Source: Elusimicrobiota bacterium
GTDB lineage: Bacteria > Elusimicrobiota > Elusimicrobia > UBA1565
Direction: 5' to 3'
Assembly: GCA_041650695.1 (NCBI GenBank)
Contig: JBAZKS010000008.1
Span: forward strand, 6,080 to 70,079
Length of the DNA stretch: 64,000 nt
How positions within the stretch are numbered: the first letter of the stretch is position 1; every line of letters starts with the position of its first letter. Of this stretch, positions 1 to 64,000 are shown in pieces. The notes under the pieces were generated by a model. That model saw only the letters and a program-made list of their open reading frames with translations. It was not told the origin of the DNA and ran no database searches. The translations under genes and the position numbers were made by a program.

Positions 1-91
1 CGAGCTCGGGCGTCAGCCTCTCGGGCTCGCCCCCCGCGAGCATCCTGTCCAGCTCGGCGTTGAACCGCTCCGCCTCAGCTCTTTCTTCCAT
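1..91 (-). CDS. Partial CDS running off the window start; possible anti-sigma factor downstream of the ECF sigma gene (N-terminus only)
   Basis: On the minus strand an ATG at 91..89 is preceded by GGAGAGGAAG (SD, ~7-nt spacer). It opens a frame reading MEERAEAERFNAELDRMLAGGEPERLTPEL... to the window edge, overlapping the 3' end of the sigma gene by 17 nt. It is not in the ORF track because it is truncated. Confidence 0.3.
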   Translation of the reverse strand, partial: MEERAEAERFNAELDRMLAGGEPERLTPEL

Positions 92-629
92 GGCTCTTCC
101 TCTCCATCTCGCCGCGCAGCCGCTTCACGGACCTGAACACGATGACGCCCACGTTGCTCTCGCTCAAGCCCGTCTGCGCCGCGATCCCGCGGTTCGTCAT
201 CTTCCAGGCGAACTTCATGGCCAGGACGTCCCGCTCCCGCTCGTTGAGACAGGCCAAGGCTGAAAGGAGCTCCGCGTCGGACTCCTTCCGGCTGAGCAGC
301 GTTTCGGGCGTGTCCCCCTCCGCCGGGGACCCCTCCGCCCACGGCAGCCACGCCCACAGCCTGCGCCTTCTGAAATGGTCGTTGACCGTGTTGCGGGCCA
401 CGGCGAAGATCCACGCCTCGATAGGCCCTTTCTCAGCCCTATAGCTCTCGAACTTATCCAGGGCCTTCTCGAAGACCGCGCTGGTCACGTCCTCGGCCGC
501 AGCCGGGTCGGACACCCGGTAGCGGATATAGTTGTATATCCTCCCGAAGAAAGCGTCGTAGAAAGCGGCAAAATCGGGCTGGCGAGCCAAAGCAATTGAA
601 TCTACCAAAGCTTCCAGCTCTAGCGCCAT
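75..629 (-). CDS. RNA polymerase sigma-70 factor, ECF subfamily
   Basis: 184 aa. Region 2 (DPAAAEDVTSAVFEKALDKFESY) and region 4 HTH (LNERERDVLAMKFAWKMTNRGIAAQTGLSESNVGVIVFRSVKRLR) are present. An AAGAGGA SD lies 4 nt before the ATG at 629. Confidence 0.85.
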   Translation of the reverse strand: MALELEALVDSIALARQPDFAAFYDAFFGRIYNYIRYRVSDPAAAEDVTSAVFEKALDKFESYRAEKGPIEAWIFAVARNTVNDHFRRRRLWAWLPWAEGSPAEGDTPETLLSRKESDAELLSALACLNERERDVLAMKFAWKMTNRGIAAQTGLSESNVGVIVFRSVKRLRGEMERKSHGRKS

Positions 630-1801
630 GCGTTCCTCTTCGCCGCCTCCAGCGCACGTTTGCGAAAGCCTGCAGCCAAGTCCGCCCTGCCGCGCGCCTT
701 GTAGAGCTCGGAAAGCTTCATGAGCGTGACCGGGATATCCTTCTCCTCGGCGCCCGGAGCCTCGGCATGCCGGGACAAAGCGGTCACATAGAAGGCCTCG
801 GCCTTGTCGTATTTCCCGGCGAGCTTGTAGTGGTCGGCGACGGAGAGGTACTCCCTGACCAGGGCGTTGTGGTTGTAGCCCACCAGGCGCTCGTACGCGG
901 GCAGGAGCCTGGAGTAGAGCGCTTCCGCGTCGTCGGCGCGTCCCCTGCGGGCCTGGAGCGCGGCCAAGCGCAGGTTCGCCTCCACCAGGTTCCGCTCGTT
1001 CGCCTCGGGATAGCGCTTGTAGATGCCGATGGCGCGCAGCAGGCTCCCCTCAGCCTCGTCGAGCCTGCCTCTCCCTAGGAGGACCGAGCCCTCCGTGACC
1101 AGGACGGGGGCGAGCTCGGGAGGATACTCCCCCGCGAGCCGGGTCAGGCCGAGGGCGCGGTCCGCCTGGTCCTGCGCGCGCTCCAGGTCGTCCTGCTGCA
1201 GCAGCCGCTCCGCCATGTTCGCCGCGATCATGGATTGGACCCCGGGGTCCGGCTCGGGGATCCTCTCGTTGATGGCCTGCGCCCGGCGCAGCAGGTGCTC
1301 CGCCTCTTCGTAGCGGCCCCACTTGATCTCCAGCGCCCCCAGCCTGGCGTAGGCTGCGGCCACGGGGGAGCTGATCTCGTCGTAGACCGCCTGCAGCGCC
1401 TTGAGCCCCTTGAGCTCGAGCTCCTGGGCCTCGTCGTAGCGTCCCTGCAGGGCGCGCAGCTCGGCCAGGTCGAACACGAAGCGCGCCAGCTTCGGGTCCT
1501 TGGAGCCGAGCTCCTCCTGGGCCAAGGCCACGGCGCGCTTCAGGAGACCCTCCGCCTGATCGAATTCCCCTTTCCTGAGCCGCAGCGTGCCGAGGAGGTC
1601 CAGGGTGTAGGCTGTCCGGATATCCTTGGGCCCGAACAGCTGCTCGGCCAAGACCAAAGACTGCGTGGCCGGACCGAGGGCTTCGGAATAGAGCCCCTGC
1701 CGGGAGAGGTCGATGGCTATGCCGGAAAGCTCCTGCCAGCGGGCTTCCTTCGTATGGCAGGAGCAGAGCAGAAGGGCGAGCAGGACGGGTCGTATCTTCA
1801 T
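620..1801 (-). CDS. Secreted TPR-repeat protein, co-transcribed immediately upstream of the ECF sigma gene
   Basis: Signal peptide MKIRPVLLALLLCSC followed by multiple TPR-like repeats (YSEALGPATQSL..., YDEAQELELKGLKA..., GKYDKAEAFYVTAL). A GGAGG SD lies before the second ATG (1801); the first ATG at 1813 has none. The 3' end overlaps the sigma start by 10 nt. Confidence 0.65.
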   Translation of the reverse strand: MKIRPVLLALLLCSCHTKEARWQELSGIAIDLSRQGLYSEALGPATQSLVLAEQLFGPKDIRTAYTLDLLGTLRLRKGEFDQAEGLLKRAVALAQEELGSKDPKLARFVFDLAELRALQGRYDEAQELELKGLKALQAVYDEISSPVAAAYARLGALEIKWGRYEEAEHLLRRAQAINERIPEPDPGVQSMIAANMAERLLQQDDLERAQDQADRALGLTRLAGEYPPELAPVLVTEGSVLLGRGRLDEAEGSLLRAIGIYKRYPEANERNLVEANLRLAALQARRGRADDAEALYSRLLPAYERLVGYNHNALVREYLSVADHYKLAGKYDKAEAFYVTALSRHAEAPGAEEKDIPVTLMKLSELYKARGRADLAAGFRKRALEAAKRNAWR

Positions 1802-1849
1802 GCCGGCCTCCATCTACCAATACGCAGGAGGCCGGAAAGTATTACACCC

Positions 1850-2437
1850 CTACTTCTTCCCGCTCCTCCTCGTCATGCACACGATCTCGTGGATCTTGAC
1901 GCTGAAGAACTCGGCCGAGCAGGCCGGGGTCAGCACGATGGCCGTGTCCGCGCCCTCGCCGGTCCCGCCCAAAGCCATGACCTCTTCCCCATGAGGGAGC
2001 ATGCCCTGGTCCGCGGCCATGAGCGCGACCTCCACAGCCACCTTGAACCCCTGCCCGAGGGTGTAATACGTCTGCGCTATGAGCTTGTTCGGGGTGAGGG
2101 TGAGGAACTTATCGCTGATGGCCGTGTTGATCCCGCCCATGGCGTGGCCGCTTCGGATGAAGTCCGCGCCCAGGCCCTCGGCCTGGTGAGCCATGTCCGG
2201 GTCGAGCCTGCCCCACTTCCTGGCGTAGTTCTCGGCGTACGCCACGCCGATGACCTTGGCCTCGCTGCGGAGCTTGCGCAGCTCCCTGGCCAGTCCCAGC
2301 GCGGTGCGGCCGCTCGTCGTGGCCACCACGACGTGCTCAAGCTCCAGCTCGTGCGCTCTTTCCGCGGCCGCGGCCAGGCAATGGCCGCTCTCCGCTTTCC
2401 CGACCTTGTCGAGGTAGAGGATGGTCTTTTTCTTCAT
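1850..2437 (-). CDS. Pyruvate kinase alpha/beta (PK_C-like) domain protein
   Basis: 195 aa. HVVVATTSGRTALGLARELRKLRSEAKVIGVAY resembles the pyruvate kinase C-terminal alpha/beta domain signature. It is the last gene of the long minus-strand string. Confidence 0.45.
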   Translation of the reverse strand: MKKKTILYLDKVGKAESGHCLAAAAERAHELELEHVVVATTSGRTALGLARELRKLRSEAKVIGVAYAENYARKWGRLDPDMAHQAEGLGADFIRSGHAMGGINTAISDKFLTLTPNKLIAQTYYTLGQGFKVAVEVALMAADQGMLPHGEEVMALGGTGEGADTAIVLTPACSAEFFSVKIHEIVCMTRRSGKK

Positions 2438-2443
2438 AATGGC

Positions 2444-4338
2444 TCAGAACCCCCTGAAATCGGGCATATACTGCCTGTGCCAGAGCTCCAGCATGAGCAG
2501 GGCCCACATCCTGTAGCCGTGGTCCCGCCTGCCGCTCTGATGTTCGTCGAAGATCTCCTGCAGGGCGGCCTTCTCGAAATATCCGCGGGCCAAAGCCTCC
2601 GGGGAGAGCACGTGCTCGCGCCAATAATCCTTGAGCTGGCCCCTGAACCAAGGGCCCAGTGGGATGCCGAAGCCCATCTTGCCCCGTTTTTGTATCGCCT
2701 TGGGGAGCTTGTCCGCGAACGCGCGCTTGAGTATCCACTTATGCCTGCTCAGGCCTTTGAGCTTCCAATCCCCGGGGAAATTGAAGACCAGCTCCATGAA
2801 CTCGTGATCCAGGAAGGGAGAGCGCCCCTCCAGGGAGTTGGCCATGGTCGCGATGTCCATCTTGACCATGAGGTCTTCCGGAAGGTAGGTCGTCATATCC
2901 GCGAAGAGCATGCGGTTGACGAAATCCTCGCCCTTGCCGCGCTCGAACGCGGCCGCGAGATAACGCTCCGCGGCGGGCTCCTTGCCCAGGGCCGCGAGCA
3001 TGCGCGGAGTGTAGAGCCCCTTCTTGTCCTCTTCCGAGAAGAAGCAGACCATCTTCAGGTGCCGCCGCGCCAGGTCCGTGAACACGGCCGAGCGCAGAAA
3101 GCGTTTGAGCTTCCAGGGGAAGCTCACCGGAGCCGACTTGTCCGGCAGGAACTCGGCCATGTTCCTCAGGCCCGCCCGCACCGGGCCCGGTGCCAGATCG
3201 AAAAGACGGGCCGCCTTCATGGCGAAGTACCGGACGTAGCCCGCGAAGTTCTCATCCCCGCCGTCGCCGTTGAGCGCCACGGTGACGTGCCGCCGCGTCT
3301 CGCGCGCTACATAATAGGAAGGCAGGGCGCTCGCGTCCGCGTACGGCTCCCCGTAGTGCCAGGCGAGCTTGGGAAGGACGTCCGCCATGTCCGCGGTCAC
3401 GATGAGCTCTTGGTGGTCCGTGCCGCAGGCCTCGGCCACCTCCCGGGCGTAGGGCAATTCGGAGAACGCCTCCTCCTTGAACCCGATGGAGAAGGTCTTG
3501 ACCGGTTTGTCCGAGAGCTCGCTCATCAAGGCCACGATGATGGAGGAGTCCACCCCGCCGGAAAGGAACGCGCCCAGGGGCACCTCCGAGATCATGCGCA
3601 GCTTCACGCATTCCCGGAGCTTATCCCGGATCATGGCGCAGGCCTCGTCCAGGTCGCGGGTGACGGGCGGTTCGCCGAGAGGGAGCTGCCAATAACGCTC
3701 GACCGATGCCTTCCCATTCTCCCAGACCAGGGTGTGGCCGGGCGGAAGCTTCCGGACGTGCTTGTAGATGGTCTTCGGGCTGGGGATGTACTGCAGGGAG
3801 AGGAAAAGGTCCACCGCGACGGGGTCCACCTCTCGGCGCACCCCGGGCCATACGAGCAGGCTGCGCAGCTCGGAGGCGAAGGCCAAAAATCCCGGGCCTT
3901 CGGCGTAGACCAGGGGCTTCTTCCCGATCCGGTCGCGGGCCAGGAAGAGCCGCCCCTTCGCCTGGTCCCATACGGCGAAGGCGAACATGCCGCGAAGCCT
4001 CCGCACGCAGGCGGCCCCGAACTTCATGTACAGCGCCAGGATGACCTCCGTGTCCGAGCGCGTCTTGAAGGGATAGCCGTCCTTCTCCAACTCGGACCGG
4101 AGCTCCTGGAAATTGTAGATCTCGCCGTTGAACACGATGTGCGTCCGGCCGTCCGGGCTCGCGATGGGCTGATGCCCGGTCGCGAGGTCGATGATGGACA
4201 GGCGCCGCATGGCCAGGCCGGCGTGGGCATCCGCGTGGAAGCCCTCGTCGTCCGGGCCGCGATGGGTGATGAGCGAGTTCGCCCGCTTGAGAAGCTCGAG
4301 GTCGAGGCGCCCCGCCTCGCTATGGACTATCCCGCAGA
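2444..4338 (-). CDS. asnB: Asparagine synthase (glutamine-hydrolysing) family amidotransferase, AsnB/WbpS-like
   Basis: The C-terminal synthetase domain has the PP-loop SGGVDSS, and the N-terminus has the class-II glutamine amidotransferase domain. The ORF track starts at MRRL (4210), but the frame stays open upstream and encodes ICGICGIVHSEAGRLD..., i.e. the catalytic Cys. There is no ATG/GTG/TTG before the in-frame stop at 4359..4357; the probable start is ATC at 4338..4336 with AGGAGGG 3-4 nt upstream. Confidence 0.8.
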
Positions 4339-5466
4339 TGCCGCAGATATGCCCTCCTGATAGATCTTAACGTATTCCTCAGCCACCTTCTCGAGCGAGA
4401 ACCTGGCGACCGCCGCTTCACGGGCGGCCCGGCCCAGCCTCGCCGCCAGCTCCGGCGCCGAAAGCACGGAGTCCAGCTTCTTGGCCAGCTCCTCCTCGTC
4501 CGCGGGGGCGAACAGGAGACCGGACACGCCCTCCTCCACCGCCTCCCGCGTTCCCCCTACCCGGCTCGCGAGCACGGCCAAACCGCTCGCCATGGCTTCC
4601 AGCAGGGCGTTGGAGAGCCCCTCGGAGATGGAGGGGAGCACGAACACGTCGGCCGCGGCGTAGTACTCCTCGATCTTGTCCGTGGGAGGCCGCAGGAGCA
4701 AGGGAAGGTCCCGCAGAGCGGCTTCTTCCGGCCCGGCACCGACGATGACAAGGCTGGCCCTGGCCCCGCTCCGGATCAAGGCTTGAGCGAACGATTTCGC
4801 GAACCGAGGGAGCCTCTTCTCGGGAGCGAGCCTGCCCACGTAGAGGAAGCAAAGCCCGGCGGGGATGCACAGCTTCCTCCGGAGGGCGTCCTTCCGCTCC
4901 GGCGGAACGGGCTGATAGCGGCGCACATCCACCCCGTTGGGCACCACCCTCGCCCCTTTCGCCAGGCCGAAGCGCTCCAACTCGGGGAGGAGCTCCCGCG
5001 TCACGGCGACGAGCACCGGCCTGAAGAACCGCAGCAAAGCCAGCTTGAGCCTTCCCGGCAGGGTCCGGCCCGAGACCGCCAGCTCGCCGATGCCGGCCCC
5101 GCCCCCCACCTTCACGATCACGCGTTTGTCGAGGAGCCGGCCCGCGACGCAGGCGGCCAGGGCCGGCGAGCCGGCCAGATGGACGTGGATGGCGCCGTAG
5201 TCCGCCGCGCGCCGCAGAAGCCAGAGCGCGCTCGAGGTCATGAAGGAAAGGGCGTTGAAGACCCCCCGGCCGCCGGCCCGGACCCGATGGACCGGGAGTC
5301 CGGCCACCGTGTCCTCGGCCGGGAGCCCGGGCAGGCTCCGGGTGAGCACGTGGACGCTCCACCCTTTCGCGGCCAGGGCCTTGGAGAGCTCCAGGGCCTG
5401 CTTCTCGGCCCCGCCCACGACGGGATGAAAGCCCGGGGTGAGCATCACCACGCCGGTTAGGCTCAT
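4327..5466 (-). CDS. Glycosyltransferase family 4 (GT-B, RfaG/WcaL-like)
   Basis: 379-aa C-terminal part of the 706-aa track ORF. MSLTGVVMLTPGFHPVVGGAEKQALELSKALAAKGWSVHVLT is a typical GT4 N-terminus, and EX7E-like ...SISEGLSNALLEAMASGLAVLASRVGGTREAV lies in the C-domain. The ATG at 5466 overlaps the upstream stop (ATGA). The first 327 aa of the track ORF are antisense to the methyltransferase gene. Confidence 0.8.
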   Translation of the reverse strand: MSLTGVVMLTPGFHPVVGGAEKQALELSKALAAKGWSVHVLTRSLPGLPAEDTVAGLPVHRVRAGGRGVFNALSFMTSSALWLLRRAADYGAIHVHLAGSPALAACVAGRLLDKRVIVKVGGGAGIGELAVSGRTLPGRLKLALLRFFRPVLVAVTRELLPELERFGLAKGARVVPNGVDVRRYQPVPPERKDALRRKLCIPAGLCFLYVGRLAPEKRLPRFAKSFAQALIRSGARASLVIVGAGPEEAALRDLPLLLRPPTDKIEEYYAAADVFVLPSISEGLSNALLEAMASGLAVLASRVGGTREAVEEGVSGLLFAPADEEELAKKLDSVLSAPELAARLGRAAREAAVARFSLEKVAEEYVKIYQEGISAASAG

Positions 5467-6485
5467 GAGTCGCGCCGCCTGCCGACCATGCCGACCTTGG
5501 GCACCAGCCCGTGCGGCAGCTGCCGCACCACCTCGCAGCCCGCCTCCGAGAACCAGGCGCGCATCTCCTCCTTGGTGTGCTTGCTCTGGAACGGCGGGGC
5601 CAGCCAATCGAAGTTCTCGATGAGCCGGACCTTGAAGTCCCGCTCCACCGAGAATGTCAGGTACTTGAGGAGCGGGAAGGCCCCGAGGAAGGCCAGGGGA
5701 TGGCACAGGAGGTAGAGCAGGCCCACGGGCAGGCGCGTGGTGAGCAGGCGAAGCCCGTCGCTCAGGAGCTGCCGCGTCCATACCACGGCCCAGGCGAGGC
5801 GCAGGTGGCGCCGGACCCAGTCTCTCCCCGCGCGCACGGGATTGCTGGAGAAGCTCTCGAAGGAGCCGGGGGTCCCGTAGACCCATACCGTGATGATCCC
5901 GTCGCGCCGGGTCAGCGCCGCGATCTGCCCGAACGCGGCTTTGGCGTCCGGGGTGTGATGGATCACCCCCTGGCTGTAGACGATGTCGAACACGCCGCGC
6001 TTGAACGGCGGGTGCAGCAGGTCGCCCTGCACCACGTGCAGGCTCCCCGTCTCCCGGCTCACGGGGACGAGCCGCCGGAGACTCTCGGACAGATCGAAGG
6101 ACACGACCTCGGCTCCCAGGGAGAGCGCGACCGCGGTGTAGCGGCCCATGCCGCAGCCGGCGTCCAGCACGAAGCGGCCGGCCCAGTCCCCCTCCGGGAT
6201 CTGGGTCTCCTCCAGGAATATCGCCTTGTCCTGGGGACGCCCCCCGGGGTAGCGCAGCCATTCGTAGCCGAAGGAATCCCGCGTCCGCAGCATGCGGCCG
6301 TCCCCCGTCCGCGCGAAGAACCTGGGGATCGACTCCTCGATGGGATACTCCTGGGAGCAGACCTTGCAGCGCAGGCCGCCGCTCTCGATCTCGACATCCT
6401 CCCGCGGATAATCGTCGAGGGTCGCGAACTCCAATTCCCCGCGGCATGCCGGGCAGGCCAACCGCTTGAGAAGATGCAGCTTCAT
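5463..6485 (-). CDS. Class I SAM-dependent methyltransferase with N-terminal Trm112-like zinc ribbon
   Basis: CPACRG...CKVC ribbon, then SAM motif I VLDAGCGMGRY and motif II-like DIVYSQGVIHH. Confidence 0.7.
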   Translation of the reverse strand: MKLHLLKRLACPACRGELEFATLDDYPREDVEIESGGLRCKVCSQEYPIEESIPRFFARTGDGRMLRTRDSFGYEWLRYPGGRPQDKAIFLEETQIPEGDWAGRFVLDAGCGMGRYTAVALSLGAEVVSFDLSESLRRLVPVSRETGSLHVVQGDLLHPPFKRGVFDIVYSQGVIHHTPDAKAAFGQIAALTRRDGIITVWVYGTPGSFESFSSNPVRAGRDWVRRHLRLAWAVVWTRQLLSDGLRLLTTRLPVGLLYLLCHPLAFLGAFPLLKYLTFSVERDFKVRLIENFDWLAPPFQSKHTKEEMRAWFSEAGCEVVRQLPHGLVPKVGMVGRRRDS

Positions 6486-7480
6486 GGACGTCCTCCCGCC
6501 GCCGGGGCCTCGGTCAAGGCCCGCCGCAGGCTCTCGAAGGTGTGCCCGAGCTTGTAGAGGAAAAGGACTCCCAAGAGGGTCACGATCGCATACCCCAACA
6601 GATGCGAGACCATCGCGTAGCTCACCGCGAGAGCCCTATCGTAGCCGAAGCGCTCGAGGATGAAGCGCACCGAAGCCTCGAAATTTCCGAACGCTCCCGG
6701 CACGGTCGGGAGCATGGTCCCGGCCGCGGCCGTGCAGAGCACCAAGATCGCGCGGCCCAGGCCGAGGCCGGGCTCGAACCCCATGGAGGCGGCGATGGCG
6801 GAGCAGTACGCCGCGTCCCAGATCCAAAGGGCGAGGCTCCAGAACCCCACCTGAAAGCACACGCTCCAGGAGCGCAGGGCGCGGGTCCCGCACACCAGCT
6901 CGCCGGCCATGCGGCCGACGGAAGGCAGGCCCCGCAGCCGCGCGGCCGCCCGCGCCAGCCGCTCTCCGCCCGCGGCCGCGGTTCCGAGCGCGGCCAGGAT
7001 GAGCAGGGTCAAGCCGGCGGCCAAGGCCCGCAGCCGCGGCTCGACCAAGTCCGGCATGAAGGACGCCCCGACGACGAACAGCAGGAGGATCGCGGCCATG
7101 TCGCAGAGGCGCTCCACCACGATGGTGGCCAGCACGCTCATGACCGGGACCTCGAATTCCTGCGCGGCCACCAAGCTCCGCGCCACCTCGCCCAGCCTCA
7201 GGAACAGCACGTTGTTGACGGCCAGGCCGATGGCCTCCAGCTGGGTCAGGGTCCAGACCCCGGCCCGGGTCATCGGCGCCAGGAGCAGACTCCACCGGAG
7301 CGCCCGGATGAGCAAATCGATGAGCGGGAACACCAGGAGCACGGGAAGCCAGGCCGGACGGAAATCCGAGAGGGAGTCCAGCACCTCTCTCGGCCGGATG
7401 TCCTTGAACGCGTAGAAGAGGAGCGCCCCGCCCACGACCAACGCCAGGCCCATCCCGGCGGAGCGCTTCAGCCGCTTCAT
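6482..7480 (-). CDS. Polytopic membrane protein, flippase-like / lysylphosphatidylglycerol-synthase-TM-domain (UPF0104) family
   Basis: 332 aa with about 8 predicted TM segments. The composition and hydropathy pattern are typical of the UPF0104 flippase-like family, which is often found in glycan loci. Confidence 0.5.
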   Translation of the reverse strand: MKRLKRSAGMGLALVVGGALLFYAFKDIRPREVLDSLSDFRPAWLPVLLVFPLIDLLIRALRWSLLLAPMTRAGVWTLTQLEAIGLAVNNVLFLRLGEVARSLVAAQEFEVPVMSVLATIVVERLCDMAAILLLFVVGASFMPDLVEPRLRALAAGLTLLILAALGTAAAGGERLARAAARLRGLPSVGRMAGELVCGTRALRSWSVCFQVGFWSLALWIWDAAYCSAIAASMGFEPGLGLGRAILVLCTAAAGTMLPTVPGAFGNFEASVRFILERFGYDRALAVSYAMVSHLLGYAIVTLLGVLFLYKLGHTFESLRRALTEAPAAGGRP

Positions 7481-9297
7481 ATACGCGCCTCACGCCATAG
7501 CCAGAAGGACCAGGCGACGGCTCCGAAGAGGCACAGCCCGGGCCAGAAGCTCGGGACGAAGGTGAACTCCGCCGTGAACGCATCGGCCGCCGGCACGTCG
7601 ATGCCCATGAGGAGCCCGTCCACGACGCGGATGGGGACCGGCCTGCCGTTGAGCCGGGCCTTCCAGCCCGGGGAAGAGGGCACGGCAAGGACCAGGCCGG
7701 AGCCGGAGGCTCTTCCCTTCACGATCCAGCGCTCGGCCCTGGGCGACTCGACCTCCAACGGCTCGGAGCTCCCCTCCAGGAACGCGAGAGGGCGGGCTCC
7801 CGGCACCGGATATATCACCCCCCCCGCCTTCGTGCGCCGATACGCTCCGCCCAGCTCCGTAAGGCTCAGGGTGTACCCCACTCCCAGCCGGGACATCTCC
7901 CTGGAACGGACGTTGCGGATATGGGTGCGGCTCGGGTCCACGGCCGGCACGGGCGCTTCGGACCGGATGACGTAGCGCGTATAGTTCTCCAGATACGCGG
8001 CGTCATAGCCGTTCACGTTCATGGCCCTGTAGAGCATTGCCTTATTTGGGTTGGCGAGCTCCGGGTCGCTCGCGAACCGCACGAGCTTGCCGCCGAGCGC
8101 TTCGGCGACCACGGGATCCGCCGCGAGCTTGGGCCCGGGCTCCTCCGCGTAGACGTAGCGCGAGGCCGGCATCCCCAGGTCCCCGAGCACGAAGAGGATG
8201 GCGGCCAGCCTCCACGCGGGCTTCGCCTTCCCGTCGACGAGCTTCGCTCCGCAGGCCGCGGCCAGGAACAGGCCCCAGAAGGTCAGCAGCAGGAAGCGGG
8301 CCGGAACCCTGGAGAGCCCCGCCGGGGACAGGTCGAAGCGGCCCAGGGCCAGGACGACCCCGGCGGCCGCGAGGAGCCAGCCGAATGCCGCCTCCCGCCT
8401 GCTGCGGGCCAAAGCCCATAAGGCCAGGACCAAGGGCAGGAGACCCACGTACGCGGTGCACGTCTCGAAGAAGACGGAGGGATCGTCCGGAAAATCCCCG
8501 GTAAGGGGATCCCCGCTGTATCCGGGCCAGAACAGGCTGGCCAAGGCGGCGGGCGGCATGGAATAGGCTCGCAGGAAGACGGCGGGCACCATCTTGCGGT
8601 TGCACAGGGAGAGGAACTCTGCGGTGGGGACCGCCTGGATGAGGGAAAGCGCCGCGGCCCCGGCCGTGCCGACGCACAGCGTCTTGAGCCTCCGCTTGTC
8701 CATCACGGCGTAGGCGGCCATGGCCGCCCAATGGATGAGGGCGAACTGCGGATGCCCGCTCAAGAGCTGCAGCGCGAGCGTGCCGGCCAAAAGCCAGGAC
8801 TTGCCGGACTCCAGGGCCAGCCAGCACCAGGGCAGATACGCCAGCGCGGCCAGGTGCGTGGGGATGCCCTGCGCCAGCCTGAAGGACACGAACGGGGAGA
8901 GGCAAAAGGCCAGGGCCAGGCAGCAGGAGGACGCGGGGGAAAGCCCGCGGGACCGCAGCAGCAGGTGCATGCCCAGGCCCGCCAGCAGCAGGTGCGCGAA
9001 GGCGAACAGGGTGAACGCATGGTTGAGATGGAATATCTGGAAGAACGCTGAAAGAGGATAGAACAGGGCAGCCTGGGAATTCGCCAGAAGGGGGATGCCC
9101 GCGAAGATGTACGGGTTCCAGAACGGGAGCTCCCCGGCCTGGAGCCGGGCGGCGGCTAGATGACGCAAAGGATAATGATAGGCGTAGATGTCCCCGAAGT
9201 TGCCCAGGAGCAGCCCCGGCCCGGCCAGGACTGGCGAGAGGAGGGCCGCCACCGCGCCGGCGATGGCGAGGACAAAAAACAGGTCTCTGGACCTCAT
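7477..9297 (-). CDS. YfhO-family membrane protein (putative GT-C glycosyltransferase), copy 1
   Basis: 606 aa. N-terminal motif GDIYAYHYPLRHLAAARLQAGELPFWNPYIFAGIPLLANSQAALFYP is characteristic of YfhO. It is multi-TM with a C-terminal extracytoplasmic domain. ATGA overlap with the upstream gene. Confidence 0.65.
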   Translation of the reverse strand: MRSRDLFFVLAIAGAVAALLSPVLAGPGLLLGNFGDIYAYHYPLRHLAAARLQAGELPFWNPYIFAGIPLLANSQAALFYPLSAFFQIFHLNHAFTLFAFAHLLLAGLGMHLLLRSRGLSPASSCCLALAFCLSPFVSFRLAQGIPTHLAALAYLPWCWLALESGKSWLLAGTLALQLLSGHPQFALIHWAAMAAYAVMDKRRLKTLCVGTAGAAALSLIQAVPTAEFLSLCNRKMVPAVFLRAYSMPPAALASLFWPGYSGDPLTGDFPDDPSVFFETCTAYVGLLPLVLALWALARSRREAAFGWLLAAAGVVLALGRFDLSPAGLSRVPARFLLLTFWGLFLAAACGAKLVDGKAKPAWRLAAILFVLGDLGMPASRYVYAEEPGPKLAADPVVAEALGGKLVRFASDPELANPNKAMLYRAMNVNGYDAAYLENYTRYVIRSEAPVPAVDPSRTHIRNVRSREMSRLGVGYTLSLTELGGAYRRTKAGGVIYPVPGARPLAFLEGSSEPLEVESPRAERWIVKGRASGSGLVLAVPSSPGWKARLNGRPVPIRVVDGLLMGIDVPAADAFTAEFTFVPSFWPGLCLFGAVAWSFWLWREARI

Positions 9298-11207
9298 AGC
9301 TGACGGAGGCGGTTATTATACCAGTAAGCCCAAAGACCACACAGAACAAGGACAGTCAGCCCGCAGCCGAGCCTCCAGGACCAAGGGTCGTAGCGCCAGC
9401 GCACGGACCAGGCTCCGGCCGGCACCCGGACCTTCTGGAAAGCTCCCAAAGCCGGGACGGGGACCGCGTCCTGCCAGCCGAACACACTTCCCGTATCCGC
9501 CTTCCAGCCCCGCCAGAACGGCTCGGACACGAAGGCCCAGCCCGGCTCCTTGGACTCGCCGGAGACGGAGAAGCGGTCCTCCCTGGGCCGCGAGACGGAG
9601 AGCGGCTTCGCCCTCGAGAGGTCCGGCGCGGGTCCGCCGAGCCCTTCCGGCAGCTCGGCGCCGGTCTTCTCGTCGAGCCAGAAGGCGCGCGACGCCGGAC
9701 CCGGGTTCCGGTAGAGCTGCCAAAGGCTGTCCCCGAGGTACTCCAGCCGTTTTGACTTGAGCCGGTCCCGGGTCATGACCACCCGGACATCCGCCCAGCC
9801 GAGCCAGCCGGACGCGTCGTCCAAGCCTTTCCGGGTGAAGAGGAAGTCCATCCAGTCGTACGACGCATTGAGGACGAGCGGCTCCCCGAAATTGCACACG
9901 CTCGACAGATGGTACGGCATGTTCGTCAGCCCGTAGAGCCTCTGCCGGAGGTCCGCTGAGGCCGAATCCGCCGTGGGGCCGAGCCCGCGCTCCCACATGA
10001 GGGCCAAGGGGGAGATCAGATACCGGTGCCCCCCGAGCTCCTGCCGCAGCACCTGGACCATGGGCCCGGCGTCCGTGAAGTAGCTCCGCGGGGCCGTGGG
10101 CTGGGAGGCCCGCGCGTAGGCGAACAGCTCCAGCGCGATAAGAGCGGCCGCGCCTGCGGCGAATCTCCTGCGATGGAGGCCCCGGCCGACGAGCAGGGCG
10201 AGCATGGGGACGACCAGATAGGCGAGGTTCCCCGGATAGCGCACGTAGCGCAGGGGAGGGGCGTGAGTCCAGAGCCACTTGGAGAGGCCGTTGCTGTCCC
10301 CCAGGACCAGGAGCCCCACGCCCCCCAGGTAGGCCAGCGGCCACGCGCCGCTGGCCCGCAGGCCCAGGCCGGCGGCGGCCCAGACCGAGATCCCGGCGTA
10401 GGCGGTCTTCCACCAGAGCCCCGCGGGCGAGTACTCGCCGCGCGGGATGAGCGGCGGGGCCGTGAACTGCGCGAGGTCCCGCGCCTTGAACGACCATTTG
10501 AGCCCCTCCTCGCTCTCGATGCCCCGCCCGCGCTTGGAGTCGGACATGAGCTCCGCCGCGGGCAGGAGCAGGCAGGCGGAGACCGCCGCGGCCAGGGCTC
10601 CGGCGCAGACCCAGGTCCTGAACCTGGCCCTGGAGATGAGCCAGGCGGCCGCGGCCGCGCCGGCCAGCATGGGAGGGTATCCGCTCAGGAAGGCGAGGGC
10701 CAGGCTCAAGCCGAGGAGGACCGGCCTGCGGCCGAAGAGCAGCATGGCCGGGAAGTAGGCCAAAGTGGAGAGGTGGTTGAGCAGAGGGATGCGGCTGACC
10801 AAGGGCCCGCCGAGCATGGCCGAAAAGGCTCCGGCCGCCGAGGCCCAGCGCGCCAGGCCCAAGGAGCGGAGCCAGAGGAACGTGAACACGCCGCAGAGCG
10901 AGTAATGCAGCCAGTGGAACAAGGGGAGGGCCGTCGCGAACCCGGAGAGCCAGAAAGGCTGGGACCCGGGGTAGAACACCGCGCTCTGCATCCCGGCCGC
11001 CATGGGCATGCCCAGGTAGATGTACGGGTTCCATAGGGGCAGGGCCCCGCGCTGCAGCATCTCGGCCGGCAGGGCCCGCCAGGGATGGTGCAGGTAGGTG
11101 AGGTCCCCCCAGAAGAAGGTCCGGCCGGCCAGGGCGGGGGCGAACGATACGGCCGCGGCGGCGATCGAGAGAAGGGCAAAAACGGTCCAGTCTCGACGGC
11201 GGATCAC
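9294..11207 (-). CDS. YfhO-family membrane protein (putative GT-C glycosyltransferase), copy 2
   Basis: Paralogous motif GDLTYLHHPWRALPAEMLQRGALPLWNPYIYLGMPMAAGMQSAVFYP. The track ORF extends to 11741, but that part is an antisense artefact. The likely start is GTG at 11207..11205, overlapping the upstream stop (GTGA). Confidence 0.55.
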   Translation of the reverse strand: MIRRRDWTVFALLSIAAAAVSFAPALAGRTFFWGDLTYLHHPWRALPAEMLQRGALPLWNPYIYLGMPMAAGMQSAVFYPGSQPFWLSGFATALPLFHWLHYSLCGVFTFLWLRSLGLARWASAAGAFSAMLGGPLVSRIPLLNHLSTLAYFPAMLLFGRRPVLLGLSLALAFLSGYPPMLAGAAAAAWLISRARFRTWVCAGALAAAVSACLLLPAAELMSDSKRGRGIESEEGLKWSFKARDLAQFTAPPLIPRGEYSPAGLWWKTAYAGISVWAAAGLGLRASGAWPLAYLGGVGLLVLGDSNGLSKWLWTHAPPLRYVRYPGNLAYLVVPMLALLVGRGLHRRRFAAGAAALIALELFAYARASQPTAPRSYFTDAGPMVQVLRQELGGHRYLISPLALMWERGLGPTADSASADLRQRLYGLTNMPYHLSSVCNFGEPLVLNASYDWMDFLFTRKGLDDASGWLGWADVRVVMTRDRLKSKRLEYLGDSLWQLYRNPGPASRAFWLDEKTGAELPEGLGGPAPDLSRAKPLSVSRPREDRFSVSGESKEPGWAFVSEPFWRGWKADTGSVFGWQDAVPVPALGAFQKVRVPAGAWSVRWRYDPWSWRLGCGLTVLVLCGLWAYWYNNRLRQL

Positions 11208-12226
11208 AACGTCAGCACCCGCCACGCGCCGAGCAGCACGAGGAGGCCCGCCCAGGGCCTGGCCCTGGACGGGATGTCGACCCCCTCGGACGTCTCGGAG
11301 GTGGACGAGGCCGCGAGGTAGGAGAGCAGCCAGAGGTTCGAGGCCGAGGAGAAGGGCGAGTCCCAAAGGCTCTGCACCAGCACGGCCCCCAGCCCGAACT
11401 GCTTGTAGGACCTCCCCCGCAGGCAGTGCCAGAGGCCGCCGAACCACAGAAGCGCGAACGGGATGCCGGCCTCTGCGGCCGTCGCGAGGTAGTACTGGTG
11501 GCCCTCGGCGAGGCCCCCCGGGCCGCAGCCCAGCAGGGGCTGCCGGGCCATCACGCCGAAGGCGGCCTTCCATCCCTCCCAGCGCTGCACCCACTCGACC
11601 GAGCCCAGCTGGCCGTAGATCGCCACGGCGCACGCCGCGCTCCCGACGAGGCCGAGCCGGGACCACAGGCGGTTCCGTCCCCGGAAAGCCACGGCCAGGC
11701 CGGCAGAGAGCCCCAGCCAGGCGCCCAGGCTCCCGGTCCAAAGGAGGGCCGCCGCGAGCCCCGCGGCGAGGAGCCGGTCACCGCGCTCCAGGGAGACCGG
11801 CAGGAGCATGAGCGCGGCGCCCGCGAGGACCGGGGGAGAGGCGTACACGCTCGAAGGCGCCGAGGCGCCGCCGGCGAGGCGCTGATGGACCGCGAGGGCC
11901 ATGATGAGCCAGGCCGAGACCCGGACAGCCTCGTCCACGTAGCTCCTGGCGTCCTTGGAGAGCGCGGTCATGACCGGGAACATCCAGACCGCGACCATCA
12001 TGTCGCGAGAGCCGGCGGCCCCCGCCAGCAGGGCCAAGGCCGCGCTCCAGAGGAGATTCCGCCTGGAAGGGATCGGGAGGTAGCCGACGAACACCCGCCA
12101 GAGGAGCCAGAGCGCGGTCCCGGACCAGACCGCGGCCTGGATGGCCGCGTGCGCGCTCGCTCCGAAGACGCCGACCGCGATGGGGCCCAAAGCGACCGGC
12201 AGGGCCACCAAGGCGGACAGGCCCAC
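11204..12226 (-). CDS. O-antigen ligase-like (Wzy_C domain) membrane protein; candidate PglL/PilO-type O-oligosaccharyltransferase
   Basis: 340 aa and polytopic. The arrangement, with a large loop between TM segments and a conserved R/H-rich region (ARQPLLGCGPGGLAEGHQYYLATAAEAGIPFALLWFG), fits the Wzy_C/O-antigen ligase fold. It lies directly downstream of pilQ. Confidence 0.5.
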   Translation of the reverse strand: MGLSALVALPVALGPIAVGVFGASAHAAIQAAVWSGTALWLLWRVFVGYLPIPSRRNLLWSAALALLAGAAGSRDMMVAVWMFPVMTALSKDARSYVDEAVRVSAWLIMALAVHQRLAGGASAPSSVYASPPVLAGAALMLLPVSLERGDRLLAAGLAAALLWTGSLGAWLGLSAGLAVAFRGRNRLWSRLGLVGSAACAVAIYGQLGSVEWVQRWEGWKAAFGVMARQPLLGCGPGGLAEGHQYYLATAAEAGIPFALLWFGGLWHCLRGRSYKQFGLGAVLVQSLWDSPFSSASNLWLLSYLAASSTSETSEGVDIPSRARPWAGLLVLLGAWRVLTL

Positions 12227-12229
12227 GGA

Positions 12230-14287
12230 TCAGGAAGGGATGATCCGCGTGGTGACGAAGATGAGCAGCTCCACCCGGTTGCGGGTCGTCGACTTCTTCT
12301 TGAACAGCCATCCCAGCAGCGGGATGTCGCCGAAGAAGGGGACTTTTGAGATCGAATCGCTGACCGAGTCCGTGATGAGCCCGCCGATGACCACGGTGCC
12401 GCCGTCCTGCACCACCACGGTGGTCTCGGCCGAGCGGCTGTCCGTCTGCCTGGCCCCGGTGGCGCTCGCCGCCGTGTTGGGCGAGGCCTGCTCCACCTTT
12501 GGCTTGATCTCCAGGGTGATGCGGCCGTCCGCGTTGATGGTCGGCTTGACGTCCAGGGTGATTCCCGTCTTCTGGAAGGACTGCTTGGTCGCGGTCGTGA
12601 CCGACCCGCCTCCGGCCGGCGTGGTCTCGGTCGTGGTGAAGGGGATGCTGGTCTCGATCTTGATCAGGGCCTGCTTCCCGTTCACCGTCGATATCTTCGG
12701 GTCCGAGAGCACCTTGGCCTTGCCCTCGCTGGCCGCCGCGGTCAGGGTGGCGGAGAGGAAGTAGTTGTTCGTGACGCGCCCGAACGTGAACGCCCCGAAG
12801 ATGTTGCTCGCCGGCAGGTTCACGCCCGTCCCGCGGCCGACGCCCCCGGTCCCGGCGGTGGCATCGGCGTTCTGGTCCAGAGGCTTCACCAGGGCGGTAG
12901 TCAGGGGGTGCGAGGCCGTCCCGAACATATTGGAGCCCGTCTGCGTGCCGATCTTCGAGTTCTCCATCCCCAGATAATCCCACTGGACGCCGAAGTCCAC
13001 GCCCTTGCTGAGCACGACCTCCACGAGCTTGGCCTCGATCATGACCTGCTGAGGCCGGATGTCGATCTCCGAGATCAGCCTCTCGATGGCGTCGATGCCG
13101 TCGAGCGTATCGGTGATGATCAAGGAGTTCGTGTTCTCGTCGGTGACGATGCTGGGAGTGCGCTTCTGCGCGGTCACGACCGCGTCCACGGCGGTCTTCA
13201 CGTCCAGCGCTTTCGCATACTTCAGCCGGACGATGCGCGTCTGATTGACGGCGACCCCCCGCTCCTTGGTCAGCGTCGACGGAGTCATGACGCGCAGGAT
13301 GTTCTCCCCCACCTGGCTGGCCACGAGCCCCTGCATGGAGAGGATCGTCATGAACGCCTCGTTATAGGGGACGTCCTTGAGGTGCAGGCTCAGGTTCCCG
13401 TTCACGTCGGACCCGTAGACGATGTTGATCTTGGCCTTGAGCCCCATGAGCTTGAGCATGTCCCGGATGTCCATGTCGTCGTATTCGAGGGTCACCGGGT
13501 CCGAGGGAAGCGCGGCCAGGATGTCCCGGCGCAGCTTCTTCTTCCCCGCTGGAGCCGCCAAGGGCTTGACCGACGCGGCGGCGGCCGGGGCGTCCGCGTC
13601 CTCCGGCCGGGCGTCGCCCGCCTCGGCGATGGCGCGAAGCTCGGAGGACACTTCCGTGGACAACGACGTCGGGACCTGGGCGACGGGGAGCGCGGGCTTC
13701 GCCGCGGCCCCGTTGGGAGCGTCTTTGAGCGCCGCGGGGGCGGCCGGCTTGGGGGCCGCCGGCTTGGGCGCCTGCGGCGCGGCAGCGACGCGGCCCTGCG
13801 CCTCGTCGGGAGAGGCGTTGGGCGCATGGGCGGCCGGCTCCACTAGAGCCGCATCAACGGGGGAGGCCCGGGGGGAGTCTCCGGAAGCGCCCGTCAGCGA
13901 GACCAGGAGCTTGTTGTCCTCCCACTTGGCGGTGTAGGCCGCCTCCTTGAGCAGATCGAGGACGATGCGGGTGATCATGCTGGGGGTGCGCTGATACTGC
14001 CCGGAACGCACGCCCTTCAACAACGAGCCCTTCCCGCCCTGCTGGCGCTCCGAGGCCGTGAACTCCGTATCAAGGAATTCGATGACAAGGCGCGGGGGAT
14101 TGGAGGTCACGAAAGTGTTGAACTTGACGCGAGAGGTGAGATGCACCGCGACCTCATCCGCCCCGACCTCGACGCCCTCGAGCAGGGCGCTCTCCGCAGC
14201 CCAGAGGAGCGCGGGCCCCTCCTGGCACAGGAGAAGGGCTGCCGCGGTCAGCAGGGCCAAGCAGCGTCTCAAGGGTTGGTTCGTCAT
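12230..14287 (-). CDS. pilQ: Type IV pilus secretin PilQ
   Basis: Signal peptide, AMIN domain (VAVHLTSRVKFNTFVTSNPPRLVIEFLDTEF), an Ala/Pro-rich linker, N0/secretin domains and the C-terminal secretin signature VPFFGDIPLLGWLFKKKSTTRNRVELLIFVTTRII. The start at ATG 14287 (MTNQ...) has a GAGGA SD 5 nt upstream; the track start at 14326 would overlap pilP. Confidence 0.85.
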   Translation of the reverse strand: MTNQPLRRCLALLTAAALLLCQEGPALLWAAESALLEGVEVGADEVAVHLTSRVKFNTFVTSNPPRLVIEFLDTEFTASERQQGGKGSLLKGVRSGQYQRTPSMITRIVLDLLKEAAYTAKWEDNKLLVSLTGASGDSPRASPVDAALVEPAAHAPNASPDEAQGRVAAAPQAPKPAAPKPAAPAALKDAPNGAAAKPALPVAQVPTSLSTEVSSELRAIAEAGDARPEDADAPAAAASVKPLAAPAGKKKLRRDILAALPSDPVTLEYDDMDIRDMLKLMGLKAKINIVYGSDVNGNLSLHLKDVPYNEAFMTILSMQGLVASQVGENILRVMTPSTLTKERGVAVNQTRIVRLKYAKALDVKTAVDAVVTAQKRTPSIVTDENTNSLIITDTLDGIDAIERLISEIDIRPQQVMIEAKLVEVVLSKGVDFGVQWDYLGMENSKIGTQTGSNMFGTASHPLTTALVKPLDQNADATAGTGGVGRGTGVNLPASNIFGAFTFGRVTNNYFLSATLTAAASEGKAKVLSDPKISTVNGKQALIKIETSIPFTTTETTPAGGGSVTTATKQSFQKTGITLDVKPTINADGRITLEIKPKVEQASPNTAASATGARQTDSRSAETTVVVQDGGTVVIGGLITDSVSDSISKVPFFGDIPLLGWLFKKKSTTRNRVELLIFVTTRIIPS

Positions 14288-14303
14288 AGGTGTCCTCATT
14301 GGG

Positions 14304-14834
14304 TCAAGTCTTGCCTCCGGAGCCACCGGGGCTGCTGGATCCTTCCTTTTCCTCGTCCTCTTCTTCCTTGTCCTCGCCCATGCGCAGGATCGCCTTCTCC
14401 CCGGACGCCTCCAGGATGACGGTCATCTGGATGGGATTCACGCGGCCTTTCACCCCGCGGATCGCATGACCCTGGTAGTCATAGAGCCGCCCGCTGCGGA
14501 AATAGTAGCCCGTGCGGCTCTCGGCGTGGTGGAGCAGCGCGTAGGACGACGCCTTGTCCTTCAGGATGCCCTTGAGCGACATCCCCTTGATGAGCGCGGC
14601 CTTGTCCGTTTCCTCGGAATTGGGATCGAACGCCTTCTCCTCGTCCGAGACCGCGACCCCCCCGCTCCCGGTCAGCGAGAGGAACGGGCTCTTGACCTTC
14701 TTGGCGTTGAAGAGGTCCTCGATCTTCGCCGGCTTCGGCGGCGTGGAAGGCTGCGCGGCGGGCGCCGCGCCGCTCTGCGCCAACGCCCGCCCCCCGACGA
14801 CGAAAAGGAACATGAGCACGAACACGGTTCTCAT
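14304..14834 (-). CDS. pilP: Pilus assembly protein PilP-like (small secreted protein in the pilMNOPQ operon)
   Basis: 176 aa with a signal peptide, at the correct operon position between pilO and pilQ. A GGAG SD lies 8 nt before the ATG. Confidence 0.55.
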   Translation of the reverse strand: MRTVFVLMFLFVVGGRALAQSGAAPAAQPSTPPKPAKIEDLFNAKKVKSPFLSLTGSGGVAVSDEEKAFDPNSEETDKAALIKGMSLKGILKDKASSYALLHHAESRTGYYFRSGRLYDYQGHAIRGVKGRVNPIQMTVILEASGEKAILRMGEDKEEEDEEKEGSSSPGGSGGKT

Positions 14835-14838
14835 CGGC

Positions 14839-15393
14839 TCACTCCAGATACTGGTACGCGACCAGTTTGAGCACCATATACATCTTCCCCTCTCCGTCCG
14901 GGGCCCCGAAATTGATGTCGCGGGCGCAGAAGAGCCGCTTCTCCAGCGCGAGCGCGGCCAGGAACTTCCCCAGGTCGTGGTACGAGGTCTGGATCTTGAG
15001 CTCGTACTTCACCTCGGCGTATCCGGCCGCCTTGGTCTCCCCCGTGTAGGAGATCCCCGAAAGCTTGATGTTGTGCTTCTTCGTCAGCGCGCTGACCGTG
15101 TCGATGACTCCGGGCAGATCCTTTTCCTTCGGCAGGGACTCGATAAGCACCTTCAGCTCCGCCTCGAGCGTCACCAGCGCCTTCTGGATCTTCTCGTAGT
15201 CGGCCTGGGCCTTCTTGGCGACCTTGATGCTCTCCTGGACCTGCGCGAACTCGGTCTTGAGCTCCGTGATCCGCTTCGAGGTGGGCATCCAGAAATACCG
15301 CACGTACGCGAAGCCGCCGCCGCCGAGGAAAAGCACGGCGAGCACCAGCGCCTGCTGCTGTTCCTTCGTCAGCTTGATGTTCATCTTCGCCAT
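14839..15393 (-). CDS. pilO: Type IV pilus assembly protein PilO
   Basis: 184 aa with a single N-terminal TM (ALVLAVLFLGGGGFAYV), a coiled coil and a PilO-like periplasmic domain. Operon position supports the call. Confidence 0.7.
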   Translation of the reverse strand: MAKMNIKLTKEQQQALVLAVLFLGGGGFAYVRYFWMPTSKRITELKTEFAQVQESIKVAKKAQADYEKIQKALVTLEAELKVLIESLPKEKDLPGVIDTVSALTKKHNIKLSGISYTGETKAAGYAEVKYELKIQTSYHDLGKFLAALALEKRLFCARDINFGAPDGEGKMYMVLKLVAYQYLE

Positions 15394-15394
15394 C

Positions 15395-15967
15395 TTACGG
15401 TGCCGCCGTGTACGTCATGTTGATCGTGAATTTGGTCGCCGTCTCGCCGATCGTCAGGATCTTGGTCTGTCCGGCGCTGAAGCGCCCGCCGCCGGTCAGC
15501 TGGACCGGTTGGGTCGAGGCGTTCACCCCCCGGAGCCATTGCGCCGCGTTTTCCGGCTTCAGGACCGCCGCGTCGGCATCCACCTGCAGCGTGGTGTTGG
15601 TCTTATTGGTCGTCTTCAGGGTCTCGAGCCACATCCCCTTGGGCATGCTCTCGCTGATATCCGTCATGAATCGGGGGTAGACCAGCCGCGAACTCAGAAG
15701 GCCCTCGATGACCTTGCGCCGCGCGACGACCTTGTCGCGCCTCGCGGTGGCCTCCGCCAGCATGCTCTTGTACTTCTCCAGCGCGGCGAGCTCCGTCTTG
15801 GCCGTGGCCACCTCGGCCTCCAGGACCACCTTGCGGTGGTGGTGCCAATAGGAGACCCCCGCGAACAAGAGGGCGGCGAAGACGCCGATCACGCCGATCT
15901 GCCCGAGGCGCTGCTTCTGCAGCTCCCGGTCCAGGATGTCCTGCGGTACCAGATTGACTCGGATCAT
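15395..15967 (-). CDS. pilN: Type IV pilus assembly protein PilN
   Basis: 190 aa. The N-terminus MIRVNLVPQD...LQKQRL is typical of PilN, followed by a single TM. ATGA overlap with pilM. Confidence 0.7.
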   Translation of the reverse strand: MIRVNLVPQDILDRELQKQRLGQIGVIGVFAALLFAGVSYWHHHRKVVLEAEVATAKTELAALEKYKSMLAEATARRDKVVARRKVIEGLLSSRLVYPRFMTDISESMPKGMWLETLKTTNKTNTTLQVDADAAVLKPENAAQWLRGVNASTQPVQLTGGGRFSAGQTKILTIGETATKFTINMTYTAAP

Positions 15968-17140
15968 TCCCAGTCCCTATTGCGCCGCAGCGCCAGCCCC
16001 ACCGCGATGCCCATGGCCGGCAGGAGTTCGGCCGGCAGGTCCGCGGGCGGATCGCCCAGGAAAGTGAAGGGATCGAGCACGGTGACCGGGACCTTGAGTT
16101 CCCCGGTCAGGAACCGGGCCAGGTTCTTCATCTTCGCGGACCCTCCCGAAAGCACGATGCGCCCGATGGACCGCTCCGGACCCTGAGAGAGGAAAAAGTC
16201 CACGGAGCGGTGCAGCTCGGCGACGAGGTCCTTGAGCACGTTCGCGACGGCCTGGGAGACCCCGAGCGCGTCCCGGTTGCCCTCCTGCAGGGCCTTCTCC
16301 TTCTCCTCGGGATCGATCATGAGGCCGTACGCCTTCTTGACCTCCTCGGCCTTGGCGTACTCGTACTGTAAAGCCTTCATCACGGCTTTGGTGAACGTGC
16401 TCCCGGAGATGAAGATGTCCCTAACGACCCGCGTGACCCCAGCCTCGATGATGGAGAGGTTCGTCACGGTATGGCCGATGTTCAGGTACAGCGCGGAGCC
16501 GACGCGCTCCTGCGGGTCGGTGGTGCCCTCGAACACGTTCTCCATCGCGAAAGAGTCGACGTCGATGATGGCGGGCTTGAGCCCCGCGGCTTCGAGGATC
16601 TCCACGCGCGTCTGGATCAGATCCTTCTTGGCCGCCACCAGCACGGTCTCCATCTTGCGCTGGCCCTCCTCCATCATCTCCGCGAGGATATGGAAGCTGA
16701 GCTGGACCTCGTTGATGTCGAACGGGATGAACGGCTCGGCCTCCGTGGAAAGCGTGGCCCGCAGTTCCTGTTTGGTCAGGAGCGGGAACTTGACGTAGCG
16801 GACGATCACGGCGTTGCCGGAGACCGCGGTCGCGGCGTTCTTGACCTGCACCCCTTTCTGGATGAGGAACGCCTTCAAGGCGTTGACCGTGGCCTGCTTG
16901 CGCTCCTCGGGAGAAGCCTCGGGAGCCGCCTCGATCGGGATATGTCCCCACATCTTGAGCTTGTTCTTGCCGCCCTCGGCCTTGATCAGGACGATCTTCA
17001 CGGCGTACGTGCCGATATCGACGCCCAGGATGTCCTTGGGGCCGCCGAAGAAAGCCCCGACCTTATCCTTCAGGCTCTTGATGTCGACGGCTTTCAGCTT
17101 TTCCTTCAGGTCCGGCATATCCCTCCGAGAACCCGCCATT
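15964..17140 (-). CDS. pilM: Type IV pilus assembly ATPase-fold protein PilM
   Basis: Actin-like ATPase fold (ILGVDIGTYAVKIVLIK ... GGSAKMKNLARFL). The track ORF begins at 17226. The start is ambiguous: 17140 (MAGSRRDMPD...) or 17118 (MPDLK, GGAGGG SD only 2 nt upstream). Confidence 0.8.
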
Positions 17141-17298
17141 AAAAAGCGCCGGCACCCGCTTTTGCGGGGCGACTCGGCGCGCACAGGTAGCTGGCCCGGG
17201 CCATCCATACGCCCAGCACAGCCCACCCAAACCTCGACACAGGTCTACGACTATGCATTTGTAACAGGATTCTACGAATTTGTCAAGGGCTTTTTTTA

Positions 17299-17304
17299 TA
17301 TAAT
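17299..17304 (+). promoter_or_regulatory. TATAAT hexamer in an AT-rich divergent intergenic region (pilM <-> inositol operon)
   Basis: tttttttatataatgctg lies about 35 nt upstream of the 17338 ATG. The only obvious -35-like TTGTCA sits at a 13-nt spacer, so this is non-ideal. Confidence 0.2.
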
Positions 17305-17337
17305 GCTGAAGATACTCCGAAGCCGATCCCCCGAATC

Positions 17338-18756
17338 ATGAGCTTTGAGAAGCTGGCCGCGCCCACGAAAGCCCTTCTGTTCGATTTCGGCGGCACTCTG
17401 GATTCCGACGGTGCGGCGTGGATCGACCGCTTTATCCCCCTCTATATGGAAGGCGGGCTGTCCGCCGAACGGGAGACCCTCTGCCGGGCGTTCTACGACT
17501 CGGATGACAACCTTCCCCGGCGCTTCGCGCTCGCCGGACTCGGCCTGGAGGAAACGGTCCGCCTGCAGGTCGGGTGCGTGGCCAAGACCCTTTCCATGGA
17601 CGAACGGGCGGCCGACCGCGTGGCGGAGGCCTTCATCTCGGACTCCCGACGGCACCTCCGCCGCAACCGCCCCCTGCTCGAACGGCTGGCCGGGCGCTTC
17701 CGTCTTGGGATCGTCTCCAATTTCTACGGCAACCTCGATTCCGTGCTCGCCTCGGAGGGCTACTCCGAACTCTTCGCCGTAGTCTCGGACTCCGAGAAAG
17801 TAGGGGCCGCGAAGCCCGAGGCGCGCATCTTCCAGCACGCCCTCTCGCGCCTGGGGGCCCGGCCCGAAGAGACCTGGATGGTCGGAGACTCCGTCAAACG
17901 CGACATGCGGGGAGCCGAGGCCCTCGGCATGCCCCACGCCTGGGTGGCTGGAACGCGCCCCGAGACGGACCGCTGCTGCGCGGATGCCCCGGTGCTCCGT
18001 TCACTGATGGATATCGAGCCCCTGCTTTTAGGGAAGACGTGGGTCACGTGTGCCGGCATCATCGCCGCCGGGGAAGGCTCGCGCCTGCGCTCCTCGCATC
18101 CTAGTCTGCCGAAGCCGCTGGTGCCGGTGCGGGGCAAGCCCCTCGCGCACTGGGTGGCCCAAGGCCTGGCTTCGGCGGGAATCCGCTCCTGCACGATGAT
18201 ACTGAACAGTTCGGGACAGGCCGTGCGCGAATCCCTCTCCGGGGCTTTCCCCGATATCGCTTGGGATTTCATCGTCCGGGATACCGGCTCGTCCTGGGAG
18301 AGTTTCCGCATCGTGGCCCAGGCTCTGGCCGCGCGCAGCGAGGCGTTCCTGATGAGCACCGTGGACGCTCTCGTCCCCCCCGAGGACATCGCGCGCTTCA
18401 GCCGGGAGGCATTCCTTCTTATAGGAAGGGATCGCCCTTGCGCGGCCCTGGGCTTGACCGGCTTCGTGGACGACGAGAAGCCCCTTTGGGCGGACATGGA
18501 TCCGGCCGGCCGGATCACCGCCCTGGGACCCATGGCTCGCCGAAAGGAGACCGTGACCTCCGGGCTCTACGCATTGACGAGGGAGGCGGCGCTCTCCATG
18601 CCGCCGGTCTCGGCCCACTCCAAGCTGCGCGAATACTGGACGGCGCTGGTCCGGAACGGACGGCCGGTCCGCGGCGTCCTCCTTTCCAAAACCGTCGACG
18701 TGGACCGGCCGGAGGATGTGGCCGTCGCCGAAAAACAGACCCGCTCCTGGAGATGA
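17338..18756 (+). CDS. Fusion protein: N-terminal HAD-like hydrolase plus C-terminal MobA-like nucleotidyltransferase (inositol-1-phosphate cytidylyltransferase-like)
   Basis: HAD motif I LLFDFGGTL and motif III/IV MVGDSVKRDMRGAEALG are in residues 1-225. Residues ~232-472 carry the NTase glycine loop CAGIIAAGEGSRLRSSHPSLPKPLVPV. Confidence 0.7.
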   Translation: MSFEKLAAPTKALLFDFGGTLDSDGAAWIDRFIPLYMEGGLSAERETLCRAFYDSDDNLPRRFALAGLGLEETVRLQVGCVAKTLSMDERAADRVAEAFISDSRRHLRRNRPLLERLAGRFRLGIVSNFYGNLDSVLASEGYSELFAVVSDSEKVGAAKPEARIFQHALSRLGARPEETWMVGDSVKRDMRGAEALGMPHAWVAGTRPETDRCCADAPVLRSLMDIEPLLLGKTWVTCAGIIAAGEGSRLRSSHPSLPKPLVPVRGKPLAHWVAQGLASAGIRSCTMILNSSGQAVRESLSGAFPDIAWDFIVRDTGSSWESFRIVAQALAARSEAFLMSTVDALVPPEDIARFSREAFLLIGRDRPCAALGLTGFVDDEKPLWADMDPAGRITALGPMARRKETVTSGLYALTREAALSMPPVSAHSKLREYWTALVRNGRPVRGVLLSKTVDVDRPEDVAVAEKQTRSWR

Positions 18757-18757
18757 T

Positions 18758-19606
18758 ATGGCTCGATGCCTTGGCGTCTTCCGTGAAGTCACGAACTCCC
18801 CGAACCGCGAGACGGACGACGCCCTGATCCTGAAGGCGGTCCTGGAGCGCCTGGGATCTTTGGGGGTCGAGACGCAGGCCGTCAATCCCGAGGAGCTCGA
18901 CTCCATGGACCTGGCCGGGTGGGACCTGATCCTGCCCATGTGCGAAGCCTATCCGCGCATCAAGCGTCTGGAGTCCCTCTCCCGGTCCACGGACGCCCTC
19001 TGGGTCAACCCTCCGTCGAGCGTCCTGAGCTGCTATCGGATACAAATGCTCGACGCCTTCCGCTCGGCTAAAGAGATCCGCTTCCCGCCGACCGAGGTCC
19101 GCAAGGTGGACGAGGGGCCGGGCGACCCGCCCGTCCCATCGGACGGCGGGTGGTGGATCAAGCGCGGGGACGTGCACAACACCTGCGACCACGACGTCGT
19201 GCGCGCGCGCCGCTGGACCGACGTCGCCGGCATCCTGCAGGATTTCGCCAAGCGCGAGATCATGCATTGGCTCGTCCAGCCCCATGTCGAGGGGGACCTC
19301 GTCAAGTTCTACGGCGTGGGCCCGGAGCATTGGTTCACCTGGTTCTATCACGACCCGGTCCGCGCGAAACGCCTTCCCTTCGACGTGGATGTCCTCGCGG
19401 GACAGGCCGCCGCGGGAGCCCGGAGATTGGCCCTCGAGGTGTTCGGCGGCGACGCGATCATCGGGCCCGACCGCGTCGTCACCCTGCTCGACGTAAACTC
19501 CTGGCCCAGTTTTGCCCTGGTCCGCGGCGAAGCCGCGGTCCAGATATCCTGGCACCTGCAAAGAAGGGTGAAAACCCTTCGCGGGGCCGCTCTCCGGAGA
19601 TCCTAA
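18758..19606 (+). CDS. ATP-grasp fold protein (possible ligase/kinase; family uncertain)
   Basis: WWIKRGDVHNTCDHDVVRA (nucleotide-binding strand), LVQPHVEGDLVKFYGVG and C-terminal GGDAIIGPDRVVTLLDVNSWPSF match the ATP-grasp topology. The start is MARCLGV at 18758, 2 nt after the upstream stop. Confidence 0.45.
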   Translation: MARCLGVFREVTNSPNRETDDALILKAVLERLGSLGVETQAVNPEELDSMDLAGWDLILPMCEAYPRIKRLESLSRSTDALWVNPPSSVLSCYRIQMLDAFRSAKEIRFPPTEVRKVDEGPGDPPVPSDGGWWIKRGDVHNTCDHDVVRARRWTDVAGILQDFAKREIMHWLVQPHVEGDLVKFYGVGPEHWFTWFYHDPVRAKRLPFDVDVLAGQAAAGARRLALEVFGGDAIIGPDRVVTLLDVNSWPSFALVRGEAAVQISWHLQRRVKTLRGAALRRS

Positions 19607-20955
19607 TGAAAAACACGCTGCAGAAGACCACTGAACCCTACACCGCCGGCCCGAAGTCCCTGGAGCTATTCGAGGAAGAGCAGCGCCACATGACGCCGGG
19701 GCTCCAGCAGATCGCGACCTTCTCCAAGATCGTCCTGGAGCGCGGGCGCGGCGCCAAATTCTGGGACGTCGATGGACGCGAATACATCGATTTCGTCGCC
19801 GGGGTCTGCGTGGCGGCCATCGGGCACGGGCATCCGGAGTACGCGCGCGCCATCTCGGAGCAGGTCTCGAAGATCTCGGTCGGCAGCTTCACGACCCGCA
19901 ACCGGGTGGAGTTCGCCAAGGCCCTGGGCGAGGTCACCCCGAAGGGGGTCGACCGGCTCCAGCTCTACTCCAGCGGCGCCGAAGCCGTCGAGGCCGCGCT
20001 GCGCCTGGCCAAGAGCCACACGAAGAAATACGAGTTCATCGCCTTCTGGGGCGGCTTCCACGGCAAGACCATGGGCGTTCTGGGCATGCTGGGCGACACC
20101 TTCAAGAAGGACCTGGGACCCCTCACGCCCGGCACCTACCTCGCGCCCTTCCCCAACCCCTACCGCTGCCCCTTCGGCACGAAGGGGGAGCACGACTGCG
20201 CGAGCCACTGCCTGGATTTCCTCCGGACCATGATCCAGCGCTCCACGACCGGCGCCCTGGCCGGCATCCTCGTCGAGCCGGTGCAGGGGACGGCCGGGAA
20301 CGTCATCCCGGCGCCGGGCTTCCTGGCGGGCTTGCGGGACATCGCCCACGAGCACGGAGCCCTGCTCATCGCGGACGAGATGATCACCGGCTTCGGCCGC
20401 ACGGGCCGGTGGTTCGGCTGCAACCACGATGACGTGATCCCGGACATCATGACTCTCGGCAAGGGCCTGGGCGGCGGCTTCCCGGTGGCGGGGCTCGTGG
20501 CCCCCGCGCACATCGCCTCGGCCAAGCCCTTCGCGAACCCCTCCGGCTCCTCCTCGAGCTACGGAGGCAACCCCCTGGCCTCGGCCGCCTGCAACGCCTC
20601 GCTCAAGATCCTCAAGAACGAGAAGCTCGTGCAGAACAGCCGCGACCTCGGCGCCCATATGCTCGAGCGCCTGTCGAAGCTCAAGGACCGGTTCCCGTTC
20701 GTGGGAGACGTCCGCGGACGGGGCCTCATGATCGGCGTGGAGCTGGTCAAAGACCGCGCCACGAAAGAGCCCATGCCCCGCGAGCACTGCCGCGTCCTCT
20801 TCGACGAGGCCCTGCGCCGGGGGCTCATCACGATGGCCTATTCGCCGGTCATCCGCATCAACCCCCCGCTGAACATCACGCGCGAGGAGGCCGACCGCGG
20901 GATGGACATCCTCGAGGAGAGCCTCGCCGCGGCGCAGGAACGCTGGAAGCTCTGA
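19606..20955 (+). CDS. Class-III (fold type I) PLP-dependent aminotransferase
   Basis: 449 aa. It carries class-III hallmarks: ...FVAGVCVAAIGHGHPEY..., LIADEMITGFGRTGRWFG..., TLGKGLGGGFPV (Schiff-base Lys region). The start MKNTLQK overlaps the previous stop (TAATG). Confidence 0.85.
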   Translation: MKNTLQKTTEPYTAGPKSLELFEEEQRHMTPGLQQIATFSKIVLERGRGAKFWDVDGREYIDFVAGVCVAAIGHGHPEYARAISEQVSKISVGSFTTRNRVEFAKALGEVTPKGVDRLQLYSSGAEAVEAALRLAKSHTKKYEFIAFWGGFHGKTMGVLGMLGDTFKKDLGPLTPGTYLAPFPNPYRCPFGTKGEHDCASHCLDFLRTMIQRSTTGALAGILVEPVQGTAGNVIPAPGFLAGLRDIAHEHGALLIADEMITGFGRTGRWFGCNHDDVIPDIMTLGKGLGGGFPVAGLVAPAHIASAKPFANPSGSSSSYGGNPLASAACNASLKILKNEKLVQNSRDLGAHMLERLSKLKDRFPFVGDVRGRGLMIGVELVKDRATKEPMPREHCRVLFDEALRRGLITMAYSPVIRINPPLNITREEADRGMDILEESLAAAQERWKL

Positions 20956-21971
20956 TGCCCAAAGGCGCGATCATCGGATTCGGAGAGGTCTGCGAGCGGG
21001 CCCACATCCCGGCTCTCAAGGCGGACCGCGACTATGAGATCGTCGCGGTCTGCGACAGCTGCATCGAGCGGCGCAGCTTGGCCGCCCGCCTCCTGCCGGC
21101 GGCCAAGCTCTTCCCGAGCGCGGAGGCGATGACCTCGCATTTCTCGAAACTCAGCTCGGTCATCGACTTCGTGGACATCGCCGCGCCGCCCCACCTGCAC
21201 GCCGAAAGCTCTCTGCTCGCGCTCAAGCACGGCCTTCATGTCCTGTGCGAAAAGCCCCTCACTCTGAGCCTGAAGGAATTCGAGACGATCCGCCGCGAGG
21301 CGTCCCGGCGGCGCCGAGTGGTTTTCCCCGTGCACAACTGGAAGCACGCGCCCCTGCTCGCCAAGCTGCGCGAGCTGCTCCGGGAGCGCGCCGTGGGCGG
21401 CGTCACCCACATCGAGTGGCACGTCCTGCGCAGTCAGCCCTCGGTCACGGCCCACGCCAAGGCGAACTGGCGCACGGACCGCAGGCTCTCCGGCGGCGGC
21501 ATACTCATGGACCACGGCTGGCACGCCCTCTACCTGCTCCAGTGGCTGGTCGGCAAGAAGCCGTTGTCGGCCCACGGGGTGCTCAAGTGCTCCGGCGATA
21601 CGGACCGGGAGGCCACCTGCCTGATCGAGTTCCCCGGGTCCACCGCCCTGATGCACCTCACCTGGAACGCCCCCGGCCGCGGGCATTGGGGGGTGGTCTA
21701 CGGGAACGAAGGCCGCGTCGAGCTGCAGGACGACCGTCTGCTGGTGTACCACAGGGCCTCCGTCCCGCACACGTACTCCTTCCAGCAGCCGCTCTCGCAC
21801 GGCTCGGCCCATCCGGAGTGGTTCCGCGGGACGCTCCTGGACTTCAAGGCGGCCCTTGCGGATCCCGCCGCGGCGACGGCGGCTCTCGACGAAGCGGGAC
21901 GCTGCATCGCCCTTATCGAAGGCCTCTACGGCCGAAGCGCAGCCTTGCGGGAGGAAGCCGCCCTACCGTGA
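20955..21971 (+). CDS. Gfo/Idh/MocA-family NAD(P)-dependent oxidoreductase (inositol/sugar dehydrogenase-like)
   Basis: Rossmann N-terminus MPKGAIIGFGEVCERAHIPAL, the EKP motif LCEKPLTL, and a C-terminal alpha/beta domain. TGATG overlap with the aminotransferase. Confidence 0.8.
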   Translation: MPKGAIIGFGEVCERAHIPALKADRDYEIVAVCDSCIERRSLAARLLPAAKLFPSAEAMTSHFSKLSSVIDFVDIAAPPHLHAESSLLALKHGLHVLCEKPLTLSLKEFETIRREASRRRRVVFPVHNWKHAPLLAKLRELLRERAVGGVTHIEWHVLRSQPSVTAHAKANWRTDRRLSGGGILMDHGWHALYLLQWLVGKKPLSAHGVLKCSGDTDREATCLIEFPGSTALMHLTWNAPGRGHWGVVYGNEGRVELQDDRLLVYHRASVPHTYSFQQPLSHGSAHPEWFRGTLLDFKAALADPAAATAALDEAGRCIALIEGLYGRSAALREEAALP

Positions 21972-23719
21972 CCCGACGCCTGAGCGCCATCGTCGCCTTC
22001 GACAGCCCGGACCTCGAAGAGCTCCGCCGCCGGGACGAGCGCGCGGCCCTGGCGTCCCTGCGGCGCCGCGACGAAGTCCTGCTCGCCGGGGTGACCGGTC
22101 ACGGGGGCTCGGTCCGGCACTCCATCGGAGACGTCTCGTTCGCGTCCTTCGAGAGCGCCGTCAGCGCGGTCGAGTGCGCGCTCTGGGTCCAGCAGCGCCT
22201 GGGGGATGAAGCCCTTCCGCTGCGGGCCTGCGTCCAGATCGGGGACCTGCTCGCCAACGACCAGACGGGCTTCTCAGCCGCCTCCCGGCTCCTTCACCTC
22301 GTTCCGACCGGGAAGTCCTGCGTCACCCGCGAGGTCCGGTCCGTCGTCGAGGGCAAGGTCCGCTGCGGCTTCAGGGACCTGGGCTCGAGCCTCCTCGAGC
22401 TTTCGGAGCCGGATGACGGAGCGCCCGCGCGCGTCGGACATGGGCCCATCCGGCTGGTCGTCCCGCCGGAGCCGCCGAAACAGAAACAACCGCCGGAAGA
22501 GCCGAAAAAGGAAGAACCGCCCAGGAAACAGATGCCCCCGCCTCCCGCGGCGGCCGGGCCGCTGCAAGCCATCCTCTGGGTGGACCATCCGAACCTGATG
22601 CTCGAGCGGGTGGGCGGGATCCCGATCATCGAGCGGCAGATCATCACCCTCTCCAAGGTCGGGTTCCGCCGGATCTGGGTCTCCACGGTCAAGCCCAAGG
22701 GGAAGGGCATCGAACAGCTGCGCATCCCCGCCGGGATCGAGCTCCACTGGGTGGAGCCGACCGGCGGCGATGACGAGGTCCGCAGCCGCATCCCCGCGTG
22801 CCAGCCGCCCTACATCACCGTTTCCGCGGATTATTTCTTCCGCCCCCGGGTCCTGGGCCAGATCCTCTCCAAGAAGCACGAGGCCCCCACCGCCTACCAG
22901 GACATCTCCGGCAAGGGCGTGATCCAGGTCGTTCCGTACCGCCAGCAAGTGGTCCAACGCCACGCCAAGCTGCCCCTCCCGGACGAGGACTATGTCCTTC
23001 TGAAGACGGATGCCGCCCGGGGACCGGCGGTGCCCTGGCTCCTGCGCGACATGGTCAAGCCCCAGGACAGCTTCATGGCCAGACATTTCGACCGGCGCAT
23101 CTCCATGGCCGTGACGCGCCGCCTCGCCGAGACCTGGGTCAGCCCGAATCACATGACGGTCTTCAGCACGGCCATCGGGCTGGCGGGGGCCTCCCTGTTC
23201 GCTTCCGGGACATACCTCCATACCGTGGCCGCGGCGCTCATCGTCTGGCTCCACACGGTCCTGGACGGCTGCGACGGGGAGCTCGCGCGCCTGCGCTTCC
23301 AATCGAGCCGCTTGGGCGGCATCCTCGACTTCTGGGGAGACAATCTGGTCCATGCCGTCCTATTCGTCTCCATGGGCGTGGGTCTCGGGCGCCCGGTCTT
23401 CATCCTCCTGGGGCTGGTGGCCGCGGCCAGCGCTTTGGCCTGCGCCGCGCTCATCTACGCGCATTCCGCGCAGCGAGCCGAACGAGAGAAGGAGGGCCCC
23501 CTGTTCCGAGGGCTCGAGGACCTGGGAAAATCCTGGGCCGCGAAGATCGAGCACATCCTGTCCCAAAGGGACTTCATCTATCTGCTCGTCCTCCTGGCCT
23601 TGACCGGGCGGACCGACGTCTTCCTCTGGGCCGCGGGCATCGGGACTCCCCTTTTCCTCATTGTTTTTCTGCTGTTGCGTCCAAAAAGCTACAATGTCGA
23701 ATCTACCGGAGGAACCTGA
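21968..23719 (+). CDS. Tri-domain protein: nucleotidyl-cyclase-like N-domain, degenerate NTP-transferase-like middle domain, C-terminal CDP-alcohol phosphatidyltransferase
   Basis: GTG start overlaps the upstream stop (GTGA). The N-terminal ~115 aa (AIVAFDSPD...GGSVRHSIGDVSFASFESAVSAVECALWVQQ) resemble the class-III cyclase fold, followed by a Pro/Lys-rich linker. The middle domain ILWVDHPNLMLERVGGIPIIERQIITL is NTase-like but lacks the GxGxR loop. The C-terminus has the exact CDP-OH_P_transf motif DGCDGELARLRFQSSRLGGILDFWGDNLVH (DGx2ARx8Gx3Dx3D) and 4-6 TM helices. Confidence 0.7.
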   Translation: MTRRLSAIVAFDSPDLEELRRRDERAALASLRRRDEVLLAGVTGHGGSVRHSIGDVSFASFESAVSAVECALWVQQRLGDEALPLRACVQIGDLLANDQTGFSAASRLLHLVPTGKSCVTREVRSVVEGKVRCGFRDLGSSLLELSEPDDGAPARVGHGPIRLVVPPEPPKQKQPPEEPKKEEPPRKQMPPPPAAAGPLQAILWVDHPNLMLERVGGIPIIERQIITLSKVGFRRIWVSTVKPKGKGIEQLRIPAGIELHWVEPTGGDDEVRSRIPACQPPYITVSADYFFRPRVLGQILSKKHEAPTAYQDISGKGVIQVVPYRQQVVQRHAKLPLPDEDYVLLKTDAARGPAVPWLLRDMVKPQDSFMARHFDRRISMAVTRRLAETWVSPNHMTVFSTAIGLAGASLFASGTYLHTVAAALIVWLHTVLDGCDGELARLRFQSSRLGGILDFWGDNLVHAVLFVSMGVGLGRPVFILLGLVAAASALACAALIYAHSAQRAEREKEGPLFRGLEDLGKSWAAKIEHILSQRDFIYLLVLLALTGRTDVFLWAAGIGTPLFLIVFLLLRPKSYNVESTGGT

Positions 23720-23721
23720 AT

Positions 23722-25116
23722 ATGAGCCCTCGCCCGTTCAAAATCGAACCCTGCCGCGGAAAACTCGGCGTCCTGCTCCCCGGCATGGGCGCCATAACCA
23801 GCACCGTCATCGCGGGCATCGAGCTCCATAAGAAGGGCCTCGGCCACCTCGCGGGCTCCGTGACGCAGCTGCAGCGCATCCGCCTGGGCAAGCGCTACGA
23901 GAACCGCCGTCCCCTCATACGGGAGTTCGTGCCCCTGCAGAAGGTCGAGGACCTGGTCTTCGGCGGCTGGGACATCTTCCCGGACGACGTGTACCGCGCC
24001 GCGCTCAAGGCGGGCGTACTGCCCGAGGAGCGTCTCCGGCCGGTGGCTCAGACCCTTTCCTCCATCCGCCCCATGCCCGGGGTCTTTGACCAGGGCTACG
24101 TGAAGAACCTCCAAGGCACGCACGTAAAGACGGGCAAGAGCAAGATGCACATGGCCGAGCAGCTCATGCGCGACATCGAGACGTTCAAGAAAGAGAACGG
24201 CCTCTCGCGCGTGGTCATGGTCTGGTGCGGCTCCACCGAGATCCTCCCCGAGCGCTCCAGGGTCCACGAGGACCTCGCATCGCTCGAGCGGGGCCTCAAG
24301 GAGAGCGACCCGGCCATCCCGCCCTCCATGATTTACGCCTATGCCGCGGTCAAAATGGGCCTCCCATACGCGAACGGGGCCCCGAACCTGTCGGGCGACG
24401 TCCCGGCCATGCTCGAACTCGCGAACGCGACCGGCTCCCCGATCATCGGCAAGGACTTCAAGACCGGCCAGACCCTGATGAAGACCATCATCTCCCCCGG
24501 GCTGCACTCGCGCATGCTGGGCTTGAACGGCTGGTACTCCACCAACATCCTCGGCAACCGGGACGGGGAAGTGCTCGCGGACCCGGGCTCCTTCAAGACC
24601 AAGGAGACGAGCAAGATGTCCGTTCTCGACACGATCCTGGAGCCGGAGCTGTATCCGGACCTCTACGGGAAAGTCGTCCATAAGGTGCGCATCGACTATT
24701 ACCCGCCGCGCGGCGACGCCAAGGAAGGGTGGGACAACATCGACATCTTCGGCTGGATGGACATGCCCATGCAGATCAAGATCAACTTCCTCTGCAGGGA
24801 CTCCATCCTCGCCGCCCCCATCGTGCTGGACCTCGCGCTCTTCATGGACCTGGCAAAGCGGTCTGGCATGCGGGGCATCCAGGAGTGGCTCTCGTTCTAC
24901 TTCAAATCCCCGCAGTGCCGCGAAGACCTCCTGCCCGAGCACAACCTGTTCATCCAGCACCTCAAGCTCAAGAACACCCTGCGCATCCTCATGGGCGAGG
25001 AGGTCCTGGACCACTCGGGCTTAGACTACTACGACCCCGAACGGGGAGTCCCGATACCGGCCCCCGCCGCGGCCTCGGAGAAGAAGAAGGCCCGCGCGAA
25101 AGCCGGAAGCCGGTAG
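23722..25116 (+). CDS. ino1: myo-Inositol-1-phosphate synthase (MIPS/Ino1, bacterial-archaeal type)
   Basis: 465 aa. The N-terminus GVLLPGMGAITSTVIAGI (Rossmann), VVMVWCGSTE, NGAPNLSGD and SPGLHSRMLGLNGWYSTNILGNRDG are conserved MIPS blocks. A GGAGGA SD lies 9 nt before the ATG. Confidence 0.85.
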   Translation: MSPRPFKIEPCRGKLGVLLPGMGAITSTVIAGIELHKKGLGHLAGSVTQLQRIRLGKRYENRRPLIREFVPLQKVEDLVFGGWDIFPDDVYRAALKAGVLPEERLRPVAQTLSSIRPMPGVFDQGYVKNLQGTHVKTGKSKMHMAEQLMRDIETFKKENGLSRVVMVWCGSTEILPERSRVHEDLASLERGLKESDPAIPPSMIYAYAAVKMGLPYANGAPNLSGDVPAMLELANATGSPIIGKDFKTGQTLMKTIISPGLHSRMLGLNGWYSTNILGNRDGEVLADPGSFKTKETSKMSVLDTILEPELYPDLYGKVVHKVRIDYYPPRGDAKEGWDNIDIFGWMDMPMQIKINFLCRDSILAAPIVLDLALFMDLAKRSGMRGIQEWLSFYFKSPQCREDLLPEHNLFIQHLKLKNTLRILMGEEVLDHSGLDYYDPERGVPIPAPAAASEKKKARAKAGSR

Positions 25117-25650
25117 ATGGCGCTGGACGACGACTTCAAAGCGGTCATCATCCGCGGCGAAGACCCGGGCGAGGAATCGCTGAGCGATAGCCTCATCCGG
25201 GAGGCGTTCGGCCGGGAGAACGAAGCCCGTCTGGTGGAAACCCTCCGCCAGAGCGCGGGATTCAACTCGAAGCTCTCGCTCGTGGCGCAGAACTGGATGG
25301 GGGTCATGGGCTACGCCCTCTTCAGCCCGGTCACGGTCCAGGCCCCGACGCCCGTCAAGGCGGCCATCCTGCATCCCGTGGCCGTGGGCCCAAAATACCG
25401 GAAGCTCGGAGCCGGAGAGCGCTTCGTGCGCCACGGCGCCCAGCGCTGCAGCGCCGTGGGGATCAACCTCATATTCACGATCTCCGCTCCCCGGTTCTTC
25501 GCGCGGCTCGGGTTCGTCCCGGCGCAAAACGCAGGCTTCATCCCAGACATCCCCCTGCCCAAGGACTCCTTCCTCGCCCTGGACCTGCTGGGCACGGCTA
25601 TCGGGAAGGTCCGTGGAAAAGTCGTTTTCCCGGAGCCTTTTAAAAAATAG
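25117..25650 (+). CDS. GNAT-family N-acetyltransferase
   Basis: 177 aa. The acetyl-CoA-binding block HPVAVGPKYRKLGAGERFVRHGAQRCSAVGINLIF fits the Q/RxxGxG/A motif. TAGATG overlap with the MIPS gene. Confidence 0.6.
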   Translation: MALDDDFKAVIIRGEDPGEESLSDSLIREAFGRENEARLVETLRQSAGFNSKLSLVAQNWMGVMGYALFSPVTVQAPTPVKAAILHPVAVGPKYRKLGAGERFVRHGAQRCSAVGINLIFTISAPRFFARLGFVPAQNAGFIPDIPLPKDSFLALDLLGTAIGKVRGKVVFPEPFKK

Positions 25651-25684
25651 ATATATATTCTATTCGCCCGCCCGCGAACCGACA

Positions 25685-25713
25685 TTGTCCGGGTCTCCCT
25701 GATTTTGTATACT
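25685..25713 (+). promoter_or_regulatory. Candidate sigma70-type promoter for bamA (TTGTCC - 17 nt - TATACT)
   Basis: A -35-like TTGTCC (25685-25690), an exact 17-nt spacer and a -10-like TATACT (25708-25713) lie about 22 nt upstream of the bamA GTG start. Confidence 0.3.
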
Positions 25714-25735
25714 GGCCAGACGTCTGATCTTTCTT

Positions 25736-28369
25736 GTGACTCCATCCGGACTGCTTGGTTTTCTGCTGTTTTTTTCGGCATTTAACGCAGAAGCCGCCGT
25801 GGACTCATCGACTCCGACAACCGGACCGGTCGTGGCTCAGGTTCAGTTCTTCGGGCTCGAGCGCATCCCCGAGGCTGAGGTGCGGTCCCGGCTGTCCGTC
25901 CGCGAATGGCAGCCCTATACCCCGGAGATGAAGTCGCAGGACATCGCGGCTCTGCTGGATTCCGGCTGGTTCGTTTCCGCGTCCATCTACGAGGTGGCTC
26001 TCTCGAGCGAAGCGATGCGGGTGGACGTCCGCCTCAAGGAAGGCCCGCCGCCCATCCCGGGGAAGGCCGCGGAACCCGCGATCGCGCCGAGGGCCCCGGC
26101 CTCTTCGGACACGCCCACCCCGCCGTGGGTCGTGGGCGAGCTCGAGGTGCGGGGGAACCGCCACGTGAAGTTCAACGTGGTGCGGACCCAGATCCAGGCC
26201 AAGAAGGGGGACCTCTACACCCGGGGAGACCTGGACCGGGACATCCAGAAGGTGTACGGCCTCGGCAACTTCGAACGGGTGACGGCCGACATCAGCGAGA
26301 TCCCGGACCGCGAGATGCCGGCGCAGTTCCTCGACGTCTGCCCGTCCTCCCATCCCGTCCGGCTCGCCTTCATCGTGGAGGAACGGCCCCTGGTGCGCAA
26401 GGTCCGGTTCGAGGGGAACAAGGAGCTTTCCCGCGGGAAGGTGCGCGACGCGACCGAAACGCGGGAGCGCGACCCGCTCGATAGGGTCAAGCTCGCCTCC
26501 GACACGGAGAAGATCCTGGAGCTATACCGGAAGAAGGGCTACCACAAGGCCCAGGCGGACACGAAGGTCGAGCTGGACACGGCCGCCGCCAAGGCGGACG
26601 TCGCCTTCCTCATCCAGGAGGGGCCGCGCGCGCTCATCGCGGAGGTCCGTCTCTCCGGCGTCTCCGCGTTCAAGCCGAAGAAGATCGCCCGCCAGATGAA
26701 GACCCGCCGCAAGAAGGTCTTCTCCGAGACGCAGCTGGAGGAGGACCTCAAGAAGGTGGAGACGTTCTACAAAGACCGCGGGCACATCGACTTCCGCATC
26801 GGATCCTCCAGCGTCTCCTACTCCGAGGACCTCAAGCGCATCACCGTCGACGTCGCCGTGTTCGAAGGGCCGCGCTACCTCTTCGGCGACACGAGCTTCA
26901 GCGGCCACACGATCTACGCCTCCACGGACTTGGCCAAGGCCGTCGAATACCACCGCGGGAAGGTCTTCAGCCAGACCCGCTTCGACTACAGCGTCCAGAA
27001 CATCCAGGAGATGTTCGCGGAGAAGGGCCGCCTGCGCGCCGTGGTCCAGCACAAGAAGACGCTCAACCCCGCCACCGGCCTGACCGACGTACACTTCGAG
27101 ATCGAAGAGGGCCCCACGGTCTACGTGGAGCACGTGGATGTGGAGGGGAACAAGCAGACCAAGGCCTACGTATTCACGCGCGAGCTCGTCATCAAGCCCG
27201 GCCAGCCGTTCGCCGTCTCCAAGGTCCGCAAGAGCCAGCAGAAGATCATGAACCTGGGCTTCATCGACGACGTGCAGCTCGACGTCCAGAGCCCCTACGA
27301 CCCGAACCTCGTGGACCTCACCTTCGGCGTCACCGAGGGCAAGCCCGGCATGCTGACCGCGGGCGCCGGCTTCTCCTCGCTCGACGGGCTCATCGGGACC
27401 CTGTCTTTGCAGCACCTCAACCTCTTCGGCCGGGCCTGGCGGACCGGGGTGCAGTGGTCCTTCGGCTCCCGCGTGAACGATTTCTCCGTGTCCTGGACCA
27501 TGCCGTGGATCCGCAGCAAGCCGGTCTCCCTCGGCTTCGACGTGTTCAACACCCGGCGCATCTCCCCCTTCGAGGGATCCAACTCCGCCTTCGTCAACAA
27601 GCGCACGGGCGGCACGGTGCGCGTGGGGCCGCGCTTCCAGGACGACAAGTACCAGCTCTCGTTCAACTACACCCTGCAGAAGATCAAGGTCACCGATATC
27701 CAGGATGAATTCCTGGACACGCTCCAGCCGAGCACGAGCATCCATTCCTCGGTCGGGGCCGAATTCGCCCGGGACACCCGGGACAACATCTGGGACGCGG
27801 CCGAGGGGAGCCGCAATTCCATCGGCGCGACCCTGGCCGGCGGGCCCTTCCTCGGAGACATCCATTTCTTCAAGCCCTACATCGCGAATCAATGGCACAA
27901 GTCACTCTTCAACATCGGGGACTACCCCCTGGTCCTGAGCCTCTTCAACCGCGCCTCGTACGTGACGCAGTTCGGGGAGACCAAGCAGGTCCCGGTCTTC
28001 GAGCGCTTCTGGGTGGGCGGTCAGGACACCCTGCGCGGCTATTCCTACGCCGGCCAGGTCGGGGCGCGCAACGGCGGCAAGGTCTACGACGTGGCCAACG
28101 TGGAGCTAGGCTTCCCGCTCGCCCGGGAACGCCGCCGCACGATCGTCAAGCTCGTGGCCTTCTACGATGTCGGCGGGTCCTGGGAGAACATGAACTCCGT
28201 GGGCTGCCGCGTGGGCCCGGGCGAGAGGGACATCAAGACGGACGTCGGGTTCGGCATCCGCTTCACGACTCCGGCGTTCCCCATCCGGCTGGACTGGGGC
28301 TACGGGCTCCAGCACCGGCCGGGGGAGAACCGGACGGAGATCAACTTCAGCATAGGACCCCTGTTCTAA
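25736..28369 (+). CDS. bamA: Outer membrane protein assembly factor BamA (Omp85)
   Basis: 877 aa (GTG start). It has a signal peptide, POTRA repeats (ELEVRGNRHVKFNVVRTQIQAKKGDLYTRGDLDRDIQKVYGLGNFERV ...) and a C-terminal beta-barrel ending ...NFSIGPLF. Confidence 0.9.
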   Translation: MTPSGLLGFLLFFSAFNAEAAVDSSTPTTGPVVAQVQFFGLERIPEAEVRSRLSVREWQPYTPEMKSQDIAALLDSGWFVSASIYEVALSSEAMRVDVRLKEGPPPIPGKAAEPAIAPRAPASSDTPTPPWVVGELEVRGNRHVKFNVVRTQIQAKKGDLYTRGDLDRDIQKVYGLGNFERVTADISEIPDREMPAQFLDVCPSSHPVRLAFIVEERPLVRKVRFEGNKELSRGKVRDATETRERDPLDRVKLASDTEKILELYRKKGYHKAQADTKVELDTAAAKADVAFLIQEGPRALIAEVRLSGVSAFKPKKIARQMKTRRKKVFSETQLEEDLKKVETFYKDRGHIDFRIGSSSVSYSEDLKRITVDVAVFEGPRYLFGDTSFSGHTIYASTDLAKAVEYHRGKVFSQTRFDYSVQNIQEMFAEKGRLRAVVQHKKTLNPATGLTDVHFEIEEGPTVYVEHVDVEGNKQTKAYVFTRELVIKPGQPFAVSKVRKSQQKIMNLGFIDDVQLDVQSPYDPNLVDLTFGVTEGKPGMLTAGAGFSSLDGLIGTLSLQHLNLFGRAWRTGVQWSFGSRVNDFSVSWTMPWIRSKPVSLGFDVFNTRRISPFEGSNSAFVNKRTGGTVRVGPRFQDDKYQLSFNYTLQKIKVTDIQDEFLDTLQPSTSIHSSVGAEFARDTRDNIWDAAEGSRNSIGATLAGGPFLGDIHFFKPYIANQWHKSLFNIGDYPLVLSLFNRASYVTQFGETKQVPVFERFWVGGQDTLRGYSYAGQVGARNGGKVYDVANVELGFPLARERRRTIVKLVAFYDVGGSWENMNSVGCRVGPGERDIKTDVGFGIRFTTPAFPIRLDWGYGLQHRPGENRTEINFSIGPLF

Positions 28370-28370
28370 C

Positions 28371-29291
28371 ATGAAAAAAACGATCACCACCATGATGGCG
28401 GGCGTGCTTCTCGGCCTGGGGGCAGCCGCCTCCGCTCTCGAGGTCAGCCTCGAGGAGAACAAGGCCGAGCGCGGGAACATCGGCTACGTGGACCTCAAGA
28501 AGATCTTCCGTCTCTACCCGGAGACGCACAAGGCGAAGCAGAGCTACGCCGAGATCATCCGCCAGGCCGAGGAGCAGGTCAACCTCCGCAAGGCCGAGAT
28601 CATGGCCATGCGGGCCGAGCTCTCCAAGCTCAAGGTCGAGAAGGAGCTCGTGGAGAAGACCCCGATCCCCGCGGCGGCTCCCACGCCGCCGGCGGAACCG
28701 GCCATATCGACCCCGACCGTACAGGTCTCGACCCCTGCGGTGGTCGAAGTCTCCACGGACTCCCGCCCCCAGCTCGGGCAGCTCCCCGGCATGGGCCCGA
28801 TGCCCGCCGACGTGGCGCAGGACACCGCGCCGGTCGTTTCTTCAGACACGGCTCCGGTCCAAGGCGCCTCTCCCACGGACGCCCCCCTGGTCATCGACAT
28901 CCCGGGGGTGACGGAATCCCCCATCGTGGTGGACCCGGGAGCGGCCGCGGTCTCCACGCCGACCGCGGCCGTGGACCCCGGCGCGGAAGCCCTCGCGGCC
29001 CGGGAGAAGCGCATGAAGGAGCTCGACGACTCCATCGCTGCCAAACAGGACGAAATCGCCGAAAAGGAGAAGCTCTTCGACTCCTACCAGGCGCAGGTCG
29101 AGAAGGACCTCATCGACATCGAGAGCCGCCGCGCGGAGATCCTGCTCGGCAAGATCTACGACGCCGTCCGGGAGGTCGCCCGCGAGAACGGCGTGAGCGT
29201 GGTCGTGGATAAGGGCCAGATCCTCTTCGGCCAGAACTCGGTGGACCTGACCGACAGGGTGGTCAAGAAGCTCAAGGAGACCTCGCTATGA
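28371..29291 (+). CDS. skp: Periplasmic chaperone Skp/OmpH with a long low-complexity Pro/Ala/Thr insertion
   Basis: Signal peptide plus the OmpH coiled-coil N-part, and the C-terminal [43 protein letters not shown] typical of Skp. It sits in the conserved position between bamA and lpxD. Confidence 0.7.
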
Positions 29292-30331
29292 GGATCACCC
29301 TGGACGAGATCGCGCGGCTGACCCGCGCCCGCCTCGAGGGCGACCCGAACGCCGTCATCCACGACGCGTCCTCCCTGGCGGATTCCGGGCCGACCGATAT
29401 CGCGTTCCTGGAGAACCGCAAGTACGCGGGCCAGCTGCCCACCTGCCGGGCCGGCGCCGTCTTCCTTTCCCCCGCCGACCGCGACCTCCCGGGAGGGCCT
29501 TCGAACCGGCTCTACACGGACCAGCCCCGGCTGGCCTACGCCCAGGTGCTCGAGCGCATCTACGCGGAGAAGTGGAAGCCCCTCACGCCGGCCCTGAGCC
29601 CGAAGGCCGACATCCACTTCGAGGCGCGCCTCGGCAAGGATGTGGACGTGGGCCCGTACACCGTGATCCGAGGCCGGACCATCATCGGCGACGGGACGCG
29701 CATCGGGGCGCAGTGCTACCTCGGCTACAACGTGCGCATCGGCAAAGACTGCCTCATCCACCCGCGGGTCGTCATCCAGGACTACTGCACCATCGGCGAC
29801 CGCGTCATCCTGCACCCCGGCGTGGTCCTCGGTTCCGACGGCTTCGGCTATTGGACGGACCCCAAGACGGGCTGCCACCGGAAGATCCCCCAGGTGGGCC
29901 GCGTGGTCCTCGAGGACGACGTGGAGCTCGGCGCCAACGTCACCATCGACCGCGCCACGGCCGGCGACACCCGCATCGGCGCCGGGACGAAGATCGACAA
30001 CCTGGTCCAGATCGGGCACAACGTGCGCATCGGCCCGAACGGCATCCTCGTGTCCCAGGTGGGCATCGCCGGCTCGACAGAGGTCGGCAGGCAGGTGACC
30101 CTCGCGGGCCAGGTGGGCGTCGCCGGGCATCTGAAGATCGGCGACCGCGCCGTGGTCACGGCCCAGAGCGGAGTCATGAGCGACATCGACCCCGGAGCCG
30201 TGGTCTTCGGATCTCCGACGCGCCCGCACCGGGAGGCCATGAAGCTCCAGGCCCTGCTCAACCGCCTTCCGGAGATGTACGAGACGCTCAAGCGCCTGAC
30301 GAAGAAAGAGGCCAGTCATGCGAAAAAATAG
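29288..30331 (+). CDS. lpxD: UDP-3-O-(3-hydroxyacyl)glucosamine N-acyltransferase LpxD
   Basis: 347 aa. LpxD N-domain (ITLDEIARL...) and left-handed beta-helix hexapeptide repeats ([20 protein letters not shown]...). Confidence 0.9.
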
Positions 30332-31214
30332 ACCCGAAGTCCAGAATACGATACAGAAGGAGACCGGCCTGGAAGGCGTCGGCCTGCACACCGGCAATCC
30401 TTCCAGGATCATCTTCCGGCCGGCTCCGCCCAACACGGGCATCCGCTTCTTCCGCTCCGACCTCCCGGACTGCCCCATGATCCCCGCGCGCCTGAGTTGC
30501 GTCGTGGCCACGGTCCGGGGGACGAACCTCGGCCTGGGCGACGCCAAGGTGCACACCGTCGAACATGTCCTCGCCGCGGTCACGGGGGTCGGGATCGACA
30601 ACCTCGACATCATCATCGACGCGAACGAGCCCCCGGCCATGGACGGCTCGGCCCGGCCTTTCTTCAACGCGCTCCTGTCCGCGGGCGTCCAGCGCTACCC
30701 GGACCAGCCGAAGCGCCACCTCCACATCCGCGAGGAGGTCTGCTACGAGGACAAGGGCTCCGTCTATCGGGCGCTCCCCTGCGAGCATTTCGAGATCCAC
30801 GCGACCCTGCTCCACGACCATCCCCTGGTGCCGAAGCTCGAGTTCTCGCTCCGGGTGGAGCCCGAGTCGTTCGCCGCAGAGGTCGCCGGAGCCCGGACGT
30901 TCTGCTTCGAGCACGAAGTGGCCTTCCTCCGCTCCCAAGGCCTTGCCCAGGGAGGGAGCCTCGAGAACGCCGTCGTCATCGGGAAGGACCAGATCCACAC
31001 GAACGCCGAGGGGCTGCGCTATCCCGACGAGTTCGTCCGCCACAAGGTGATGGACCTCATCGGCGACCTGACCCTCATCGGCCGCTCGCTCCTGAAGGTC
31101 CGCGTGGAGACGGTCCGGCCTGGGCACGCGCACAACATCGAGTTCGCCAAGCTCCTGAACCTCTCCGCCATCAAGATGCGCGGCTTGGCCCGCGATCCGG
31201 CGGGCCATTCATGA
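30318..31214 (+). CDS. lpxC: UDP-3-O-acyl-N-acetylglucosamine deacetylase LpxC
   Basis: 298 aa. [34 protein letters not shown] and the [10 protein letters not shown] zinc-binding region. Confidence 0.9.
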
Positions 31215-31711
31215 CGCCCCCAGAGGAGAAACCCATGTCCACTGAAAACCCGACGCCGCAGCCCGGAGCCGCGACTGTTCCGGAGATCCTGACCGTCGCC
31301 GAGATCAATAAGCTCATCCCGCACCGCTACCCGTTCCTGTTCCTGGACAGGGTGGAGATATTCGACATCAAGCACGCCACAGGCATCAAGTGCCTCACGG
31401 TGAACGAGGAGTTCTTCCAGGGGCACTTCCCGGGCCGGCCCATCATGCCCGGGGTCCTCATCCTCGAGGCCATGGCGCAGACCGGGGCCGTCCTGCTCAT
31501 GGCGAAGTACGACTTCGTGAACAAGATGGCCTTCTTCCTCGGCATCGACAACGCGAAGTTCCGCGCCCCGGTCACCCCGGGCATGGTCCTGCGCCTGAAC
31601 GTCGAGGTCATCAAGGTCGGCGGAAGGGCCGGCAAGTTCCGGGCGACGGCCACGGTCGATGGAAAGATGGCGACCGAGGCCGAGATGTCCTTCGCCGTCG
31701 TGGACCGGTGA
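31211..31711 (+). CDS. fabZ: 3-hydroxyacyl-ACP dehydratase FabZ
   Basis: LIPHRYPFLFLDRV ... FFQGHFPGRPIMPGVLILEAMAQ hot-dog fold. The ATG at 31211 overlaps the lpxC stop. An alternative ATG at 31235 has a GGAG SD. Confidence 0.85.
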   Translation: MTPPEEKPMSTENPTPQPGAATVPEILTVAEINKLIPHRYPFLFLDRVEIFDIKHATGIKCLTVNEEFFQGHFPGRPIMPGVLILEAMAQTGAVLLMAKYDFVNKMAFFLGIDNAKFRAPVTPGMVLRLNVEVIKVGGRAGKFRATATVDGKMATEAEMSFAVVDR

Positions 31712-31716
31712 CCGCC

Positions 31717-32517
31717 ATGGGCAACATCCACCCGACCGCCGTCGTCCATCCAACCGCGAAGATCGACCCCTCGGCCGAGATCGGCCCCTACGCGATCATC
31801 GGAGAGGACACCGTCATCGGCGCGCGGACCAAGGTCGGCCCGCACGCGGTCATCGAGTTCGCGACCCTCGGGGTCGACAACAACATCCACCCGGGCTGCT
31901 TCATCGGGACGCCGCCCCAGGACCTCAAGTACGCGGGGCAGAAGACCCGGTTCGTCATGGGCGACCGCAACACGGTGCGCGAGGCCGCGCACCTCAACCG
32001 CGGCACCACGGCCACCTGCGAGACCCGCATCGGCTCCGACTGCCTCATCATGGCGTTCACCCACATCGCCCATGACTGCCGCGTGGGCAACAAGGTCATC
32101 CTGGTCAACAACTCCGGTCTGGCCGGCCACGTGGAAGTCGCCGACAACGTCATCATCTCGACGCAGGTGGGGGTCCATCAATTCGTGCGCGTGGGCCGCG
32201 GCGTCATGATCAGCGCGGGCTCCATGGTCGGCAAGGACATCCCCCCCTTCTGCTATGCCCAGGGGGATCGCGCCAGGCTGCGCGGCCTGAACCTCGTGGG
32301 GCTGCGGCGCTCCGGCCTTCCCCGGCAGACCCTGTCCGCCATCAAGGACGCCTACAAGACGCTCTTCCTCTCCGGCCTGCTGCAGGAGGAGGCCCTCCGG
32401 CAGCTCAAGGCCGCCGCTCCCCATCCTCCCGAGGTCCAGGAGTTCATCTCCTTCGTCGAGGGCTCCAAGCGCGGGGTGATGCGGCCCACGGCGGAGCCGG
32501 AGGAGGTCGAAGCCTGA
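31717..32517 (+). CDS. lpxA: Acyl-ACP--UDP-N-acetylglucosamine O-acyltransferase LpxA
   Basis: 266 aa. MGNIHPTAVVHPTAKIDPSAEIGPYAIIG hexapeptide repeats and LpxA C-terminal helical domain. Confidence 0.9.
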   Translation: MGNIHPTAVVHPTAKIDPSAEIGPYAIIGEDTVIGARTKVGPHAVIEFATLGVDNNIHPGCFIGTPPQDLKYAGQKTRFVMGDRNTVREAAHLNRGTTATCETRIGSDCLIMAFTHIAHDCRVGNKVILVNNSGLAGHVEVADNVIISTQVGVHQFVRVGRGVMISAGSMVGKDIPPFCYAQGDRARLRGLNLVGLRRSGLPRQTLSAIKDAYKTLFLSGLLQEEALRQLKAAAPHPPEVQEFISFVEGSKRGVMRPTAEPEEVEA

Positions 32518-33372
32518 ATGAATCCTGAGACGGTCGGCCTGATCGCGGGCTCCGGCCGCTTCCCCATCCTCTTCGCGCAGGAGGCCAAGCGGCAGGGGAT
32601 GCGCGTGGTGGCCATCGCCCTCTCGGGAGTGACGGACCCGGCACTCAAGGAGATCGCGGACGAGACCCACGTCTTCCGTCTCGGGCAGATCAGCGCGCCC
32701 CTGGAGGCGTTCAAGAAGGCCGGCGTGCGGCGCGCGGTCATGGTGGGAAAGGTGCAGCATGTCTCCCTCTTCGGAGGCGTGCTGCCGGACCTGCGCGCCG
32801 TGAAGCTCCTCTCCGGGCTCAAGGACAAGCGCACGGACACCCTGCTCGGGGCCCTGGCGGACGAGTTCGCCCGTGAAGGCGTCGAGCTCCTCCCCTCCAC
32901 GATGCTCCTGGCGCACCTGCTCGCCAAGCCGGGCTGCCTGACGCGCCGCGAGCCCACCGAGGCGGAGCTTGCCGACATGGACCTGGGCTGGCGCGCCGCC
33001 AAAGCCCTCTCCGGCTTCGACATCGGTCAGACGGTCGCGGTCCAGAGCGGCGCCGTGATCGCGGTAGAGGCCATGGAAGGCACGGATGCGGCCGTGCTGC
33101 GGGCCGGGGAGCTCGCGCGCTCCCATGGGGACGAGCCCGGGATCGTGGTCGTCAAGGTCGCCAAGCCGCGTCAGGACGTCCGGTTCGACCTGCCGGTCCT
33201 GGGGATCGACAGCTTCGGCCCCCTGCGCCGCTCCGGCGCCACCGCCGTGGCCGTCGAGGCGGGCAAGACCCTCATCTTCGACCAGGAGGAGCTCCTGCGC
33301 AAGGCCGACGAGATCGGCCTTGCCGTGGTCGCGCTGGAGGACGGGAAGCTTCCCGAGAGGCAATCGAAATGA
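32518..33372 (+). CDS. lpxI: UDP-2,3-diacylglucosamine hydrolase LpxI (DUF1009)
   Basis: N-terminus VGLIAGSGRFPILFAQEAKRQGMRVVAIAL is typical of LpxI. Confidence 0.75.
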   Translation: MNPETVGLIAGSGRFPILFAQEAKRQGMRVVAIALSGVTDPALKEIADETHVFRLGQISAPLEAFKKAGVRRAVMVGKVQHVSLFGGVLPDLRAVKLLSGLKDKRTDTLLGALADEFAREGVELLPSTMLLAHLLAKPGCLTRREPTEAELADMDLGWRAAKALSGFDIGQTVAVQSGAVIAVEAMEGTDAAVLRAGELARSHGDEPGIVVVKVAKPRQDVRFDLPVLGIDSFGPLRRSGATAVAVEAGKTLIFDQEELLRKADEIGLAVVALEDGKLPERQSK

Positions 33373-34427
33373 CCCATTCAAGCTCGAGGATCCGGTTCGG
33401 CGTCATCGGCGCCGGGCGCATCGGCGCCCACCACGCCCGCATCCTGGGCAGGCACCCCGGCGTCGAACTGGTCGGGGTCTGCGACACGAACATGTGGCGC
33501 GCCCAGCTGGCGGCCTGGCGCGGGGGAGGGCTCGCGGTCCGCTCCTTCACAGACCTGCTCAAGAAGGTCGACGCCGCGGTGGTCGCGGTCCCGACCGAAC
33601 ACCACGTCGAGGTCGGACTGGCGGCCCTCGACGCCGGGGTCCACTGCCTCATCGAGAAGCCCATCGCGGGCACGGTCGAGGATGCGTGGCGCCTCCTGGA
33701 CGCCTCCGAGAGGAACAAGGTGCAGCTCCAGGTCGGCCACGTCGAACGATTCAACCCGGCGGTGCTCAAGGCCATCGAGTACATCAAGCACCCTCGCTTC
33801 ATCACGGTCGAGCGCCTGGGCCCCTACGACCCGCGGACCCAGAACATCGGCGTGGTCCTGGACCTGATGATCCACGACCTCGATATCCTTTTGACCCTGG
33901 TAGGCGGAGAGGTGGAGAGCCTGGAGGCCATCGGCGCGCACCTCTTCTCCAAGCACGAGGATATCGCCAACGTGCGCGTACGCTTCAAGACCGGCTGCGT
34001 CGCGGACCTCACCGCCAGCCGCATCTCCATCAAACGGCACCGCAAGATACGCATCTTCCAGGAAACAAGCTATATCTCTTTGGACTACATGAACGCGACC
34101 CTGCAGGTCCACCGCAAGAAGCGGCCGGACGCGCGCACGCTCAAGGACGTCGAGCAGATCTCGCCCAAGCTCGACAAGACGGAGCCCCTGCGCAAGCAGA
34201 TCGACCACTTCGTCGACTGCATCCGGCACAACCGCAAGCCCTGGCCTTCCGGGGAGCATGGGCTCGAGGCCCTGAAGCTCGCCCTCCAGATCACGGACGA
34301 GCTGGAGCGCTACGCGGTCACGGACCACGCCCATCCGAGCACCTTCCTGCCGAGGCTGGCGGCCGGGGTCGGAAGGTTCGCTCGGACGGTCACGGACACC
34401 CTGCGGGGGATCGAACGGAACGGATGA
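33369..34427 (+). CDS. Gfo/Idh/MocA-family oxidoreductase embedded in the lipid A operon (possible UDP-GlcNAc 3-dehydrogenase, GnnA-like)
   Basis: IRFGVIGAGRIGAHHARIL Rossmann motif and LIEKPIAGT. ATGA overlaps with lpxI (upstream) and lpxB (downstream). Confidence 0.75.
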   Translation: MTHSSSRIRFGVIGAGRIGAHHARILGRHPGVELVGVCDTNMWRAQLAAWRGGGLAVRSFTDLLKKVDAAVVAVPTEHHVEVGLAALDAGVHCLIEKPIAGTVEDAWRLLDASERNKVQLQVGHVERFNPAVLKAIEYIKHPRFITVERLGPYDPRTQNIGVVLDLMIHDLDILLTLVGGEVESLEAIGAHLFSKHEDIANVRVRFKTGCVADLTASRISIKRHRKIRIFQETSYISLDYMNATLQVHRKKRPDARTLKDVEQISPKLDKTEPLRKQIDHFVDCIRHNRKPWPSGEHGLEALKLALQITDELERYAVTDHAHPSTFLPRLAAGVGRFARTVTDTLRGIERNG

Positions 34428-35527
34428 CGCGCTTCCTGCTCGTGGCGGGCGACCCCTCGGGAGACCTCTACGGCTCCATGCTCATGCGGACGCTGCGCTC
34501 CCGGCGGCCGGAGGTCCGCTTCCACGCCGCCGGCGGCCCGCTCATGCGCCAAGCCTGCGAGGGGACCGACCGCTTCCACCACGACCTCGCCTCGGAGGGG
34601 ACCACGGGCTTCGTCGAGCCCGCCCGGCGCCTGCCCACCTTCCTGAGGCTGCTCGGGAAGTTCCGCCGCCTCCTGCGGGGAGCCGAGGTCGATGCGCTCG
34701 TCTGCATCGATTACTACGGCTTCAACCGCCGCGTCCTCGCCGAAGCCAAGTCCGCCGGGATCCCGAGCTTCTACTACATCAGCCCCCAGGTCTGGGCGAG
34801 CCGCCCCGGCCGCATCCGCCAGATCCGCCGCTGCGTGGACCGGATGCTGGTCATCTTCCCCTTCGAGGAGCCGCTCTACCGGGAGGCCCGGGTCCCGGTG
34901 ACGTGGGTCGGCCATCCGCTCCTCGACCTGGTGCCGTCGGCCGAGCTGGCGCGCAGGGACTTCGCGCCCTTGCGGCTGGGTCTCCTTCCGGGGAGCCGTC
35001 CGGGAGAGATCCGCAGGCACCTCCCGCTCTTCCTGGAGGCGGCCTCCCGCATCCGCAGGGATTACCCGGACATGGAGGTGACGGTCTTCGGAGCCAAAGG
35101 CCTGGGTCCGACGGCGTACGCGCCCTGGCTGGCGCGGACGAACGCGCGGCTGGTGTTCGACGAGGGATATTCCGAGCGTCGCGCGCAGCACCTCGTGCTC
35201 ACCTCCTCGGGGACCGCCACGGTCGAGAACGCCCTGCTGGGCCTGCCCATGGTCGTTGTCTACAAGCTCTCCTGGCCCACCTATCTCCTCGCCCGGGCCA
35301 TCATCCGCGTCAAGCACATCGCCATGGCCAACATCCTGCTGGGCCGCCGGGCCGTCCCCGAGCTCATCCAGCACCATGCCACCCCGCAGCGGGTCGCGCA
35401 CGCCGCGCTGGACCTCCTCGCCAATCCCCGGAGGCTTCAGGCCCTGCGCGCGGAGCTCGCCGGACTGCGCAGCGTCCTCGGCGGACCGGGAGCCACCGGC
35501 CGCGCCGCGGACATCCTCCTCACATGA
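34424..35527 (+). CDS. lpxB: Lipid-A-disaccharide synthase LpxB
   Basis: 367 aa. N-terminus RFLLVAGDPSGDLYGS and GT-B C-domain LTSSGTATVENALLGLPMVVVYK. Confidence 0.85.
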   Translation: MTRFLLVAGDPSGDLYGSMLMRTLRSRRPEVRFHAAGGPLMRQACEGTDRFHHDLASEGTTGFVEPARRLPTFLRLLGKFRRLLRGAEVDALVCIDYYGFNRRVLAEAKSAGIPSFYYISPQVWASRPGRIRQIRRCVDRMLVIFPFEEPLYREARVPVTWVGHPLLDLVPSAELARRDFAPLRLGLLPGSRPGEIRRHLPLFLEAASRIRRDYPDMEVTVFGAKGLGPTAYAPWLARTNARLVFDEGYSERRAQHLVLTSSGTATVENALLGLPMVVVYKLSWPTYLLARAIIRVKHIAMANILLGRRAVPELIQHHATPQRVAHAALDLLANPRRLQALRAELAGLRSVLGGPGATGRAADILLT

Positions 35528-36987
35528 ACGGACCCACGCCCCCGCTCTCCCTGGAGGAGCTTAAGACCGAGTTCTCGTCCTACTCGCCGCACGTGGACTC
35601 GGCCCTGCTGGAGAAGGCCTACGATTTCGCGAAGTCCGCGCACTCCCACCAGGAACGCGCCTCCGGAGAGCCCCACTTCACGCACTGCCTGGCCGTGGCC
35701 CGTTCCCTGCTGGCATTCAAGCTCGACCTCCCCACCATCTGCGCGGGCCTGCTGCACGACGTAGTCGAGGACACTTCCGTCACCCCGGAAGACCTCGCGC
35801 GGGAGTTCGGGCCCGAGATCACCCAGCTGGTCGAGGGGGTCACGAAGCTCGAGACCATCAAGTTCAACACGCGCGACGAAGCCCAGGCTGAGAACTGGCG
35901 CAAGATGCTCCTGGCCACGGCCCAGGACATCCGCGTCATCCTCATCAAGCTCGCGGACCGCCACCACAACATGACCACGCTGAGCTATCTCCCCCCGGAG
36001 CGCCAGCAGCGCATCGCCCAGGAGACCCTCTCCCTCTACGCCCCGCTCGCGCACCGTCTAGGCATGTTCCAGCTCAAGGGGGAGCTCGAGGACCTCGCCT
36101 TCATGCGCCTGAACCCGGCGGAGTACGGCGCCCTGCGCTCCCAGGTGGAAACGCTCAACTCCAGCCGCGAGGGGTCCTTGGTGCAGTTCCGGGAGACGCT
36201 GGAGAAGAAGATCGCCGCCGCCGACATCCCCTATCGCCTGCTGACGCGTTCGAAGAGCCTCTACTCCATCTACCAGAAGATGCAGCGGCAGAACAAGCCC
36301 TTCGAGGAGATACAGGACACGCTCGGGGTGCGCATCATCACGGACACCGTGGCCAACTGCTACGCGCTGCTGGGGATGGTGCATTCGGAGTTCAAGCCCG
36401 TGGCCGGCTCCTTCACCGACTACATCTCGGTCCCCAAGGTGAATCTCTACCAAAGCCTGCACACGAGCGTCATGAGCCCCCGGGGAGACCTCATCGAGAT
36501 CCAGATCCGCACGAAGGAGATGCACCGGACCGCCGAGTTCGGCATCGCGGCGCACTGGCGCTACAAGCTCGACGAACACGCCCCGGACCTGCACCTGGAG
36601 GAAAAGCTCAACTGGCTCCGGCAATGGATCGAGTGGCTCCAAGACCTCAAGAGCCCCCGGGAGTTCCTGGAGAGCCTGAAGACGGACCTGGAACTGCACC
36701 AGGTCTTCGTCTTTACCCCGCTGGGCGAGGTGAAGGCGCTTCCCTCGGGCTCCACGCCCCTGGATTTCGCGTTCGCCGTCCACACCGAGATCGGCATGAC
36801 GTGCGTGGGGGCCAAGGTCAACAACAAGATGGTGCGCCTGGACTACCAGCTCAAATCCGGCGATATCTGCCAGATACTCACCAAGCGCGCCTCCGTGCCG
36901 AAGAAGGACTGGCTCGGCATCGTGCGGACGGCCCGCGCCCGCTCGAAGATACGCCATTTCCTGCGTGAAAAAGGTATAGTCGCATGA
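35524..36987 (+). CDS. RelA/SpoT-family (p)ppGpp synthetase/hydrolase, short form (HD + synthetase + TGS, no ACT)
   Basis: HD motif HDVVEDT, synthetase block RIKSLYSIYQKM...DTLGVRIIT, and TGS (VFVFTPLGEVKALPSGSTPLDFAF). It ends after TGS at 488 aa. ATGA overlap with lpxB. Confidence 0.85.
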   Translation: MNGPTPPLSLEELKTEFSSYSPHVDSALLEKAYDFAKSAHSHQERASGEPHFTHCLAVARSLLAFKLDLPTICAGLLHDVVEDTSVTPEDLAREFGPEITQLVEGVTKLETIKFNTRDEAQAENWRKMLLATAQDIRVILIKLADRHHNMTTLSYLPPERQQRIAQETLSLYAPLAHRLGMFQLKGELEDLAFMRLNPAEYGALRSQVETLNSSREGSLVQFRETLEKKIAAADIPYRLLTRSKSLYSIYQKMQRQNKPFEEIQDTLGVRIITDTVANCYALLGMVHSEFKPVAGSFTDYISVPKVNLYQSLHTSVMSPRGDLIEIQIRTKEMHRTAEFGIAAHWRYKLDEHAPDLHLEEKLNWLRQWIEWLQDLKSPREFLESLKTDLELHQVFVFTPLGEVKALPSGSTPLDFAFAVHTEIGMTCVGAKVNNKMVRLDYQLKSGDICQILTKRASVPKKDWLGIVRTARARSKIRHFLREKGIVA

Positions 36988-36994
36988 GGCTGCC

Positions 36995-37441
36995 ATGACC
37001 GTCACCGAGTTCCTCAGGACCCAGGTCCCGTTCCTCGCGGGCCTCACGGAGGACCAAGCGCTCTACCTGGCCAAGTCCTCCGAGCAGAAGCCTTACCGCT
37101 CGGGCCAGACCATCATCTTCAAGGGAGTGAGCGTGGAGGGCCTGCACATCGTGGCGCAGGGCAAGGTCTCTGTGCACGTGAAGCCCGAGAAGAAGGACTG
37201 GATCAAGGTCGCGGAGCTCGGGCCCGGCGAGGTGTTCGGGGAGACCTCCATCATGGAGTTCGCCATGGCCGGCGCGACCATCAAGAGCATGAAGGACGAC
37301 ACCCTCATCTTCGTCATCCCGCAGGCGACGTTCCGCAAGCTGCTGGCCACGGACCCGGACCTCGAGAAGAGGACGGTCGCCCTCATCGAACAGCGCAAGA
37401 AGTCCCAGACGAAGATGTCGGAAGAGAAGAAAGCGGCCTGA
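36995..37441 (+). CDS. Cyclic nucleotide-binding domain protein
   Basis: 148 aa. cNMP-binding signature GEVFGETSIMEFAMAGATIKSM within a beta-barrel. Confidence 0.7.
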   Translation: MTVTEFLRTQVPFLAGLTEDQALYLAKSSEQKPYRSGQTIIFKGVSVEGLHIVAQGKVSVHVKPEKKDWIKVAELGPGEVFGETSIMEFAMAGATIKSMKDDTLIFVIPQATFRKLLATDPDLEKRTVALIEQRKKSQTKMSEEKKAA

Positions 37442-38777
37442 GGTCCCTCTTCCGGAGATACCCCTCCGGCAAAGCCTCCCTTCGAGCGAAGAGCAGGGCC
37501 TGGCGGTCCCGATAGAGCAGCGCCCAGGCTTCCCGGGGGAAGTACGTCTCGTAAAAGGGCAGGAGCCCCCCCGCCTTCGACGGGACGAGCTGGCCCACGT
37601 GTTCGACTGCGGCGAGCTGGATCCCGTGGCCGTCGAGGAAGGACCGGTAGGCCTCGGGAGAGGCCGCCGCCTCATACATGGGCTTAAGCAGCTCGTGGAA
37701 GATGTAGCGCCCATCCGCGGACACGCGGAAGTCCGGGGACAACCTGTAGCCGAGATATCCGCCCCAACCCCATGGGTTGAAGAGCCTCAGCCCCCGGAGC
37801 TCCGCCGCTTCTCCCTCGATGAAGTCCGTCATGCCCGCGGGGAGCTGACTCGTGTCGACGCAGGAGAAGTCCCGGAACCCCCGCAGCTGGAACACCATGG
37901 CCGGCAAGGCCACCGCCAGCGCGGCTGTCGGGAGCCAACGGACTCGGGCGCGCATCAGCATGGGGACGGCGAGGCAGAGGAAATAGGGGGTCATGCGCAC
38001 GTGCGCCGCCGAAAGCGCTCCGAACAGCGCGGCGACCACGACGTCCCTTGAACGCAAGCGCTTGGCAACGGCGAGCGCCGCCGTCCCCGCGAGTACGATC
38101 CAGAAAGGCCATAGGGAGGATCCCATCCCCGGAGCCTGCCATTCGCGGATATAGGTCCGGAGGATCGGCGCGGCCGCCGCATGATCCCAAAGCACCCCGT
38201 AGAGCCCGACCCCGTAGGGGTTGAGCAGGGTGGCGAGGCACGCCAAGAGTATCGGCTTGGGGCTGCGCCAGCGATAAACCGCCAGCAGAAGCAGGCCATA
38301 GACGAAGCCAAGGTGCATATTGGCCCAAAGCGCGAACATGGCGTAAAGCCAGGGGCTCAGGCGGTCTTCCTCAAGCCTCTTGACGAGGATGAGCAGGAAC
38401 AGGAGCGAGAAATTCTCAGGCCTGAGGTCGTTGGAGTGAGCCAGGGACACCGCCCAAACAAGCACTCCGATGGGGCCGGCCGTCCGCCAGAGGACGGCGG
38501 AGCACCCGGATAGGATCGCGGCTTTAAGAAGCCACAACCCCTTGAAGCCCGAGGCGGAGTGGACCCCGTAGTAGAGAAGCTGGGTCAGCCACTCGAAATC
38601 CAGCCACGGGGTCCCGGCCAGGGTGTGCGAGAGCCAGTCCCGGCGCGGGATCGCGAGGTTCTCGGCCATCCACCGGCCCGCGCTCAAGTGCCAGAAAAGG
38701 TCTGGGTTGGAGAACGGAAGGAGAAAAAGAAGGAACGCGCCAGCGGCGCAAAGAGCCGCCGTCAGCCGTCCCCTCAC
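37383..38777 (-). CDS. Polytopic membrane protein, possible GT-C-like glycosyltransferase (family unassigned)
   Basis: 464 aa with about 10 TM segments and an N-terminal DLFWHLSAGRWMAENLAIP motif. The 3' end overlaps the convergent cNMP-binding gene by 59 nt. Confidence 0.4.
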   Translation of the reverse strand: MRGRLTAALCAAGAFLLFLLPFSNPDLFWHLSAGRWMAENLAIPRRDWLSHTLAGTPWLDFEWLTQLLYYGVHSASGFKGLWLLKAAILSGCSAVLWRTAGPIGVLVWAVSLAHSNDLRPENFSLLFLLILVKRLEEDRLSPWLYAMFALWANMHLGFVYGLLLLAVYRWRSPKPILLACLATLLNPYGVGLYGVLWDHAAAAPILRTYIREWQAPGMGSSLWPFWIVLAGTAALAVAKRLRSRDVVVAALFGALSAAHVRMTPYFLCLAVPMLMRARVRWLPTAALAVALPAMVFQLRGFRDFSCVDTSQLPAGMTDFIEGEAAELRGLRLFNPWGWGGYLGYRLSPDFRVSADGRYIFHELLKPMYEAAASPEAYRSFLDGHGIQLAAVEHVGQLVPSKAGGLLPFYETYFPREAWALLYRDRQALLFARREALPEGYLRKRDLRPLSSLPTSSSGTSCAVR

Positions 38778-38784
38778 TCGTTGT

Positions 38785-38979
38785 CTACCGCGAGGGCCGG
38801 ACAGCCTTGCCGGAACGCAGGCAGGAGGTGCAGACGTAGGCCGTCACGGCCTTCCCGTGGTGGATGACCCGCTGTCTGTGCAGGTTGGGCCGGAACACGC
38901 GCTTCGTCGCCCTATTGGAGTGGCTGTAGCTGAAGCCGGCGACCGGTCCCTTTCCGCAGAAGACGCAATTGTAAGGCAT
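38785..38979 (-). CDS. rpmB: 50S ribosomal protein L28 (zinc-ribbon C+ form)
   Basis: MPYNCVFCGKGPVAGFSYSHSNRATKRVFRPNLHRQRV...YVCTSCLRSGK. The L28 signature is present with both CxxC pairs. Confidence 0.8.
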   Translation of the reverse strand: MPYNCVFCGKGPVAGFSYSHSNRATKRVFRPNLHRQRVIHHGKAVTAYVCTSCLRSGKAVRPSR

Positions 38980-39022
38980 ATCTACGGAGGATGATACCAA
39001 ATATGAGGGCGCGCCTGGCGGT

Positions 39023-39373
39023 CTAGAGTTCCACCAGGAAGCCGACCTCGCTGCCCCGCCGGGTCTCGCCGCTCGTGGTGTTCAGCCGCGCCACGGCGCG
39101 ATGTCTGCCCGTCGCGTAGCCTGACCAATCGTACCACCAATAGCCCTGCGAGGAACGGCAGGGCTGCCACGGGCCGTTGTCCAAGGACACCTCGACCTGC
39201 CCTTCCTCCACCGCTGCGATGCGCAGAGTGTAGTGGTCCGACCGTATCGTTTCCGCTCCGCACGGGAAATCGATCACGACGCAGCCGGGCCTGCGCTCTT
39301 CGGGCTCCGGGGCCTTCGCCGCGACCGCCGCGTACTTCCGCCGGTTATTCCCCTTCACCATCTCGATCTTCAT
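39023..39373 (-). CDS. Hypothetical protein
   Basis: 116-aa ORF with no recognisable family. It is co-directional with rpmB. Confidence 0.3.
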   Translation of the reverse strand: MKIEMVKGNNRRKYAAVAAKAPEPEERRPGCVVIDFPCGAETIRSDHYTLRIAAVEEGQVEVSLDNGPWQPCRSSQGYWWYDWSGYATGRHRAVARLNTTSGETRRGSEVGFLVEL

Positions 39374-39470
39374 GAGATCCTCCTTCGTGCCAGGTCATTC
39401 TATAACCGCCGCAGGCCGCCTTCCTATCGCGGGGATGTAAAACCTTGGTCTCTTTCTTGTGACGGGGCGT

Positions 39471-42400
39471 CTAGGCGGCCAGGGGGAGGGTGAAGCGGAA
39501 GGCGGAGCCCTTGCCCACCGCGCTCTGCGCCCAGACGCGGCCGCCGTGGGCCTCGACGATGGTGCGGATGAGGGCCAGGCCGAGCCCGCTTCCTCCGGGG
39601 GCCATCCGGCGGCCTTGGGCGGTCCGCTGGTAGCGCTGGAAGATCCTCTCCAGGTCTTTTTTCCGCACGCCCACTCCGGTATCGTGCACGGTCACCACCG
39701 CGTAAGCGCCTTTGGCTTCGGCCTGCACGCCGATCCTTCCGCCCGGGCGAGTGTACTGTATCGCGTTCTCCAGGAGGTTGCGGAGCACGAGCTGGGCCTC
39801 CTGCTTGTCCGCCAGGACCTTGATCCCGGGCGAGACCTCGGCCCCCAGCTTGAGCTGCTTCTTCCTGGCCAACGGGGCGATCTCCCGGATGCACGCGCGC
39901 GCGAGACCCGCCACCGCTATCTCGGCCGTCCGGGGACGCTTGCGGCCCGTCGTGTACGCGGCGAGGCGCAGAAGCTTGTCCACCAGGCGCGTCAGCCGGT
40001 CGGCGTGGCGGTCGATCGTCTCCATGAGCCGGCGGTGGTCTTTGGATTCTCCGGTGAAAGACTCCTGGATCTCCTCCACCGCGGCCTTGATGGTCGAGAC
40101 CGGGGTGCGGAACTCGTGCGACACGTTCGCCAGGAACTCCTTCTGCACGGCCTCGCGCTCCCGGAGCAGCCGGGTCTCCTCGGCCTGCTTCCTGTCCGTG
40201 ATATCGTGGAGCAGCGCGAAGACTCCCCGGACCCGGTCCCCGGCTTCCAGGTCCGGCACCAGGGACGCGTCGAAGCAGCCGGTCCCGCCGCGCGGCCGGG
40301 GGATGTCGATCTCGCAGCGGCCGGGTCGGCCGCGCAGAGCCTCCCGGAGGCTCTGCCGCAGAGCCCCGAAGCCTTTGGGGCCCAGCAGGCGCCGGACATG
40401 CCGCCCGATGAGCTCCTCGCGCGGCGATCCGCAGAACTCCTCGCAGCACTTGTTCACGAAGCGGCAGCGGAGGTCGGGGCCCATGTAGGAGATCATCACC
40501 GGCGCGCTGTCGGTGATGGTCTGCAGATCGGCCTCGCTCTTGTGCAGGGCGGCTTGCGCGCGCCTGCCCTCCGCGGCCTCCGCGGTCGCGTCCACGAAGA
40601 CCAGCAGTATCCGCCCCGAGCCCTGGTGCTCGATGCGCCGGGCGTTGAGCTTGAGCGTCCGACTCCCGATCGCGGGAAGTCTGGCCTGGACCCGGAAGCC
40701 GTCGACTTTCCGGCCGGCGGGCAGGACCTCCTCCAAGACCTCGCGCAGCTCCGGAAGATCCCACTGGCCCGCGCCCAGCTCGTAGAGCCGGCGGCCGAGG
40801 GTCTCCCTCGGGCGCGTCTTGAAGAAGTCGTAGAAGGCCCGATTGGCCGTCTCCACCCGGAACTGCCGGTCGAGCACGAGCAGGGGGTCGAAGACGGTGT
40901 CCACGGTCGCGTTCGCGAAGTCCCGCGCGGCCCTGGACTCTGCGTGGGACTTCTTCAGCCCGTCGTTCGCCGCCGCGAGCTCGCGGTTCCGGTTGGCCAG
41001 CTCCTCGTTGACCGTATTGAGCTCCTCGTTGGTGCTCTGCAGCTCCTCCTTCGCGGTCTCGAGCTCCTCATTGGCGCTCTGGAGCTCCTCGTTGCTCGAG
41101 ACCACCTCCTCGTTGGCGGATTGGAGCTCCTCATTGGTCGTCTCGTGCTGCTCGATGATGGATTGAAGATGGTCCCGGCTCTCCTTGAGCTCTTCGCGAA
41201 GCTGGCTGATCCGGCGGGACTCTGGGTCCCTGCCCGCCTGATTTCCCTCGGGAGCGGCGGGGGCGGCCTCCCGGAACAGCACCAGCGCGCACCGCTCCCG
41301 CAGGCCCGGGATCCGTACCGGCGCGACCTCGATGTCCACCCGGCGCCGACGTCCGTCGCCGTGGAGCTCCACTCCTCCTCGCCTTACGGGAGCGCCCTGG
41401 CGGAAGGCTTTCCGCGTCGCCGAGCGTATCTCGGGGAAAAGCCCCTCACGCGCCATGCTGCGCAGGTTCAGGCTCGCCTTGCCCGGGGAAGGCTCGAGGA
41501 ACGGGCTCGTCCGGCCGCGGACCTGCAGGATGTCCAGCCTCTCATCGACGAGCACCGCGGCCGGGGAGAACTGGTCCAGGAGAGCCCGGTCCGTCTCCCG
41601 CTGGAGGTCGGGCTCGCTCCTCGTCTCCGGGGCCGCGGCCCGGGCCGCCGATGGGACGCCGAGCCTTACTGGGACGCGGGCGCCTCCCGGCCTCTTGGCG
41701 TAGATCCTGGCCTTGTCGTCGACGGGCGCGAACATGTCGGAGCGGACTCCGACCGTCTCCGCGGCCCCCAGGACCAGGAAGCCGTGAGGGTTCAAGGCGT
41801 AGTGGAAGACGGCGAACAGCCGCTTCTGGAGCTCCGCTCCCAGGTAGATCAGCACGTTGCGGCAGCTGATGAGGTCGATGTTCGAGAAGGGCGGGTCCAC
41901 GGCGAGGTCCTGCCGCGCGAAGACGCACAGGTCGCGGACCGGTTTCGCGATCCGATACCCCCGAGCCTCCTTCTTGAAGAAGCGACGCAGCCGCTCCTTG
42001 GAGACGTCCGCGGCGATGCTCTCCGGATAGAGTCCCTCCCGGGCCTTGGCCAGAGCCTGTTCGCTGATGTCGGTGGCGAAGATCTGCACAGGGATGCCGG
42101 GAGCCCGGTCTCCAATATACTCCAGCAAGTTCAGAGCTTGGGAGTAGGCCTCCTCGCCCGTGGCGCAGCCCGGGACCCAGATCCTGATGGGATCACGCGG
42201 CGAGCGCTTGCGCAGCAGGTTGGGATAGACCCGCTTCAGGAGCGCCCGGTAGGCGGCGGGCTCCCGGAAGAACCCCGTCACATGGATGAGCATGTCCTTA
42301 AACAGCGCCTCGAGCTCGGAGGGGTCCTTCTCCAGCCTCCCGGCGTAGCGGGCCAGGGAGTCCGTCGGGAGCAGCGCCATGCGCCGCCGGATCCTGCGCA

Positions 42401-43079
42401 GGACCGTGGTCCGCTTGTAGAGGCCGAAATCCACGCCCTTGGCCAGGCGCAGCAGGGCCAGGAGCTTGCGAAGAGCCGGCTCGTCGCTCTCTGTCCCGTC
42501 TTTGCGCAAGCCGGGGCGCCGGCGGATGCGCCCGAGCTCCTGCGCGATCCCTTCGGGGGACAGGACGAAGTCCACGCAGCCGGAGAGGACGGCGGAGCGG
42601 GGCATGCTCGGATGGCCCGCGCTCCCCTCGCTTTGGGCGAAGACGACGCCTCCCTGAGACTTGATCCGCTCCAGCCCCCGCGTCCCGTCCGAACCCTCGC
42701 CGGAAAGGACCACGCCGATGGCCCGGCCGCCCTGGTCGTCCGCCAGAGACGCCAGGAAGACGTCGACGGCGCTCTGCGGCCCCGGCTTCCGGCGGGCAAG
42801 GCGCAGCGCGCCGCCCTGGATCCGCATGTCCCTGTTCGGAGGCAGGATGTAGACGTGGTCCGGCAGCACCCGGGTCCGGCTGCGGGCCTGCGTCACCGGC
42901 ATCCGGGTCGCCTTGGAAAGGATCTCGGTCAGCTGGCTCTCATGCCAGGGCGACAGATGCGGCACGAGGACGAAGGCCATCCCCGGACGGGACGGAAGGG
43001 CTTCCAGGAGCCGCCTGAACGCGTCGAGCCCGCCGGCCGAGGCCCCGACCCCGACGACGGGGAATCCGCGCCTGCTCAT
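39471..43079 (-). CDS. Multidomain sensor: CheB methylesterase, CheR methyltransferase, PAS, heptad coiled coil, PAS x2, HisKA, HATPase_c histidine kinase
   Basis: CheB catalytic domain (VVGVGASAGGLDAFRRLL...), CheR SAM-MTase (IRIWVPGCATGEEAYS), a NEELQSANEEL x6 heptad repeat, H-box LANVSHEFRTPVSTI and the G1/G2 boxes. The start MSRRGFP at 43079 overlaps the regulator stop (ATGA). Confidence 0.85.
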   Translation of the reverse strand: MSRRGFPVVGVGASAGGLDAFRRLLEALPSRPGMAFVLVPHLSPWHESQLTEILSKATRMPVTQARSRTRVLPDHVYILPPNRDMRIQGGALRLARRKPGPQSAVDVFLASLADDQGGRAIGVVLSGEGSDGTRGLERIKSQGGVVFAQSEGSAGHPSMPRSAVLSGCVDFVLSPEGIAQELGRIRRRPGLRKDGTESDEPALRKLLALLRLAKGVDFGLYKRTTVLRRIRRRMALLPTDSLARYAGRLEKDPSELEALFKDMLIHVTGFFREPAAYRALLKRVYPNLLRKRSPRDPIRIWVPGCATGEEAYSQALNLLEYIGDRAPGIPVQIFATDISEQALAKAREGLYPESIAADVSKERLRRFFKKEARGYRIAKPVRDLCVFARQDLAVDPPFSNIDLISCRNVLIYLGAELQKRLFAVFHYALNPHGFLVLGAAETVGVRSDMFAPVDDKARIYAKRPGGARVPVRLGVPSAARAAAPETRSEPDLQRETDRALLDQFSPAAVLVDERLDILQVRGRTSPFLEPSPGKASLNLRSMAREGLFPEIRSATRKAFRQGAPVRRGGVELHGDGRRRRVDIEVAPVRIPGLRERCALVLFREAAPAAPEGNQAGRDPESRRISQLREELKESRDHLQSIIEQHETTNEELQSANEEVVSSNEELQSANEELETAKEELQSTNEELNTVNEELANRNRELAAANDGLKKSHAESRAARDFANATVDTVFDPLLVLDRQFRVETANRAFYDFFKTRPRETLGRRLYELGAGQWDLPELREVLEEVLPAGRKVDGFRVQARLPAIGSRTLKLNARRIEHQGSGRILLVFVDATAEAAEGRRAQAALHKSEADLQTITDSAPVMISYMGPDLRCRFVNKCCEEFCGSPREELIGRHVRRLLGPKGFGALRQSLREALRGRPGRCEIDIPRPRGGTGCFDASLVPDLEAGDRVRGVFALLHDITDRKQAEETRLLREREAVQKEFLANVSHEFRTPVSTIKAAVEEIQESFTGESKDHRRLMETIDRHADRLTRLVDKLLRLAAYTTGRKRPRTAEIAVAGLARACIREIAPLARKKQLKLGAEVSPGIKVLADKQEAQLVLRNLLENAIQYTRPGGRIGVQAEAKGAYAVVTVHDTGVGVRKKDLERIFQRYQRTAQGRRMAPGGSGLGLALIRTIVEAHGGRVWAQSAVGKGSAFRFTLPLAA

Positions 43080-43768
43080 GCCGCGATGAACCGGTAGCCC
43101 ATCTTCTTCACGGTCTTGATCCTGCGGCCCTCGGCCCCCAGCTTGCCCCTGAGCCGCGCGATGTGCTGGTCCACGGTCCGGGTGTTGAGCTCCCCGGCGC
43201 ACGCGTGCCCCCAGACCTGCTCGAGCAGCTTCACGCGGCTGACGACCTCTCCCTTGGCATCCACGAGCTGCTTGAGGAGCTGGGCCTCCTTGGGGGTGAG
43301 CTCCCGCAGCCGGCCCCCCACCCGGAACTCGTGCCTGCGGAAGTCCAATCGGAGACTGCCGGCCGCGATCTCGCGCCTGCGCTCGACCGGCGGCCGGGCG
43401 GTCTTTCTCAGGCGCAGCTCGACTCGGGCGGCCAGCTCCCTCATGGAGAAGGGCTTGGTGACGTAGTCGTCGCCGCCCAGCTTGAGGCCGAGCACCCGGT
43501 CCATCTCGCTCTTGCGCGCGGTCAGGAAGATGATCGGCGCCTCCGAGACCTTGCGCAGCTCCCGGGCCATATCCAAGCCGTCCATCCTCGGGAGCATGAT
43601 GTCGAGCACGACGAGATCGGGCCGGTGCTTGCGGAAGGCCGCCAGGCCCGCCTCCGCGGACCTCGCGGACACGACCCGGTAGCCCTCGGCCCGGAACCGC
43701 CGGCGCAGCAGGTCGAGGAGGTCGCCCTCATCCTCCACGACCAGGAGCGTCCCTTTCTTGACGTCCAT
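43076..43768 (-). CDS. OmpR-family two-component response regulator
   Basis: Receiver (LLVVEDEGDL...DLVVLDIMLPRMDG...KP) plus winged-helix trans_reg_C (VDQHIARLRGKL...GYRF). Confidence 0.9.
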   Translation of the reverse strand: MDVKKGTLLVVEDEGDLLDLLRRRFRAEGYRVVSARSAEAGLAAFRKHRPDLVVLDIMLPRMDGLDMARELRKVSEAPIIFLTARKSEMDRVLGLKLGGDDYVTKPFSMRELAARVELRLRKTARPPVERRREIAAGSLRLDFRRHEFRVGGRLRELTPKEAQLLKQLVDAKGEVVSRVKLLEQVWGHACAGELNTRTVDQHIARLRGKLGAEGRRIKTVKKMGYRFIAA

Positions 43769-43939
43769 GCCGACATGTTAGCACATAGCGGTCCGTCCCG
43801 CGGACGGCGTCACGGGAATGTTACATGGCTCCGCTTCCCGACGGAGACGCGGGCGAGGACGACGGCGCGGGGAATTTACCCCCAGCCGATAGCAACCGCG
43901 GGACGGCGGGAATAAACTATATGGGGTCCTTTCGCCGCC

Positions 43940-45532
43940 ATGAGAATCCTGCTGACCACGATCTGCCGCCCCATCGGCCCCGCGCACGGAGACGCCTCCA
44001 GCGTGGGCTACGAGCTGCTCTTCGGCCAGGTGACTCGAGCCCAAGGCGTGTTCAGCCCGCGGGCCACCCACGAGCAGTACGCCCTCGACTATATCGCGGA
44101 GAACCTGGACGCCCCCACGACCGTCCTCCAATATCCCTCGGGCCGCCAGCTGATCCGCGAGCTGAGGAAGGGCTACGATTATGTGGGCATCTCTTTCATC
44201 CTAGCGACCTTCCACCGGATGAAGGAAGCGGTGGCGCTCATCCGCGAGCATTCCCCGGAGTCCAAGATCGTGCTCGGCGGCTACGGCACGGTGCTCGGCG
44301 ACGACGAGCTCCGGCCCTACGGCGACCATATCTGCCGCGAGGAGGGGGTCGCCTTCATGCGGCGGCTTCTGGGGGAGCCCCCCCGGACCATGCCGTACCG
44401 GCACCCGAACGTGATCAGCCGGCTGAAAGTGTTCTCGGTCCCGGTGTCCAGGACCGCGCTGGTCTTCGCGGGCCTCGGCTGCCCCAACGGCTGCGATTTC
44501 TGCTCCACCTCGCATTTCTTCCGCCGCCGGCACATCCCCCTTCTTCCGACCGGCAAAGACATCTTCCAGGTCCTGCGCCGCTACCAAGACGCGGATCCGG
44601 AGCTCCGCTTCACCGTCCTGGACGAGGACTTCCTGCTCAACAGGCGCCGCGCGGAGGAGTTCCTCGCGTGCGTGCGCGAGTCCGGGAGGACGTTCTCCAT
44701 CTTCGCCTTCGGGAGCATCCGGGCGCTCAGCCAGTACGCGGCGGAAGAACTCGTGGAGATGGGCATCGACGGGCTGTGGATCGGATACGAGGGCGCCCGG
44801 TCCGGCTACCCGAAGCAGCAGGGCCGCCAGCCCTCCGAGCTCTTCCCGGACCTCTTCCGCCACGGCATCCAGGTCCTGGCCTCCATGATCGTGGGCTTCG
44901 ATTATCAGGACCCGAAGGTGGTGCGCGACGAGCTCCGGGGCCTGCTCCGCCTGCGTCCGGCCTTGTCCCAGTTCCTCATCTACGGCCCCACTCCCGGGAC
45001 CCCCTTCTACGAGAGGATCTCCCGCGAGGGAAGATTGAGGCCGCAGTTCTCCCTGGACCGCGGCGCATTCTACCACGAGTGCACCGGGTTCCGGTCCATG
45101 GTGACGCATCCCGTGCTGAGCGGCGAGGAGCTCGAGGGCCTGCAGCGCTGGTGCTTCGAGCAGGACTTCCAGAGACTGGGCCCCTCGATCTTCCGTTCCG
45201 TGCGCTTGTGGCTCAGCGGGTACGAGAATCTGCGCGGCTCGCCGAACCCGGCTCTGCGCCGGAAGGCCGAGCTCTTCGGCCGGCGCGTCCGGGAGGCGGA
45301 TTTCGTCTTCCTGGCCGGCCGTCTCCTCGCCCCGAACCGCCGGATCCGGCGCTGGATCCTGGCCCTGGAGCGCCGCGCGCACCGTGTCCTCGGCCCCGCG
45401 ACCCTTTGGGCGCGCGGCCTCTCCGTGCTGGGCCTCGCCGCGGCCCTATGGACCCGCGTCTCGCTCCGCCTCGACTGGCTCCAGCACCCGGGCCTCGCCC
45501 GCCGCCGCTTCCGGTGGGAACCCGCGCCATGA
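43940..45532 (+). CDS. B12-binding domain radical SAM enzyme
   Basis: 530 aa. N-terminal B12-binding-like domain, then the radical SAM cluster motif GLGCPNGCDFC. Confidence 0.8.
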   Translation: MRILLTTICRPIGPAHGDASSVGYELLFGQVTRAQGVFSPRATHEQYALDYIAENLDAPTTVLQYPSGRQLIRELRKGYDYVGISFILATFHRMKEAVALIREHSPESKIVLGGYGTVLGDDELRPYGDHICREEGVAFMRRLLGEPPRTMPYRHPNVISRLKVFSVPVSRTALVFAGLGCPNGCDFCSTSHFFRRRHIPLLPTGKDIFQVLRRYQDADPELRFTVLDEDFLLNRRRAEEFLACVRESGRTFSIFAFGSIRALSQYAAEELVEMGIDGLWIGYEGARSGYPKQQGRQPSELFPDLFRHGIQVLASMIVGFDYQDPKVVRDELRGLLRLRPALSQFLIYGPTPGTPFYERISREGRLRPQFSLDRGAFYHECTGFRSMVTHPVLSGEELEGLQRWCFEQDFQRLGPSIFRSVRLWLSGYENLRGSPNPALRRKAELFGRRVREADFVFLAGRLLAPNRRIRRWILALERRAHRVLGPATLWARGLSVLGLAAALWTRVSLRLDWLQHPGLARRRFRWEPAP

Positions 45533-45616
45533 GGAGGCATTGATACGTCAATAGCCTCCCACCCGATCGTACTCTGGATCGAACGAGCGGCATACCTTCT
45601 GATCCTGTCCCCGTTC

Positions 45617-46507
45617 TTGGTCGAAGATCTGCGGATCGGGAGGCTGCCGTCGACCTGGCCCGAATGGACCTCCGACGGCGTACTGAGCTGCGTCATCCTG
45701 GGCTTTGTCCTGCTCATCAGGCACAACCGCATCAAGGCCGCGCAGGCGAAAGCGCTGCAGGCGACGCTCAACCAGGCCATCATCCACGACTTGAAGAACC
45801 CGATGACGTCGATCGTGGGCTGCATCTCCGTGCTCAACAGCGAGCCCTTCGATCGGGAGAACCAGCACAGGCTCCTGCGCCTCGCCCTCATCTCCTGCCG
45901 GACGCAGATGGACCTTCTCGAGACGCTGGTGGATACGACGCGCATGGAATACGGGGAGATGACGCTTCAGAAGCGGCCCATCCCGGCCAAGGCATTCGTG
46001 GACTCGTGCCTCAGCGACGTGACGGGCGCGGCGGAGCACCTCGGCATCCGGATCGAGGATTCCAGCGCCCGCCCCTTGTCGGAACAGTTCGTCGCGGACA
46101 CGGACCTCATGCGCAGGGTGGTCACGAACCTCCTGCAGAACGCCATCAAGTACACGCCTCGGGGCGGAGCCGTCTCCTTGGGCGCGGCCTTCAGCAACGG
46201 CAACGTCTCCCTGGAGATCCACGACACGGGCATCGGCATCCCCCAGGGTCAGATCGGCAGGCTCTTCAAGAAATATTTCCGCGTCGAGGGGGGCGAACAA
46301 TCCACTCGCCGCGGAAGCGGGCTGGGACTCTATTTCTGCAAATTGGTCGTCGAGGCTCACCACGGGAGCATCGATGTGCGCAGCGAGACGGGGAGCGGAA
46401 CCACGGTGCGCATCCTTCTGCCCGTGATGCCAAGGAGCTCGGGACATGCCACTGAAGCAAAACGGACGGCAGGCGGGGAAGCCCCGCCTGATGGTGATAG
46501 AGGATGA
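45617..46507 (+). CDS. Sensor histidine kinase (HisKA + HATPase_c)
   Basis: N-terminal TM, H-box IIHDLKNPMTSIVG, N-box LLQNAIKYT, G-boxes HDTGIGI / GSGLGL. Confidence 0.75.
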   Translation: MVEDLRIGRLPSTWPEWTSDGVLSCVILGFVLLIRHNRIKAAQAKALQATLNQAIIHDLKNPMTSIVGCISVLNSEPFDRENQHRLLRLALISCRTQMDLLETLVDTTRMEYGEMTLQKRPIPAKAFVDSCLSDVTGAAEHLGIRIEDSSARPLSEQFVADTDLMRRVVTNLLQNAIKYTPRGGAVSLGAAFSNGNVSLEIHDTGIGIPQGQIGRLFKKYFRVEGGEQSTRRGSGLGLYFCKLVVEAHHGSIDVRSETGSGTTVRILLPVMPRSSGHATEAKRTAGGEAPPDGDRG

Positions 46508-46847
46508 CAACGGCATCCGCGAGATGCTGCGGATCGCCCTCTCTATCTATTATGATATCTCAGCCTTCGCGAACGGGGACGATATCGCCGCGTTGCTCGA
46601 CAAGAATGATCCCGACCTTCTCCTCCTGGACATCAATCTTCCGGGAAGCGACGGCTTCCGCCTATGCGAGAGCATCCGGTCTCGAGCGAAAGACCGGGGC
46701 CTCCCCATCCTCTTCATGACGGTCCGAAGAGAAAACCGGAGCTTCCTCGAATCCCTGGAATCCGGGGGTGATGGCGTGATCACCAAGCCTTTCGTGATGA
46801 AGGAGCTGGTGGACCGGATCGAGACCCTGCTCAAGGGCCGCCTCTAG
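46446..46847 (+). CDS. Single-domain (CheY-like) response regulator receiver
   Basis: LMVIEDDNGIREML...DLLLLDINLPGSDGF...TKPF. It overlaps the kinase by 62 nt; an alternative start is ATG 46491 (MVIEDD). Confidence 0.8.
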   Translation: MPLKQNGRQAGKPRLMVIEDDNGIREMLRIALSIYYDISAFANGDDIAALLDKNDPDLLLLDINLPGSDGFRLCESIRSRAKDRGLPILFMTVRRENRSFLESLESGGDGVITKPFVMKELVDRIETLLKGRL

Positions 46848-46850
46848 ACC

Positions 46851-47789
46851 ATGTCCCTCTGGCTATCCGTTCCGCTCCGCCTCCTCCTCCTCGGACTCGG
46901 CCTGCTGTCTTTCTGCCTGCCCCGCGGCGCCGAGCTGCGCCTCGGCCCGGCCGTCGGCCGGCTCATGTTCAGGCTCGGCTTCTTCAAGCGAAAGACCGTG
47001 CTCGAGAACCTGCGCCACTGCTTCCCCGAACTCACGTCCAAGGAGCTGCGGCGGCTGGCGATCCGGAACTTCGAGCATTACGGCATCCTGTTCTTCGAGT
47101 ACCTGCACTTCTTCGCCCCGGTGCGGGGGCATTACCGCGACTATGTCTCCCGACACGCCAGGCTCCACGGCCTGGAGCGATGGAAGAAGGCCCACGCGAA
47201 GGGGAAGGGCGTCATCTTCGTGGCGTGCCACCTGGGGCATTGGGAGATGCTGGCCTCCGCGGGCGGGATGGCGGGCATACCCCTGACGATCGTAACGAAG
47301 GTCCTCAAGCCCCGCTGGCTTCACGACCAGATCACGGCCGCGAGGCTCTCCACCGGCGTGGCCGCGGCCCATGAGCCGGGCTCGGCCCCGGTCATCCTGA
47401 GGGCCTTGCGCCGCGGCGGCTCCGTGGCGTTCATGAACGACCAGTACACCAAGCCTCCCATGGGGCTTCTCGTGCGCTTCTTCGGCGTGAAGGTCGGCAC
47501 GCTCTCGGTCGCTGGGACCTTGGCCCGGAGGACCGGGGCCGCCGTGCTCCCGACTTATACCTACCGGGACGCGGAAGGCATCTGCCACGTCGTCATCGAG
47601 CCCGAGATGTCCCTGGCCCGGGACCGGGACACCCCCGAAGCCGCGACTCAAGCCGTGTCGGACAAGGTGGAGCAATGGGTGCGGCGGCATCCGACGCAAT
47701 GGCTGTGGATGCACCGCCGCTTCAAGAACGTGACTTGGCCCGTGCCCGAGCTCACCCCGGCAGCTGGACCACGACCTGCCTATCCCTAG
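46851..47789 (+). CDS. Lipid A biosynthesis acyltransferase (LpxL/HtrB family)
   Basis: N-terminal TM, HxxxxD-type acyltransferase region (ACHLGHWEM) and domain organisation typical of Lip_A_acyltrans. Confidence 0.7.
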   Translation: MSLWLSVPLRLLLLGLGLLSFCLPRGAELRLGPAVGRLMFRLGFFKRKTVLENLRHCFPELTSKELRRLAIRNFEHYGILFFEYLHFFAPVRGHYRDYVSRHARLHGLERWKKAHAKGKGVIFVACHLGHWEMLASAGGMAGIPLTIVTKVLKPRWLHDQITAARLSTGVAAAHEPGSAPVILRALRRGGSVAFMNDQYTKPPMGLLVRFFGVKVGTLSVAGTLARRTGAAVLPTYTYRDAEGICHVVIEPEMSLARDRDTPEAATQAVSDKVEQWVRRHPTQWLWMHRRFKNVTWPVPELTPAAGPRPAYP

Positions 47790-48168
47790 GCCGGGTATCG
47801 AACTCCGCCAGCACGATCTGCTGCCAGACGCCCAGCATCAGCCGGCCTTCCTTGAAAGGGACGGTGAGCGAAGGACCCTGGAGCGCGGCCCGCACGTGGG
47901 AGGAGCCGTTATCATCTCCCCAGGTCTGATGGTGCGCGTATTCCTTCCCAGCCGGTGCCAGAGCCTCATAGAGCCTGGCCATGTCCTTCTTGAGCCCCGG
48001 CTCGTACTCGAACGTGGTGATGGCCGCGGTGGACCCGACCACGAAGACCGTGGCCTGGCCTTCGGCCAGGCCTGAGGCCGCCAGGCGCGCCTGCACCGCG
48101 GGGGTGATGTCCACGAGGTCCCCCTGCCCCTGGGTGCGGAACTCGAGAGTCTCTGTCTGTAGCTTCAT
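47752..48168 (-). CDS. yjbQ: YjbQ/UPF0047 family protein (secondary thiamine-phosphate synthase-like)
   Basis: 138 aa. The sequence pattern DITP...ATVFVVGSTAAITTFEYEP...HHQ...GSSHVRAAL is typical of YjbQ. Confidence 0.8.
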   Translation of the reverse strand: MKLQTETLEFRTQGQGDLVDITPAVQARLAASGLAEGQATVFVVGSTAAITTFEYEPGLKKDMARLYEALAPAGKEYAHHQTWGDDNGSSHVRAALQGPSLTVPFKEGRLMLGVWQQIVLAEFDTRPRDRQVVVQLPG

Positions 48169-48177
48169 GGGTGCGGT

Positions 48178-49416
48178 TCAGACCTTTACCGGCAGGGTCA
48201 GGGTGACCGCGACCCCGCCCTCCGGGCGGCGGTCTGCGGCAAGCCCGCCGCCGTGCTTCTTGGCGATCTCCCTGGAAAGATAGAACCCCGCGTCCCGGCT
48301 CTCCGGCAAGGCGGAGCCGGTGTCCTCGAACGCCACCCGCACCCAGCGGCCGTCCCCTTCGAGCGCGGTCCGGACCGTGAGCTTCCCACCCTCCGGCATC
48401 CGCTCGGCCGCGCTTCGCACCAGGTCCGCCAGCACCCGTTCGATGTGCGGCCGGCTCACCTGCAGCTTGGGGACTCCCGGCCCGCAGACGGCCTCGGCCT
48501 GGATGCCCTTGAGCGCGCCCGCGTTCACGGCCAGGGCCTCGCGCACGAGCTCGTGGATGTCGGTCGGGGAGGCGCTGAGCTCCTGCGCGTGGAACAGATC
48601 CATGAAGCCCGACAGGATCCGGGAGCAGTGCTCCGCGCACCGGCGGATACGCTCCAGGTCCGCCCTGATGTCCGGTCTCTTGGGATGCTCCTCGAGCAAG
48701 ACGTCCGTGGTCCCCAGGATCACGGTCAAAGGGTTGCGCAGGTCGTGCACCACTCCGCCGGAGACCAGCCCCACGTCCGCGATACGCTCGCAGCCCTGCA
48801 GGTAGGATTCCGCCTTGACCACCCGGTCCGCCAGGGCGCTCAGGCGTACGCGCTGCCTTCGGATCTTGGCCGCGGTGCGCCGCTCCTTGTCCGCCACGCG
48901 CCACACGGAGAACGCGCCGGCCATGAGGATGGCCGTCTTAAGGACCAGGGACAGCCAGATCTCTCCAGCGATCTCCGGAGCCCAAACCATGTGCATGGCG
49001 CCGTTGAGCGCGGCGATGCCGAGCGAGACCCACAGGACCTCGCGGGCACCGAGCAGGAGGCAGACCGTGTAGATGGGGATGAGGTAGAGGACCCAGAACG
49101 TGGACCGATACCCGCCGGAGAAGGAAAGCGTCCATGTGACCGCAGCGCAGTTGCCGAGCACGAACAGGGCGCCCGCCCACGAGGGGACGCGCCGCAAGCG
49201 TAGGACCGTGCCGGCCAGGACGTTGACCCCGAGCAGCCCGAGCAGGCTGAGGAGGAACCCCGGATACTCCAAATCGGGATCCCCGCGCCAGAGCAGGCTC
49301 AAGGCCACGAGGAACAAGGAGACGAGCGACTCGTATCTGAACGCGAGGGAGACGTCCGGCGCCGCGGGGAGCCTCATGCCGCTCCAATTCTGGCAAATGC
49401 GGCCCTCAATTGGCAT
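48178..49416 (-). CDS. Membrane-bound sensor histidine kinase
   Basis: N-terminal 5-6 TM domain, H-box VHDLRNPLTVILG and HATPase_c (GSALPESRDAG...). Confidence 0.8.
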   Translation of the reverse strand: MPIEGRICQNWSGMRLPAAPDVSLAFRYESLVSLFLVALSLLWRGDPDLEYPGFLLSLLGLLGVNVLAGTVLRLRRVPSWAGALFVLGNCAAVTWTLSFSGGYRSTFWVLYLIPIYTVCLLLGAREVLWVSLGIAALNGAMHMVWAPEIAGEIWLSLVLKTAILMAGAFSVWRVADKERRTAAKIRRQRVRLSALADRVVKAESYLQGCERIADVGLVSGGVVHDLRNPLTVILGTTDVLLEEHPKRPDIRADLERIRRCAEHCSRILSGFMDLFHAQELSASPTDIHELVREALAVNAGALKGIQAEAVCGPGVPKLQVSRPHIERVLADLVRSAAERMPEGGKLTVRTALEGDGRWVRVAFEDTGSALPESRDAGFYLSREIAKKHGGGLAADRRPEGGVAVTLTLPVKV

Positions 49417-49436
49417 AGTATGCTGGTCTCAGACGA

Positions 49437-51526
49437 CCATGACCCTGCTCTCGAGCCCGGTCCAGTACATCAAAGGCGTGGGTCCCAAGCGGGCCGAGCG
49501 CCTGGCCAGGCTCGGCATCCACACCCTGCGCGACCTCCTGTTCCATTTCCCCCGCGCCTGGGAGAACCGGCGCCCCGCCGCTCCGGGGGCCGTCCCGCAG
49601 GAAGGCCCCCTCGTGCTCAAGGGGCGGGTCAAGGAGACCTTCGAGAAGCGGGCCGGCCCGCACCTCTGCCTCTTCATCGCGAAGCTCGCGGTGCCCGAGC
49701 ACGGTCCGGTGGACGCGGTCTGGTTCAAGCGGCCCAGCCGGCGCTACGACGTGTTCCAAACGGTCAAGAGCGAGGTCGGTCCCGGGACCGACCTGTGGGT
49801 GATCGGCCGGGGTGAGGCGGACCTCCTGAAGGTCAAGCGCATCTCGGTCTACGAGTACTACCGCGCCGACGACCCGCGCGCCTCCCTCCACGTGGACCGC
49901 ATCGTGCCGGTCTACCCCACGACCGAGGACCTCCCCGAGCGCTTCCTGCGCGAGCTCGTGGACCGCGCCCTGCGGGAATGCCTGGACCACGTGCGGGAGT
50001 TCCTCCCCCCGGACATCCTCGCCCGCCGCGAGCTCCTGGCCCTGCCCCAGGCCATCGACGGGATCCACCGCCCGCGCTCGGGCGTCCAGCTCGAGGAGGC
50101 CCGCCGGCGCCTGGCTTACGAAGAGCTGCTGCTGCTGGAGATCGCGTGGTCCCTCAAGCACCGCGAGACCCGCGCGGTGCGCAAGGGCTACTCCTACGAG
50201 ATCCGCAGGAACCTGCTCACCCCGCTGCGCGAGCAGCTCGGCTTCGACCTCACCGGCGCGCAGCGCCGCGTGATCAACGAGATCTTCGACGACATGCGCA
50301 AGCCCCATCCCATGACCCGCCTGCTGCAGGGCGACGTGGGCTCCGGCAAGACCGTGGTGGCCATCGCGGCCCTGCTCCTCGCCGTGGAGAACGGCTTCCA
50401 GGGCGCGTTCATGGCCCCGACCGAGATCCTGGCCGAGCAGCACTACTGGACCTTCGGCTCGTTCCTGCGGGACCTGCCGGTACGCGTGGCCCTGCTGACC
50501 TCGGCGGTCCCAAAGAAGGCGCGCGAAAAGACCCTGGCCCGCGTCCGGGACGGCGAGATCGACATCGTGCTGGGGACCCACGCCCTCCTGGAGGGCGACG
50601 TGGCCTTCCGCAGCCTTCGGCTGGCCGTCATCGACGAGCAGCACCGCTTCGGCGTGCGCCAGCGCACGACCCTGCGCCAGAAAGGCCCTCCCCTGGACCT
50701 GCTGGTCATGACCGCCACGCCCATCCCCCGCACCCTGAGCCTGGCCCTCTACGGCGACCTCGAGGTCTCGACCTTAGACGAGATGCCCCCCGGCCGCAGG
50801 CAGACGGTGACGAGGCATGTCCCGGAGGCCGAGGCCTTGGATTTCGTCCGCGGCCAGGTGGCCGAAGGCCACCAGGTCTACATCGTCTACCCCATCATCC
50901 AGGAGTCGAGCACTCTGGACCTCAAGGCCGCGGTCGCGGAGTACGACCGCCTGTCCAAGGATGCCTTCTCCGGACTGCGGGTCTCCCTCGTACACGGCCG
51001 CATGCCCAGTTCCAAGAAGATCCGGGCCATGGAGGATTTCGGCGCCGGAAAGAGCGACATCCTCGTGGCCACTCCGGTCATCGAGGTGGGCGTGGACGTC
51101 CCGAACGCCACGGTCATGGTCGTGCAGGAGGCCGATCGCTTCGGGCTGGCCAGCCTGCACCAGCTCCGGGGGCGCATCGGCCGGGGCCGGGCGCAGTCCT
51201 ACTGCATGCTGGTCGCGGACCCGAAGACCCCGGAGGCCAAGCGCCGGATCTCCATCCTGTGCGAGACCTCGGACGGGTTCCGCATCGGGGAGGAGGACCT
51301 CAAGATCCGCGGGCCCGGGGAGGTCCTGGGGACGGCCCAGCACGGCGAGCTCTCCCTGCGGGTCGCGGACCTCGTCAAGGACACGGACCTTCTCGCGGCG
51401 GCCCGCGAGGACAGCCAGGCCCTGCTGGACGCGGACCCGGACCTCGTGCTGCCCGCCAACGACAGGCTCCGCGAGCGCATCCTGACCCGGTTCAGGCCGG
51501 AGTGGCAGTCCGTGGACCTAGCATAG
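49437..51526 (+). CDS. recG: ATP-dependent DNA helicase RecG
   Basis: Wedge N-domain; Walker A GDVGSGKT; DEQHRFG (DEAH); helicase C-domain; C-terminal RecG motif. Confidence 0.9.
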
Positions 51527-51671
51527 CGGTAGGCCCCCCCCGGCCTCCGTTCAGGCCAAGGGTCCCGCAGCCTCGTCCCAATTCGTCCCACTCCGGCTTG
51601 GGCCGAAAAACCGGCTTTCGCTTCCCCCAAAAGCCCATCCCCTCTCCGCCTCCCCCTGCTATCATAAAATC

Positions 51672-51863
51672 ATGAAGCGCAGGGGAACCCTTTTCTGGAT
51701 CATCTTCCTCCTCGCGGCCATGTTCTTGGGCCCGAGCCTCTTCACCCGCCGGCAGGACACGCTCACCGAAAAACCGGATCAGGCCAGCCTTCGCACCATG
51801 GTGCAGCAGGAAAGGCTCGTGGACGCACCCGCGAACCTGCCGGCAGACAAGGTCCAGCGATAG
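51672..51863 (+). CDS. Small hypothetical membrane protein
   Basis: 63 aa with one TM (LFWIIFLLAAMFL). Weak support only. Confidence 0.25.
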   Translation: MKRRGTLFWIIFLLAAMFLGPSLFTRRQDTLTEKPDQASLRTMVQQERLVDAPANLPADKVQR

Positions 51864-51899
51864 ATAGGAAGAAGTCGTTTTTTTTGGCTTAATATAGCC

Positions 51900-52835
51900 G
51901 TGGCCGCGGCTTTCCTCTCTTTTTTCCTCTGTTTTTCAGCCGGAGCCTCCCCAGCTTCCTCCGTGGACGAGGACGGCAACGTACGCGTCTCCAAGCTGGT
52001 CGAGACCGGCACGCGCACCCTGACGGGATACGACGAATTCCGATTCATCGGCTGGAACGACTCCTGCTCCGTGGCTTACCAGTACCTCAGCTTCCCCCCC
52101 GTGGGAGAGGCGCTCCAGGGAGTCCCGGTCCGCTGGGACATCGGGTCTTGGAGCATACTCCCGGAAGAGGTCGAGCCCCGTGTCTCCTGGGTGGAGCACG
52201 GGATCGCCGGGTCCTCCTGGGACCGGGGACGGGCTCAACGCGGCCTGGCATGGCTCGCGAAGCGCGGCTATTATCGCAAAGCCCGCGTGGAGCGCATCCG
52301 TCAGCCCGCGGAGAATGATCCGCCGGAACTCGACCCGATCCTGGCCTCCACCGCCGCTTTCCAGCTCGGCTACAAGACCTTGTGGCCCCCCGAGAATTTC
52401 AAGCTCCGGGAAGTCTATTACTCCCCCCTGGCGACCTGCGCCTTCTTCGTGTTCCGGGACCTCAAGAACGCCCGTGACAGCTATACCTTCAAGCTCGTCC
52501 GCATCCAGAACCCCAGCATCCGGCACCAGCGCTCGCGCATGCACGTCTCGAACGGGCTGATCTTCTATCGGGCGGCGGATATCTTCGGCGCCCTGGAAGA
52601 GCTCGCCACCGCCAGCGCCATCGACCCGGACTACGCCCTGGCCCGCTACCACCACGCCGTGCTCCTGACCACGCACGGCATGAATGACGAAGCCTTGGAC
52701 GAGCTGGCCGCGGCCCTGAAGCTCGACCCGCGCTTCGCGGAGGAAGCGAAGAAGGCTATCGAGTTCAAGAAGGTCCGCAAGGACCGCCGCTTCAAAGCCC
52801 TCATTAAGAAAGCGGCGGCGAGGCTCAAGGGATGA
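51900..52835 (+). CDS. Secreted hypothetical protein with C-terminal TPR-like helices
   Basis: GTG start. Signal peptide AAAFLSFFLCFSAGA and a C-terminal TPR-like region (IFYRAADIFGALEEL...). Confidence 0.45.
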   Translation: MAAAFLSFFLCFSAGASPASSVDEDGNVRVSKLVETGTRTLTGYDEFRFIGWNDSCSVAYQYLSFPPVGEALQGVPVRWDIGSWSILPEEVEPRVSWVEHGIAGSSWDRGRAQRGLAWLAKRGYYRKARVERIRQPAENDPPELDPILASTAAFQLGYKTLWPPENFKLREVYYSPLATCAFFVFRDLKNARDSYTFKLVRIQNPSIRHQRSRMHVSNGLIFYRAADIFGALEELATASAIDPDYALARYHHAVLLTTHGMNDEALDELAAALKLDPRFAEEAKKAIEFKKVRKDRRFKALIKKAAARLKG

Positions 52836-55800
52836 CGCATCCCCTCCGGGAGCTCCTCTCCCGCCGGATCCTTGTCCTGGACGGCGCCATGGGCACCGAG
52901 CTCCAGGCCCTGGGTCTGAGGCCCGAGGACTTCGGCGGCGCCTCCCACGAGGGGTGCAACGAGCACCTCGTGTTCACCCGGCCGGATATCGTCCGCGCCG
53001 TCCACGCGAGCTACCTGGAAGCCGGGGCGGACATCATCGAGACGAACACCTTCGGGGCGCTGCGCCATGTGCTGGCCGAGTACGGCCTGGCCGAGCGGGC
53101 CGCCGAACTGGCCCGGACCGGAGCCTCCCTCGCGGCCGCGGAAGCGCGGCGCTTCCACTCCCCGGACAAGCCCCGCTTCGTGGCCGGCTCCCTGGGCCCG
53201 GGGACCAAGTCCATCTCCCTGACCGGCGGCATCGGCTTCGACGAGGTGCGCAGGAACTACGCGGAGGCGGCCCGCGCCTTGGTCGAGGGAGGCGCGGATC
53301 TCATCCTCCTGGAAACGCAGCAGGACACGCTCAACGCCAAAGCGTCCCTGCTGGGCATCCGGGATGCGTGCGAGGCGCTGGGCCGCGCCGTCCCGACGGC
53401 GGTCTCGGTCTCCATAGAATCCACGGGGACGATGCTCGCGGGGCAGAGCCTGGAGGCCTTCTATCTCTCGGTGGAGCACCTGGATCTGCTGGCCGTGGGC
53501 ATGAACTGCGCCACTGGCCCGGATTTCATGAGCGACCACCTGCGCTCCCTGGCCGGGGTCTCGCGCCTGCCCATCCTCTGCTTCCCGAACGCGGGCCTCC
53601 CGGACGAACACGGCCGCTACCTCGAGAGCCCCGTGGAATTCGGCGCGAAGCTGCGCCGCTTCTGCGAGCAGGGCTGGGTGCACATCGCGGGCGGCTGCTG
53701 CGGCACCACGCCGGAGCATATCCGCGCCCTGGCCGCGGCCGTCAAGGGCGTCAAACCCCGGCCTCCGGCGGCCGGGCCCGCGGCGTCCTTGAGCGGGCTC
53801 GAGCCCCTCTTCTTCGATCCGGACCGCCGGCCCGTCCTCATCGGAGAACGCACCAACGTCATCGGCTCCAAGAAATTCCGGGAGCTCGTCGCCGCCGACG
53901 ACTTCGATGCCGCCGCGGAGACCGGCCGCCAGCAGGCCCGCCTGGGAGCTCAGGTGATCGACGTCTGCCTGGCCAACCCGGACCGGGACGAGCGCGCGGA
54001 CATGGGCCGCCTGCTCGACACGCTGGCCAAAAAGGTCAAGATCCCGTTCATGATCGACTCCACCGACCCGGCCGTGGTGGAGGAGGCGCTGAAACGCTGC
54101 CAGGGGAAAGCCGTCATCAATTCCGTCAACCTCGAGGAGGGCGAGGGCCGCTTGCGCCGCATCGTCCCCCTGGCCCGGAGCTACGGCGCCGCGCTCGTGG
54201 TCGGCATGATCGACGAGGACAAACAGGCGGGCATGGGAGTCACGCGAGAGCGCAAACTCGCCATCGCCCGGCGCAGCCATGAGCTTCTGACCGGAAAATA
54301 CGGCATGCGGCCCGAAGACCTCTACCTCGACCCGCTCACCTTCCCCTGCGCCACCGGGGACAAAGCCATGGCGGGCTCCGCGGTCGAGACGATCGAGGCC
54401 CTGCGCCTGATCAAGGCGGAGTTCCCGCGAGTCAAGACCCTGCTCGGCGTTTCCAACGTCTCCTTCGGCCTGCCTAAAGCCGGCCGCGAGGTGCTCAACG
54501 CGGTGTTCCTGCATCATTGCGTGGAGGCCGGCCTGGACCTGGCCATCGTGAACGTGCAGGGCCTGGCCCGGTACGCGACGCTCCCCGAGGAGGAGCGGCG
54601 CCTGGCCGAGCGCCTGCTCTTCGAAAAGGACCCGCCGGTGGCCGAGTTCGCGAACCGCTACCGGAACGTCCAGGCCAAGGCCGAGGAGAAGCACCCCTTC
54701 GAAGGGCTGAGCGCGGAGGAGCGGCTCTTCCGAAAAGTGGTCGAGGGCTCGAAAGAGGCCTTGATTGGCGACCTCGACGGCCTGCTCAAGACCCGAGGCC
54801 CCCTGGAGATCATCAACGGCCCCCTGCTGCGGGGCATGGCCGAGGTCGGCCGGCTCTTCGGCGACAACAAGATGATCGTGGCCGAGGTGCTGCAGTCCGC
54901 GGAGGTCATGCGGGCCTCGGCGGCCCATCTCGAGGGCTTCATGGACAAGGGCTCCGCCGCGGCCAAGGGGAAGCTGCTGTTGGCCACGGTCAAGGGCGAC
55001 GTGCACGACATCGGCAAGAACCTGGTGCACATCATCTTCGCCAACAACGGCTACGAGGTGCTGGATCTGGGGATCAAGATCGCCCCGGAGGCCCTCATCC
55101 AGGAGGCCAAGCGCTTCGGACCGGATCTGATCGGCCTTTCCGGGCTCCTGGTCAAGTCCGCCCAGCAGATGGCCTCCACGGCGGAGGACCTCGCCTCGGC
55201 AGGCATCCAGGCGCCCATCCTAGTGGGAGGCGCGGCGCTCACCCCGCGTTTCACCGCGAACAGGATCGCGCCCAAGTACGAGGGCCCGGTGTTCTACGCC
55301 AAGGACGCCATGGCCGGCCTGGCCCTGGCCGAGGAGCTGCGGGATGCGGGGAAGAGAGAGGAACGGATCAGACTGAACGACAAGAGGCAGAAGGAATTCC
55401 TCATAGAGAACGACAACACGGCGGCAGAGAACAGCTCGTCCTCAAGGGCCGCGACAGCGGCCCTTGAGGATATCCCGAATCGCCCGGGCAACGTCATCGG
55501 ATGCCCGGGCACCGCGGATAAAGATGTTCCCCCCATCCCGCAGCCGCCCGACCTGAAGATGCACGTCCTCACGGACATCCGCCTCGATGATATCTTCAAG
55601 TACCTCAATCCCTTGATGCTGTACGGCAAGCACCTGGGGCTCAAGGGGAACCTCGAGCGCCTGCTCGCGGCCGATGACCCCAAGGCCGTGGAGCTCCACA
55701 AGAAGGTCACCGCTCTGCAGGAGGAGGCCGTCTCCGGAAAGCTCATCGTCCCGAAAGGGCTGTTCAGGTTCTTCCCGGCCCGGTCCGAAGGAGACGACAT

Positions 55801-56311
55801 CGTGCTCTACGATTCGCCTTCAGGCGGGAAGGCGCTGGAGCGCCTGCATTTCCCGCGCAAAGGCTCCTGCCTGGCCGACTACCTCGCCTCGGACAGGATG
55901 GATTATCTCGCCCTCTTCGTGGTCACCTGCGGGCATGGCGTGGCCGCCCGGGCCGCATCCCTGCGGGAGGCGGGCGAGCTCCTGAAGTCGCACGCGCTCT
56001 CGGCTTTGGCCATCGAGTCCGCCGAGGCCTTCGCCGAGCTCCTGCACGAGAGGATCCGGGCCATGTGGGGCTTCTCGGACGCGCCGGACCTGAGCCTGCG
56101 GGACAAGTTCCAGGCCCGCTACCGCGGCAAGCGCTACAGCCTGGGCTATCCGGCCTGCCCGAACATCGAGGACCAGGCCAAGCTCTGGCGCCTGCTCGAA
56201 CCGGACCGCCTGATCGACGTGCGCCTGACCGAGGGCTTCATGATGGAGCCCGAGGCCTCGGTCTCAGCCATGGTCTTCCATCACCCCGAAGCCCGGTATT
56301 TCTCGGTGTAA
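52832..56311 (+). CDS. metH: Cobalamin-dependent methionine synthase MetH
   Basis: 1159 aa. All four modules are present: Hcy-binding (S-methyltransferase), pterin-binding, B12-binding (DVHDIGKN, the DxHxxG motif) and AdoMet activation domain. ATGA overlap with the upstream gene. Confidence 0.9.
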   Translation: MTHPLRELLSRRILVLDGAMGTELQALGLRPEDFGGASHEGCNEHLVFTRPDIVRAVHASYLEAGADIIETNTFGALRHVLAEYGLAERAAELARTGASLAAAEARRFHSPDKPRFVAGSLGPGTKSISLTGGIGFDEVRRNYAEAARALVEGGADLILLETQQDTLNAKASLLGIRDACEALGRAVPTAVSVSIESTGTMLAGQSLEAFYLSVEHLDLLAVGMNCATGPDFMSDHLRSLAGVSRLPILCFPNAGLPDEHGRYLESPVEFGAKLRRFCEQGWVHIAGGCCGTTPEHIRALAAAVKGVKPRPPAAGPAASLSGLEPLFFDPDRRPVLIGERTNVIGSKKFRELVAADDFDAAAETGRQQARLGAQVIDVCLANPDRDERADMGRLLDTLAKKVKIPFMIDSTDPAVVEEALKRCQGKAVINSVNLEEGEGRLRRIVPLARSYGAALVVGMIDEDKQAGMGVTRERKLAIARRSHELLTGKYGMRPEDLYLDPLTFPCATGDKAMAGSAVETIEALRLIKAEFPRVKTLLGVSNVSFGLPKAGREVLNAVFLHHCVEAGLDLAIVNVQGLARYATLPEEERRLAERLLFEKDPPVAEFANRYRNVQAKAEEKHPFEGLSAEERLFRKVVEGSKEALIGDLDGLLKTRGPLEIINGPLLRGMAEVGRLFGDNKMIVAEVLQSAEVMRASAAHLEGFMDKGSAAAKGKLLLATVKGDVHDIGKNLVHIIFANNGYEVLDLGIKIAPEALIQEAKRFGPDLIGLSGLLVKSAQQMASTAEDLASAGIQAPILVGGAALTPRFTANRIAPKYEGPVFYAKDAMAGLALAEELRDAGKREERIRLNDKRQKEFLIENDNTAAENSSSSRAATAALEDIPNRPGNVIGCPGTADKDVPPIPQPPDLKMHVLTDIRLDDIFKYLNPLMLYGKHLGLKGNLERLLAADDPKAVELHKKVTALQEEAVSGKLIVPKGLFRFFPARSEGDDIVLYDSPSGGKALERLHFPRKGSCLADYLASDRMDYLALFVVTCGHGVAARAASLREAGELLKSHALSALAIESAEAFAELLHERIRAMWGFSDAPDLSLRDKFQARYRGKRYSLGYPACPNIEDQAKLWRLLEPDRLIDVRLTEGFMMEPEASVSAMVFHHPEARYFSV

Positions 56312-56439
56312 GCCGCAGCGGCACCGAACCCCTTCTTGCGCCGCCCCGCACCGACCACCACCACGCCCTGCGCCGCTGTCAAGAAAATCTGGAGCTAGAA
56401 ACAGAAAAATCATTATCCCATATGCATTTTTCTATTTTC

Positions 56440-56457
56440 AATGATGGCGCCATCATT
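56440..56457. promoter_or_regulatory. 18-bp perfect palindrome AATGATGGCGCCATCATT inside an AT-rich island; candidate operator or recombination site
   Basis: The palindrome lies inside a ~140-bp segment (about 56380-56525) of roughly 30-35% GC, in a locus that is otherwise about 65-70% GC. Confidence 0.3.
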
Positions 56458-56548
56458 AGAAATGAAAAAACGACGGCATCCGAAAGATATTTTCTCTTCA
56501 AGGTCCAGATGAGGGAACTTTCTTAGGGTCCCGCTCGTACTAGCTGTT

Positions 56549-57562
56549 ATGGAAGACAGCGAACGCGAGGATGGACTCGGTCTCATAGGCGGACTCGAAG
56601 GCTCCAAGAACCCCGGGGATGTGCTGGACCTCGTGAGCATGACGAAGGGGAGCCTGGTCAATGTCGAAACCGCGCGCGACATCGAAACAGAGATAAACCA
56701 CTGCACGAGACTGAACGATACCGAGCTCTGGGAAGGCCTGCCCCGGCTGGCCCGTGGGGAGCGGGAACAGCTCGCCAAATTCCTCATTCACCTGGGAGAG
56801 ATTGAACGAAGAGACCTGCATCTCGATCACGCCCACTCAGGCTTGTTCACCTATCTGGTGATGCTGGGATTCTCTGAATGGGAGGCGCGCGCTCGAGCCG
56901 TAGCCGCGCATAAGGCGCGGGACTTTCCGTCCATCCTGACCCTGCTGGCCACGGGCCGTCTGCACCTGTATGCGGTGGTGCTGCTCGCGCCGCACCTGAC
57001 CTCGGAGAACCACGAATCCCTACTCAACAAAGCCTGCCGAAGGACCACTCGCGAACTCCAAGCCATGATCGCCGCAATGGACCCGGGTACAGCCAGGCGG
57101 GATGTCATCCGAGTCGTTTCAGCCCCTGCGCCCGCGGCCTCGCTGGACAACGGACCCGACGCAGGGGGTGCGTCATGCGCGACACCGGCGTTCCCTCCGG
57201 CTGCGAGTCCGGCTTCCGCCCCGCCTCCTGACGGAGGCGACATCCTGTTCCCCGAGTTTGGAGCACCTCCGCATCCGGGCTCTCCGGCGGACGGCGCAGC
57301 GTCGACTGCGATGCGACCCGCGGACTGCTGCGGCCAAGCGGGCTCGACCCGCCTTCGGTTCTCTTTCGACGGCGACGAGGAGCTCGAAAAGTCGTTCCGG
57401 AGGGCGCAGGAGCTGCTCAGGCACAAGTATCCCTACGGCGCCATGGGACACATCTTCCACGATGCGCTGCAGGCGCTGCTGGACCGCATCGATCCGGACC
57501 GGCGCATCGCGAGGAAGCTGGCCAGGGCAAGACGGCGCGGTAGGCTGGGAGCAACGCAATGA
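56549..57562 (+). pseudogene. DUF222-like (HNH endonuclease N-terminal region-like) ORF lacking the HNH nuclease domain; probable truncated mobile-endonuclease remnant
   Basis: 337-aa ORF with DUF222-like helices (FLIHLGEIERRDLHLDHAHSGLFTYLVMLGF...LATGRLHLYAVVLL) and a low-complexity Ala/Pro tract. It terminates inside the first copy of the 63-bp tandem repeat before any CxxC/HNH motif. Confidence 0.35.
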
Positions 57563-57753
57563 CCTACCGTGCCGAGGCATCCGATGCCGTTGCCTCGGCG
57601 CAGTGGGCTGGGAGCAACGCCGTGACCTACCGTGCCGAGGCATCCGATGCCGTTGCCTCGGCGCAGTGGGCTGGGAGCAACGCCGTGACCTACCGTGCCG
57701 AGGCATCCGATGCCGTTGCCTCGGCGCAGTGGGCTGGGAGCAACGCCGTGACC
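57531..57753. repeat. Tandem direct repeat, 63-bp unit x ~3.5 copies, each with a 9-bp-stem hairpin
   Basis: Unit ggctgggagcaacgcCGtgacctaccgtgccgaggcatccgatgccgttgcctcggcgcagtg spans 57542-57604, 57605-57667, 57668-57730, with a partial copy to ~57753. Copy 1 differs only at CAATGA vs CCGTGA. The internal inverted repeat is GCCGAGGCA-11nt-TGCCTCGGC. Confidence 0.85.
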
Positions 57754-57794
57754 TCGAGGAATAGGGCCGAAGAATGTGGTAAGTTCTTTTCCTG

Positions 57795-59426
57795 ATGACG
57801 CTCCAGGCGGTCCTGCTTCCTTTGTCGTTCCTCTTTCTGGGCCACGCCGCGGCCCCCCAGAAATCCCGTACGCCCCAGGACGCCCTGCGCGAGATGGAAC
57901 TCATCTGCGCGCGGCAGGCCAAGCTCCACCCCGCGGACGCCAGGCCCCTGGAAGCCAAGCTGGAAGCCTACGCCGTCGAGTTCCGCTCCTTCGGCCGAAA
58001 AGCCACGCCGCTGCTCTCCTGGTACATCCGCAACCAGGAAAGGCCTCTCAAGATGCGGCTCTACGCCGCCGCGTTCCTGGGCATGATCGCGGACCCGGCC
58101 GGCCTGACGAGCCTGAAGGCCTGCGTGCGCGACCCGGAAGAGGACGCGGGGCTCCGCTCCGCGGCCCTCCTGAACATCGGCTCGCTGGGGCTGAGCCCCC
58201 ATGACCTGCGGCCGTTCCTGGAGGAAGCCGCGGCTCTCAAGAACCCGGAACCCGTAATCCGGGAAGCCTTTTCCCAGCTCTCGGACATAGGCTGCTCGGA
58301 CGTGAAGCTGGCCGCGAAAGCCGCGAAGCGCCATGGCTCGGACCCGGAGGGGGCTGAAGCGGCGACAGCCGCCCACGCGGTCCTGGCCCTGTCTCGGTGC
58401 CCCTCCAAGGACGCGGACCCCGCGCTCCTCAAGCTCCTGCGCTACTTCAAGAAGGGCTCGACGCTCCGCGGCAAGGTCCTCTCCGGCCTGACGTGGCGCT
58501 GGCTCGCGGCCAAACCCGTGGACCTCGGACCTAAGTCCCTGTCCGGCGAAGACATCGACGACATCACGGACGTGGTGTTCCAGGAGAAAGAGGTCCCGGC
58601 CCTGCAGGCCTGCCGCCTGCTCGGCGGCTTGGCGGACAAGCGGGCCACCACCGGGCTGGTGCGCGCCCTGAGCAGGGTGCAGGACCCCATGGTGGTCGCC
58701 GAGGCGGCGCAGGCCCTGGCATCCATCGGCGACCCGAAGGCCGCGGAGCCGCTTCGCAGGCTCCATCAGGGCCTCGCCTCGGACCCCAGGTTCTCGGCCG
58801 CCCGGATCGACCCCAAGCCCTACGCCTTGACGATCCAGCGGGCTGCGGAGCTGTTCGAAGCTCCGGCCCCGGAACAGGCTCCGGCGGAGCCGGCCCCCGA
58901 AAAAGCCCTCGCGTTCCGCTACGAGGGCTGGCCGGGCTCGGGCCAGCCCAAGCCTTCCTGGAGCGGGGCCGTGGAGAGCCTTTCCCTGCTCGAGTCCCCC
59001 CGCCGGGGCTCGAAGGTCTCGGCCACGTTCAAGCCGGTCCCGGGGACCGTCTTGGAGTTCGACGAATCCTGGGTCATCACCGTGACCCCGGGCCGGGCCA
59101 GGGCGAAGCGCGCGGTGACATTGGACGCCCGGCAGCTCGGGCCCGCGGCCGAGCTCCCCCGCTCCAAGTACGACGGGCCGGCGGTGCGCAAGGACCTCGT
59201 CCTGAAGGATGGAGACCGGGTGGAAGTGCTCTCCTACCGGGAAGAGGGGCAGTGCTTCCTGCGCTTGGGCCCGCAGGTCTTCCTCGCCCCCTGCCCGCAG
59301 GACGACCCGTCGGCGTTCGACATGCTGGAGGAGCCGGATGTGGAATGGTGGCTCCATGCCAAGCTGCGCGCCGCGCAGGGCTGGTTCGAGTCGAAGAACG
59401 AAGGGGTGGAGTTCCTGCAGCGCTAG
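57795..59426 (+). CDS. Secreted HEAT/PBS-lyase-like repeat protein
   Basis: Signal peptide LLPLSFLFLGHAAA and repeated ...D(P/E)xxR..A..ALG.IG... HEAT-like units. Confidence 0.55.
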   Translation: MTLQAVLLPLSFLFLGHAAAPQKSRTPQDALREMELICARQAKLHPADARPLEAKLEAYAVEFRSFGRKATPLLSWYIRNQERPLKMRLYAAAFLGMIADPAGLTSLKACVRDPEEDAGLRSAALLNIGSLGLSPHDLRPFLEEAAALKNPEPVIREAFSQLSDIGCSDVKLAAKAAKRHGSDPEGAEAATAAHAVLALSRCPSKDADPALLKLLRYFKKGSTLRGKVLSGLTWRWLAAKPVDLGPKSLSGEDIDDITDVVFQEKEVPALQACRLLGGLADKRATTGLVRALSRVQDPMVVAEAAQALASIGDPKAAEPLRRLHQGLASDPRFSAARIDPKPYALTIQRAAELFEAPAPEQAPAEPAPEKALAFRYEGWPGSGQPKPSWSGAVESLSLLESPRRGSKVSATFKPVPGTVLEFDESWVITVTPGRARAKRAVTLDARQLGPAAELPRSKYDGPAVRKDLVLKDGDRVEVLSYREEGQCFLRLGPQVFLAPCPQDDPSAFDMLEEPDVEWWLHAKLRAAQGWFESKNEGVEFLQR

Positions 59427-59444
59427 CCCTACGGGCTAGCGCTG
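59418..59444. terminator. Bidirectional terminator-like hairpin between convergent genes
   Basis: CAGCGCTAGCCC-tac-GGGCTAGCGCTG is a perfect 12-bp stem with a 3-nt loop. It overlaps the HEAT-protein stop codon and faces the convergent DUF350 gene. It is GC-rich with no T tract. Confidence 0.45.
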
Positions 59445-59552
59445 CCCCCGACGGCGACAACGACTATCTCATTATGAGGATCTTCCTCAGAAACAGTAAT
59501 AGTCATTTTCTGCGGAGAAGATGCCGTTCAGGAAGGAGCTTTCAGCAGCCCG

Positions 59553-60098
59553 TCAGCGCATGATCTGCATGCGCCCGACGTTCGGCTTCGGGATCAGGGC
59601 CTTGGACAAGGCTTTCACGCCCTCTCCCACGAACAGGGACACGATGATGACCACGCCGGAGAGCACCACGCCCATGGCCACGTTCCCCTTCTCGAGTTCC
59701 TTGCCCGGCCGGGTGTCCTTGGTGCGCATGAGCCGGCCGATGACGCGCAGGGAGAAAGACATCGTGAAGACCACGATGATGAACGCCAGGACCAGGTTCC
59801 CGCTCGCGTGCAGCACAAGCTTCCATTGCCCGGCCTTCTCCACCAGGGGGCTCGTCAGGTAGAGGTGGATGGTCTCGGCCACGGGCCGGAACGCCTGGTG
59901 CATGATGTTCGCCGAAGCCAGGAGCAGGGCCGCGATGAGCACGCCGACCGCGACGTTGCCCCGCAGGAGCTCCTTGTCCTCGTCGAAATCCGTGTTCGTC
60001 TTGATGAGCGCCCGCAGGGTCATATAGACGACCCCGATGGCCAGGGCGATGGTGAAAAGGAGCTCGCCGAAGGAGACTGCGATCTTGATCAGGTCCAT
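59553..60098 (-). CDS. Membrane protein with duplicated DUF350-like modules
   Basis: 181 aa with an internally duplicated architecture: GELLFTIALAIGVVYMTLRAL...GNVAVGVLIAALLLA and GKELEKGNVAMGVVLSGVVIIVSLF. Confidence 0.55.
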   Translation of the reverse strand: MDLIKIAVSFGELLFTIALAIGVVYMTLRALIKTNTDFDEDKELLRGNVAVGVLIAALLLASANIMHQAFRPVAETIHLYLTSPLVEKAGQWKLVLHASGNLVLAFIIVVFTMSFSLRVIGRLMRTKDTRPGKELEKGNVAMGVVLSGVVIIVSLFVGEGVKALSKALIPKPNVGRMQIMR

Positions 60099-60139
60099 AG
60101 GAGGCCCTATTCTACATTATTGCCAGAAATGGTACATTG

Positions 60140-60650
60140 CCGACGGGACATGACGCCCCGCATCGCCGTATATCCCGGAAGTTTCGACCCGGTCACCAAC
60201 GGGCACCTGGACATCGTCCTGAGGGCCGGCCGGATCTTCGGCCGCGTGATCGTCGCGGTGTCCAACGCCCCGCACAAAGTCCACACTTTCTCCACGCGCG
60301 AACGCGTGGCGATGCTGCGCGAGTGCGTCAAAGGCATGTCCACCGTGGAGGTGGACACCTTCTCCGGCCTGCTGGTGGACTACGTGCTCTCCAAGAAGGC
60401 CACGGTCCTCATCCGGGGGCTGCGCGTGGTCAGCGACATGGACTACGAGTTCCAGATGGCCTCCATGAACCGCCGCCTGCACCCGGAGATCGAGACCGTC
60501 TTCCTCATGCCGGCGGACCGCTACACCTATCTCTCGTCCTCCATCGTCAAGGAAGTCACGCGCATGGGAGCCCATGTGGAGCAGTTCATCCCTCCGCCGG
60601 TGCAGCGGCGGCTGCGCTTAAAATTCGCCGCGGGAGGCAAGCGTCCATGA
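60140..60650 (+). CDS. coaD: Phosphopantetheine adenylyltransferase CoaD
   Basis: 170 aa. IAVYPGSFDPVTNGHLDIV (HxGH) and RGLR...SS..KE motifs. Confidence 0.9.
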
Positions 60651-61108
60651 TGAACCGGCGCCGGAAGCTCATGATCGAGCCGCGGTTCCAGATGCAGTTC
60701 ATGCTGCAGATCGCCGGCTGGGTGACGCTGGCGACCCTGATCACCGCGGTCGTGGCTTGCGGGGTCCTGGCCGTCATGGAGAGCCGCATGGCCGGCGACT
60801 TCTTCTACATCACCCGGGCCGCGGGCGCGCACCCGCGCTGGTTCAGTCTGAGCCAGCTCATCCTGCCGGCCCTGGTCATCTCGCTCCCCATCAACCTTCT
60901 GCTGACTTTGGTCTTCGCCCTCTACTACTCCAACCGGCTGGCCGGCCCCCTGCACCGCCTCACCCAGGACATCCTGCGCTTGGCACGGGGCGAGAAGACC
61001 CGTCTCGATTTCGCGCTCCGGGATGCCGATGAGATGCAGGAGGTTGCGCACGCCTTCGACGCGCTCCTGAAGACCCTGACCGAAAAGGGCTATCTAAAGG
61101 AGCAATGA
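60647..61108 (+). CDS. Small membrane protein (two TM segments, HAMP-like C-terminal helix)
   Basis: 153 aa. ATGA overlap with coaD. TM1 IAGWVTLATLITAVVACGVLAV and TM2 LILPALVISLPINLLLTLVFAL. Confidence 0.4.
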   Translation: MMNRRRKLMIEPRFQMQFMLQIAGWVTLATLITAVVACGVLAVMESRMAGDFFYITRAAGAHPRWFSLSQLILPALVISLPINLLLTLVFALYYSNRLAGPLHRLTQDILRLARGEKTRLDFALRDADEMQEVAHAFDALLKTLTEKGYLKEQ

Positions 61109-61731
61109 CCCCTAGGCTCGCGGCCCTGCTTCTGGCGGCTGCGGCCCTGTCCGTGCCCTCCCGCGGAGCGTCCGGCCTCGGCCGCGAGCCGGCCCATGAG
61201 CCGGCGGCTCCGACGGACGCCGTCTTCGACCCGGTGCTCCGCGGCATCGAGCTCAAGATGCCCGAGTACCTCGCCATCGAGGAAAGCGGCGTACGCGTCC
61301 CGGCCGAGACCATCGAGCTGGGGCAGTCGAGCGAGCAGTACCGCTGCTGGCGGCTGCGCCTGACCGGCGGACACGGCAAGCAGGCCCGCTCGCTGCTCGA
61401 GCGGCTGTCCTCGCTGCAGACCCATCTCAAGGACCTGCGGGCCAACCTCCTGCGCGACATGGCCCGCTACGAAGGGGCGCCGAAGCCCAACCCCGACCTG
61501 GAGTCCCGCGTCGCCTCGCAGAAAGCCGCCCTGGACGAGCTCGCGGCCCGCTTCAACGACCTCGTGAAACTGGGGACGCGGACCGGATTCCTGGTCGAAT
61601 CGGAGAACGCCCTGCTCGGCGGCAAACGCCGGCTGTCTCCGGTCATCCGCAAGGAAGACTACACCATGGTCCATGACGCGTCCGCGCCCGGCTGCCCCCC
61701 CAAGGAGCCCGGCGGGAACCCCGGAGGATAG
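61105..61731 (+). CDS. Secreted hypothetical protein
   Basis: 208 aa with signal peptide LAALLLAAAALSV. ATGA overlap with the upstream gene. Confidence 0.4.
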   Translation: MTPRLAALLLAAAALSVPSRGASGLGREPAHEPAAPTDAVFDPVLRGIELKMPEYLAIEESGVRVPAETIELGQSSEQYRCWRLRLTGGHGKQARSLLERLSSLQTHLKDLRANLLRDMARYEGAPKPNPDLESRVASQKAALDELAARFNDLVKLGTRTGFLVESENALLGGKRRLSPVIRKEDYTMVHDASAPGCPPKEPGGNPGG

Positions 61732-61735
61732 GGCG

Positions 61736-62287
61736 GTGTCCAAGACTCCAGCCGAGGAGTTTGTGGAACGGAACGCGAAAATGGTCTACAACCTGGCGCT
61801 GCGCCTGCTGGGGCGGGAAGCGGATGCCGAGGACCTCGCGCAGGATTCCCTGCTCCGAGCCCTGAAGGCCCTGCCCTCGTTCAAGGGCGAGTCCTCCGAG
61901 ACGACCTGGGTATACCGCATCACGGTGAACACCTGGAAGAACCGGGTGCGCTCCGAGAAGCGCCGCGGCCTCTGGAAGCTGATGCCCCTAGACCTCCTGT
62001 TCGGCTCGGACGACGACGACTCCGGGCGGGAGGAGACAATCCCGGCCAAGGACGCCCCTCTTGACGCCTCCCTGTCGAGCGCCGAGACGTCCGAGCAGGT
62101 GCAGAAGGCCCTGCTGGAGCTCGACGAGGAGTCCCGGGCCGTGGTGGTGCTGCGCGAACTGCAGGAGCTTTCCTATGAGGACATCGCCGCAGCCCTCGAT
62201 ATCCCGGAGGGGACCGTGAAATCGAGGCTTTCGCGCGCACGCGAGGCGCTCAAAAAACGCCTGTCCAGATTCGTGGAGGTCGGATGA
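61736..62287 (+). CDS. ECF sigma factor (sigma-70 family)
   Basis: GTG start with a GGAGGA SD 7 nt upstream. Region 2 LAQDSLLRALKALPSFKG...WVYRITVN and region 4 LRELQELSYEDIAAALDIPEGTVKSRLSRAR. Confidence 0.85.
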   Translation: MSKTPAEEFVERNAKMVYNLALRLLGREADAEDLAQDSLLRALKALPSFKGESSETTWVYRITVNTWKNRVRSEKRRGLWKLMPLDLLFGSDDDDSGREETIPAKDAPLDASLSSAETSEQVQKALLELDEESRAVVVLRELQELSYEDIAAALDIPEGTVKSRLSRAREALKKRLSRFVEVG

Positions 62288-63765
62288 GCGAACACGTGCG
62301 GGATCTGCTTTCTTCCTACGTAGACGGAGCCCTCCCCGCCGCGGACCGCGCCCGCGTGGACAAGCACCTCCACGGGTGCAAGCAGTGCTCGGAAGAGCTC
62401 GAGGGGCTCAAGAAGGTCTCCAAGATGGTCTCGTCGCTTCCGCGGAAGGAGCTTCCCCCGGGCTTCATGGACAGGCTCAAGGCCAAGATGAAGGCGGAAG
62501 AGAAAAAGCCCGCGGCCTCGACCGGGTTCTCGCTGCCTTTCAGCCTGCCCAAGCTCTCCGTCCCGATGAGAGTCGCGGCTTTCGCCGCGACCGGAGTGCT
62601 GGTCTGCCTGATCACGTTCCGGGAGATCAAGTTCAGGATGGCCCCGTCCATCCTGCCCGATTCCATGGACCTGGCCGCGCCCATGACCGCCGGCGCCGCG
62701 GATACGGAAGTGGACCGATATATGGCCAGCCAGAGCGCCGCGGGCGCACGGGAGAGAGGCATGTGGTCCGGCCTGGAGCAGTCCGCGGAGAACGCCGGAG
62801 CGTCGGTGAAGGAGGACCTCAACTCCCTGCGGCGCAAGCTGGAGACGCGTGGAGTCTTGGACCTCAAATTCGCCAAGAAGAGCCTCCGCCGCATAGGCGC
62901 TCCGGTGGCCGCCGAAGCTGCGCGCGGGTCGGCCGACATGACCAGCTCGAACGAGGACCTCCAGGGATTCCTGCAGAATGAGCGCCGGCGCATGGGCATC
63001 CAGGAGATCATCCCGCCGTCCGCCGCGCCGGACCCGAAGGAAGTGTCGCCGGGTCTGGCCATGCCCCCCGGGCCGCAAGGCAACGCCTGGGAAGGCGTGC
63101 CGGACAGGCCCATGTCCCGGGAAGAGGCCATGGCGGGCGTGCGGCAGATGGCGTCGAACCTCTCCCGCATGAACGAGAACTACCGGTGGCAGAAGAACCC
63201 GACCGTTCCCATGGACACCGGGTTCTCGAGCAAGCCCAAGATACTCGCCTCCAAGAGCAAATCCCAGCCCCTGGGCGCGAAAGAGGGCGCCCCGGCCAAA
63301 ACGGCGGATCACCTGACCTCGCCTCTCGCCGAGGCCAAGGGCGGGGGCGCCGCCGTGGCCTCGGGCGACTCCTTCGCCTTCGTCAAGAAAGAGACGCTCG
63401 TGCGCAGACCCCTCTACTGGACGCGGACCTGGTCCAACAGGCAGGGCGGGATGGGGACGGCCGGCGGGGCCGTCATCCGCAGACCGGACCACTTCGAGGA
63501 CCTCTGGAGCCGGGTCAAGTTCGAGCCCGCGCTCCCTCCCGTGGATTTCAATAAGAATATGGTCGTGGCCGTGTTCGCCGAGCACTCCGAGACGGAGAGC
63601 CGTTCCGTGGAGATCGTCTCGCTGATCGAGGAGGACGGCCGCATATTCATCCGATTCCGCGTGAAGACCGACGAGTCCGCGGGCGCGGTCAAGCCTACGG
63701 ACCCCTACCACGTCGTCATCGTCCCGGCCTCGGACCTGCCCTACACCTTCACCCAGGTCGACTAG
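62284..63765 (+). CDS. Anti-sigma factor with N-terminal zinc-finger (zf-HC2-like), one TM and a large extracytoplasmic domain
   Basis: N-terminus LSSYVDGALPAADRARVDKHLHGCKQCSEEL (HxxxCxxC). ATGA overlap with the sigma gene. TM segment VAAFAATGVLVCLI. Confidence 0.7.
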   Translation: MSEHVRDLLSSYVDGALPAADRARVDKHLHGCKQCSEELEGLKKVSKMVSSLPRKELPPGFMDRLKAKMKAEEKKPAASTGFSLPFSLPKLSVPMRVAAFAATGVLVCLITFREIKFRMAPSILPDSMDLAAPMTAGAADTEVDRYMASQSAAGARERGMWSGLEQSAENAGASVKEDLNSLRRKLETRGVLDLKFAKKSLRRIGAPVAAEAARGSADMTSSNEDLQGFLQNERRRMGIQEIIPPSAAPDPKEVSPGLAMPPGPQGNAWEGVPDRPMSREEAMAGVRQMASNLSRMNENYRWQKNPTVPMDTGFSSKPKILASKSKSQPLGAKEGAPAKTADHLTSPLAEAKGGGAAVASGDSFAFVKKETLVRRPLYWTRTWSNRQGGMGTAGGAVIRRPDHFEDLWSRVKFEPALPPVDFNKNMVVAVFAEHSETESRSVEIVSLIEEDGRIFIRFRVKTDESAGAVKPTDPYHVVIVPASDLPYTFTQVD

Positions 63766-63961
63766 ACTTATCCACGATACCGCCGAAATGACGGTGGCCA
63801 TATTGCGAGGGCCCGGCGCCTCAGGGCAAGAAGTCCGTACCCCCGCTGAATAAACCGGCGGATAGGCGGCTAGGGCTGGACTGTGGGCGCTCAACCACAG
63901 TCGAGGCGGGAACCTTTCTCCTCCCCCGGTGTCTCAATCTGCGACAGGTGAAGGAGGCTTC

Positions 63962-64000
63962 ATGAAGACCACCTTGATCCGCAGGTTCATCGCGACGACG
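63962..64000 (+). CDS. Partial CDS, 5' end only, running off the window
   Basis: GAAGGAGG SD 6 nt upstream of ATG 63962, reading MKTTLIRRFIATT... Confidence 0.3.
   Translation, partial: MKTTLIRRFIATT

Follow-up and report, generated by a model that had tools for sequence, protein, structure and literature searches.

An open reading frame (ORF) at 21968..23719 (+ strand) of the window, that is, the whole 64,000-nucleotide stretch of Elusimicrobiota DNA analysed here, encodes a tri-domain protein of 583 aa in which a pseudo-cyclase, a linker and a pseudo-NTase precede a CDP-alcohol phosphotransferase (CDP-AP). The target protein thus appears to be two pseudo-enzyme domains carried on one active enzyme, since its cyclase homology domain (CHD) is degenerate too, with three of six catalytic residues kept. 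The explanation to which we give slightly better than even credence is a dimeric membrane CDP-AP of the AF2299/DIPPS subfamily in which only the six-transmembrane (6-TM) domain would be catalytic, the NTase-like domain would be a relic and the CHD would be a regulatory module. In the reaction, the 6-TM domain would take the substituted phosphate of a soluble, CDP-activated cyclitol, pass it to an acceptor hydroxyl and release CMP. The donor may be CDP-inositol or, more speculatively, CDP-inosamine, and the operon's own stand-alone NTase would make it.

The ORF starts with a GTG at 21968 that shares bases with the TGA ending the upstream Gfo/Idh/MocA gene (GTGA); its stop codon is at 23717-23719. 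The protein is 100% identical to a 583-aa NCBI protein from an Elusimicrobiota MAG, and its AF2 model has a mean pLDDT of 83.7. A gene-call or frameshift artefact was ruled out: the reading frame is unbroken, and seven further sequences from independent assemblies have the same architecture. All domain matches of the ORF and of its operon were far beyond chance. The tri-domain layout had been proposed in a sequence-only reading, and domain annotation and structure prediction upheld all of its elements; the N-terminal domain did not align to an unrelated fold, nor the middle domain to an ordinary active NTase.

The membrane domain and its NTase-like partner

The C-terminal part (aa 366-583, 23063..23716, + strand) comprises a juxtamembrane helix and the 6-TM CDP-AP catalytic domain, as recognised by PF01066, the AF2299 profile match and the JM1/DGCDGE motifs. 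It carries the signature D433xxD436G437xxA440R441(x8)G450xxxD454xxxD458 (sequence DGCDGELARLRFQSSRLGGILDFWGD; aa 433-458, 23264..23341, + strand). The motif had earlier been called a textbook one, and it proved perfect: the eight residues D433, D436, G437, A440, R441, G450, D454 and D458 have canonical spacing and were all invariant in 77 homologues. The PF01066 score of the target protein (45.7 bits, cut-off 22) and the 6-TM fold place it in class I of the CDP-APs. From its sequence, the domain appears to be an intact, ordinary member of a structurally characterised family, and because the catalytic core is of this kind, the domain annotation alone would be incremental.

AF2299 was the best sequence match of the target protein (profile search, E = 5.7e-33) as well as a top structural match. 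The best solved relatives of the CDP-AP domain were AF2299 and AfIPCT-DIPPS, and the protein was nearer to AF2299 (118 bits) than to IPCT-DIPPS (66 bits). The NTase-fold domain that marks the AF2299/DIPPS subfamily lies immediately N-terminal to the juxtamembrane helix, and the consensus motifs of the subfamily, DG[FW]xAR..[ND]R.[IV]S, PNQ[MI]T and DGCDGE[IL]AR, are all present. HMMER alignments to 4o6m and 4mnd were compared with those to 6wm5 and 5d92; the JM1 motif DGFMARHFDR.IS and the motifs PNQMT and LDGCDGELAR were common to the target, AF2299 and DIPPS, and different in the PIP synthases. This likeness fits a soluble CDP-alcohol donor, which has been described for AF2299 and DIPPS (PMC4634129). 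The likely role of the domain is phospho-(amino)cyclitol transfer from such a donor.

The cytidylyltransferase-like (NTase-fold) domain at aa 197-365 (22556..23062, + strand) is homologous to the AF2299 cytosolic domain. It had been described as an NTase fold that lacks the GxGxR(L) loop, and both alignment and structure agree with this: the loop reads DHPNLM, about 10 aa shorter than GEGSRLRSSHPSLPKP of the operon's NTase, and PF12804 matched the domain at an E-value of only 0.034. The invariant polar residues H207, R214, E222, R223, S286, D288, R292 and D312 are kept in the domain. Because so many conserved polar residues are kept, it may still bind a ligand, and a catalytic or neo-functional role may be possible. 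In our favoured explanation, the domain would be a non-catalytic relic of an IPCT-type cytidylyltransferase that sits beneath the TM domain and covers part of the substrate pocket, as in AF2299, whose crystal structure shows a "cytidylyltransferase-like" cytosolic domain (PMC4634129).

Two-domain homologues with a degenerate NTase-like domain and a CDP-AP domain number in the hundreds and occur commonly, in Elusimicrobiota as in other phyla; the pair is the already known AF2299/IPCT-DIPPS architecture. The fusion of an IPCT/DIPPS-like module to a cyclase had been regarded as unusual. This was right for the CHD fusion, which is rare and is the only unusual part of the architecture, but not for the NTase-like/CDP-AP pair, which is not new and is nearer to AF2299.

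The seven-gene cassette and its possible product

The operon lies on the + strand and begins with a HAD phosphatase fused to an NTP_transf_3 nucleotidyltransferase (17338..18756; NTase at aa 233-472). The AAGEGSRL loop of the latter confirms the earlier view that the intact NTase sits in this first gene; in relatives, HAD and NTase are two separate genes. Between this gene and the target ORF are an ITPK-like ATP-grasp protein that is "hypothetical" in databases (18758..19606; AF2 pLDDT 91.8), a class III aminotransferase (19606..20955; PF00202, E = 6e-107) and a Gfo/Idh/MocA oxidoreductase with weak similarity to iolG and sugar 3-dehydrogenases (20955..21971). A myo-inositol-1-phosphate synthase (MIPS; 23722..25116; PF07994 and PF01658) follows with its ATG 2 nt after the target's stop, and then a GNAT acetyltransferase (25117..25650), which only some of the related loci have. 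Translational coupling extends to all of the operon genes, whose gaps or overlaps never exceed 4 nt. For the ATP-grasp protein, Foldseek gave Ddl, LysX and ITPK1 all at about 1e-12, which does not separate a ligase from a kinase. Sequence profiles lean to ITPK: the best PDB match was ITPK4 (E = 6e-4), and 24 of 58 orthologues weakly matched PF05770.

The HAD, NTase, ITPK-like ATP-grasp, class III aminotransferase, Gfo/Idh/MocA, CDP-AP and MIPS genes, which GNAT follows here, co-occur as a seven-gene set; this holds for nearly every related locus whose flanks are long enough, across several phyla. The members are mostly annotated just as "hypothetical" or "phosphatidylglycerophosphate synthase". 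The make-up of this tightly coupled and conserved cassette predicts an aminated inositol phosphodiester that is so far undescribed. The route may lead from inositol through inosose, inosamine, inosamine-phosphate and CDP-inosamine to a lipid or a soluble alcohol. The product could be a "phosphatidyl-inosamine"-type head group or a solute, and it may be made across Elusimicrobiota, Acidobacteriota, Rokubacteria, Verrucomicrobiae and Nitrospira. It is a tentative proposal, well short of an even chance, that the cassette makes an undescribed aminocyclitol phosphodiester and that its terminal enzyme in one Elusimicrobiota clade captured a class III cyclase, which is here a pseudo-enzyme allosteric module. 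The literature searched held nothing relevant on Elusimicrobia and inositol, cyclase and CDP-alcohol, or scyllo-inosamine and cytidylyltransferase. The function of the cassette would help to assign a physiological reaction to AF2299.

The target may instead be a lipid-forming synthase, which we consider possible but unlikely. It would be either of the PIP-synthase type (CDP-diacylglycerol plus inositol phosphate) or Kennedy-like (CDP-inositol plus diacylglycerol or ceramide), and it would yield a phospholipid of the cell envelope that contains inositol or inosamine. The set of MIPS, NTase, CDP-AP and HAD is that of the putative alternative inositol-lipid cluster of Bacteroides vulgatus (PMC9246714), the cassette is syntenic with bamA-skp-lpxD-lpxC-fabZ-lpxA in Elusimicrobiota, and a DIP-like thermoprotectant would be unexpected in mesophilic groundwater organisms. 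There were also weak NCBIfam matches to PIP synthase and archaetidylinositol-phosphate synthase; however, these scored 43.3 and 49.5 bits against cut-offs of 170 and 180. The JM1/TM2 motifs fit the soluble-donor enzymes AF2299 and DIPPS and not the PIP synthases, and together with the low PIP synthase score they argue against a CDP-diacylglycerol donor. The sequence alignments for the PIP-synthase acceptor arginines R153 and R191 end at TM4. Moreover, the target has just 6 TM helices, whereas CDP-APs with lipid acceptors usually have three to four extra helices (PMC4634129). A Kennedy-like route, in which the donor is soluble and the acceptor is a lipid, may still apply and overlaps with our favoured explanation. 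AF2299 was reported not to process lipids (PMC4634129), at variance with the statement that it is "probably involved in PI-phosphate synthesis" (PMC8633023).

The cyclase homology domain and its fusion

The CHD occupies aa 1-150 (21968..22417, + strand) and is joined to the rest of the protein by a disordered Pro/Lys/Glu-rich linker at aa 151-196 (22418..22555, + strand). The Pro/Lys-rich stretch noticed earlier, PPEPPKQKQPPEEPKKEEPPRKQMPPPP, is at aa 166-193, and the AF2 model is disordered there, with pLDDT < 50 for aa 153-195. The N-terminal domain had been likened to class III nucleotidyl cyclases, and its homology to them is clear. Detection required an orthologue profile; the N-domain alone gave no Pfam match at E ≤ 10. 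When the N-domain profile was used in a word-indexed homologue search, only six unrelated short cyclases came up and the orthologues were missed; the fusion homologues were found by an exhaustive representative search. A GGDEF diguanylate cyclase was ruled out, as neither a GG[DE]EF motif nor a best structural match to GGDEF domains was found.

The metal-binding aspartates D12 and D55 and the arginine R107 are retained in the CHD. The substrate Lys is replaced by H51, the substrate Asp by T100 and the transition-state Asn by S103 beside a 4-aa deletion, and SPDLE stands in place of the phosphate-binding GFT segment that follows the first Asp. Three of the six canonical catalytic residues are therefore present in the target, compared with all six in the relative P0140, which has a clear PF00211 match. 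None of the six positions is conserved across the eight fusion proteins. These losses mark the CHD of the target as catalytically degenerate, as judged by alignment, although D12, D55 and R107 could support nucleotide or metal binding or weak catalysis.

The eight CHD-CDP-AP fusion sequences that were found form one clade in the core-domain tree. P0009 lies inside this clade and has no CHD, which indicates one secondary loss. In a neighbour-joining tree of 203 cyclase domains, the degenerate copies, with their long branches, prevented the resolution of a fusion-specific clade; the fusion clade was deduced from nearest-neighbour identities and the core-domain tree. With all six cyclase residues intact in P0140, the fusion probably arose a single time, in one sub-clade of Elusimicrobiota, from an active cyclase (probably an adenylyl cyclase) that decayed afterwards. 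In the lineage of the target, the CHD has lost catalytic residues and is tethered by a flexible stretch of about 45 aa. It is most likely a dimerising and/or nucleotide-sensing regulatory module and not a producer of cNMP. CDP-APs of the AF2299/DIPPS type are obligate homodimers (PMC4634129; PMC8633023), so two CHDs would be brought together, and their dimerisation would follow from this; the AF2 model is a monomer and has no bearing on CHD dimerisation or docking.

The CHD is under purifying selection. Its dN/dS (omega) was 0.49 (95% bootstrap interval 0.27-0.90), a crude NG86 estimate from a single pair in a 67% GC genome, which means only moderate constraint. The CHD might be a functionless relic, folded and drifting after cyclase activity was lost and with no role in the enzyme. 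This is a rather improbable reading, although the omega is about three times that of the catalytic domain, the catalytic residues were lost in differing patterns across lineages, P0009 has dispensed with the CHD, and only a disordered linker attaches it. However, omega is below 1, and 1.5% of bootstraps were ≥ 1. The CHD evolves at the rate of the NTase-like domain: its identity across seven orthologues is 29-42%, as for the phylum-wide NTase-like domain. Ten structural-core positions are invariant, and the fold is predicted confidently (pLDDT 83-92 over most of the domain, with dips at the N-terminus and the deletion loop). Furthermore, a useless extension of 190 aa would be expected to be deleted quickly.

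It is more doubtful still that the CHD is an active nucleotidyl cyclase, which would make the target a bifunctional signalling and biosynthetic enzyme. A Thr at the substrate-Asp position is found in some active adenylyl cyclases, such as CyaC, so T100 would be compatible with activity, as would the retained metal-binding residues and Arg and the intact state of P0140. The exchange of the substrate Lys for His, the missing transition-state Asn with its four deleted loop residues, the altered phosphate-binding segment, the lack of a Pfam match and the low model confidence at the deletion site (aa 94-96) all speak against it.

Comparison with known systems

AF2299 of Archaeoglobus fulgidus (PDB 4o6m, 4o6n and 4q7c) has the same two-domain core, in which a small NTase-like domain without the NTP loop is followed by JM1 and 6 TM helices. 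In the NTase-like domain, V.NHE...GL.LRER...L.RAGF of AF2299 aligned with WVDHPNLMLERVGGIPIIERQIITLSKVGF. Residue-level similarity is strong from JM1 to TM3, and DGCDGE(I/L)AR is common to both. AF2299 differs in being archaeal and in having neither a cyclase domain nor a linker, and its cytosolic domain is about 135 aa long compared with about 170 aa in the target.

In IPCT/DIPPS (AF0263, PDB 4mnd), the IPCT is catalytically intact with a Gly-rich loop, whereas at the target locus the NTase activity is predicted to come from a separate gene. The least probable explanation, that the target is a DIPP synthase orthologue making di-myo-inositol phosphate as a compatible solute, is at odds with the NCBIfam equivalog for bifunctional IPCT/DIPPS (NF041135), which matched at 70.8 bits over aa 358-556 only against a cut-off of 580, with the greater nearness to AF2299, and with the fact that DIP synthesis needs no dehydrogenase, aminotransferase or ATP-grasp protein, yet these co-occur universally here. 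For the putative Bacteroides vulgatus/Prevotella alternative inositol-lipid cluster, a route via CDP-inositol has been proposed (Heaver et al. 2022, PMC9246714). The cluster has neither a cyclase fusion nor genes for an ATP-grasp protein, a class III aminotransferase or a Gfo/Idh/MocA protein.

The class III cyclase domains of Rv1900c/LipJ (CHD, 1ybt), the Silicibacter cyclase/hydrolase (3mr7) and the P. aeruginosa class III AC-like ATP-binding protein (6yii) are fused to enzymes or are non-catalytic nucleotide binders, but none has a CDP-AP, or any other biosynthetic enzyme embedded in the membrane, as its fusion partner. The combination of cyclase and CDP-AP domains was found nowhere in the literature searched. 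Rv1625c and other 6TM-anchored cyclases have the reverse order, the membrane domain of the target being C-terminal. In this fusion, the 6-TM "anchor" of a class III cyclase would itself be an enzyme; if this is true, the 6-TM biosynthetic enzyme in P0140-like relatives would be the membrane anchor and possibly the sensor of an active adenylyl cyclase. The fusion series forms a gradient from the apparently active P0140 to several pseudo-cyclases that degenerated independently on a common enzyme scaffold, and would be a natural experiment on a signalling domain turning into a regulatory pseudo-enzyme.

The tri-domain protein and its core

The target ORF (21968-23719, forward strand) starts with GTG at 21968, in a GTGA overlap with the stop codon (TGA) of the preceding gene, and ends with TGA at 23717-23719. 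Its product of 583 aa is 100% identical to an NCBI Elusimicrobiota MAG protein annotated as "CDP-alcohol phosphatidyltransferase family protein". The tri-domain ORF of the sequence-only reading is confirmed, and the interpretation given there holds as a whole. GC content across the whole window is 63-72%.

The C-terminal CDP-alcohol phosphotransferase (CDP-AP) domain gave the sole Pfam match in the target (PF01066, aa 390-531; score 45.7 bits, cut-off 22). The signature motif first read by eye is exact (D433-x2-D-G-x2-A-R-x8-G-x3-D-x3-D458), and 77 aligned homologues show no variation at any of its eight residues. The profile of these homologues matched the archaeal structures AF2299 (4o6m, E 5.7e-33) and AfIPCT-DIPPS (4mnd, 2.8e-17), and PIP synthases at E 1e-9 to 1e-12. 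Residue-level alignments showed that the target family, AF2299 and DIPPS have in common a juxtamembrane motif (DGFMARHFDRhISLAVSR, DGWIAREINRKVSLRISR and DGFISRKINRKISTRISA, respectively), PNQ(M/I)T and LDGCDGE(L/I)AR, whereas PIP synthases differ at these motifs (PFLSRAAFARITL; FDMLDGAMAR). On the physiological reaction of AF2299 the literature differs: according to PMC4634129 no lipids are processed, whereas PMC8633023 suggests a possible part in PI-phosphate synthesis.

The NTase-like middle domain is barely recognisable from sequence (PF12804 at E 0.034). Compared with the operon's own NTase family by hhalign, it aligned in register at E 0.005, and in the segment leading from strand 1 to the 'L.P..G.P' element DHPNLM replaces the GEGSRLRSSHPSLPKP of the real NTase, which agrees with the earlier claim that the Gly-rich NTP loop is missing. 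AF2299 has the same degenerate segment (VKNHEIYGEKLLGLTLRERIEKTLQRAGF against WVDHPNLMLERVGGIPIIERQIITLSKVGF in the profile alignment), and in a Thermoanaerobaculia homologue the pseudo-NTase domain is even shorter. Since many polar residues of the middle domain are invariant or near-invariant in the 77-homologue alignment, ligand binding is plausible. The core of pseudo-NTase and CDP-AP is not new: AF2299 already has it.

The cyclase homology domain and its fusion

Searched alone against Pfam, the N-terminal domain of the target gave no match. Four full-length orthologues were recovered (P0002, P0003, P0005, P0008), of which P0005 matches PF00211 (E 1.7e-12). The resulting five-sequence profile reached the cyclases 3mr7 at 1.7e-36 and Ma1120 at 8e-14, and also CyaB, and Rv1900c at 1e-11, so the domain had been rightly likened to class III cyclases (cyclase homology domain, CHD).

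We read six canonical catalytic positions by alignment to 3mr7, in the order metal Asp 1, substrate Lys, metal Asp 2, substrate Asp, transition-state Asn and transition-state Arg. All six are canonical in 3mr7 and in the fusion protein P0140 (D, K, D, D, N, R; 6/6 each). The target retains 3/6 (D12, H51, D55, T100, S103 beside a 4-aa deletion, R107), as do P0002 (D, D, D, T, S beside the same deletion, R), P0005 (D, L, D, N, T, R) and the L008 protein (D, K, D, N, H, S). P0008 retains 1/6 (E, K, N, S, L, E) and P0003 0/6 (E, E, H, Q, E, L). In the N-terminally truncated P0173, metal Asp 1 lies outside the sequence and the other positions read N, D, D, N, R (at least 4/5). The target domain is a cyclase homologue from which catalytic residues have been lost, and the pattern of loss differs between lineages. 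P0140 (L006 10001-12013, JGI 3300050571) lies at the same syntenic locus and keeps the K/D pair among its six adenylyl-cyclase residues; we regard it as a candidate for an active adenylyl cyclase with a CDP-AP enzyme as anchor.

Between the target and P0002, dN/dS (NG86, bootstrap range) was 0.49 (0.27-0.90) for the CHD, 0.54 (0.31-0.94) for the NTase-like domain and 0.17 (0.10-0.27) for CDP-AP. Across seven orthologues, CHD identity (0.29-0.42) moved in step with that of the NTase-like domain (0.33-0.44). Together these figures indicate that the CHD is maintained, if loosely.

CDP-APs are obligate dimers (PMC4634129; PMC8633023), and therefore two tethered CHDs would be close enough for the usual head-to-tail dimer. 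Such a pair could be an active adenylyl cyclase in P0140; in the target, a pseudo-enzyme that binds nucleotides or stabilises the dimer is more likely, with PDB 6yii as a precedent for an ATP-binding protein of cyclase-like type.

In an exhaustive profile search, 63,068 CHD relatives emerged from 1.84 billion representatives; of the 150 best, only P0001, P0003, P0005, P0140 and P0173 also have the CDP-AP motif. A scan of 185,579 species-representative genomes confirmed at least 552 relatives of the core, and among the best-matching 80 of these loci only L008 is tri-domain (1/80). The fusion is indeed unusual in its cyclase part, a new and rare variant. All eight fusion proteins fall in one clade of the NJ tree of the core (123 sequences). 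A single member of this clade, P0009, is not a fusion protein. Its gene (L088 882-2108) comes directly after the Gfo/Idh/MocA gene, which shows that the two-domain form is genuine, and its nested position implies that the cyclase domain was lost secondarily. The nearest neighbours of the fusion CHDs are one another, and the nearest outsiders are CHD-TPR proteins. Taken together, these sequence comparisons support a history in which the fusion arose once and was lost at least once, and in which catalytic residues decayed repeatedly.

The operon and a possible pathway

The operon (17338-25650) consists of genes coupled throughout by gaps or overlaps of ≤4 nt, and no terminator above chance was detected. 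Its first gene (17338-18756, forward strand) has an intact AAGEGSRL loop, as expected from the reading of an intact NTase fused to a HAD hydrolase. HAD and NTase form one 472-aa ORF here, but relatives have them as two neighbouring genes (L001 5694-6841; L006 5412-6817); the single ORF either arose in this lineage through loss of a stop codon or reflects an assembly error. ATP-grasp (18758-19606, forward strand), class III aminotransferase (19606-20955) and Gfo/Idh/MocA (20955-21971) genes precede the target, and myo-inositol-1-phosphate synthase (MIPS, 23722-25116) and GNAT (25117-25650) genes follow it. At the junction of the two genes (23708-23724), the MIPS ATG at 23722 is only 2 nt past the target stop, with the RBS GGAGGAA within the target's final codons; the long upstream extension in the mechanically listed ORF 22798-25116 is spurious.

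The ATP-grasp protein is labelled "hypothetical", and no Pfam domain is given in any database record examined. Its model (pLDDT 91.8) matches the folds of Ddl, LysX and ITPK1, its profile has ITPK4 as top PDB match (E 6e-4), and 24/58 orthologues weakly match PF05770. These weak sequence affinities point to the inositol-phosphate kinases ITPK1/ITPK4. The protein is conserved at 55-68% identity, above CDP-AP itself.

Using tblastn of all operon proteins against 88 related loci (L001-L088), we found HAD, NTase, ATP-grasp, aminotransferase, Gfo/Idh/MocA, CDP-AP and MIPS together wherever the flank suffices, with GNAT in a subset only. Beyond Elusimicrobiota, the hosts are Thermoanaerobaculia and other Acidobacteriota, Rokubacteria, Verrucomicrobiae, Nitrospira, Methylomirabilia and Alphaproteobacteria MAGs. 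We found no literature on this seven-gene cassette, which makes up a worthwhile, uncharacterised pathway. The pilM and bamA flanks are Elusimicrobiota-specific. In that phylum the cassette always lies between pilQ-pilO-pilN-pilM (12230-17226, reverse strand) and bamA-skp-lpxD(-lpxC-fabZ-lpxA) (25736-31200, forward strand), a synteny that hints at an envelope-related role.

The gene set would allow a linear route that calls on each enzyme a single time. MIPS would convert glucose-6-P to inositol-P, HAD would release inositol, Gfo/Idh/MocA would yield inosose and the aminotransferase inosamine; the ITPK-like kinase would then form inosamine-P, the NTase CDP-inosamine, and CDP-AP a phosphodiester product, with optional N-acetylation by GNAT. 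In their chemistry, the first four of these steps would resemble the opening of streptidine biosynthesis. A simpler alternative is that CDP-inositol is the donor and tailoring comes later. As for the CDP-AP acceptor, the 6-TM architecture and the kinship with AF2299/DIPPS favour a soluble one (PMC4634129), and a Bacteroides precedent (PMC9246714) together with the synteny with envelope genes favours a lipid.

Two other loci in the window were recorded. An 814-aa ORF (9294-11741, reverse strand) has no Pfam match and its region is the window's GC maximum (72%) and strongest AT skew (+0.33); with a YfhO-like membrane protein and a GT4 glycosyltransferase as neighbours, the locus may be concerned with the envelope or with glycans. 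At 39471-43202 (reverse strand), a 1242-aa fusion joins CheB methylesterase, CheR methyltransferase, PAS domains and a HisKA/HATPase histidine kinase.

What the first reader, a model, noticed from the sequence alone, without database searches (positions are those of the whole stretch)
56380..56525. Approximately 140-bp AT-rich island (~30-35% GC in a ~67% GC locus) containing an 18-bp perfect palindrome AATGATGGCGCCATCATT
Composition drops abruptly immediately after the metH stop and recovers at the next ORF. Inside the island is a perfect 18-bp inverted repeat (56440-56457, GGCGCC core) flanked by further A/T runs (catatgcatttttctattttca ... ttagaaatgaaaaaa). This looks like a horizontally acquired junction, a strong UP-element/nucleoid-protein binding region, or an operator for the adjacent mobile-looking gene. 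It is the most anomalous non-coding stretch in the window.
Basis: seen in the sequence. Interest (0 to 1): 0.5.

Follow-up and report, generated by a model that had tools for sequence, protein, structure and literature searches.

The report
Control region of an inserted gene
The AT-rich patch with its perfect palindrome is real, and it is most likely the control region (probable repressor site plus a stress-type promoter) of a nuclease-less HNH-family gene that was inserted between two normally adjacent genes in an Elusimicrobiota genome; it is neither a scar nor an insertion-sequence end.

Summary
Window 56385-56524 is by far the lowest-GC 140-bp stretch (35.7% against 67%), and AATGATGGCGCCATCATT is a perfect 18-bp palindrome at 56440-56457.

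The island belongs to the downstream gene (ORF337, 56549-57562). This gene is an HNH-less member of a DUF222-like HNH-endonuclease family that occurs in several copies per genome in Elusimicrobia.

- Close homologues in four other genomic contexts carry the same 16-mer and a homologous AT-rich arm.
- More distant homologues carry different long perfect palindromes that follow the protein clades.
- 26 of 29 Elusimicrobia loci have GGAAC-N15-18-CGTA just before the gene, usually 8-9 nt before the ATG. This reads as an ECF-sigma-type promoter giving a leaderless mRNA.
- Relatives have metH directly abutting the HEAT gene, so island plus gene is a ~1.48-kb insertion.

Best reading (about 0.55): the palindrome is an operator bound by a symmetric dimer, probably the gene's own product, upstream of an ECF-type promoter. 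Rivals are a foldback/MITE-like element (one gene-less copy exists), a cis site for nuclease action or mobility, or an unrelated regulator. No binding or transcription has been shown. Interest is moderate.

The parts
52832..56311 (+). metH (B12-dependent methionine synthase). This is the left flank of the insertion and not part of the element.
   Evidence: TIGR02082 1138 bits and five Pfam domains. In relatives its stop overlaps or abuts the HEAT gene start.
56312..57790 (+). About 1.48-kb insertion relative to the ancestral metH|HEAT junction. It comprises a GC-rich spacer, the AT island, ORF337 and a tail. The right boundary is approximate.
   Evidence: Empty sites: L165/L166 (metH 77-78% and HEAT 85% identical) have ...GCCTGATG... 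with stop and start overlapping. L168 has a 5-nt gap. L167 has an 82-nt gap by the called genes, with a possible C-terminal metH extension that was not resolved.
56374..56510 (.). Conserved AT-rich module (the 'island'), an imperfect ~124-bp inverted repeat centred on the palindrome.
   Evidence: Lowest GC in the window. Homologous sequence lies upstream of gene homologues in L037, L009, L008, L039 and L164, and in the gene-less L081 (alignments). It is 82% identical to L037, against 66% at third codon positions.
56387..56396 (.). Left outer inverted-repeat arm, ATCTGGAGCT.
   Evidence: Pairs with 56501-56510. The same pair is ATCTGGAC/GTCCAGAT in L081 and ATTCGGAC.../...GTCCGAAT in L039, a change on both arms.
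56440..56457 (.). Perfect 18-bp palindrome AATGATGGCGCCATCATT (conserved 16-mer at 56441-56456). Proposed operator for a symmetric dimer.
   Evidence: The identical 16-mer is present in L037, L009 and L008; L039 has the variant TTCATGAGAGCGCCCTCATGAA, which differs at corresponding positions of both arms and has one mismatched pair; L164 has GTTAGGAGGACGTCCTCCTAAC instead.
56501..56510 (.). Right outer inverted-repeat arm, AGGTCCAGAT, 3 nt upstream of the -35 element.
   Evidence: The right arm between the palindrome and this motif is deleted in L037 and L008, so it is dispensable.
56514..56539 (+). ECF-sigma-type promoter motif: GGAAC (-35, 56514-56518), a 17-nt spacer, then CGTA (-10, 56536-56539).
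   Evidence: GGAAC-N15-18-CGTA is found just upstream of the gene in 26 of 29 Elusimicrobia loci. The window holds 4 matches against 0.62 expected; the others were checked at the ORF level only, and at least two lie inside long ORFs. ECF hallmark is AAC at -35 and CGT at -10 (PMC8103513).
56549..57562 (+). ORF337, an HNH-less member of a DUF222-like HNH-endonuclease family. The start codon is 9 nt after CGTA with no Shine-Dalgarno sequence, so the mRNA is probably leaderless.
56412..56441 (-). Sigma-70-like promoter match on the minus strand (TTGAAA-N18-TGgGATAAT), abutting the palindrome and pointing towards metH. Its status is uncertain.
   Evidence: 10 of 12 positions match, plus the TG. 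A GATAAT/CATAAT/GAGAAT element at the same place in L008, L009 and L037 was seen by eye; it is absent in L039 and L081. Such matches are expected in AT-rich DNA.
57533..57754 (+). 63-bp tandem repeat, 3.5 copies, starting inside the last 30 nt of ORF337. It is a local expansion and not a conserved part of the cassette.
   Evidence: TRF score 416 with 97% matches. L001 (an otherwise identical contig from another assembly) has about 1.5 copies and L037 has none.
57795..59426 (+). HEAT-repeat protein gene. This is the right flank of the insertion and not part of the element.
   Evidence: PF13646. Orthologues directly follow metH in relatives.

Best explanation
The island is the 5' cis-regulatory module of a small inserted gene cassette.

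The cassette (about 56312-57790) sits between metH and a HEAT-repeat gene, which are directly adjacent in relatives. Its gene, ORF337, is a nuclease-less member of a DUF222-like HNH-endonuclease family that occurs in several diverged copies per Elusimicrobia genome.

Transcription is proposed to start from an ECF-sigma-type promoter (GGAAC-N17-CGTA, 56514-56539) at the right edge of the island. The start site would fall on or next to the ATG, giving a leaderless mRNA.

The perfect palindrome, 65 bp upstream of the -35 element, is proposed to be an operator read as double-stranded DNA by a symmetric dimer. The most likely binder is ORF337's own N-terminal helical domain (ParB/KorB-like), giving autoregulation in the manner of KorB. 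The flanking A/T tracts and the outer inverted repeat would provide bendable DNA or auxiliary contacts.

Shown here: the composition and the palindrome; the insertion; the co-inheritance of island and gene; the conservation; the family-wide promoter motif; and the clade-specific palindromes.

Inferred, not shown: that the motif is a promoter used by an ECF sigma; that the mRNA is leaderless; that any protein binds the palindrome; and which protein that is.
For: 1. Island and gene are inherited together. The exact 16-mer and a homologous AT-rich arm lie upstream of ORF337 homologues that are 56-70% identical, in unrelated neighbourhoods: L003/L009 between an AbiEii-like gene and tgt, L004/L008 after Fe-S assembly genes, and L037. 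The 52% and 46% homologues (L039, L164) keep the AT-rich island, but their core palindrome is altered symmetrically or replaced.

2. The island is under constraint. The island-left arm plus palindrome is 82% identical between the window and L037. Third codon positions of the gene are 66% identical, and the sequence to the left of the island cannot be aligned.

3. There is a family-wide architecture. GGAAC-N15-18-CGTA precedes the gene in 26 of 29 loci from the genome scan. In 17 of 30 loci (counted by eye from the sequences printed) CGTA is 8-9 nt before the ATG with no room for a Shine-Dalgarno sequence, whereas loci with longer leaders (L029, L164) have GGAGG/AGGAGG.

4. Palindromes are enriched beside this promoter. 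A perfect arm of 9 nt or more (spacer 2 nt or less) lies within -110 to +90 of GGAAC in 15 of 30 loci, against 1.3% of 952 background windows. For arms of 10 nt or more the figures are 9 of 30 against 0.1%.

5. Palindrome type and position follow the protein clades, and paralogues within one MAG have different palindromes (for example L009, L015 and L021 of JACQWX). This argues for private sites rather than one global regulator.

6. Most of the strong palindromes are symmetric through the centre with no spacer (GGCGCC, GTTAAC, GGTACC, GCCGGC, GACGTC). That is expected for recognition of double-stranded DNA by a dimer and is not needed for a hairpin loop.

8. The empty site in relatives contains no palindrome, so the palindrome arrived with the cassette.

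9. An ECF sigma and zf-HC2 anti-sigma pair is encoded in the window, so ECF-type promoters are plausible in this organism.
Against: - The ParB/KorB resemblance is weak. Foldseek against the PDB found nothing with E below 2.5. An HMM of the N-domain found no PDB sequence at E up to 10. No Pfam HTH or ParB family matches.
- The stretch I take to be the recognition helix (SEWEARARAVAA) is nearly the same in proteins whose palindromes differ (P0001 against P0009).
- One close homologue keeps the promoter but has no island (L038). One metagenome contig has the island with no promoter motif or family gene on its right (L081; only 120 nt are available on its left). Island and gene are therefore separable.
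- The distance from the palindrome to the -35 element varies from 10 to about 75 nt, and the right arm is deleted in two lineages.
- The exact 16-mer is also the presumptive operator of an unrelated VapBC-like operon in 30 of the 120 metagenome contigs retrieved. The sequence therefore does not point to this protein family.
- No transcription start site or binding data exist. A Myxococcales relative lacks the GGAAC..CGTA motif.
Confidence: 0.55

Rival explanations
1. The island is a small non-autonomous foldback (MITE-like) element, or a relic of one, comparable to Correia or ERIC elements. It would have inserted next to the gene's promoter in an ancestor and been carried along, perhaps contributing promoter or bending activity, with no specific link to the gene product.
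For: The island is a ~124-bp imperfect inverted repeat with 10-13-bp outer inverted repeats that change on both arms together. A gene-less copy exists beside a hydrogenase maturation protease gene (L081). A close homologue has the promoter and gene without the island (L038).
Against: There is only one copy in 64 kb, even with 3 mismatches allowed. No target-site duplication is seen at the three intact copies (read). The two arms within a locus are no more complementary than arms from different loci. The wider family shows different palindromes at the same promoter-proximal place in many paralogues, which independent MITE insertions would not produce. In L164 the island is homologous but its core palindrome has been replaced.
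Confidence: 0.15
2. The palindrome is a cis site for DNA transactions of the cassette rather than for transcription. It could be a cleavage or nicking site for HNH-bearing paralogues (for mobility or as a self-marker), or a parS-like site. The nuclease-less ORF337 would be a degenerate or protective binder.
For: The family is an HNH endonuclease family, with about 18 of 31 Elusimicrobia copies keeping HNH. Copies sit at different loci and at least one is a demonstrable insertion. The fully symmetric palindromes resemble restriction-type or parS-type sites. The N-domain's best structural matches are ParB-family DNA-binding domains.
Against: The clade that has lost HNH still conserves its palindrome. 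The palindrome is inside the cassette, not at the empty target. The insertion sites share no evident sequence. No ParB N-terminal CTPase domain and no ParA partner were seen. Each locus has only one site. No relatives were found in viral contigs.
Confidence: 0.13
3. The palindrome is bound by a regulator encoded elsewhere, such as a ribbon-helix-helix antitoxin-type repressor or a nucleoid-associated protein attracted by the AT-rich bent DNA. The island would be an ordinary upstream regulatory or silencing region.
For: The identical 16-mer overlaps the start codon of an RHH-like antitoxin in a VapBC-type operon in 30 of 120 metagenome contigs, so other protein families read this sequence. AT-rich islands in GC-rich genomes are classic targets of xenogeneic silencers (general knowledge). 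The putative recognition helix does not vary with the palindrome.
Against: Paralogues in the same genome each carry a different palindrome, which would require many separate trans regulators. Palindrome type follows the phylogeny of the adjacent protein.
Confidence: 0.1
4. The island is transcribed and acts as RNA, either as a long hairpin in a 5' leader from an upstream promoter or as a small RNA.
For: Both strands fold into a long hairpin with z = -2.67. Sigma-70-like hexamers occur in the island.
Against: No Rfam family matches at gathering score, and only chance-level hits appear at E up to 10. The fold follows trivially from the DNA dyad. The centre of the palindrome is itself symmetric, which a loop does not need. 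The right arm is deleted in two lineages. There is no within-locus excess of arm complementarity. The conserved promoter motif lies downstream of the island. No terminator was found.
Confidence: 0.04
5. The island is a compositional accident or decaying junk at an insertion junction and has no function.
For: It lies inside an insertion, and parts of it are deleted in some lineages.
Against: It is conserved above synonymous sites. The 16-mer is identical across proteins 56-70% identical in different contexts. Changes to the palindrome are symmetric.
Confidence: 0.03

Closest known systems
KorB/ParB-type repressor with a palindromic operator (the OB sites of plasmid RK2)
   Same: A perfect or near-perfect palindrome of 13-22 bp lies at a variable distance from the regulated promoter. 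The best structural matches of the adjacent protein's N-domain are KorB and ParB DNA-binding domains. KorB acts from sites next to the -35 element or far from it (PMC11790492).
   Different: No ParB N-terminal CTP-binding domain, no ParA or KorA partner, a single site per locus, and no sequence-level similarity. Relatives fuse the domain to an HNH nuclease instead.
DUF222-HNH endonuclease genes (the REP13E12-type repeat family of Actinobacteria)
   Same: A helical N-terminal domain followed by a C-terminal HNH domain, several diverged copies per genome, no known function, and suspected mobility. Four of 81 relatives give weak PF02720 hits and 19 give PF01844 hits.
   Different: ORF337 and its 11 closest relatives lack the HNH domain altogether. 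ORF337 itself has no Pfam hit. As far as I could find, the ECF-type promoter with a private palindrome has not been described for DUF222 genes (one search found nothing relevant).
ECF-sigma-dependent promoters (sigma-W/sigma-E type: AAC at -35, CGT at -10)
   Same: GGAAC(TTT)-N15-18-CGTA matches the ECF hallmark (PMC8103513). An ECF sigma and anti-sigma pair is encoded in the window.
   Different: The cognate sigma is unknown and no start site has been mapped. In 17 of 30 loci the motif sits 8-9 nt before the ATG, implying leaderless mRNAs, which is unusual for described ECF regulons.
Controller (C) protein operators of restriction-modification systems and autoregulated toxin-antitoxin operators
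   Same: A small palindromic operator lies next to the promoter of a mobile nuclease-related gene and autoregulation is presumed. The identical 16-mer is the apparent operator of a VapBC-like operon in metagenomes.
   Different: There is no methyltransferase, toxin or partner gene in the cassette. The protein fold is not a C-protein HTH or an RHH.
Bacterial foldback repeats and MITEs (Correia/NEMIS, ERIC)
   Same: About 125 bp, an imperfect inverted repeat, AT-rich, intergenic, next to a promoter, with one solo copy known.
   Different: No target-site duplication, not multicopy in the 64 kb examined, and linked to one gene lineage.

Membership tests
ECF-sigma-dependent promoter | A -35 element containing AAC (GGAAC) and a -10 element containing CGT, separated by about 16-17 nt | tested here: met
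   GGAAC-N17-CGTA at 56514-56539. The same motif lies before the gene in 26 of 29 loci. Consensus features are from PMC8103513.
ECF-sigma-dependent promoter | A transcription start about 6-8 nt downstream of the -10 element, dependent on a specific ECF sigma | not testable with these tools
   Only the spacing is available: CGTA is 8-9 nt before the ATG in 17 of 30 loci (counted by eye). An ECF sigma gene is at 61673-62287, but nothing links it to this promoter.
Palindromic operator of an autoregulated DNA-binding protein (KorB/ParB-like) | A dyad-symmetric site near the regulated promoter, conserved among orthologues, with symmetric substitutions | tested here: met
   The 16-mer is identical in four lineages. 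L039 differs at corresponding positions of both arms, leaving one mismatched pair. The site is enriched near the promoter across the family.
Palindromic operator of an autoregulated DNA-binding protein (KorB/ParB-like) | The adjacent gene product has a sequence-specific DNA-binding (HTH) domain homologous to the ParB/KorB DNA-binding domain | tested here: inconclusive
Palindromic operator of an autoregulated DNA-binding protein (KorB/ParB-like) | A ParB/Srx N-terminal CTPase domain and multiple sites or spreading | tested here: not met
   No ParBc Pfam hit. One site in 64 kb.
Palindromic operator of an autoregulated DNA-binding protein (KorB/ParB-like) | Demonstrated binding and repression | not testable with these tools
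   Needs EMSA, DAP-seq or reporter assays.
DUF222-like HNH endonuclease family | An HNH catalytic domain (PF01844) | tested here: not met
   ORF337 has no Pfam hit. The alignment shows that P0001-P0012 end before the HNH block that P0013-P0015 retain.
DUF222-like HNH endonuclease family | The N-terminal helical domain shared with HNH-bearing relatives | tested here: met
   219 homologues with E as low as 1e-223; 30-40% identity to HNH-bearing proteins over about 80% of the query. The PF02720 match itself is weak (4 of 81 relatives, E 0.0026).
MITE or foldback repeat (Correia/ERIC-like) | Terminal inverted repeats | tested here: met
   ATCTGGAGCT and AGGTCCAGAT. The equivalent pairs are present in L081 and L039.
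MITE or foldback repeat (Correia/ERIC-like) | A target-site duplication and many dispersed copies per genome | tested here: inconclusive
   No duplication is seen at three intact copies. There is one copy in 64 kb and one solo copy in a metagenome.
Insertion sequence end or transposon | A transposase or integrase gene bounded by matching ends | tested here: not met
   The only ORF in the insertion is ORF337. No conserved 3' tail or matching right end exists.
Intrinsic terminator of metH | A GC-rich hairpin followed by a U-tract | tested here: not met
   Zero terminator-like sites in 56000-57000. The palindrome is preceded by T-runs and followed by A-runs.
Known structured RNA (Rfam, including the HNH-associated HEARO/IscB omega RNA) | A covariance-model match at gathering score | tested here: not met
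   No hit in the whole window at gathering score. Only chance-level hits in 56200-56700 at E up to 10.
Homing endonuclease gene | An active nuclease and a conserved target sequence at the insertion sites | tested here: not met
   There is no nuclease domain in ORF337. The insertion contexts are unrelated, although the target sequences were not compared systematically.

The most novel reading that the evidence does not exclude
Elusimicrobia may harbour a previously undescribed class of self-contained selfish cassettes. Each would consist of a private long perfect palindrome, an ECF-sigma-dependent leaderless promoter, and a ParB/KorB-like-HTH-HNH gene. On this reading the palindrome is the cassette's own cis site, for recognition, nicking or partition as well as autoregulation. 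Protein and site would co-evolve to keep paralogues orthogonal, and nuclease-less derivatives such as ORF337 would be domesticated repressors or immunity factors against active paralogues.
Probability: 0.15. Interest if true: 0.7.

Novelty: new variant of a known kind. Interest (0 to 1): 0.4.

Why it matters
If the reading holds, it assigns a first cis-regulatory logic to a large uncharacterised gene family (DUF222-like HNH proteins, several copies per genome in an uncultured phylum). It predicts a stress-sigma-controlled, leaderless and autoregulated expression mode. It also supplies about a dozen natural protein/palindrome pairs that could be tested directly as orthogonal DNA-binding modules.

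It also shows that a sharp AT-rich island in a GC-rich genome can mark the promoter-operator of an old insertion rather than a recent junction. None of this addresses a long-standing open question, and the mechanism remains inferred.

Tried and rejected
- Rfam, over the whole window at gathering score and over the island at E up to 10: nothing credible. tRNA/tmRNA search: none. Terminator scan: none.
- Exact 16-mer scan of JGI metagenomes. None carried the family gene or the promoter motif. One true island homologue was found (L081), and 30 loci belonged to an unrelated VapBC-type operon. The scan was therefore largely uninformative about island copy number.
- Pfam, NCBIfam, PADLOC and PHROGs on ORF337: no hits. 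Pfam at E up to 10 on the N-domain: only noise.
- Profile search of the N-domain against PDB sequences: no hit. Foldseek against the PDB: not significant. The afdb50 library was not available.
- Covariation between the island's arms (within-locus against cross-locus complementarity): no excess, so a selected long hairpin was rejected.
- Other GGAAC..CGTA matches in the window: checked at the ORF level only; at least two lie inside long ORFs and none is evidently upstream of a gene, so they do not add support for a regulon.
- Search for conserved sequence to the left of the island or to the right of the stop codon across loci: none, so no element ends could be defined.
- Viral contigs: no relatives.
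- Myxococcales relative (L161): no ECF motif.
- Literature search for DUF222/HNH and for Elusimicrobia ECF promoters: nothing directly relevant.
Full report
**1. Observation**

The window is 67.0% GC. The lowest-GC 140-bp stretch is 56385-56524 at 35.7%, and the next lowest anywhere in the window is 44.3% (100-bp profile). AATGATGGCGCCATCATT is a perfect 18-bp palindrome at 56440-56457.

- metH at 52832-56311 (TIGR02082 1138 bits);
- an unannotatable 337-aa ORF at 56549-57562;
- a HEAT-repeat gene at 57795-59426.

Two corrections apply. GC stays near 65% for about 62 nt after the metH stop and only falls at about 56376. The island is also more structured than described. It is a ~124-bp imperfect inverted repeat, with outer arms ATCTGGAGCT (56387-56396) and AGGTCCAGAT (56501-56510), and 22-nt inner arms that are 82% complementary around the perfect core.

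**2. What the neighbouring gene is**

ORF337 matches no Pfam, NCBIfam, PADLOC or PHROGs model. It does have 219 homologues. The source names attached to the closest ones are Elusimicrobia/Elusimicrobiota MAGs, and some more distant ones are named Myxococcota or Myxococcales; several are annotated as HNH endonuclease or McrA.

The 11 closest relatives, like ORF337, end just before the HNH block, whereas more distant ones retain it. In total, 19 of 81 aligned relatives hit PF01844 and 4 weakly hit DUF222. In 31 Elusimicrobia loci, about 18 copies have HNH and about 13 do not.

A genome scan returned 29 loci, 26 of them in records titled Elusimicrobia or Elusimicrobiota MAGs. There are often 2-3 diverged copies per MAG. 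No relatives were found in viral contigs.

**3. The island travels with the gene**

Homologues that are 56-70% identical sit in unrelated neighbourhoods:
- L003/L009 lies between an AbiEii-like gene and tgt.
- L004/L008 lies after Fe-S assembly genes.
- L006 lies after a giant NHL-repeat protein.

Even so, L009, L008 and L037 carry the exact 16-mer ATGATGGCGCCATCAT and a homologous T-rich left arm (alignment).

The 52% homologue (L039) has TTCATGAGAGCGCCCTCATGAA, which differs from the window's palindrome at corresponding positions of both arms and has one mismatched pair. The 46% homologue (L164) keeps a recognisably homologous AT-rich arm (AAACAGAAAAAT...), but its core is a different perfect 22-mer, GTTAGGAGGACGTCCTCCTAAC.

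Between the window and L037, the left arm plus palindrome is 82% identical. Third codon positions of the gene are 66% identical, and the DNA to the left of the island cannot be aligned. The island is therefore under purifying selection.

**4. There is an insertion**

Orthologues of the HEAT protein were located.
- In L165/L166 (metH 77-78% and HEAT 85% identical to the window) the metH stop overlaps the HEAT start (GCCTGATG).
- In L168 the gap is 5 nt.
- In L167 the gap is 82 nt by the called genes, with a possible C-terminal metH extension that I did not resolve.

L037 shares the window's right junction with the HEAT gene. So about 56312-57790 is a ~1.48-kb insertion. It is shared by two lineages whose ORF337 proteins are 70% identical, and it is absent from a lineage of similar relatedness. 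The empty site contains no palindrome, so the palindrome came with the cassette.

No conserved left leader, 3' tail, matching ends, target duplication or recombinase was found.

**5. A family-wide promoter motif**

In 26 of the 29 scanned loci the gene is preceded by GGAAC-N15-18-CGTA. In the window this is at 56514-56539. The motif occurs 4 times in the window against 0.62 expected; I checked the other three at the ORF level only, and at least two lie inside long ORFs.

AAC at -35 and CGT at -10 are the hallmark of ECF sigma promoters (PMC8103513). The window itself encodes an ECF sigma and a zf-HC2 anti-sigma.

In 17 of 30 loci (counted by eye from the sequences printed) CGTA lies 8-9 nt before the ATG with no Shine-Dalgarno sequence. 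Loci with longer leaders (L029, L164) do have GGAGG or AGGAGG. I infer leaderless transcripts; this has not been shown. A Myxococcales relative lacks the motif.

**6. Private palindromes**

Long palindromes are strongly enriched beside this promoter. A perfect arm of 9 nt or more lies within -110 to +90 in 15 of 30 loci, against 1.3% of 952 background windows. For arms of 10 nt or more the figures are 9 of 30 against 0.1%.

The sequences differ by clade. Examples:
- GCATATCGCGCGATATGC (L011);
- a 42-bp perfect palindrome with TTATCCACA arms (L019);
- CAACTGTTTTT-G-AAAAACAGTTG (L021);
- GGTGTTGTTAACAACACC, immediately after the -10 element (L029);
- ACTGTTGGCGCCAACAGT (L031);
- GAACTGTTGCCGGCAACAGTTC (L033);
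- CAACTGACGGTACCGTCAGTTG (L036).

Paralogues in one MAG have different palindromes. Most of the strong palindromes have no spacer and are symmetric through the centre. Selection for a hairpin would not maintain that, whereas recognition of double-stranded DNA by a symmetric dimer would.

**7. The protein**

- SopB and other ParB-family proteins lower down.

This fits a palindrome-binding dimer, and KorB is known to repress from operators next to or far from promoters (PMC11790492). The support is weak, however. Foldseek, a PDB profile search and Pfam found nothing. The helix I would take as the recognition helix barely varies between proteins with different palindromes.

**8. Complications**

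- L038 (58% identical) has the promoter and gene but no island.
- L081, the only true island homologue among the 120 metagenome hits to the 16-mer, has the island but no promoter motif or family gene on its right. It lies downstream of a convergent hydrogenase maturation protease gene, and only 120 nt are available on its left.
- The right arm is deleted in L037 and L008, so the palindrome-to-promoter distance ranges from 10 to about 75 nt.
- The arms within a locus are no more complementary than arms from different loci.
- The RNA fold z-score of -2.67 on both strands simply reflects the dyad.
- The identical 16-mer overlaps the start codon of an RHH-like antitoxin in a VapBC-type operon in 30 of the 120 metagenome contigs. 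The sequence is therefore a generic good operator and not a signature of this family.

**9. Verdict**

The island is most probably the promoter-operator module of an old inserted HNH-family cassette. It combines an ECF-type promoter at its right edge with an upstream perfect palindrome that a symmetric dimer reads as double-stranded DNA. The gene's own product is the most economical candidate binder (confidence about 0.55).

Rivals, in order:
1. a foldback/MITE-like element carried along with the gene (0.15);
2. a cis site for nuclease action, mobility or partition (0.13);
3. a site for an unrelated regulator or silencer (0.10);
4. an RNA element (0.04);
5. no function (0.03).

It does not qualify as an IS end, terminator, known RNA, ParB-parS system or homing endonuclease, because defining features of each were tested and not met. 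I class it as a new variant of a known kind (an autoregulated promoter-operator of a mobile nuclease-family gene), of moderate interest.

Noticed in passing
window 57533-57754: A 63-bp tandem repeat of 3.5 copies at 97% identity begins inside the last 30 nt of ORF337. Each unit contains a GCCGAGGCA...TGCCTCGGC hairpin. An otherwise identical contig from another assembly (L001) has only about 1.5 copies, and the sister lineage L037 has none. This is either a real copy-number polymorphism or an assembly difference.
   Followed up: partly
L042, L043, L046, L050, L056, L061, L064, L079, L123 and others (30 of the 120 loci L040-L159): The exact 16-mer ATGATGGCGCCATCAT recurs in a conserved unrelated context, GTGATGGC|ATGATGGCGCCATCATG|AATGCACGCAC... 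Its last ATG starts a ~90-100-aa protein (MNARTQITMDPELQRRAQAKAAELGISFAEYIRRLV...), which is followed by a PIN-like ORF. This looks like a VapBC-type toxin-antitoxin operon that uses the same palindrome as its presumptive operator.
   Followed up: partly
L019 3867-3908; also L015, L018, L026, L028: One paralogue clade has 40-44-bp palindromes whose outer arms are TTATCCAC(A)/(T)GTGGATAA, identical to the DnaA-box consensus. In L019 the palindrome is a perfect 42-mer. Whether DnaA or the adjacent protein reads them is unknown.
   Followed up: no
window 61673-62287 and 62284-63765: An ECF sigma factor (Sigma70_r2/r4_2) and a zf-HC2 anti-sigma factor lie about 5 kb downstream of the island. The pair is conserved at the same relative position in L165, L167 and L168. 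No GGAAC..CGTA motif was seen upstream of the sigma gene.
   Followed up: partly
window 56549-56671: ORF337 and its L037 orthologue carry a 41-codon N-terminal extension (MEDSEREDGLGLIGG...). It sits between the conserved ATGGA start and the point where all other homologues begin (M-E/D-x-I-E-x-E-I).
   Followed up: no
window 56412-56441, minus strand: A sigma-70-like promoter match (TTGAAA-N18-TGgGATAAT, 10 of 12) abuts the palindrome and points towards the 3' end of metH. A -10-like GATAAT, CATAAT or GAGAAT is at the same place in L008, L009 and L037. It could be a divergent or antisense promoter, or chance in AT-rich DNA.
   Followed up: partly
window 49773-49794; also 5511-5528 and 18499-18516: There are other perfect palindromes in GC-rich sequence. 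AGGTCGGTCCCGGGACCGACCT (22 bp) is the longest in the window. GTGCGGCAGCTGCCGCAC and GATCCGGCCGGCCGGATC are 18 bp each. None was examined.
   Followed up: no
window 25638-25777 and 17215-17354: These are the second and third lowest-GC 140-bp stretches (44-45%). They are much less extreme than the island and were not examined.
   Followed up: no
L165 about 320-330; L166 about 1215-1225: In relatives without the insertion, the metH stop and the HEAT-protein start overlap (TGATG). This suggests translational coupling of metH with this HEAT-repeat gene, and the insertion has broken that arrangement in the window's lineage.
   Followed up: partly

Follow-up and report, generated by a model that had tools for sequence, protein, structure and literature searches.

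Slippage or unequal recombination is accepted as the mechanism behind VNTR loci. MIRUs form a dispersed family that occupies many loci and is apparently mobile. REPs occur in hundreds of dispersed copies, their BIME clusters alternate in orientation, and REP/BIME elements plausibly act as stabilizers of mRNA 3' ends or as weak terminators. On the F plasmid, sopC is located directly downstream of sopB. Here, we compare these systems with a 63-bp tandem array found in a 64,000-nt stretch of Elusimicrobiota DNA (hereafter the window). In the array, which is real but ordinary, the 3'-terminal 30 bases of a small mobile gene and a strong hairpin are duplicated in tandem without coding for protein. 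It is probably a young, locus-specific, non-coding minisatellite (VNTR), situated where a horizontally moving gene cassette meets host DNA. An earlier note on this DNA had offered a minisatellite and a slipped-strand hotspot among its readings, and our analysis supports both.

TRF reports a single array of period 63 with 3.5 copies and 97% matches, by far the strongest among the 45 TRF rows for the window, and find_repeats returned the same register (Table 1). The period, copy number, and match rate are those of a minisatellite or VNTR, which is defined by head-to-tail units of ~10-100 bp. Units 2 and 3 and the partial unit 4 have one and the same sequence, from which unit 1 deviates at four positions (57539 G/A, 57542 A/G, and 57558-57559 AA/CG), not at the one variant position pair described earlier. 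Each unit is composed of the last nine codons of the upstream ORF with their TGA stop (30 nt), 3 further bases, and a 30-nt palindromic core (H), and the layout of the array is DR1-H-DR-H-DR-H-DR, with direct-repeat segments (DR) of 33 nt. DR1 and the variable C-terminal tail of the ORFs found in relatives are homologous.

Table 1. Features of the array and of its two neighboring genes, with positions in the window
Feature	Position	Strand	Remarks
Upstream ORF WC728_04885, 337 aa	56549-57562	+	HNH-less N-terminal module of HNH-endonuclease family; 3' end inside unit 1
63-bp tandem array, 3.5 copies	57533-57754	.	TRF score 416; repeat family D1
Unit 1 of array	57533-57595		
Unit 2 of array	57596-57658		
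Unit 3 of array	57659-57721		
Partial unit 4 of array, 33 nt	57722-57754		
DR1, first 33-nt direct-repeat segment	57533-57565	+	Last 27 coding bases of upstream ORF, TGA, and 3 bases
Diverged DR copies	57596-57628, 57659-57691, 57722-57754		4/33 differences vs DR1
Hairpin 1	57563-57607	+	16-pair stem, 11-nt loop; perfect 9-bp core 57571-57599; from inverted repeat I4, core search, and folds
Hairpin 2	57626-57670	+	Equal to hairpin 1; core 57634-57662
Hairpin 3	57689-57733	+	Equal to hairpin 1; core 57697-57725
78-aa ORF through array	57559-57795	+	Judged no gene
HEAT-repeat protein, 543 aa	57795-59426	+	Pfam HEAT_2 8e-15; N-terminal hydrophobic stretch, signal-peptide-like

The 29-nt hairpin core GCCGAGGCATCCGATGCCGTTGCCTCGGC, which has the form GCCGAGGCA-N11-TGCCTCGGC, occurs exactly three times in the window, always inside the array and identical in all three units, and in none of 100 shuffles. 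The nested palindrome ascribed to it is present and reads GGCATC-c-GATGCC. A hairpin had been assigned to every unit; this holds for the three identical cores, where pairing extends beyond the 9-bp core to 16 pairs across 45 nt, and fails for the partial unit 4, which has none. Folded as RNA, a 63-nt window centered on the hairpin yields -34.8 kcal/mol (z -3.2) on the + strand and -32.4 kcal/mol (z -2.9) on the - strand. The 281-nt region folds with z -4.3, and folding as single-stranded DNA gives a weaker signal (z -1.7). Hairpin 1 begins 1 nt past the stop codon of the upstream ORF. Its 5' arm is complementary at 11 of 12 positions to the first 12 nt of DR1 (inverted repeat I9, an alternative fold), and competing pairings may thus form. 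A terminator scan of positions 56200-58000 returned 0 terminator-like sites, and the hairpin has no T-tract, its 3' tail being GCAGTGGGCTGG; we rejected an intrinsic (Rho-independent) terminator on these grounds. T-less GC-rich hairpins are found at other gene ends here too, for example at 59417-59445 across the stop codon of the HEAT gene. A known RNA family was likewise rejected, as Rfam 15 contains no match at or near its gathering score (the best overlapping one, mir-2061, scores 20.7 bits compared with a gathering score of 100, E 1.3).

We located the same pair of genes in a sibling ENA assembly (L006), which shares ~84% nucleotide identity with the window. There, the HEAT gene follows 30 nt after the ORF, and ~33 nt are found where the window has ~229 nt, with no hairpin and no repeat. 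The end of the L006 ORF, CTCGGGGAATGAGGCCGAAGAATGTGG, matches the sequence just past the array exit, and in the alignment its end CTCGGGGAATGA/GGCCGAAGAATGTGG corresponds to the post-exit sequence CTCGAGGAATAGGGCCGAAGAATGTGG of the window. Six more relatives, in other genomic contexts (L003, L004, L007, L210, L212, and L213), show no tandem repeat and no comparable hairpin at the gene end. The best 50-nt folds at the gene ends of the seven relatives range from -12 to -26 kcal/mol, compared with -31.6 kcal/mol here. As the array is missing from the relatives, it is a derived feature of this lineage, and its absence from L006 argues that the element is dispensable. The refuting case named in the earlier note, a repeat lying within a conserved gene for a repetitive protein in relatives, was looked for and not found. 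The divergence of DR1 at 4 of 33 positions, together with the identity of units 2-4, suggests an older DR-H-DR state and a very recent expansion.

Neither the hairpin nor the DR has a further copy in the 64-kb window, allowing up to 3 mismatches. When the stem was searched with a free loop, 86 matches were returned from GTDB representative genomes and 114 from JGI contigs. The ~200 matches that we checked are single, come from unrelated taxa, carry at least 4 mismatches in the 11 loop positions, and have no DR flank; they are at the chance level for an 18-base GC-rich palindrome. Neither blastn against phage and plasmid records nor an exact scan of viral contigs found anything. The array is locus-specific and a single locus in what was searched; of its own genome, the 64-kb window was covered, the scanned collections are without the contig of the window, and copies elsewhere in the MAG may exist. 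The REP-like element considered in the earlier note, and with it REP/BIME or any other dispersed family, does not agree with a single locus in the window and the scanned collections, nor with three hairpins that are all in direct orientation.

The locus is known from three independent representations, the window, an ENA k141 contig (L001), and Logan contigs, and the three assemblies handle the array in three different ways. L001, assembled with MEGAHIT, matches the window over 12.3 kb except for 1 SNP (in metH) and is shorter by exactly 126 nt (two units), leaving 1.5 copies. Within the overlap, L209 and L002, two Logan contigs of run SRR8542065, match the window at 100% identity, and both break inside the array. 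We simulated a k=31 de Bruijn graph, which we take to be the setting used by Logan and which the outcome of the simulation corroborates, for 1.5, 2.5, 3.5, and 4.5 copies. No branch forms with 1.5 copies; with at least 2.5 copies, the first break falls after ATGACCTACCGTGCCGAGGCATCCGATGCCG and the last unitig starts from CGCAGTGGGCTGGGAGCAACGCCGTGACCTC. L209 ends with, and L002 begins with, exactly the 31-mers at these branch points. As the Logan break points fit at least 2.5 copies only, a multi-copy array is present in the raw reads of SRR8542065. The array claimed earlier is thus real, and the reads carry its copy number to at least 2.5, 3.5 being the figure of the window assembly. The 1.5 copies of L001 could be either a real allele or a MEGAHIT collapse. 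With 3.5 copies in the window, 1.5 in L001 (where collapse is possible), and at least 2.5 in Logan, that is from assemblies and graph breaks, the copy number of the array is probably variable.

The 3' end of the upstream ORF lies inside unit 1, and the array had been proposed to truncate this gene. Distant members of the protein family have a C-terminal HNH nuclease domain (P0013, P0014, P0015, P0020, P0046, and P0092). The 11 close Elusimicrobia relatives (P0002-P0012, 38-72% identity) are without HNH, share the same '...ARARRR' end, and continue into a short variable tail. Since all of them stop at the same residue, the array did not truncate the upstream ORF, and we rejected an HNH gene cut short by the array, the whole Elusimicrobia clade being HNH-less and ending there. 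The array duplicated the variable tail of the ORF instead. The predicted fold of the ORF product resembles ParB/KorB DNA-binding domains. A Foldseek search of the PDB with the model of the 337-aa protein returned nothing better than E 3.7, and a profile search of PDB sequences gave Cas9 HNH fragments as the best hit (E ~0.85). Pfam, NCBIfam, PHROGs, and PADLOC have nothing for the protein, and a scan of viral contigs found no relatives of its family. The GC3 of the ORF is 0.73, compared with ~0.90 in native genes.

A perfect 16-bp palindrome, ATGATGGCGCCATCAT, is located ~60-115 nt upstream of the conserved start codon of this gene (56441-56456 in the window). It is present in the window, L003, L004/L005, and L006, and with one mismatch in L212, which together represent three different genomic contexts, and was not found in ~1.4 Mb of unrelated loci. 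A GGAAC-N17-CGTA motif, resembling an ECF promoter, is conserved just ahead of the ATG in seven loci. The gene thus travels together with this palindrome and promoter, the three forming one cassette. At the 3' junction of the cassette sits the array, whose hairpin is unrelated to ATGATGGCGCCATCAT. The HEAT gene starts 40 nt past the array exit, with the same start in L001, L002, and L006. Further annotated neighbors encode MetH, DUF350, CoaD-like, HAMP, ECF sigma/anti-sigma, and RecG proteins, kinases, and others; there is no integrase among them.

Replication slippage or unequal recombination, for both of which a DR-H-DR layout is a classic substrate, would account for the present state of the array. 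A proto-state DR-H-DR, equivalent to the 1.5-copy form, would have carried two 33-nt DRs, made from the last codons and stop of the cassette ORF, on either side of H. Misalignment between the DRs would then have added identical 63-bp (H+DR) units up to the 3.5-copy allele, with one such unit gained or lost in each event, and extrusion of the 45-nt imperfect palindrome may have stabilized the misaligned intermediates. The origin of the 30-nt core H itself calls for something beyond slippage alone, and the complementarity between its 5' arm and DR1 hints at a template switch. In a transcript, every unit would form a 16-bp stem-loop, the first one directly after the upstream stop codon. Such a stack of hairpins would at most separate the foreign ORF from the HEAT gene as a T-tract-less terminator or a 3'-end-stabilizing barrier. 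A role in termination or 3' protection is plausible by analogy, given the T-less GC-rich hairpins at other gene ends here. Most probably, the array is selectively neutral.

Two readings would take the array for something other than a non-coding minisatellite of several copies. It is very unlikely that the true copy number differs and that the 3.5 copies were made by the assembler. For what is essentially the same strain, the ENA MEGAHIT assembly does have 1.5 copies, and 222 nt of repeat are hard to span with short reads, but both Logan ends are branch points that require a unit-2-type DR before the hairpin and before the exit, and assemblers are much more prone to collapsing tandem repeats than to expanding them, a point made in PMC12817950 as well. 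An expansion in assembly, which the earlier note had allowed for, is thus at odds with the Logan breaks. It is also very unlikely that the array is a translated, MIRU-like repeat, in which the 78-aa ORF (36 aa in the 1.5-copy allele) would couple upstream termination to HEAT initiation, with selection for a 21-codon unit. For MIRUs, an ORF through the units is described that overlaps the flanking stop and start codons and is coupled to the neighboring gene with a -4 nt spacing (PMC12548453). The 78-aa frame-1 ORF shows a similar arrangement: ATGA (57559-57562) overlaps the upstream stop, TGATG (57793-57797) overlaps the HEAT start, and GGGAG is found 7 nt before the ATG. Its frame is open across all units, whose length is divisible by 3, and the gene caller of ENA called the 36-aa version. 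An overlapping xTGA start/stop is, however, the chance expectation, as 3 of the 4 possible preceding bases give one, and the TGATG at the HEAT start already exists in the array-free L006. SD-like motifs are used modestly (before 14 of 30 native genes, compared with a 22% background), a 16-bp stem that begins 4 nt after the ATG would occlude initiation, and a search for dispersed copies in the 64-kb window, GTDB representatives, and JGI contigs found none. The open array frames have a GC3 of 0.70-0.72 (0.72 in the 78-aa ORF), compared with ~0.90 in native genes of the window. Among 5.8 billion proteins, we found no homologue of the 78-aa ORF at E<=10; family searches, including PADLOC, gave no match of note, and the ORF is not present in the syntenic relative L006. 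All three plus-strand frames had been reported as open; two of them are, and the frame of the upstream ORF contains a TGA in every unit. On the missing homologues, the off-native codon bias, the stop in each unit in the ORF frame, and its absence from L006, we rejected a coding 21-aa repeat protein. By its sequence features, we judge the array to be non-coding, as the earlier note had favored.

Other readings accept the array as a non-coding minisatellite and give it a function. Stacked hairpins could attenuate or insulate read-through into the HEAT gene, with the VNTR tuning expression as a copy-number-tunable regulator. The position of the array between co-oriented genes and close to the HEAT start, its strong RNA hairpins, the alternative fold in which the DR start pairs with the 5' arm (I9), and a copy number that apparently differs between near-identical assemblies would fit. 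We nevertheless consider such a regulator very unlikely, because T-tract and terminator-like site (56200-58000) are missing, the gene pair is found in L006 without the element, identical units leave no time for selection, and in-frame steps of 63 nt are unable to serve as a frameshift switch. The transcription attenuator proposed earlier fails on the first two of these points. It is extremely unlikely that the three 45-bp palindromes are sites for the adjacent ParB/KorB-fold protein in the manner of sopC or parS. The array does lie directly downstream of the gene for that protein, yet the 3' ends of the relatives are without such a palindrome, the window has no further occurrence of the half-site GCCGAGGCA, no ParA-like gene was found in the annotated ~18 kb upstream and 6 kb downstream, and ATGATGGCGCCATCAT, a different palindrome that is conserved upstream of the gene in three contexts, is the better operator candidate. 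Taken more broadly, a functional copy-number-variable element at the 3' junction of the mobile cassette, either an RNA barrier for HEAT read-through or a secondary binding-site cluster, is hardly probable; if it were true, strains would differ in expression via 63-bp VNTR steps.

Several further candidates were rejected. A CRISPR array, also dismissed in the earlier note, does not agree with the 33-nt intervals, which all have one sequence; this sequence recurs unchanged in the downstream flank and at 88% identity in the upstream flank. No cas genes were found nearby, the sole Cas-related match being a Cas3-like C-terminal helicase domain within RecG, below the Pfam cut-off. A type III toxin-antitoxin system (ToxIN-like) was set aside because the downstream gene encodes a HEAT protein, PADLOC has no toxin match, and L006 is without the repeats. 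By inspection, GAGCAAC / GTTGCCT does not fit the integron attC consensus RYYYAAC...GTTRRRY, and the annotated neighbors include no integrase.

By itself, the array carries little weight: it adds an intergenic VNTR from an uncultured Elusimicrobiota to those already described and shows no sign of selection. The locus could serve as a strain marker, and it is a known trouble spot for assembly from short reads. It also drew attention to the neighboring mobile cassette gene, a nuclease-less offshoot of the HNH family whose product has a ParB/KorB-like fold; of the two, the cassette holds more interest.

Compared with the systems introduced above, the array shares with sopC of the F plasmid an arrangement of repeated palindromes directly downstream of a gene with a ParB/KorB-like fold. 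It differs in that it has no ParA-like gene among the annotated neighbors, is missing in relatives, and has the family palindrome upstream and of another sequence. REP/BIME/REPIN elements of Enterobacteria and Pseudomonas are likewise GC-rich imperfect palindromes clustered after a stop codon. MIRU-VNTR loci are alike in having tandem units of 40-100 bp between co-oriented genes, and an ORF that overlaps the stop and start of the neighbors is present here as well, in a geometry that chance would give. The array was, however, found at a single locus, its unit is derived from the 3' end of a local ORF, and its dyad symmetry is strong. With intergenic minisatellites and VNTRs, as used for MLVA typing, it differs in its unusually long 16-bp hairpin per unit and in the copied stop codon of the neighboring ORF, and its polymorphism rests on assemblies and de Bruijn break points; what it has in common with them is near-identical head-to-tail copies of tens of bases, placed between genes.

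An inverted repeat lies upstream of the HNH-less gene, which encodes a nuclease-less member of the HNH-endonuclease family. The perfect 16-bp palindrome ATGATGGCGCCATCAT precedes the conserved start codon of this gene by roughly 60-115 nt and is carried in three different genomic contexts. We found no further copy elsewhere in the window and none in ∼1.4 Mb of unrelated loci. The palindrome likely serves as the operator for the encoded ParB/KorB-fold protein.

Features in the window and in loci with relatives of the HNH-less gene
Feature	Locus	Position	Details
Palindrome ATGATGGCGCCATCAT	window	56441-56456	18 bp (56440-56457) counting flanking A/T
Palindrome	L003	3886	
Palindrome	L004/L005	3998	
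Palindrome	L006	124	
Palindrome	L212	1324	one mismatch
GGAAC-N17-CGTA	window	56514-56539	GGAAC 56514-56518, CGTA 56536-56539; alignment A3
9-bp-stem hairpin	window	59417-59445	perfect; across HEAT gene stop codon, between convergent genes
16-bp hairpin AAAGAAGGGCGGACGC-CGGA-GCGCCCGCCCTTCTTT	L007	4907-4942	within annotated C-terminal extension of P0005
21/42-nt tandem repeat	window	40998-41140	up to 6.6 copies, 70-80% matches
Gene holding this repeat	window	39471-43202	minus strand; 1243-aa CheB-CheR-PAS-HisKA-HATPase hybrid protein

Comparison with the syntenic relative L006 bears on the left border of the mobile cassette formed by palindrome, promoter motif and HNH-less ORF. Upstream of about 56373, the window and the left flank of L006 (positions 1-55) no longer match, and the partial upstream ORF in L006 does not correspond to the C-terminus of MetH. 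The left neighbour of the cassette may thus differ between the two loci, although the right neighbour, the HEAT-repeat protein gene, is common to both.

The hairpin spanning the HEAT stop codon has no T-tract, which suggests that T-less GC hairpins act as gene-end structures in this genome. In L007, the hairpin is probably a terminator, and the true end of the gene for the relative protein P0005 probably lies earlier than annotated. The 21/42-nt tandem repeat corresponds to a linker region of the hybrid protein, with a weak coiled-coil-like match, and is therefore a coding repeat, in contrast to the non-coding 63-bp array.

The GGAAC-N17-CGTA motif is conserved across seven loci of the family to which the HNH-less gene belongs and is followed ∼9 nt downstream by the ATG, so that the leader would be very short or absent. 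In its sequence, this motif resembles an ECF-sigma promoter.
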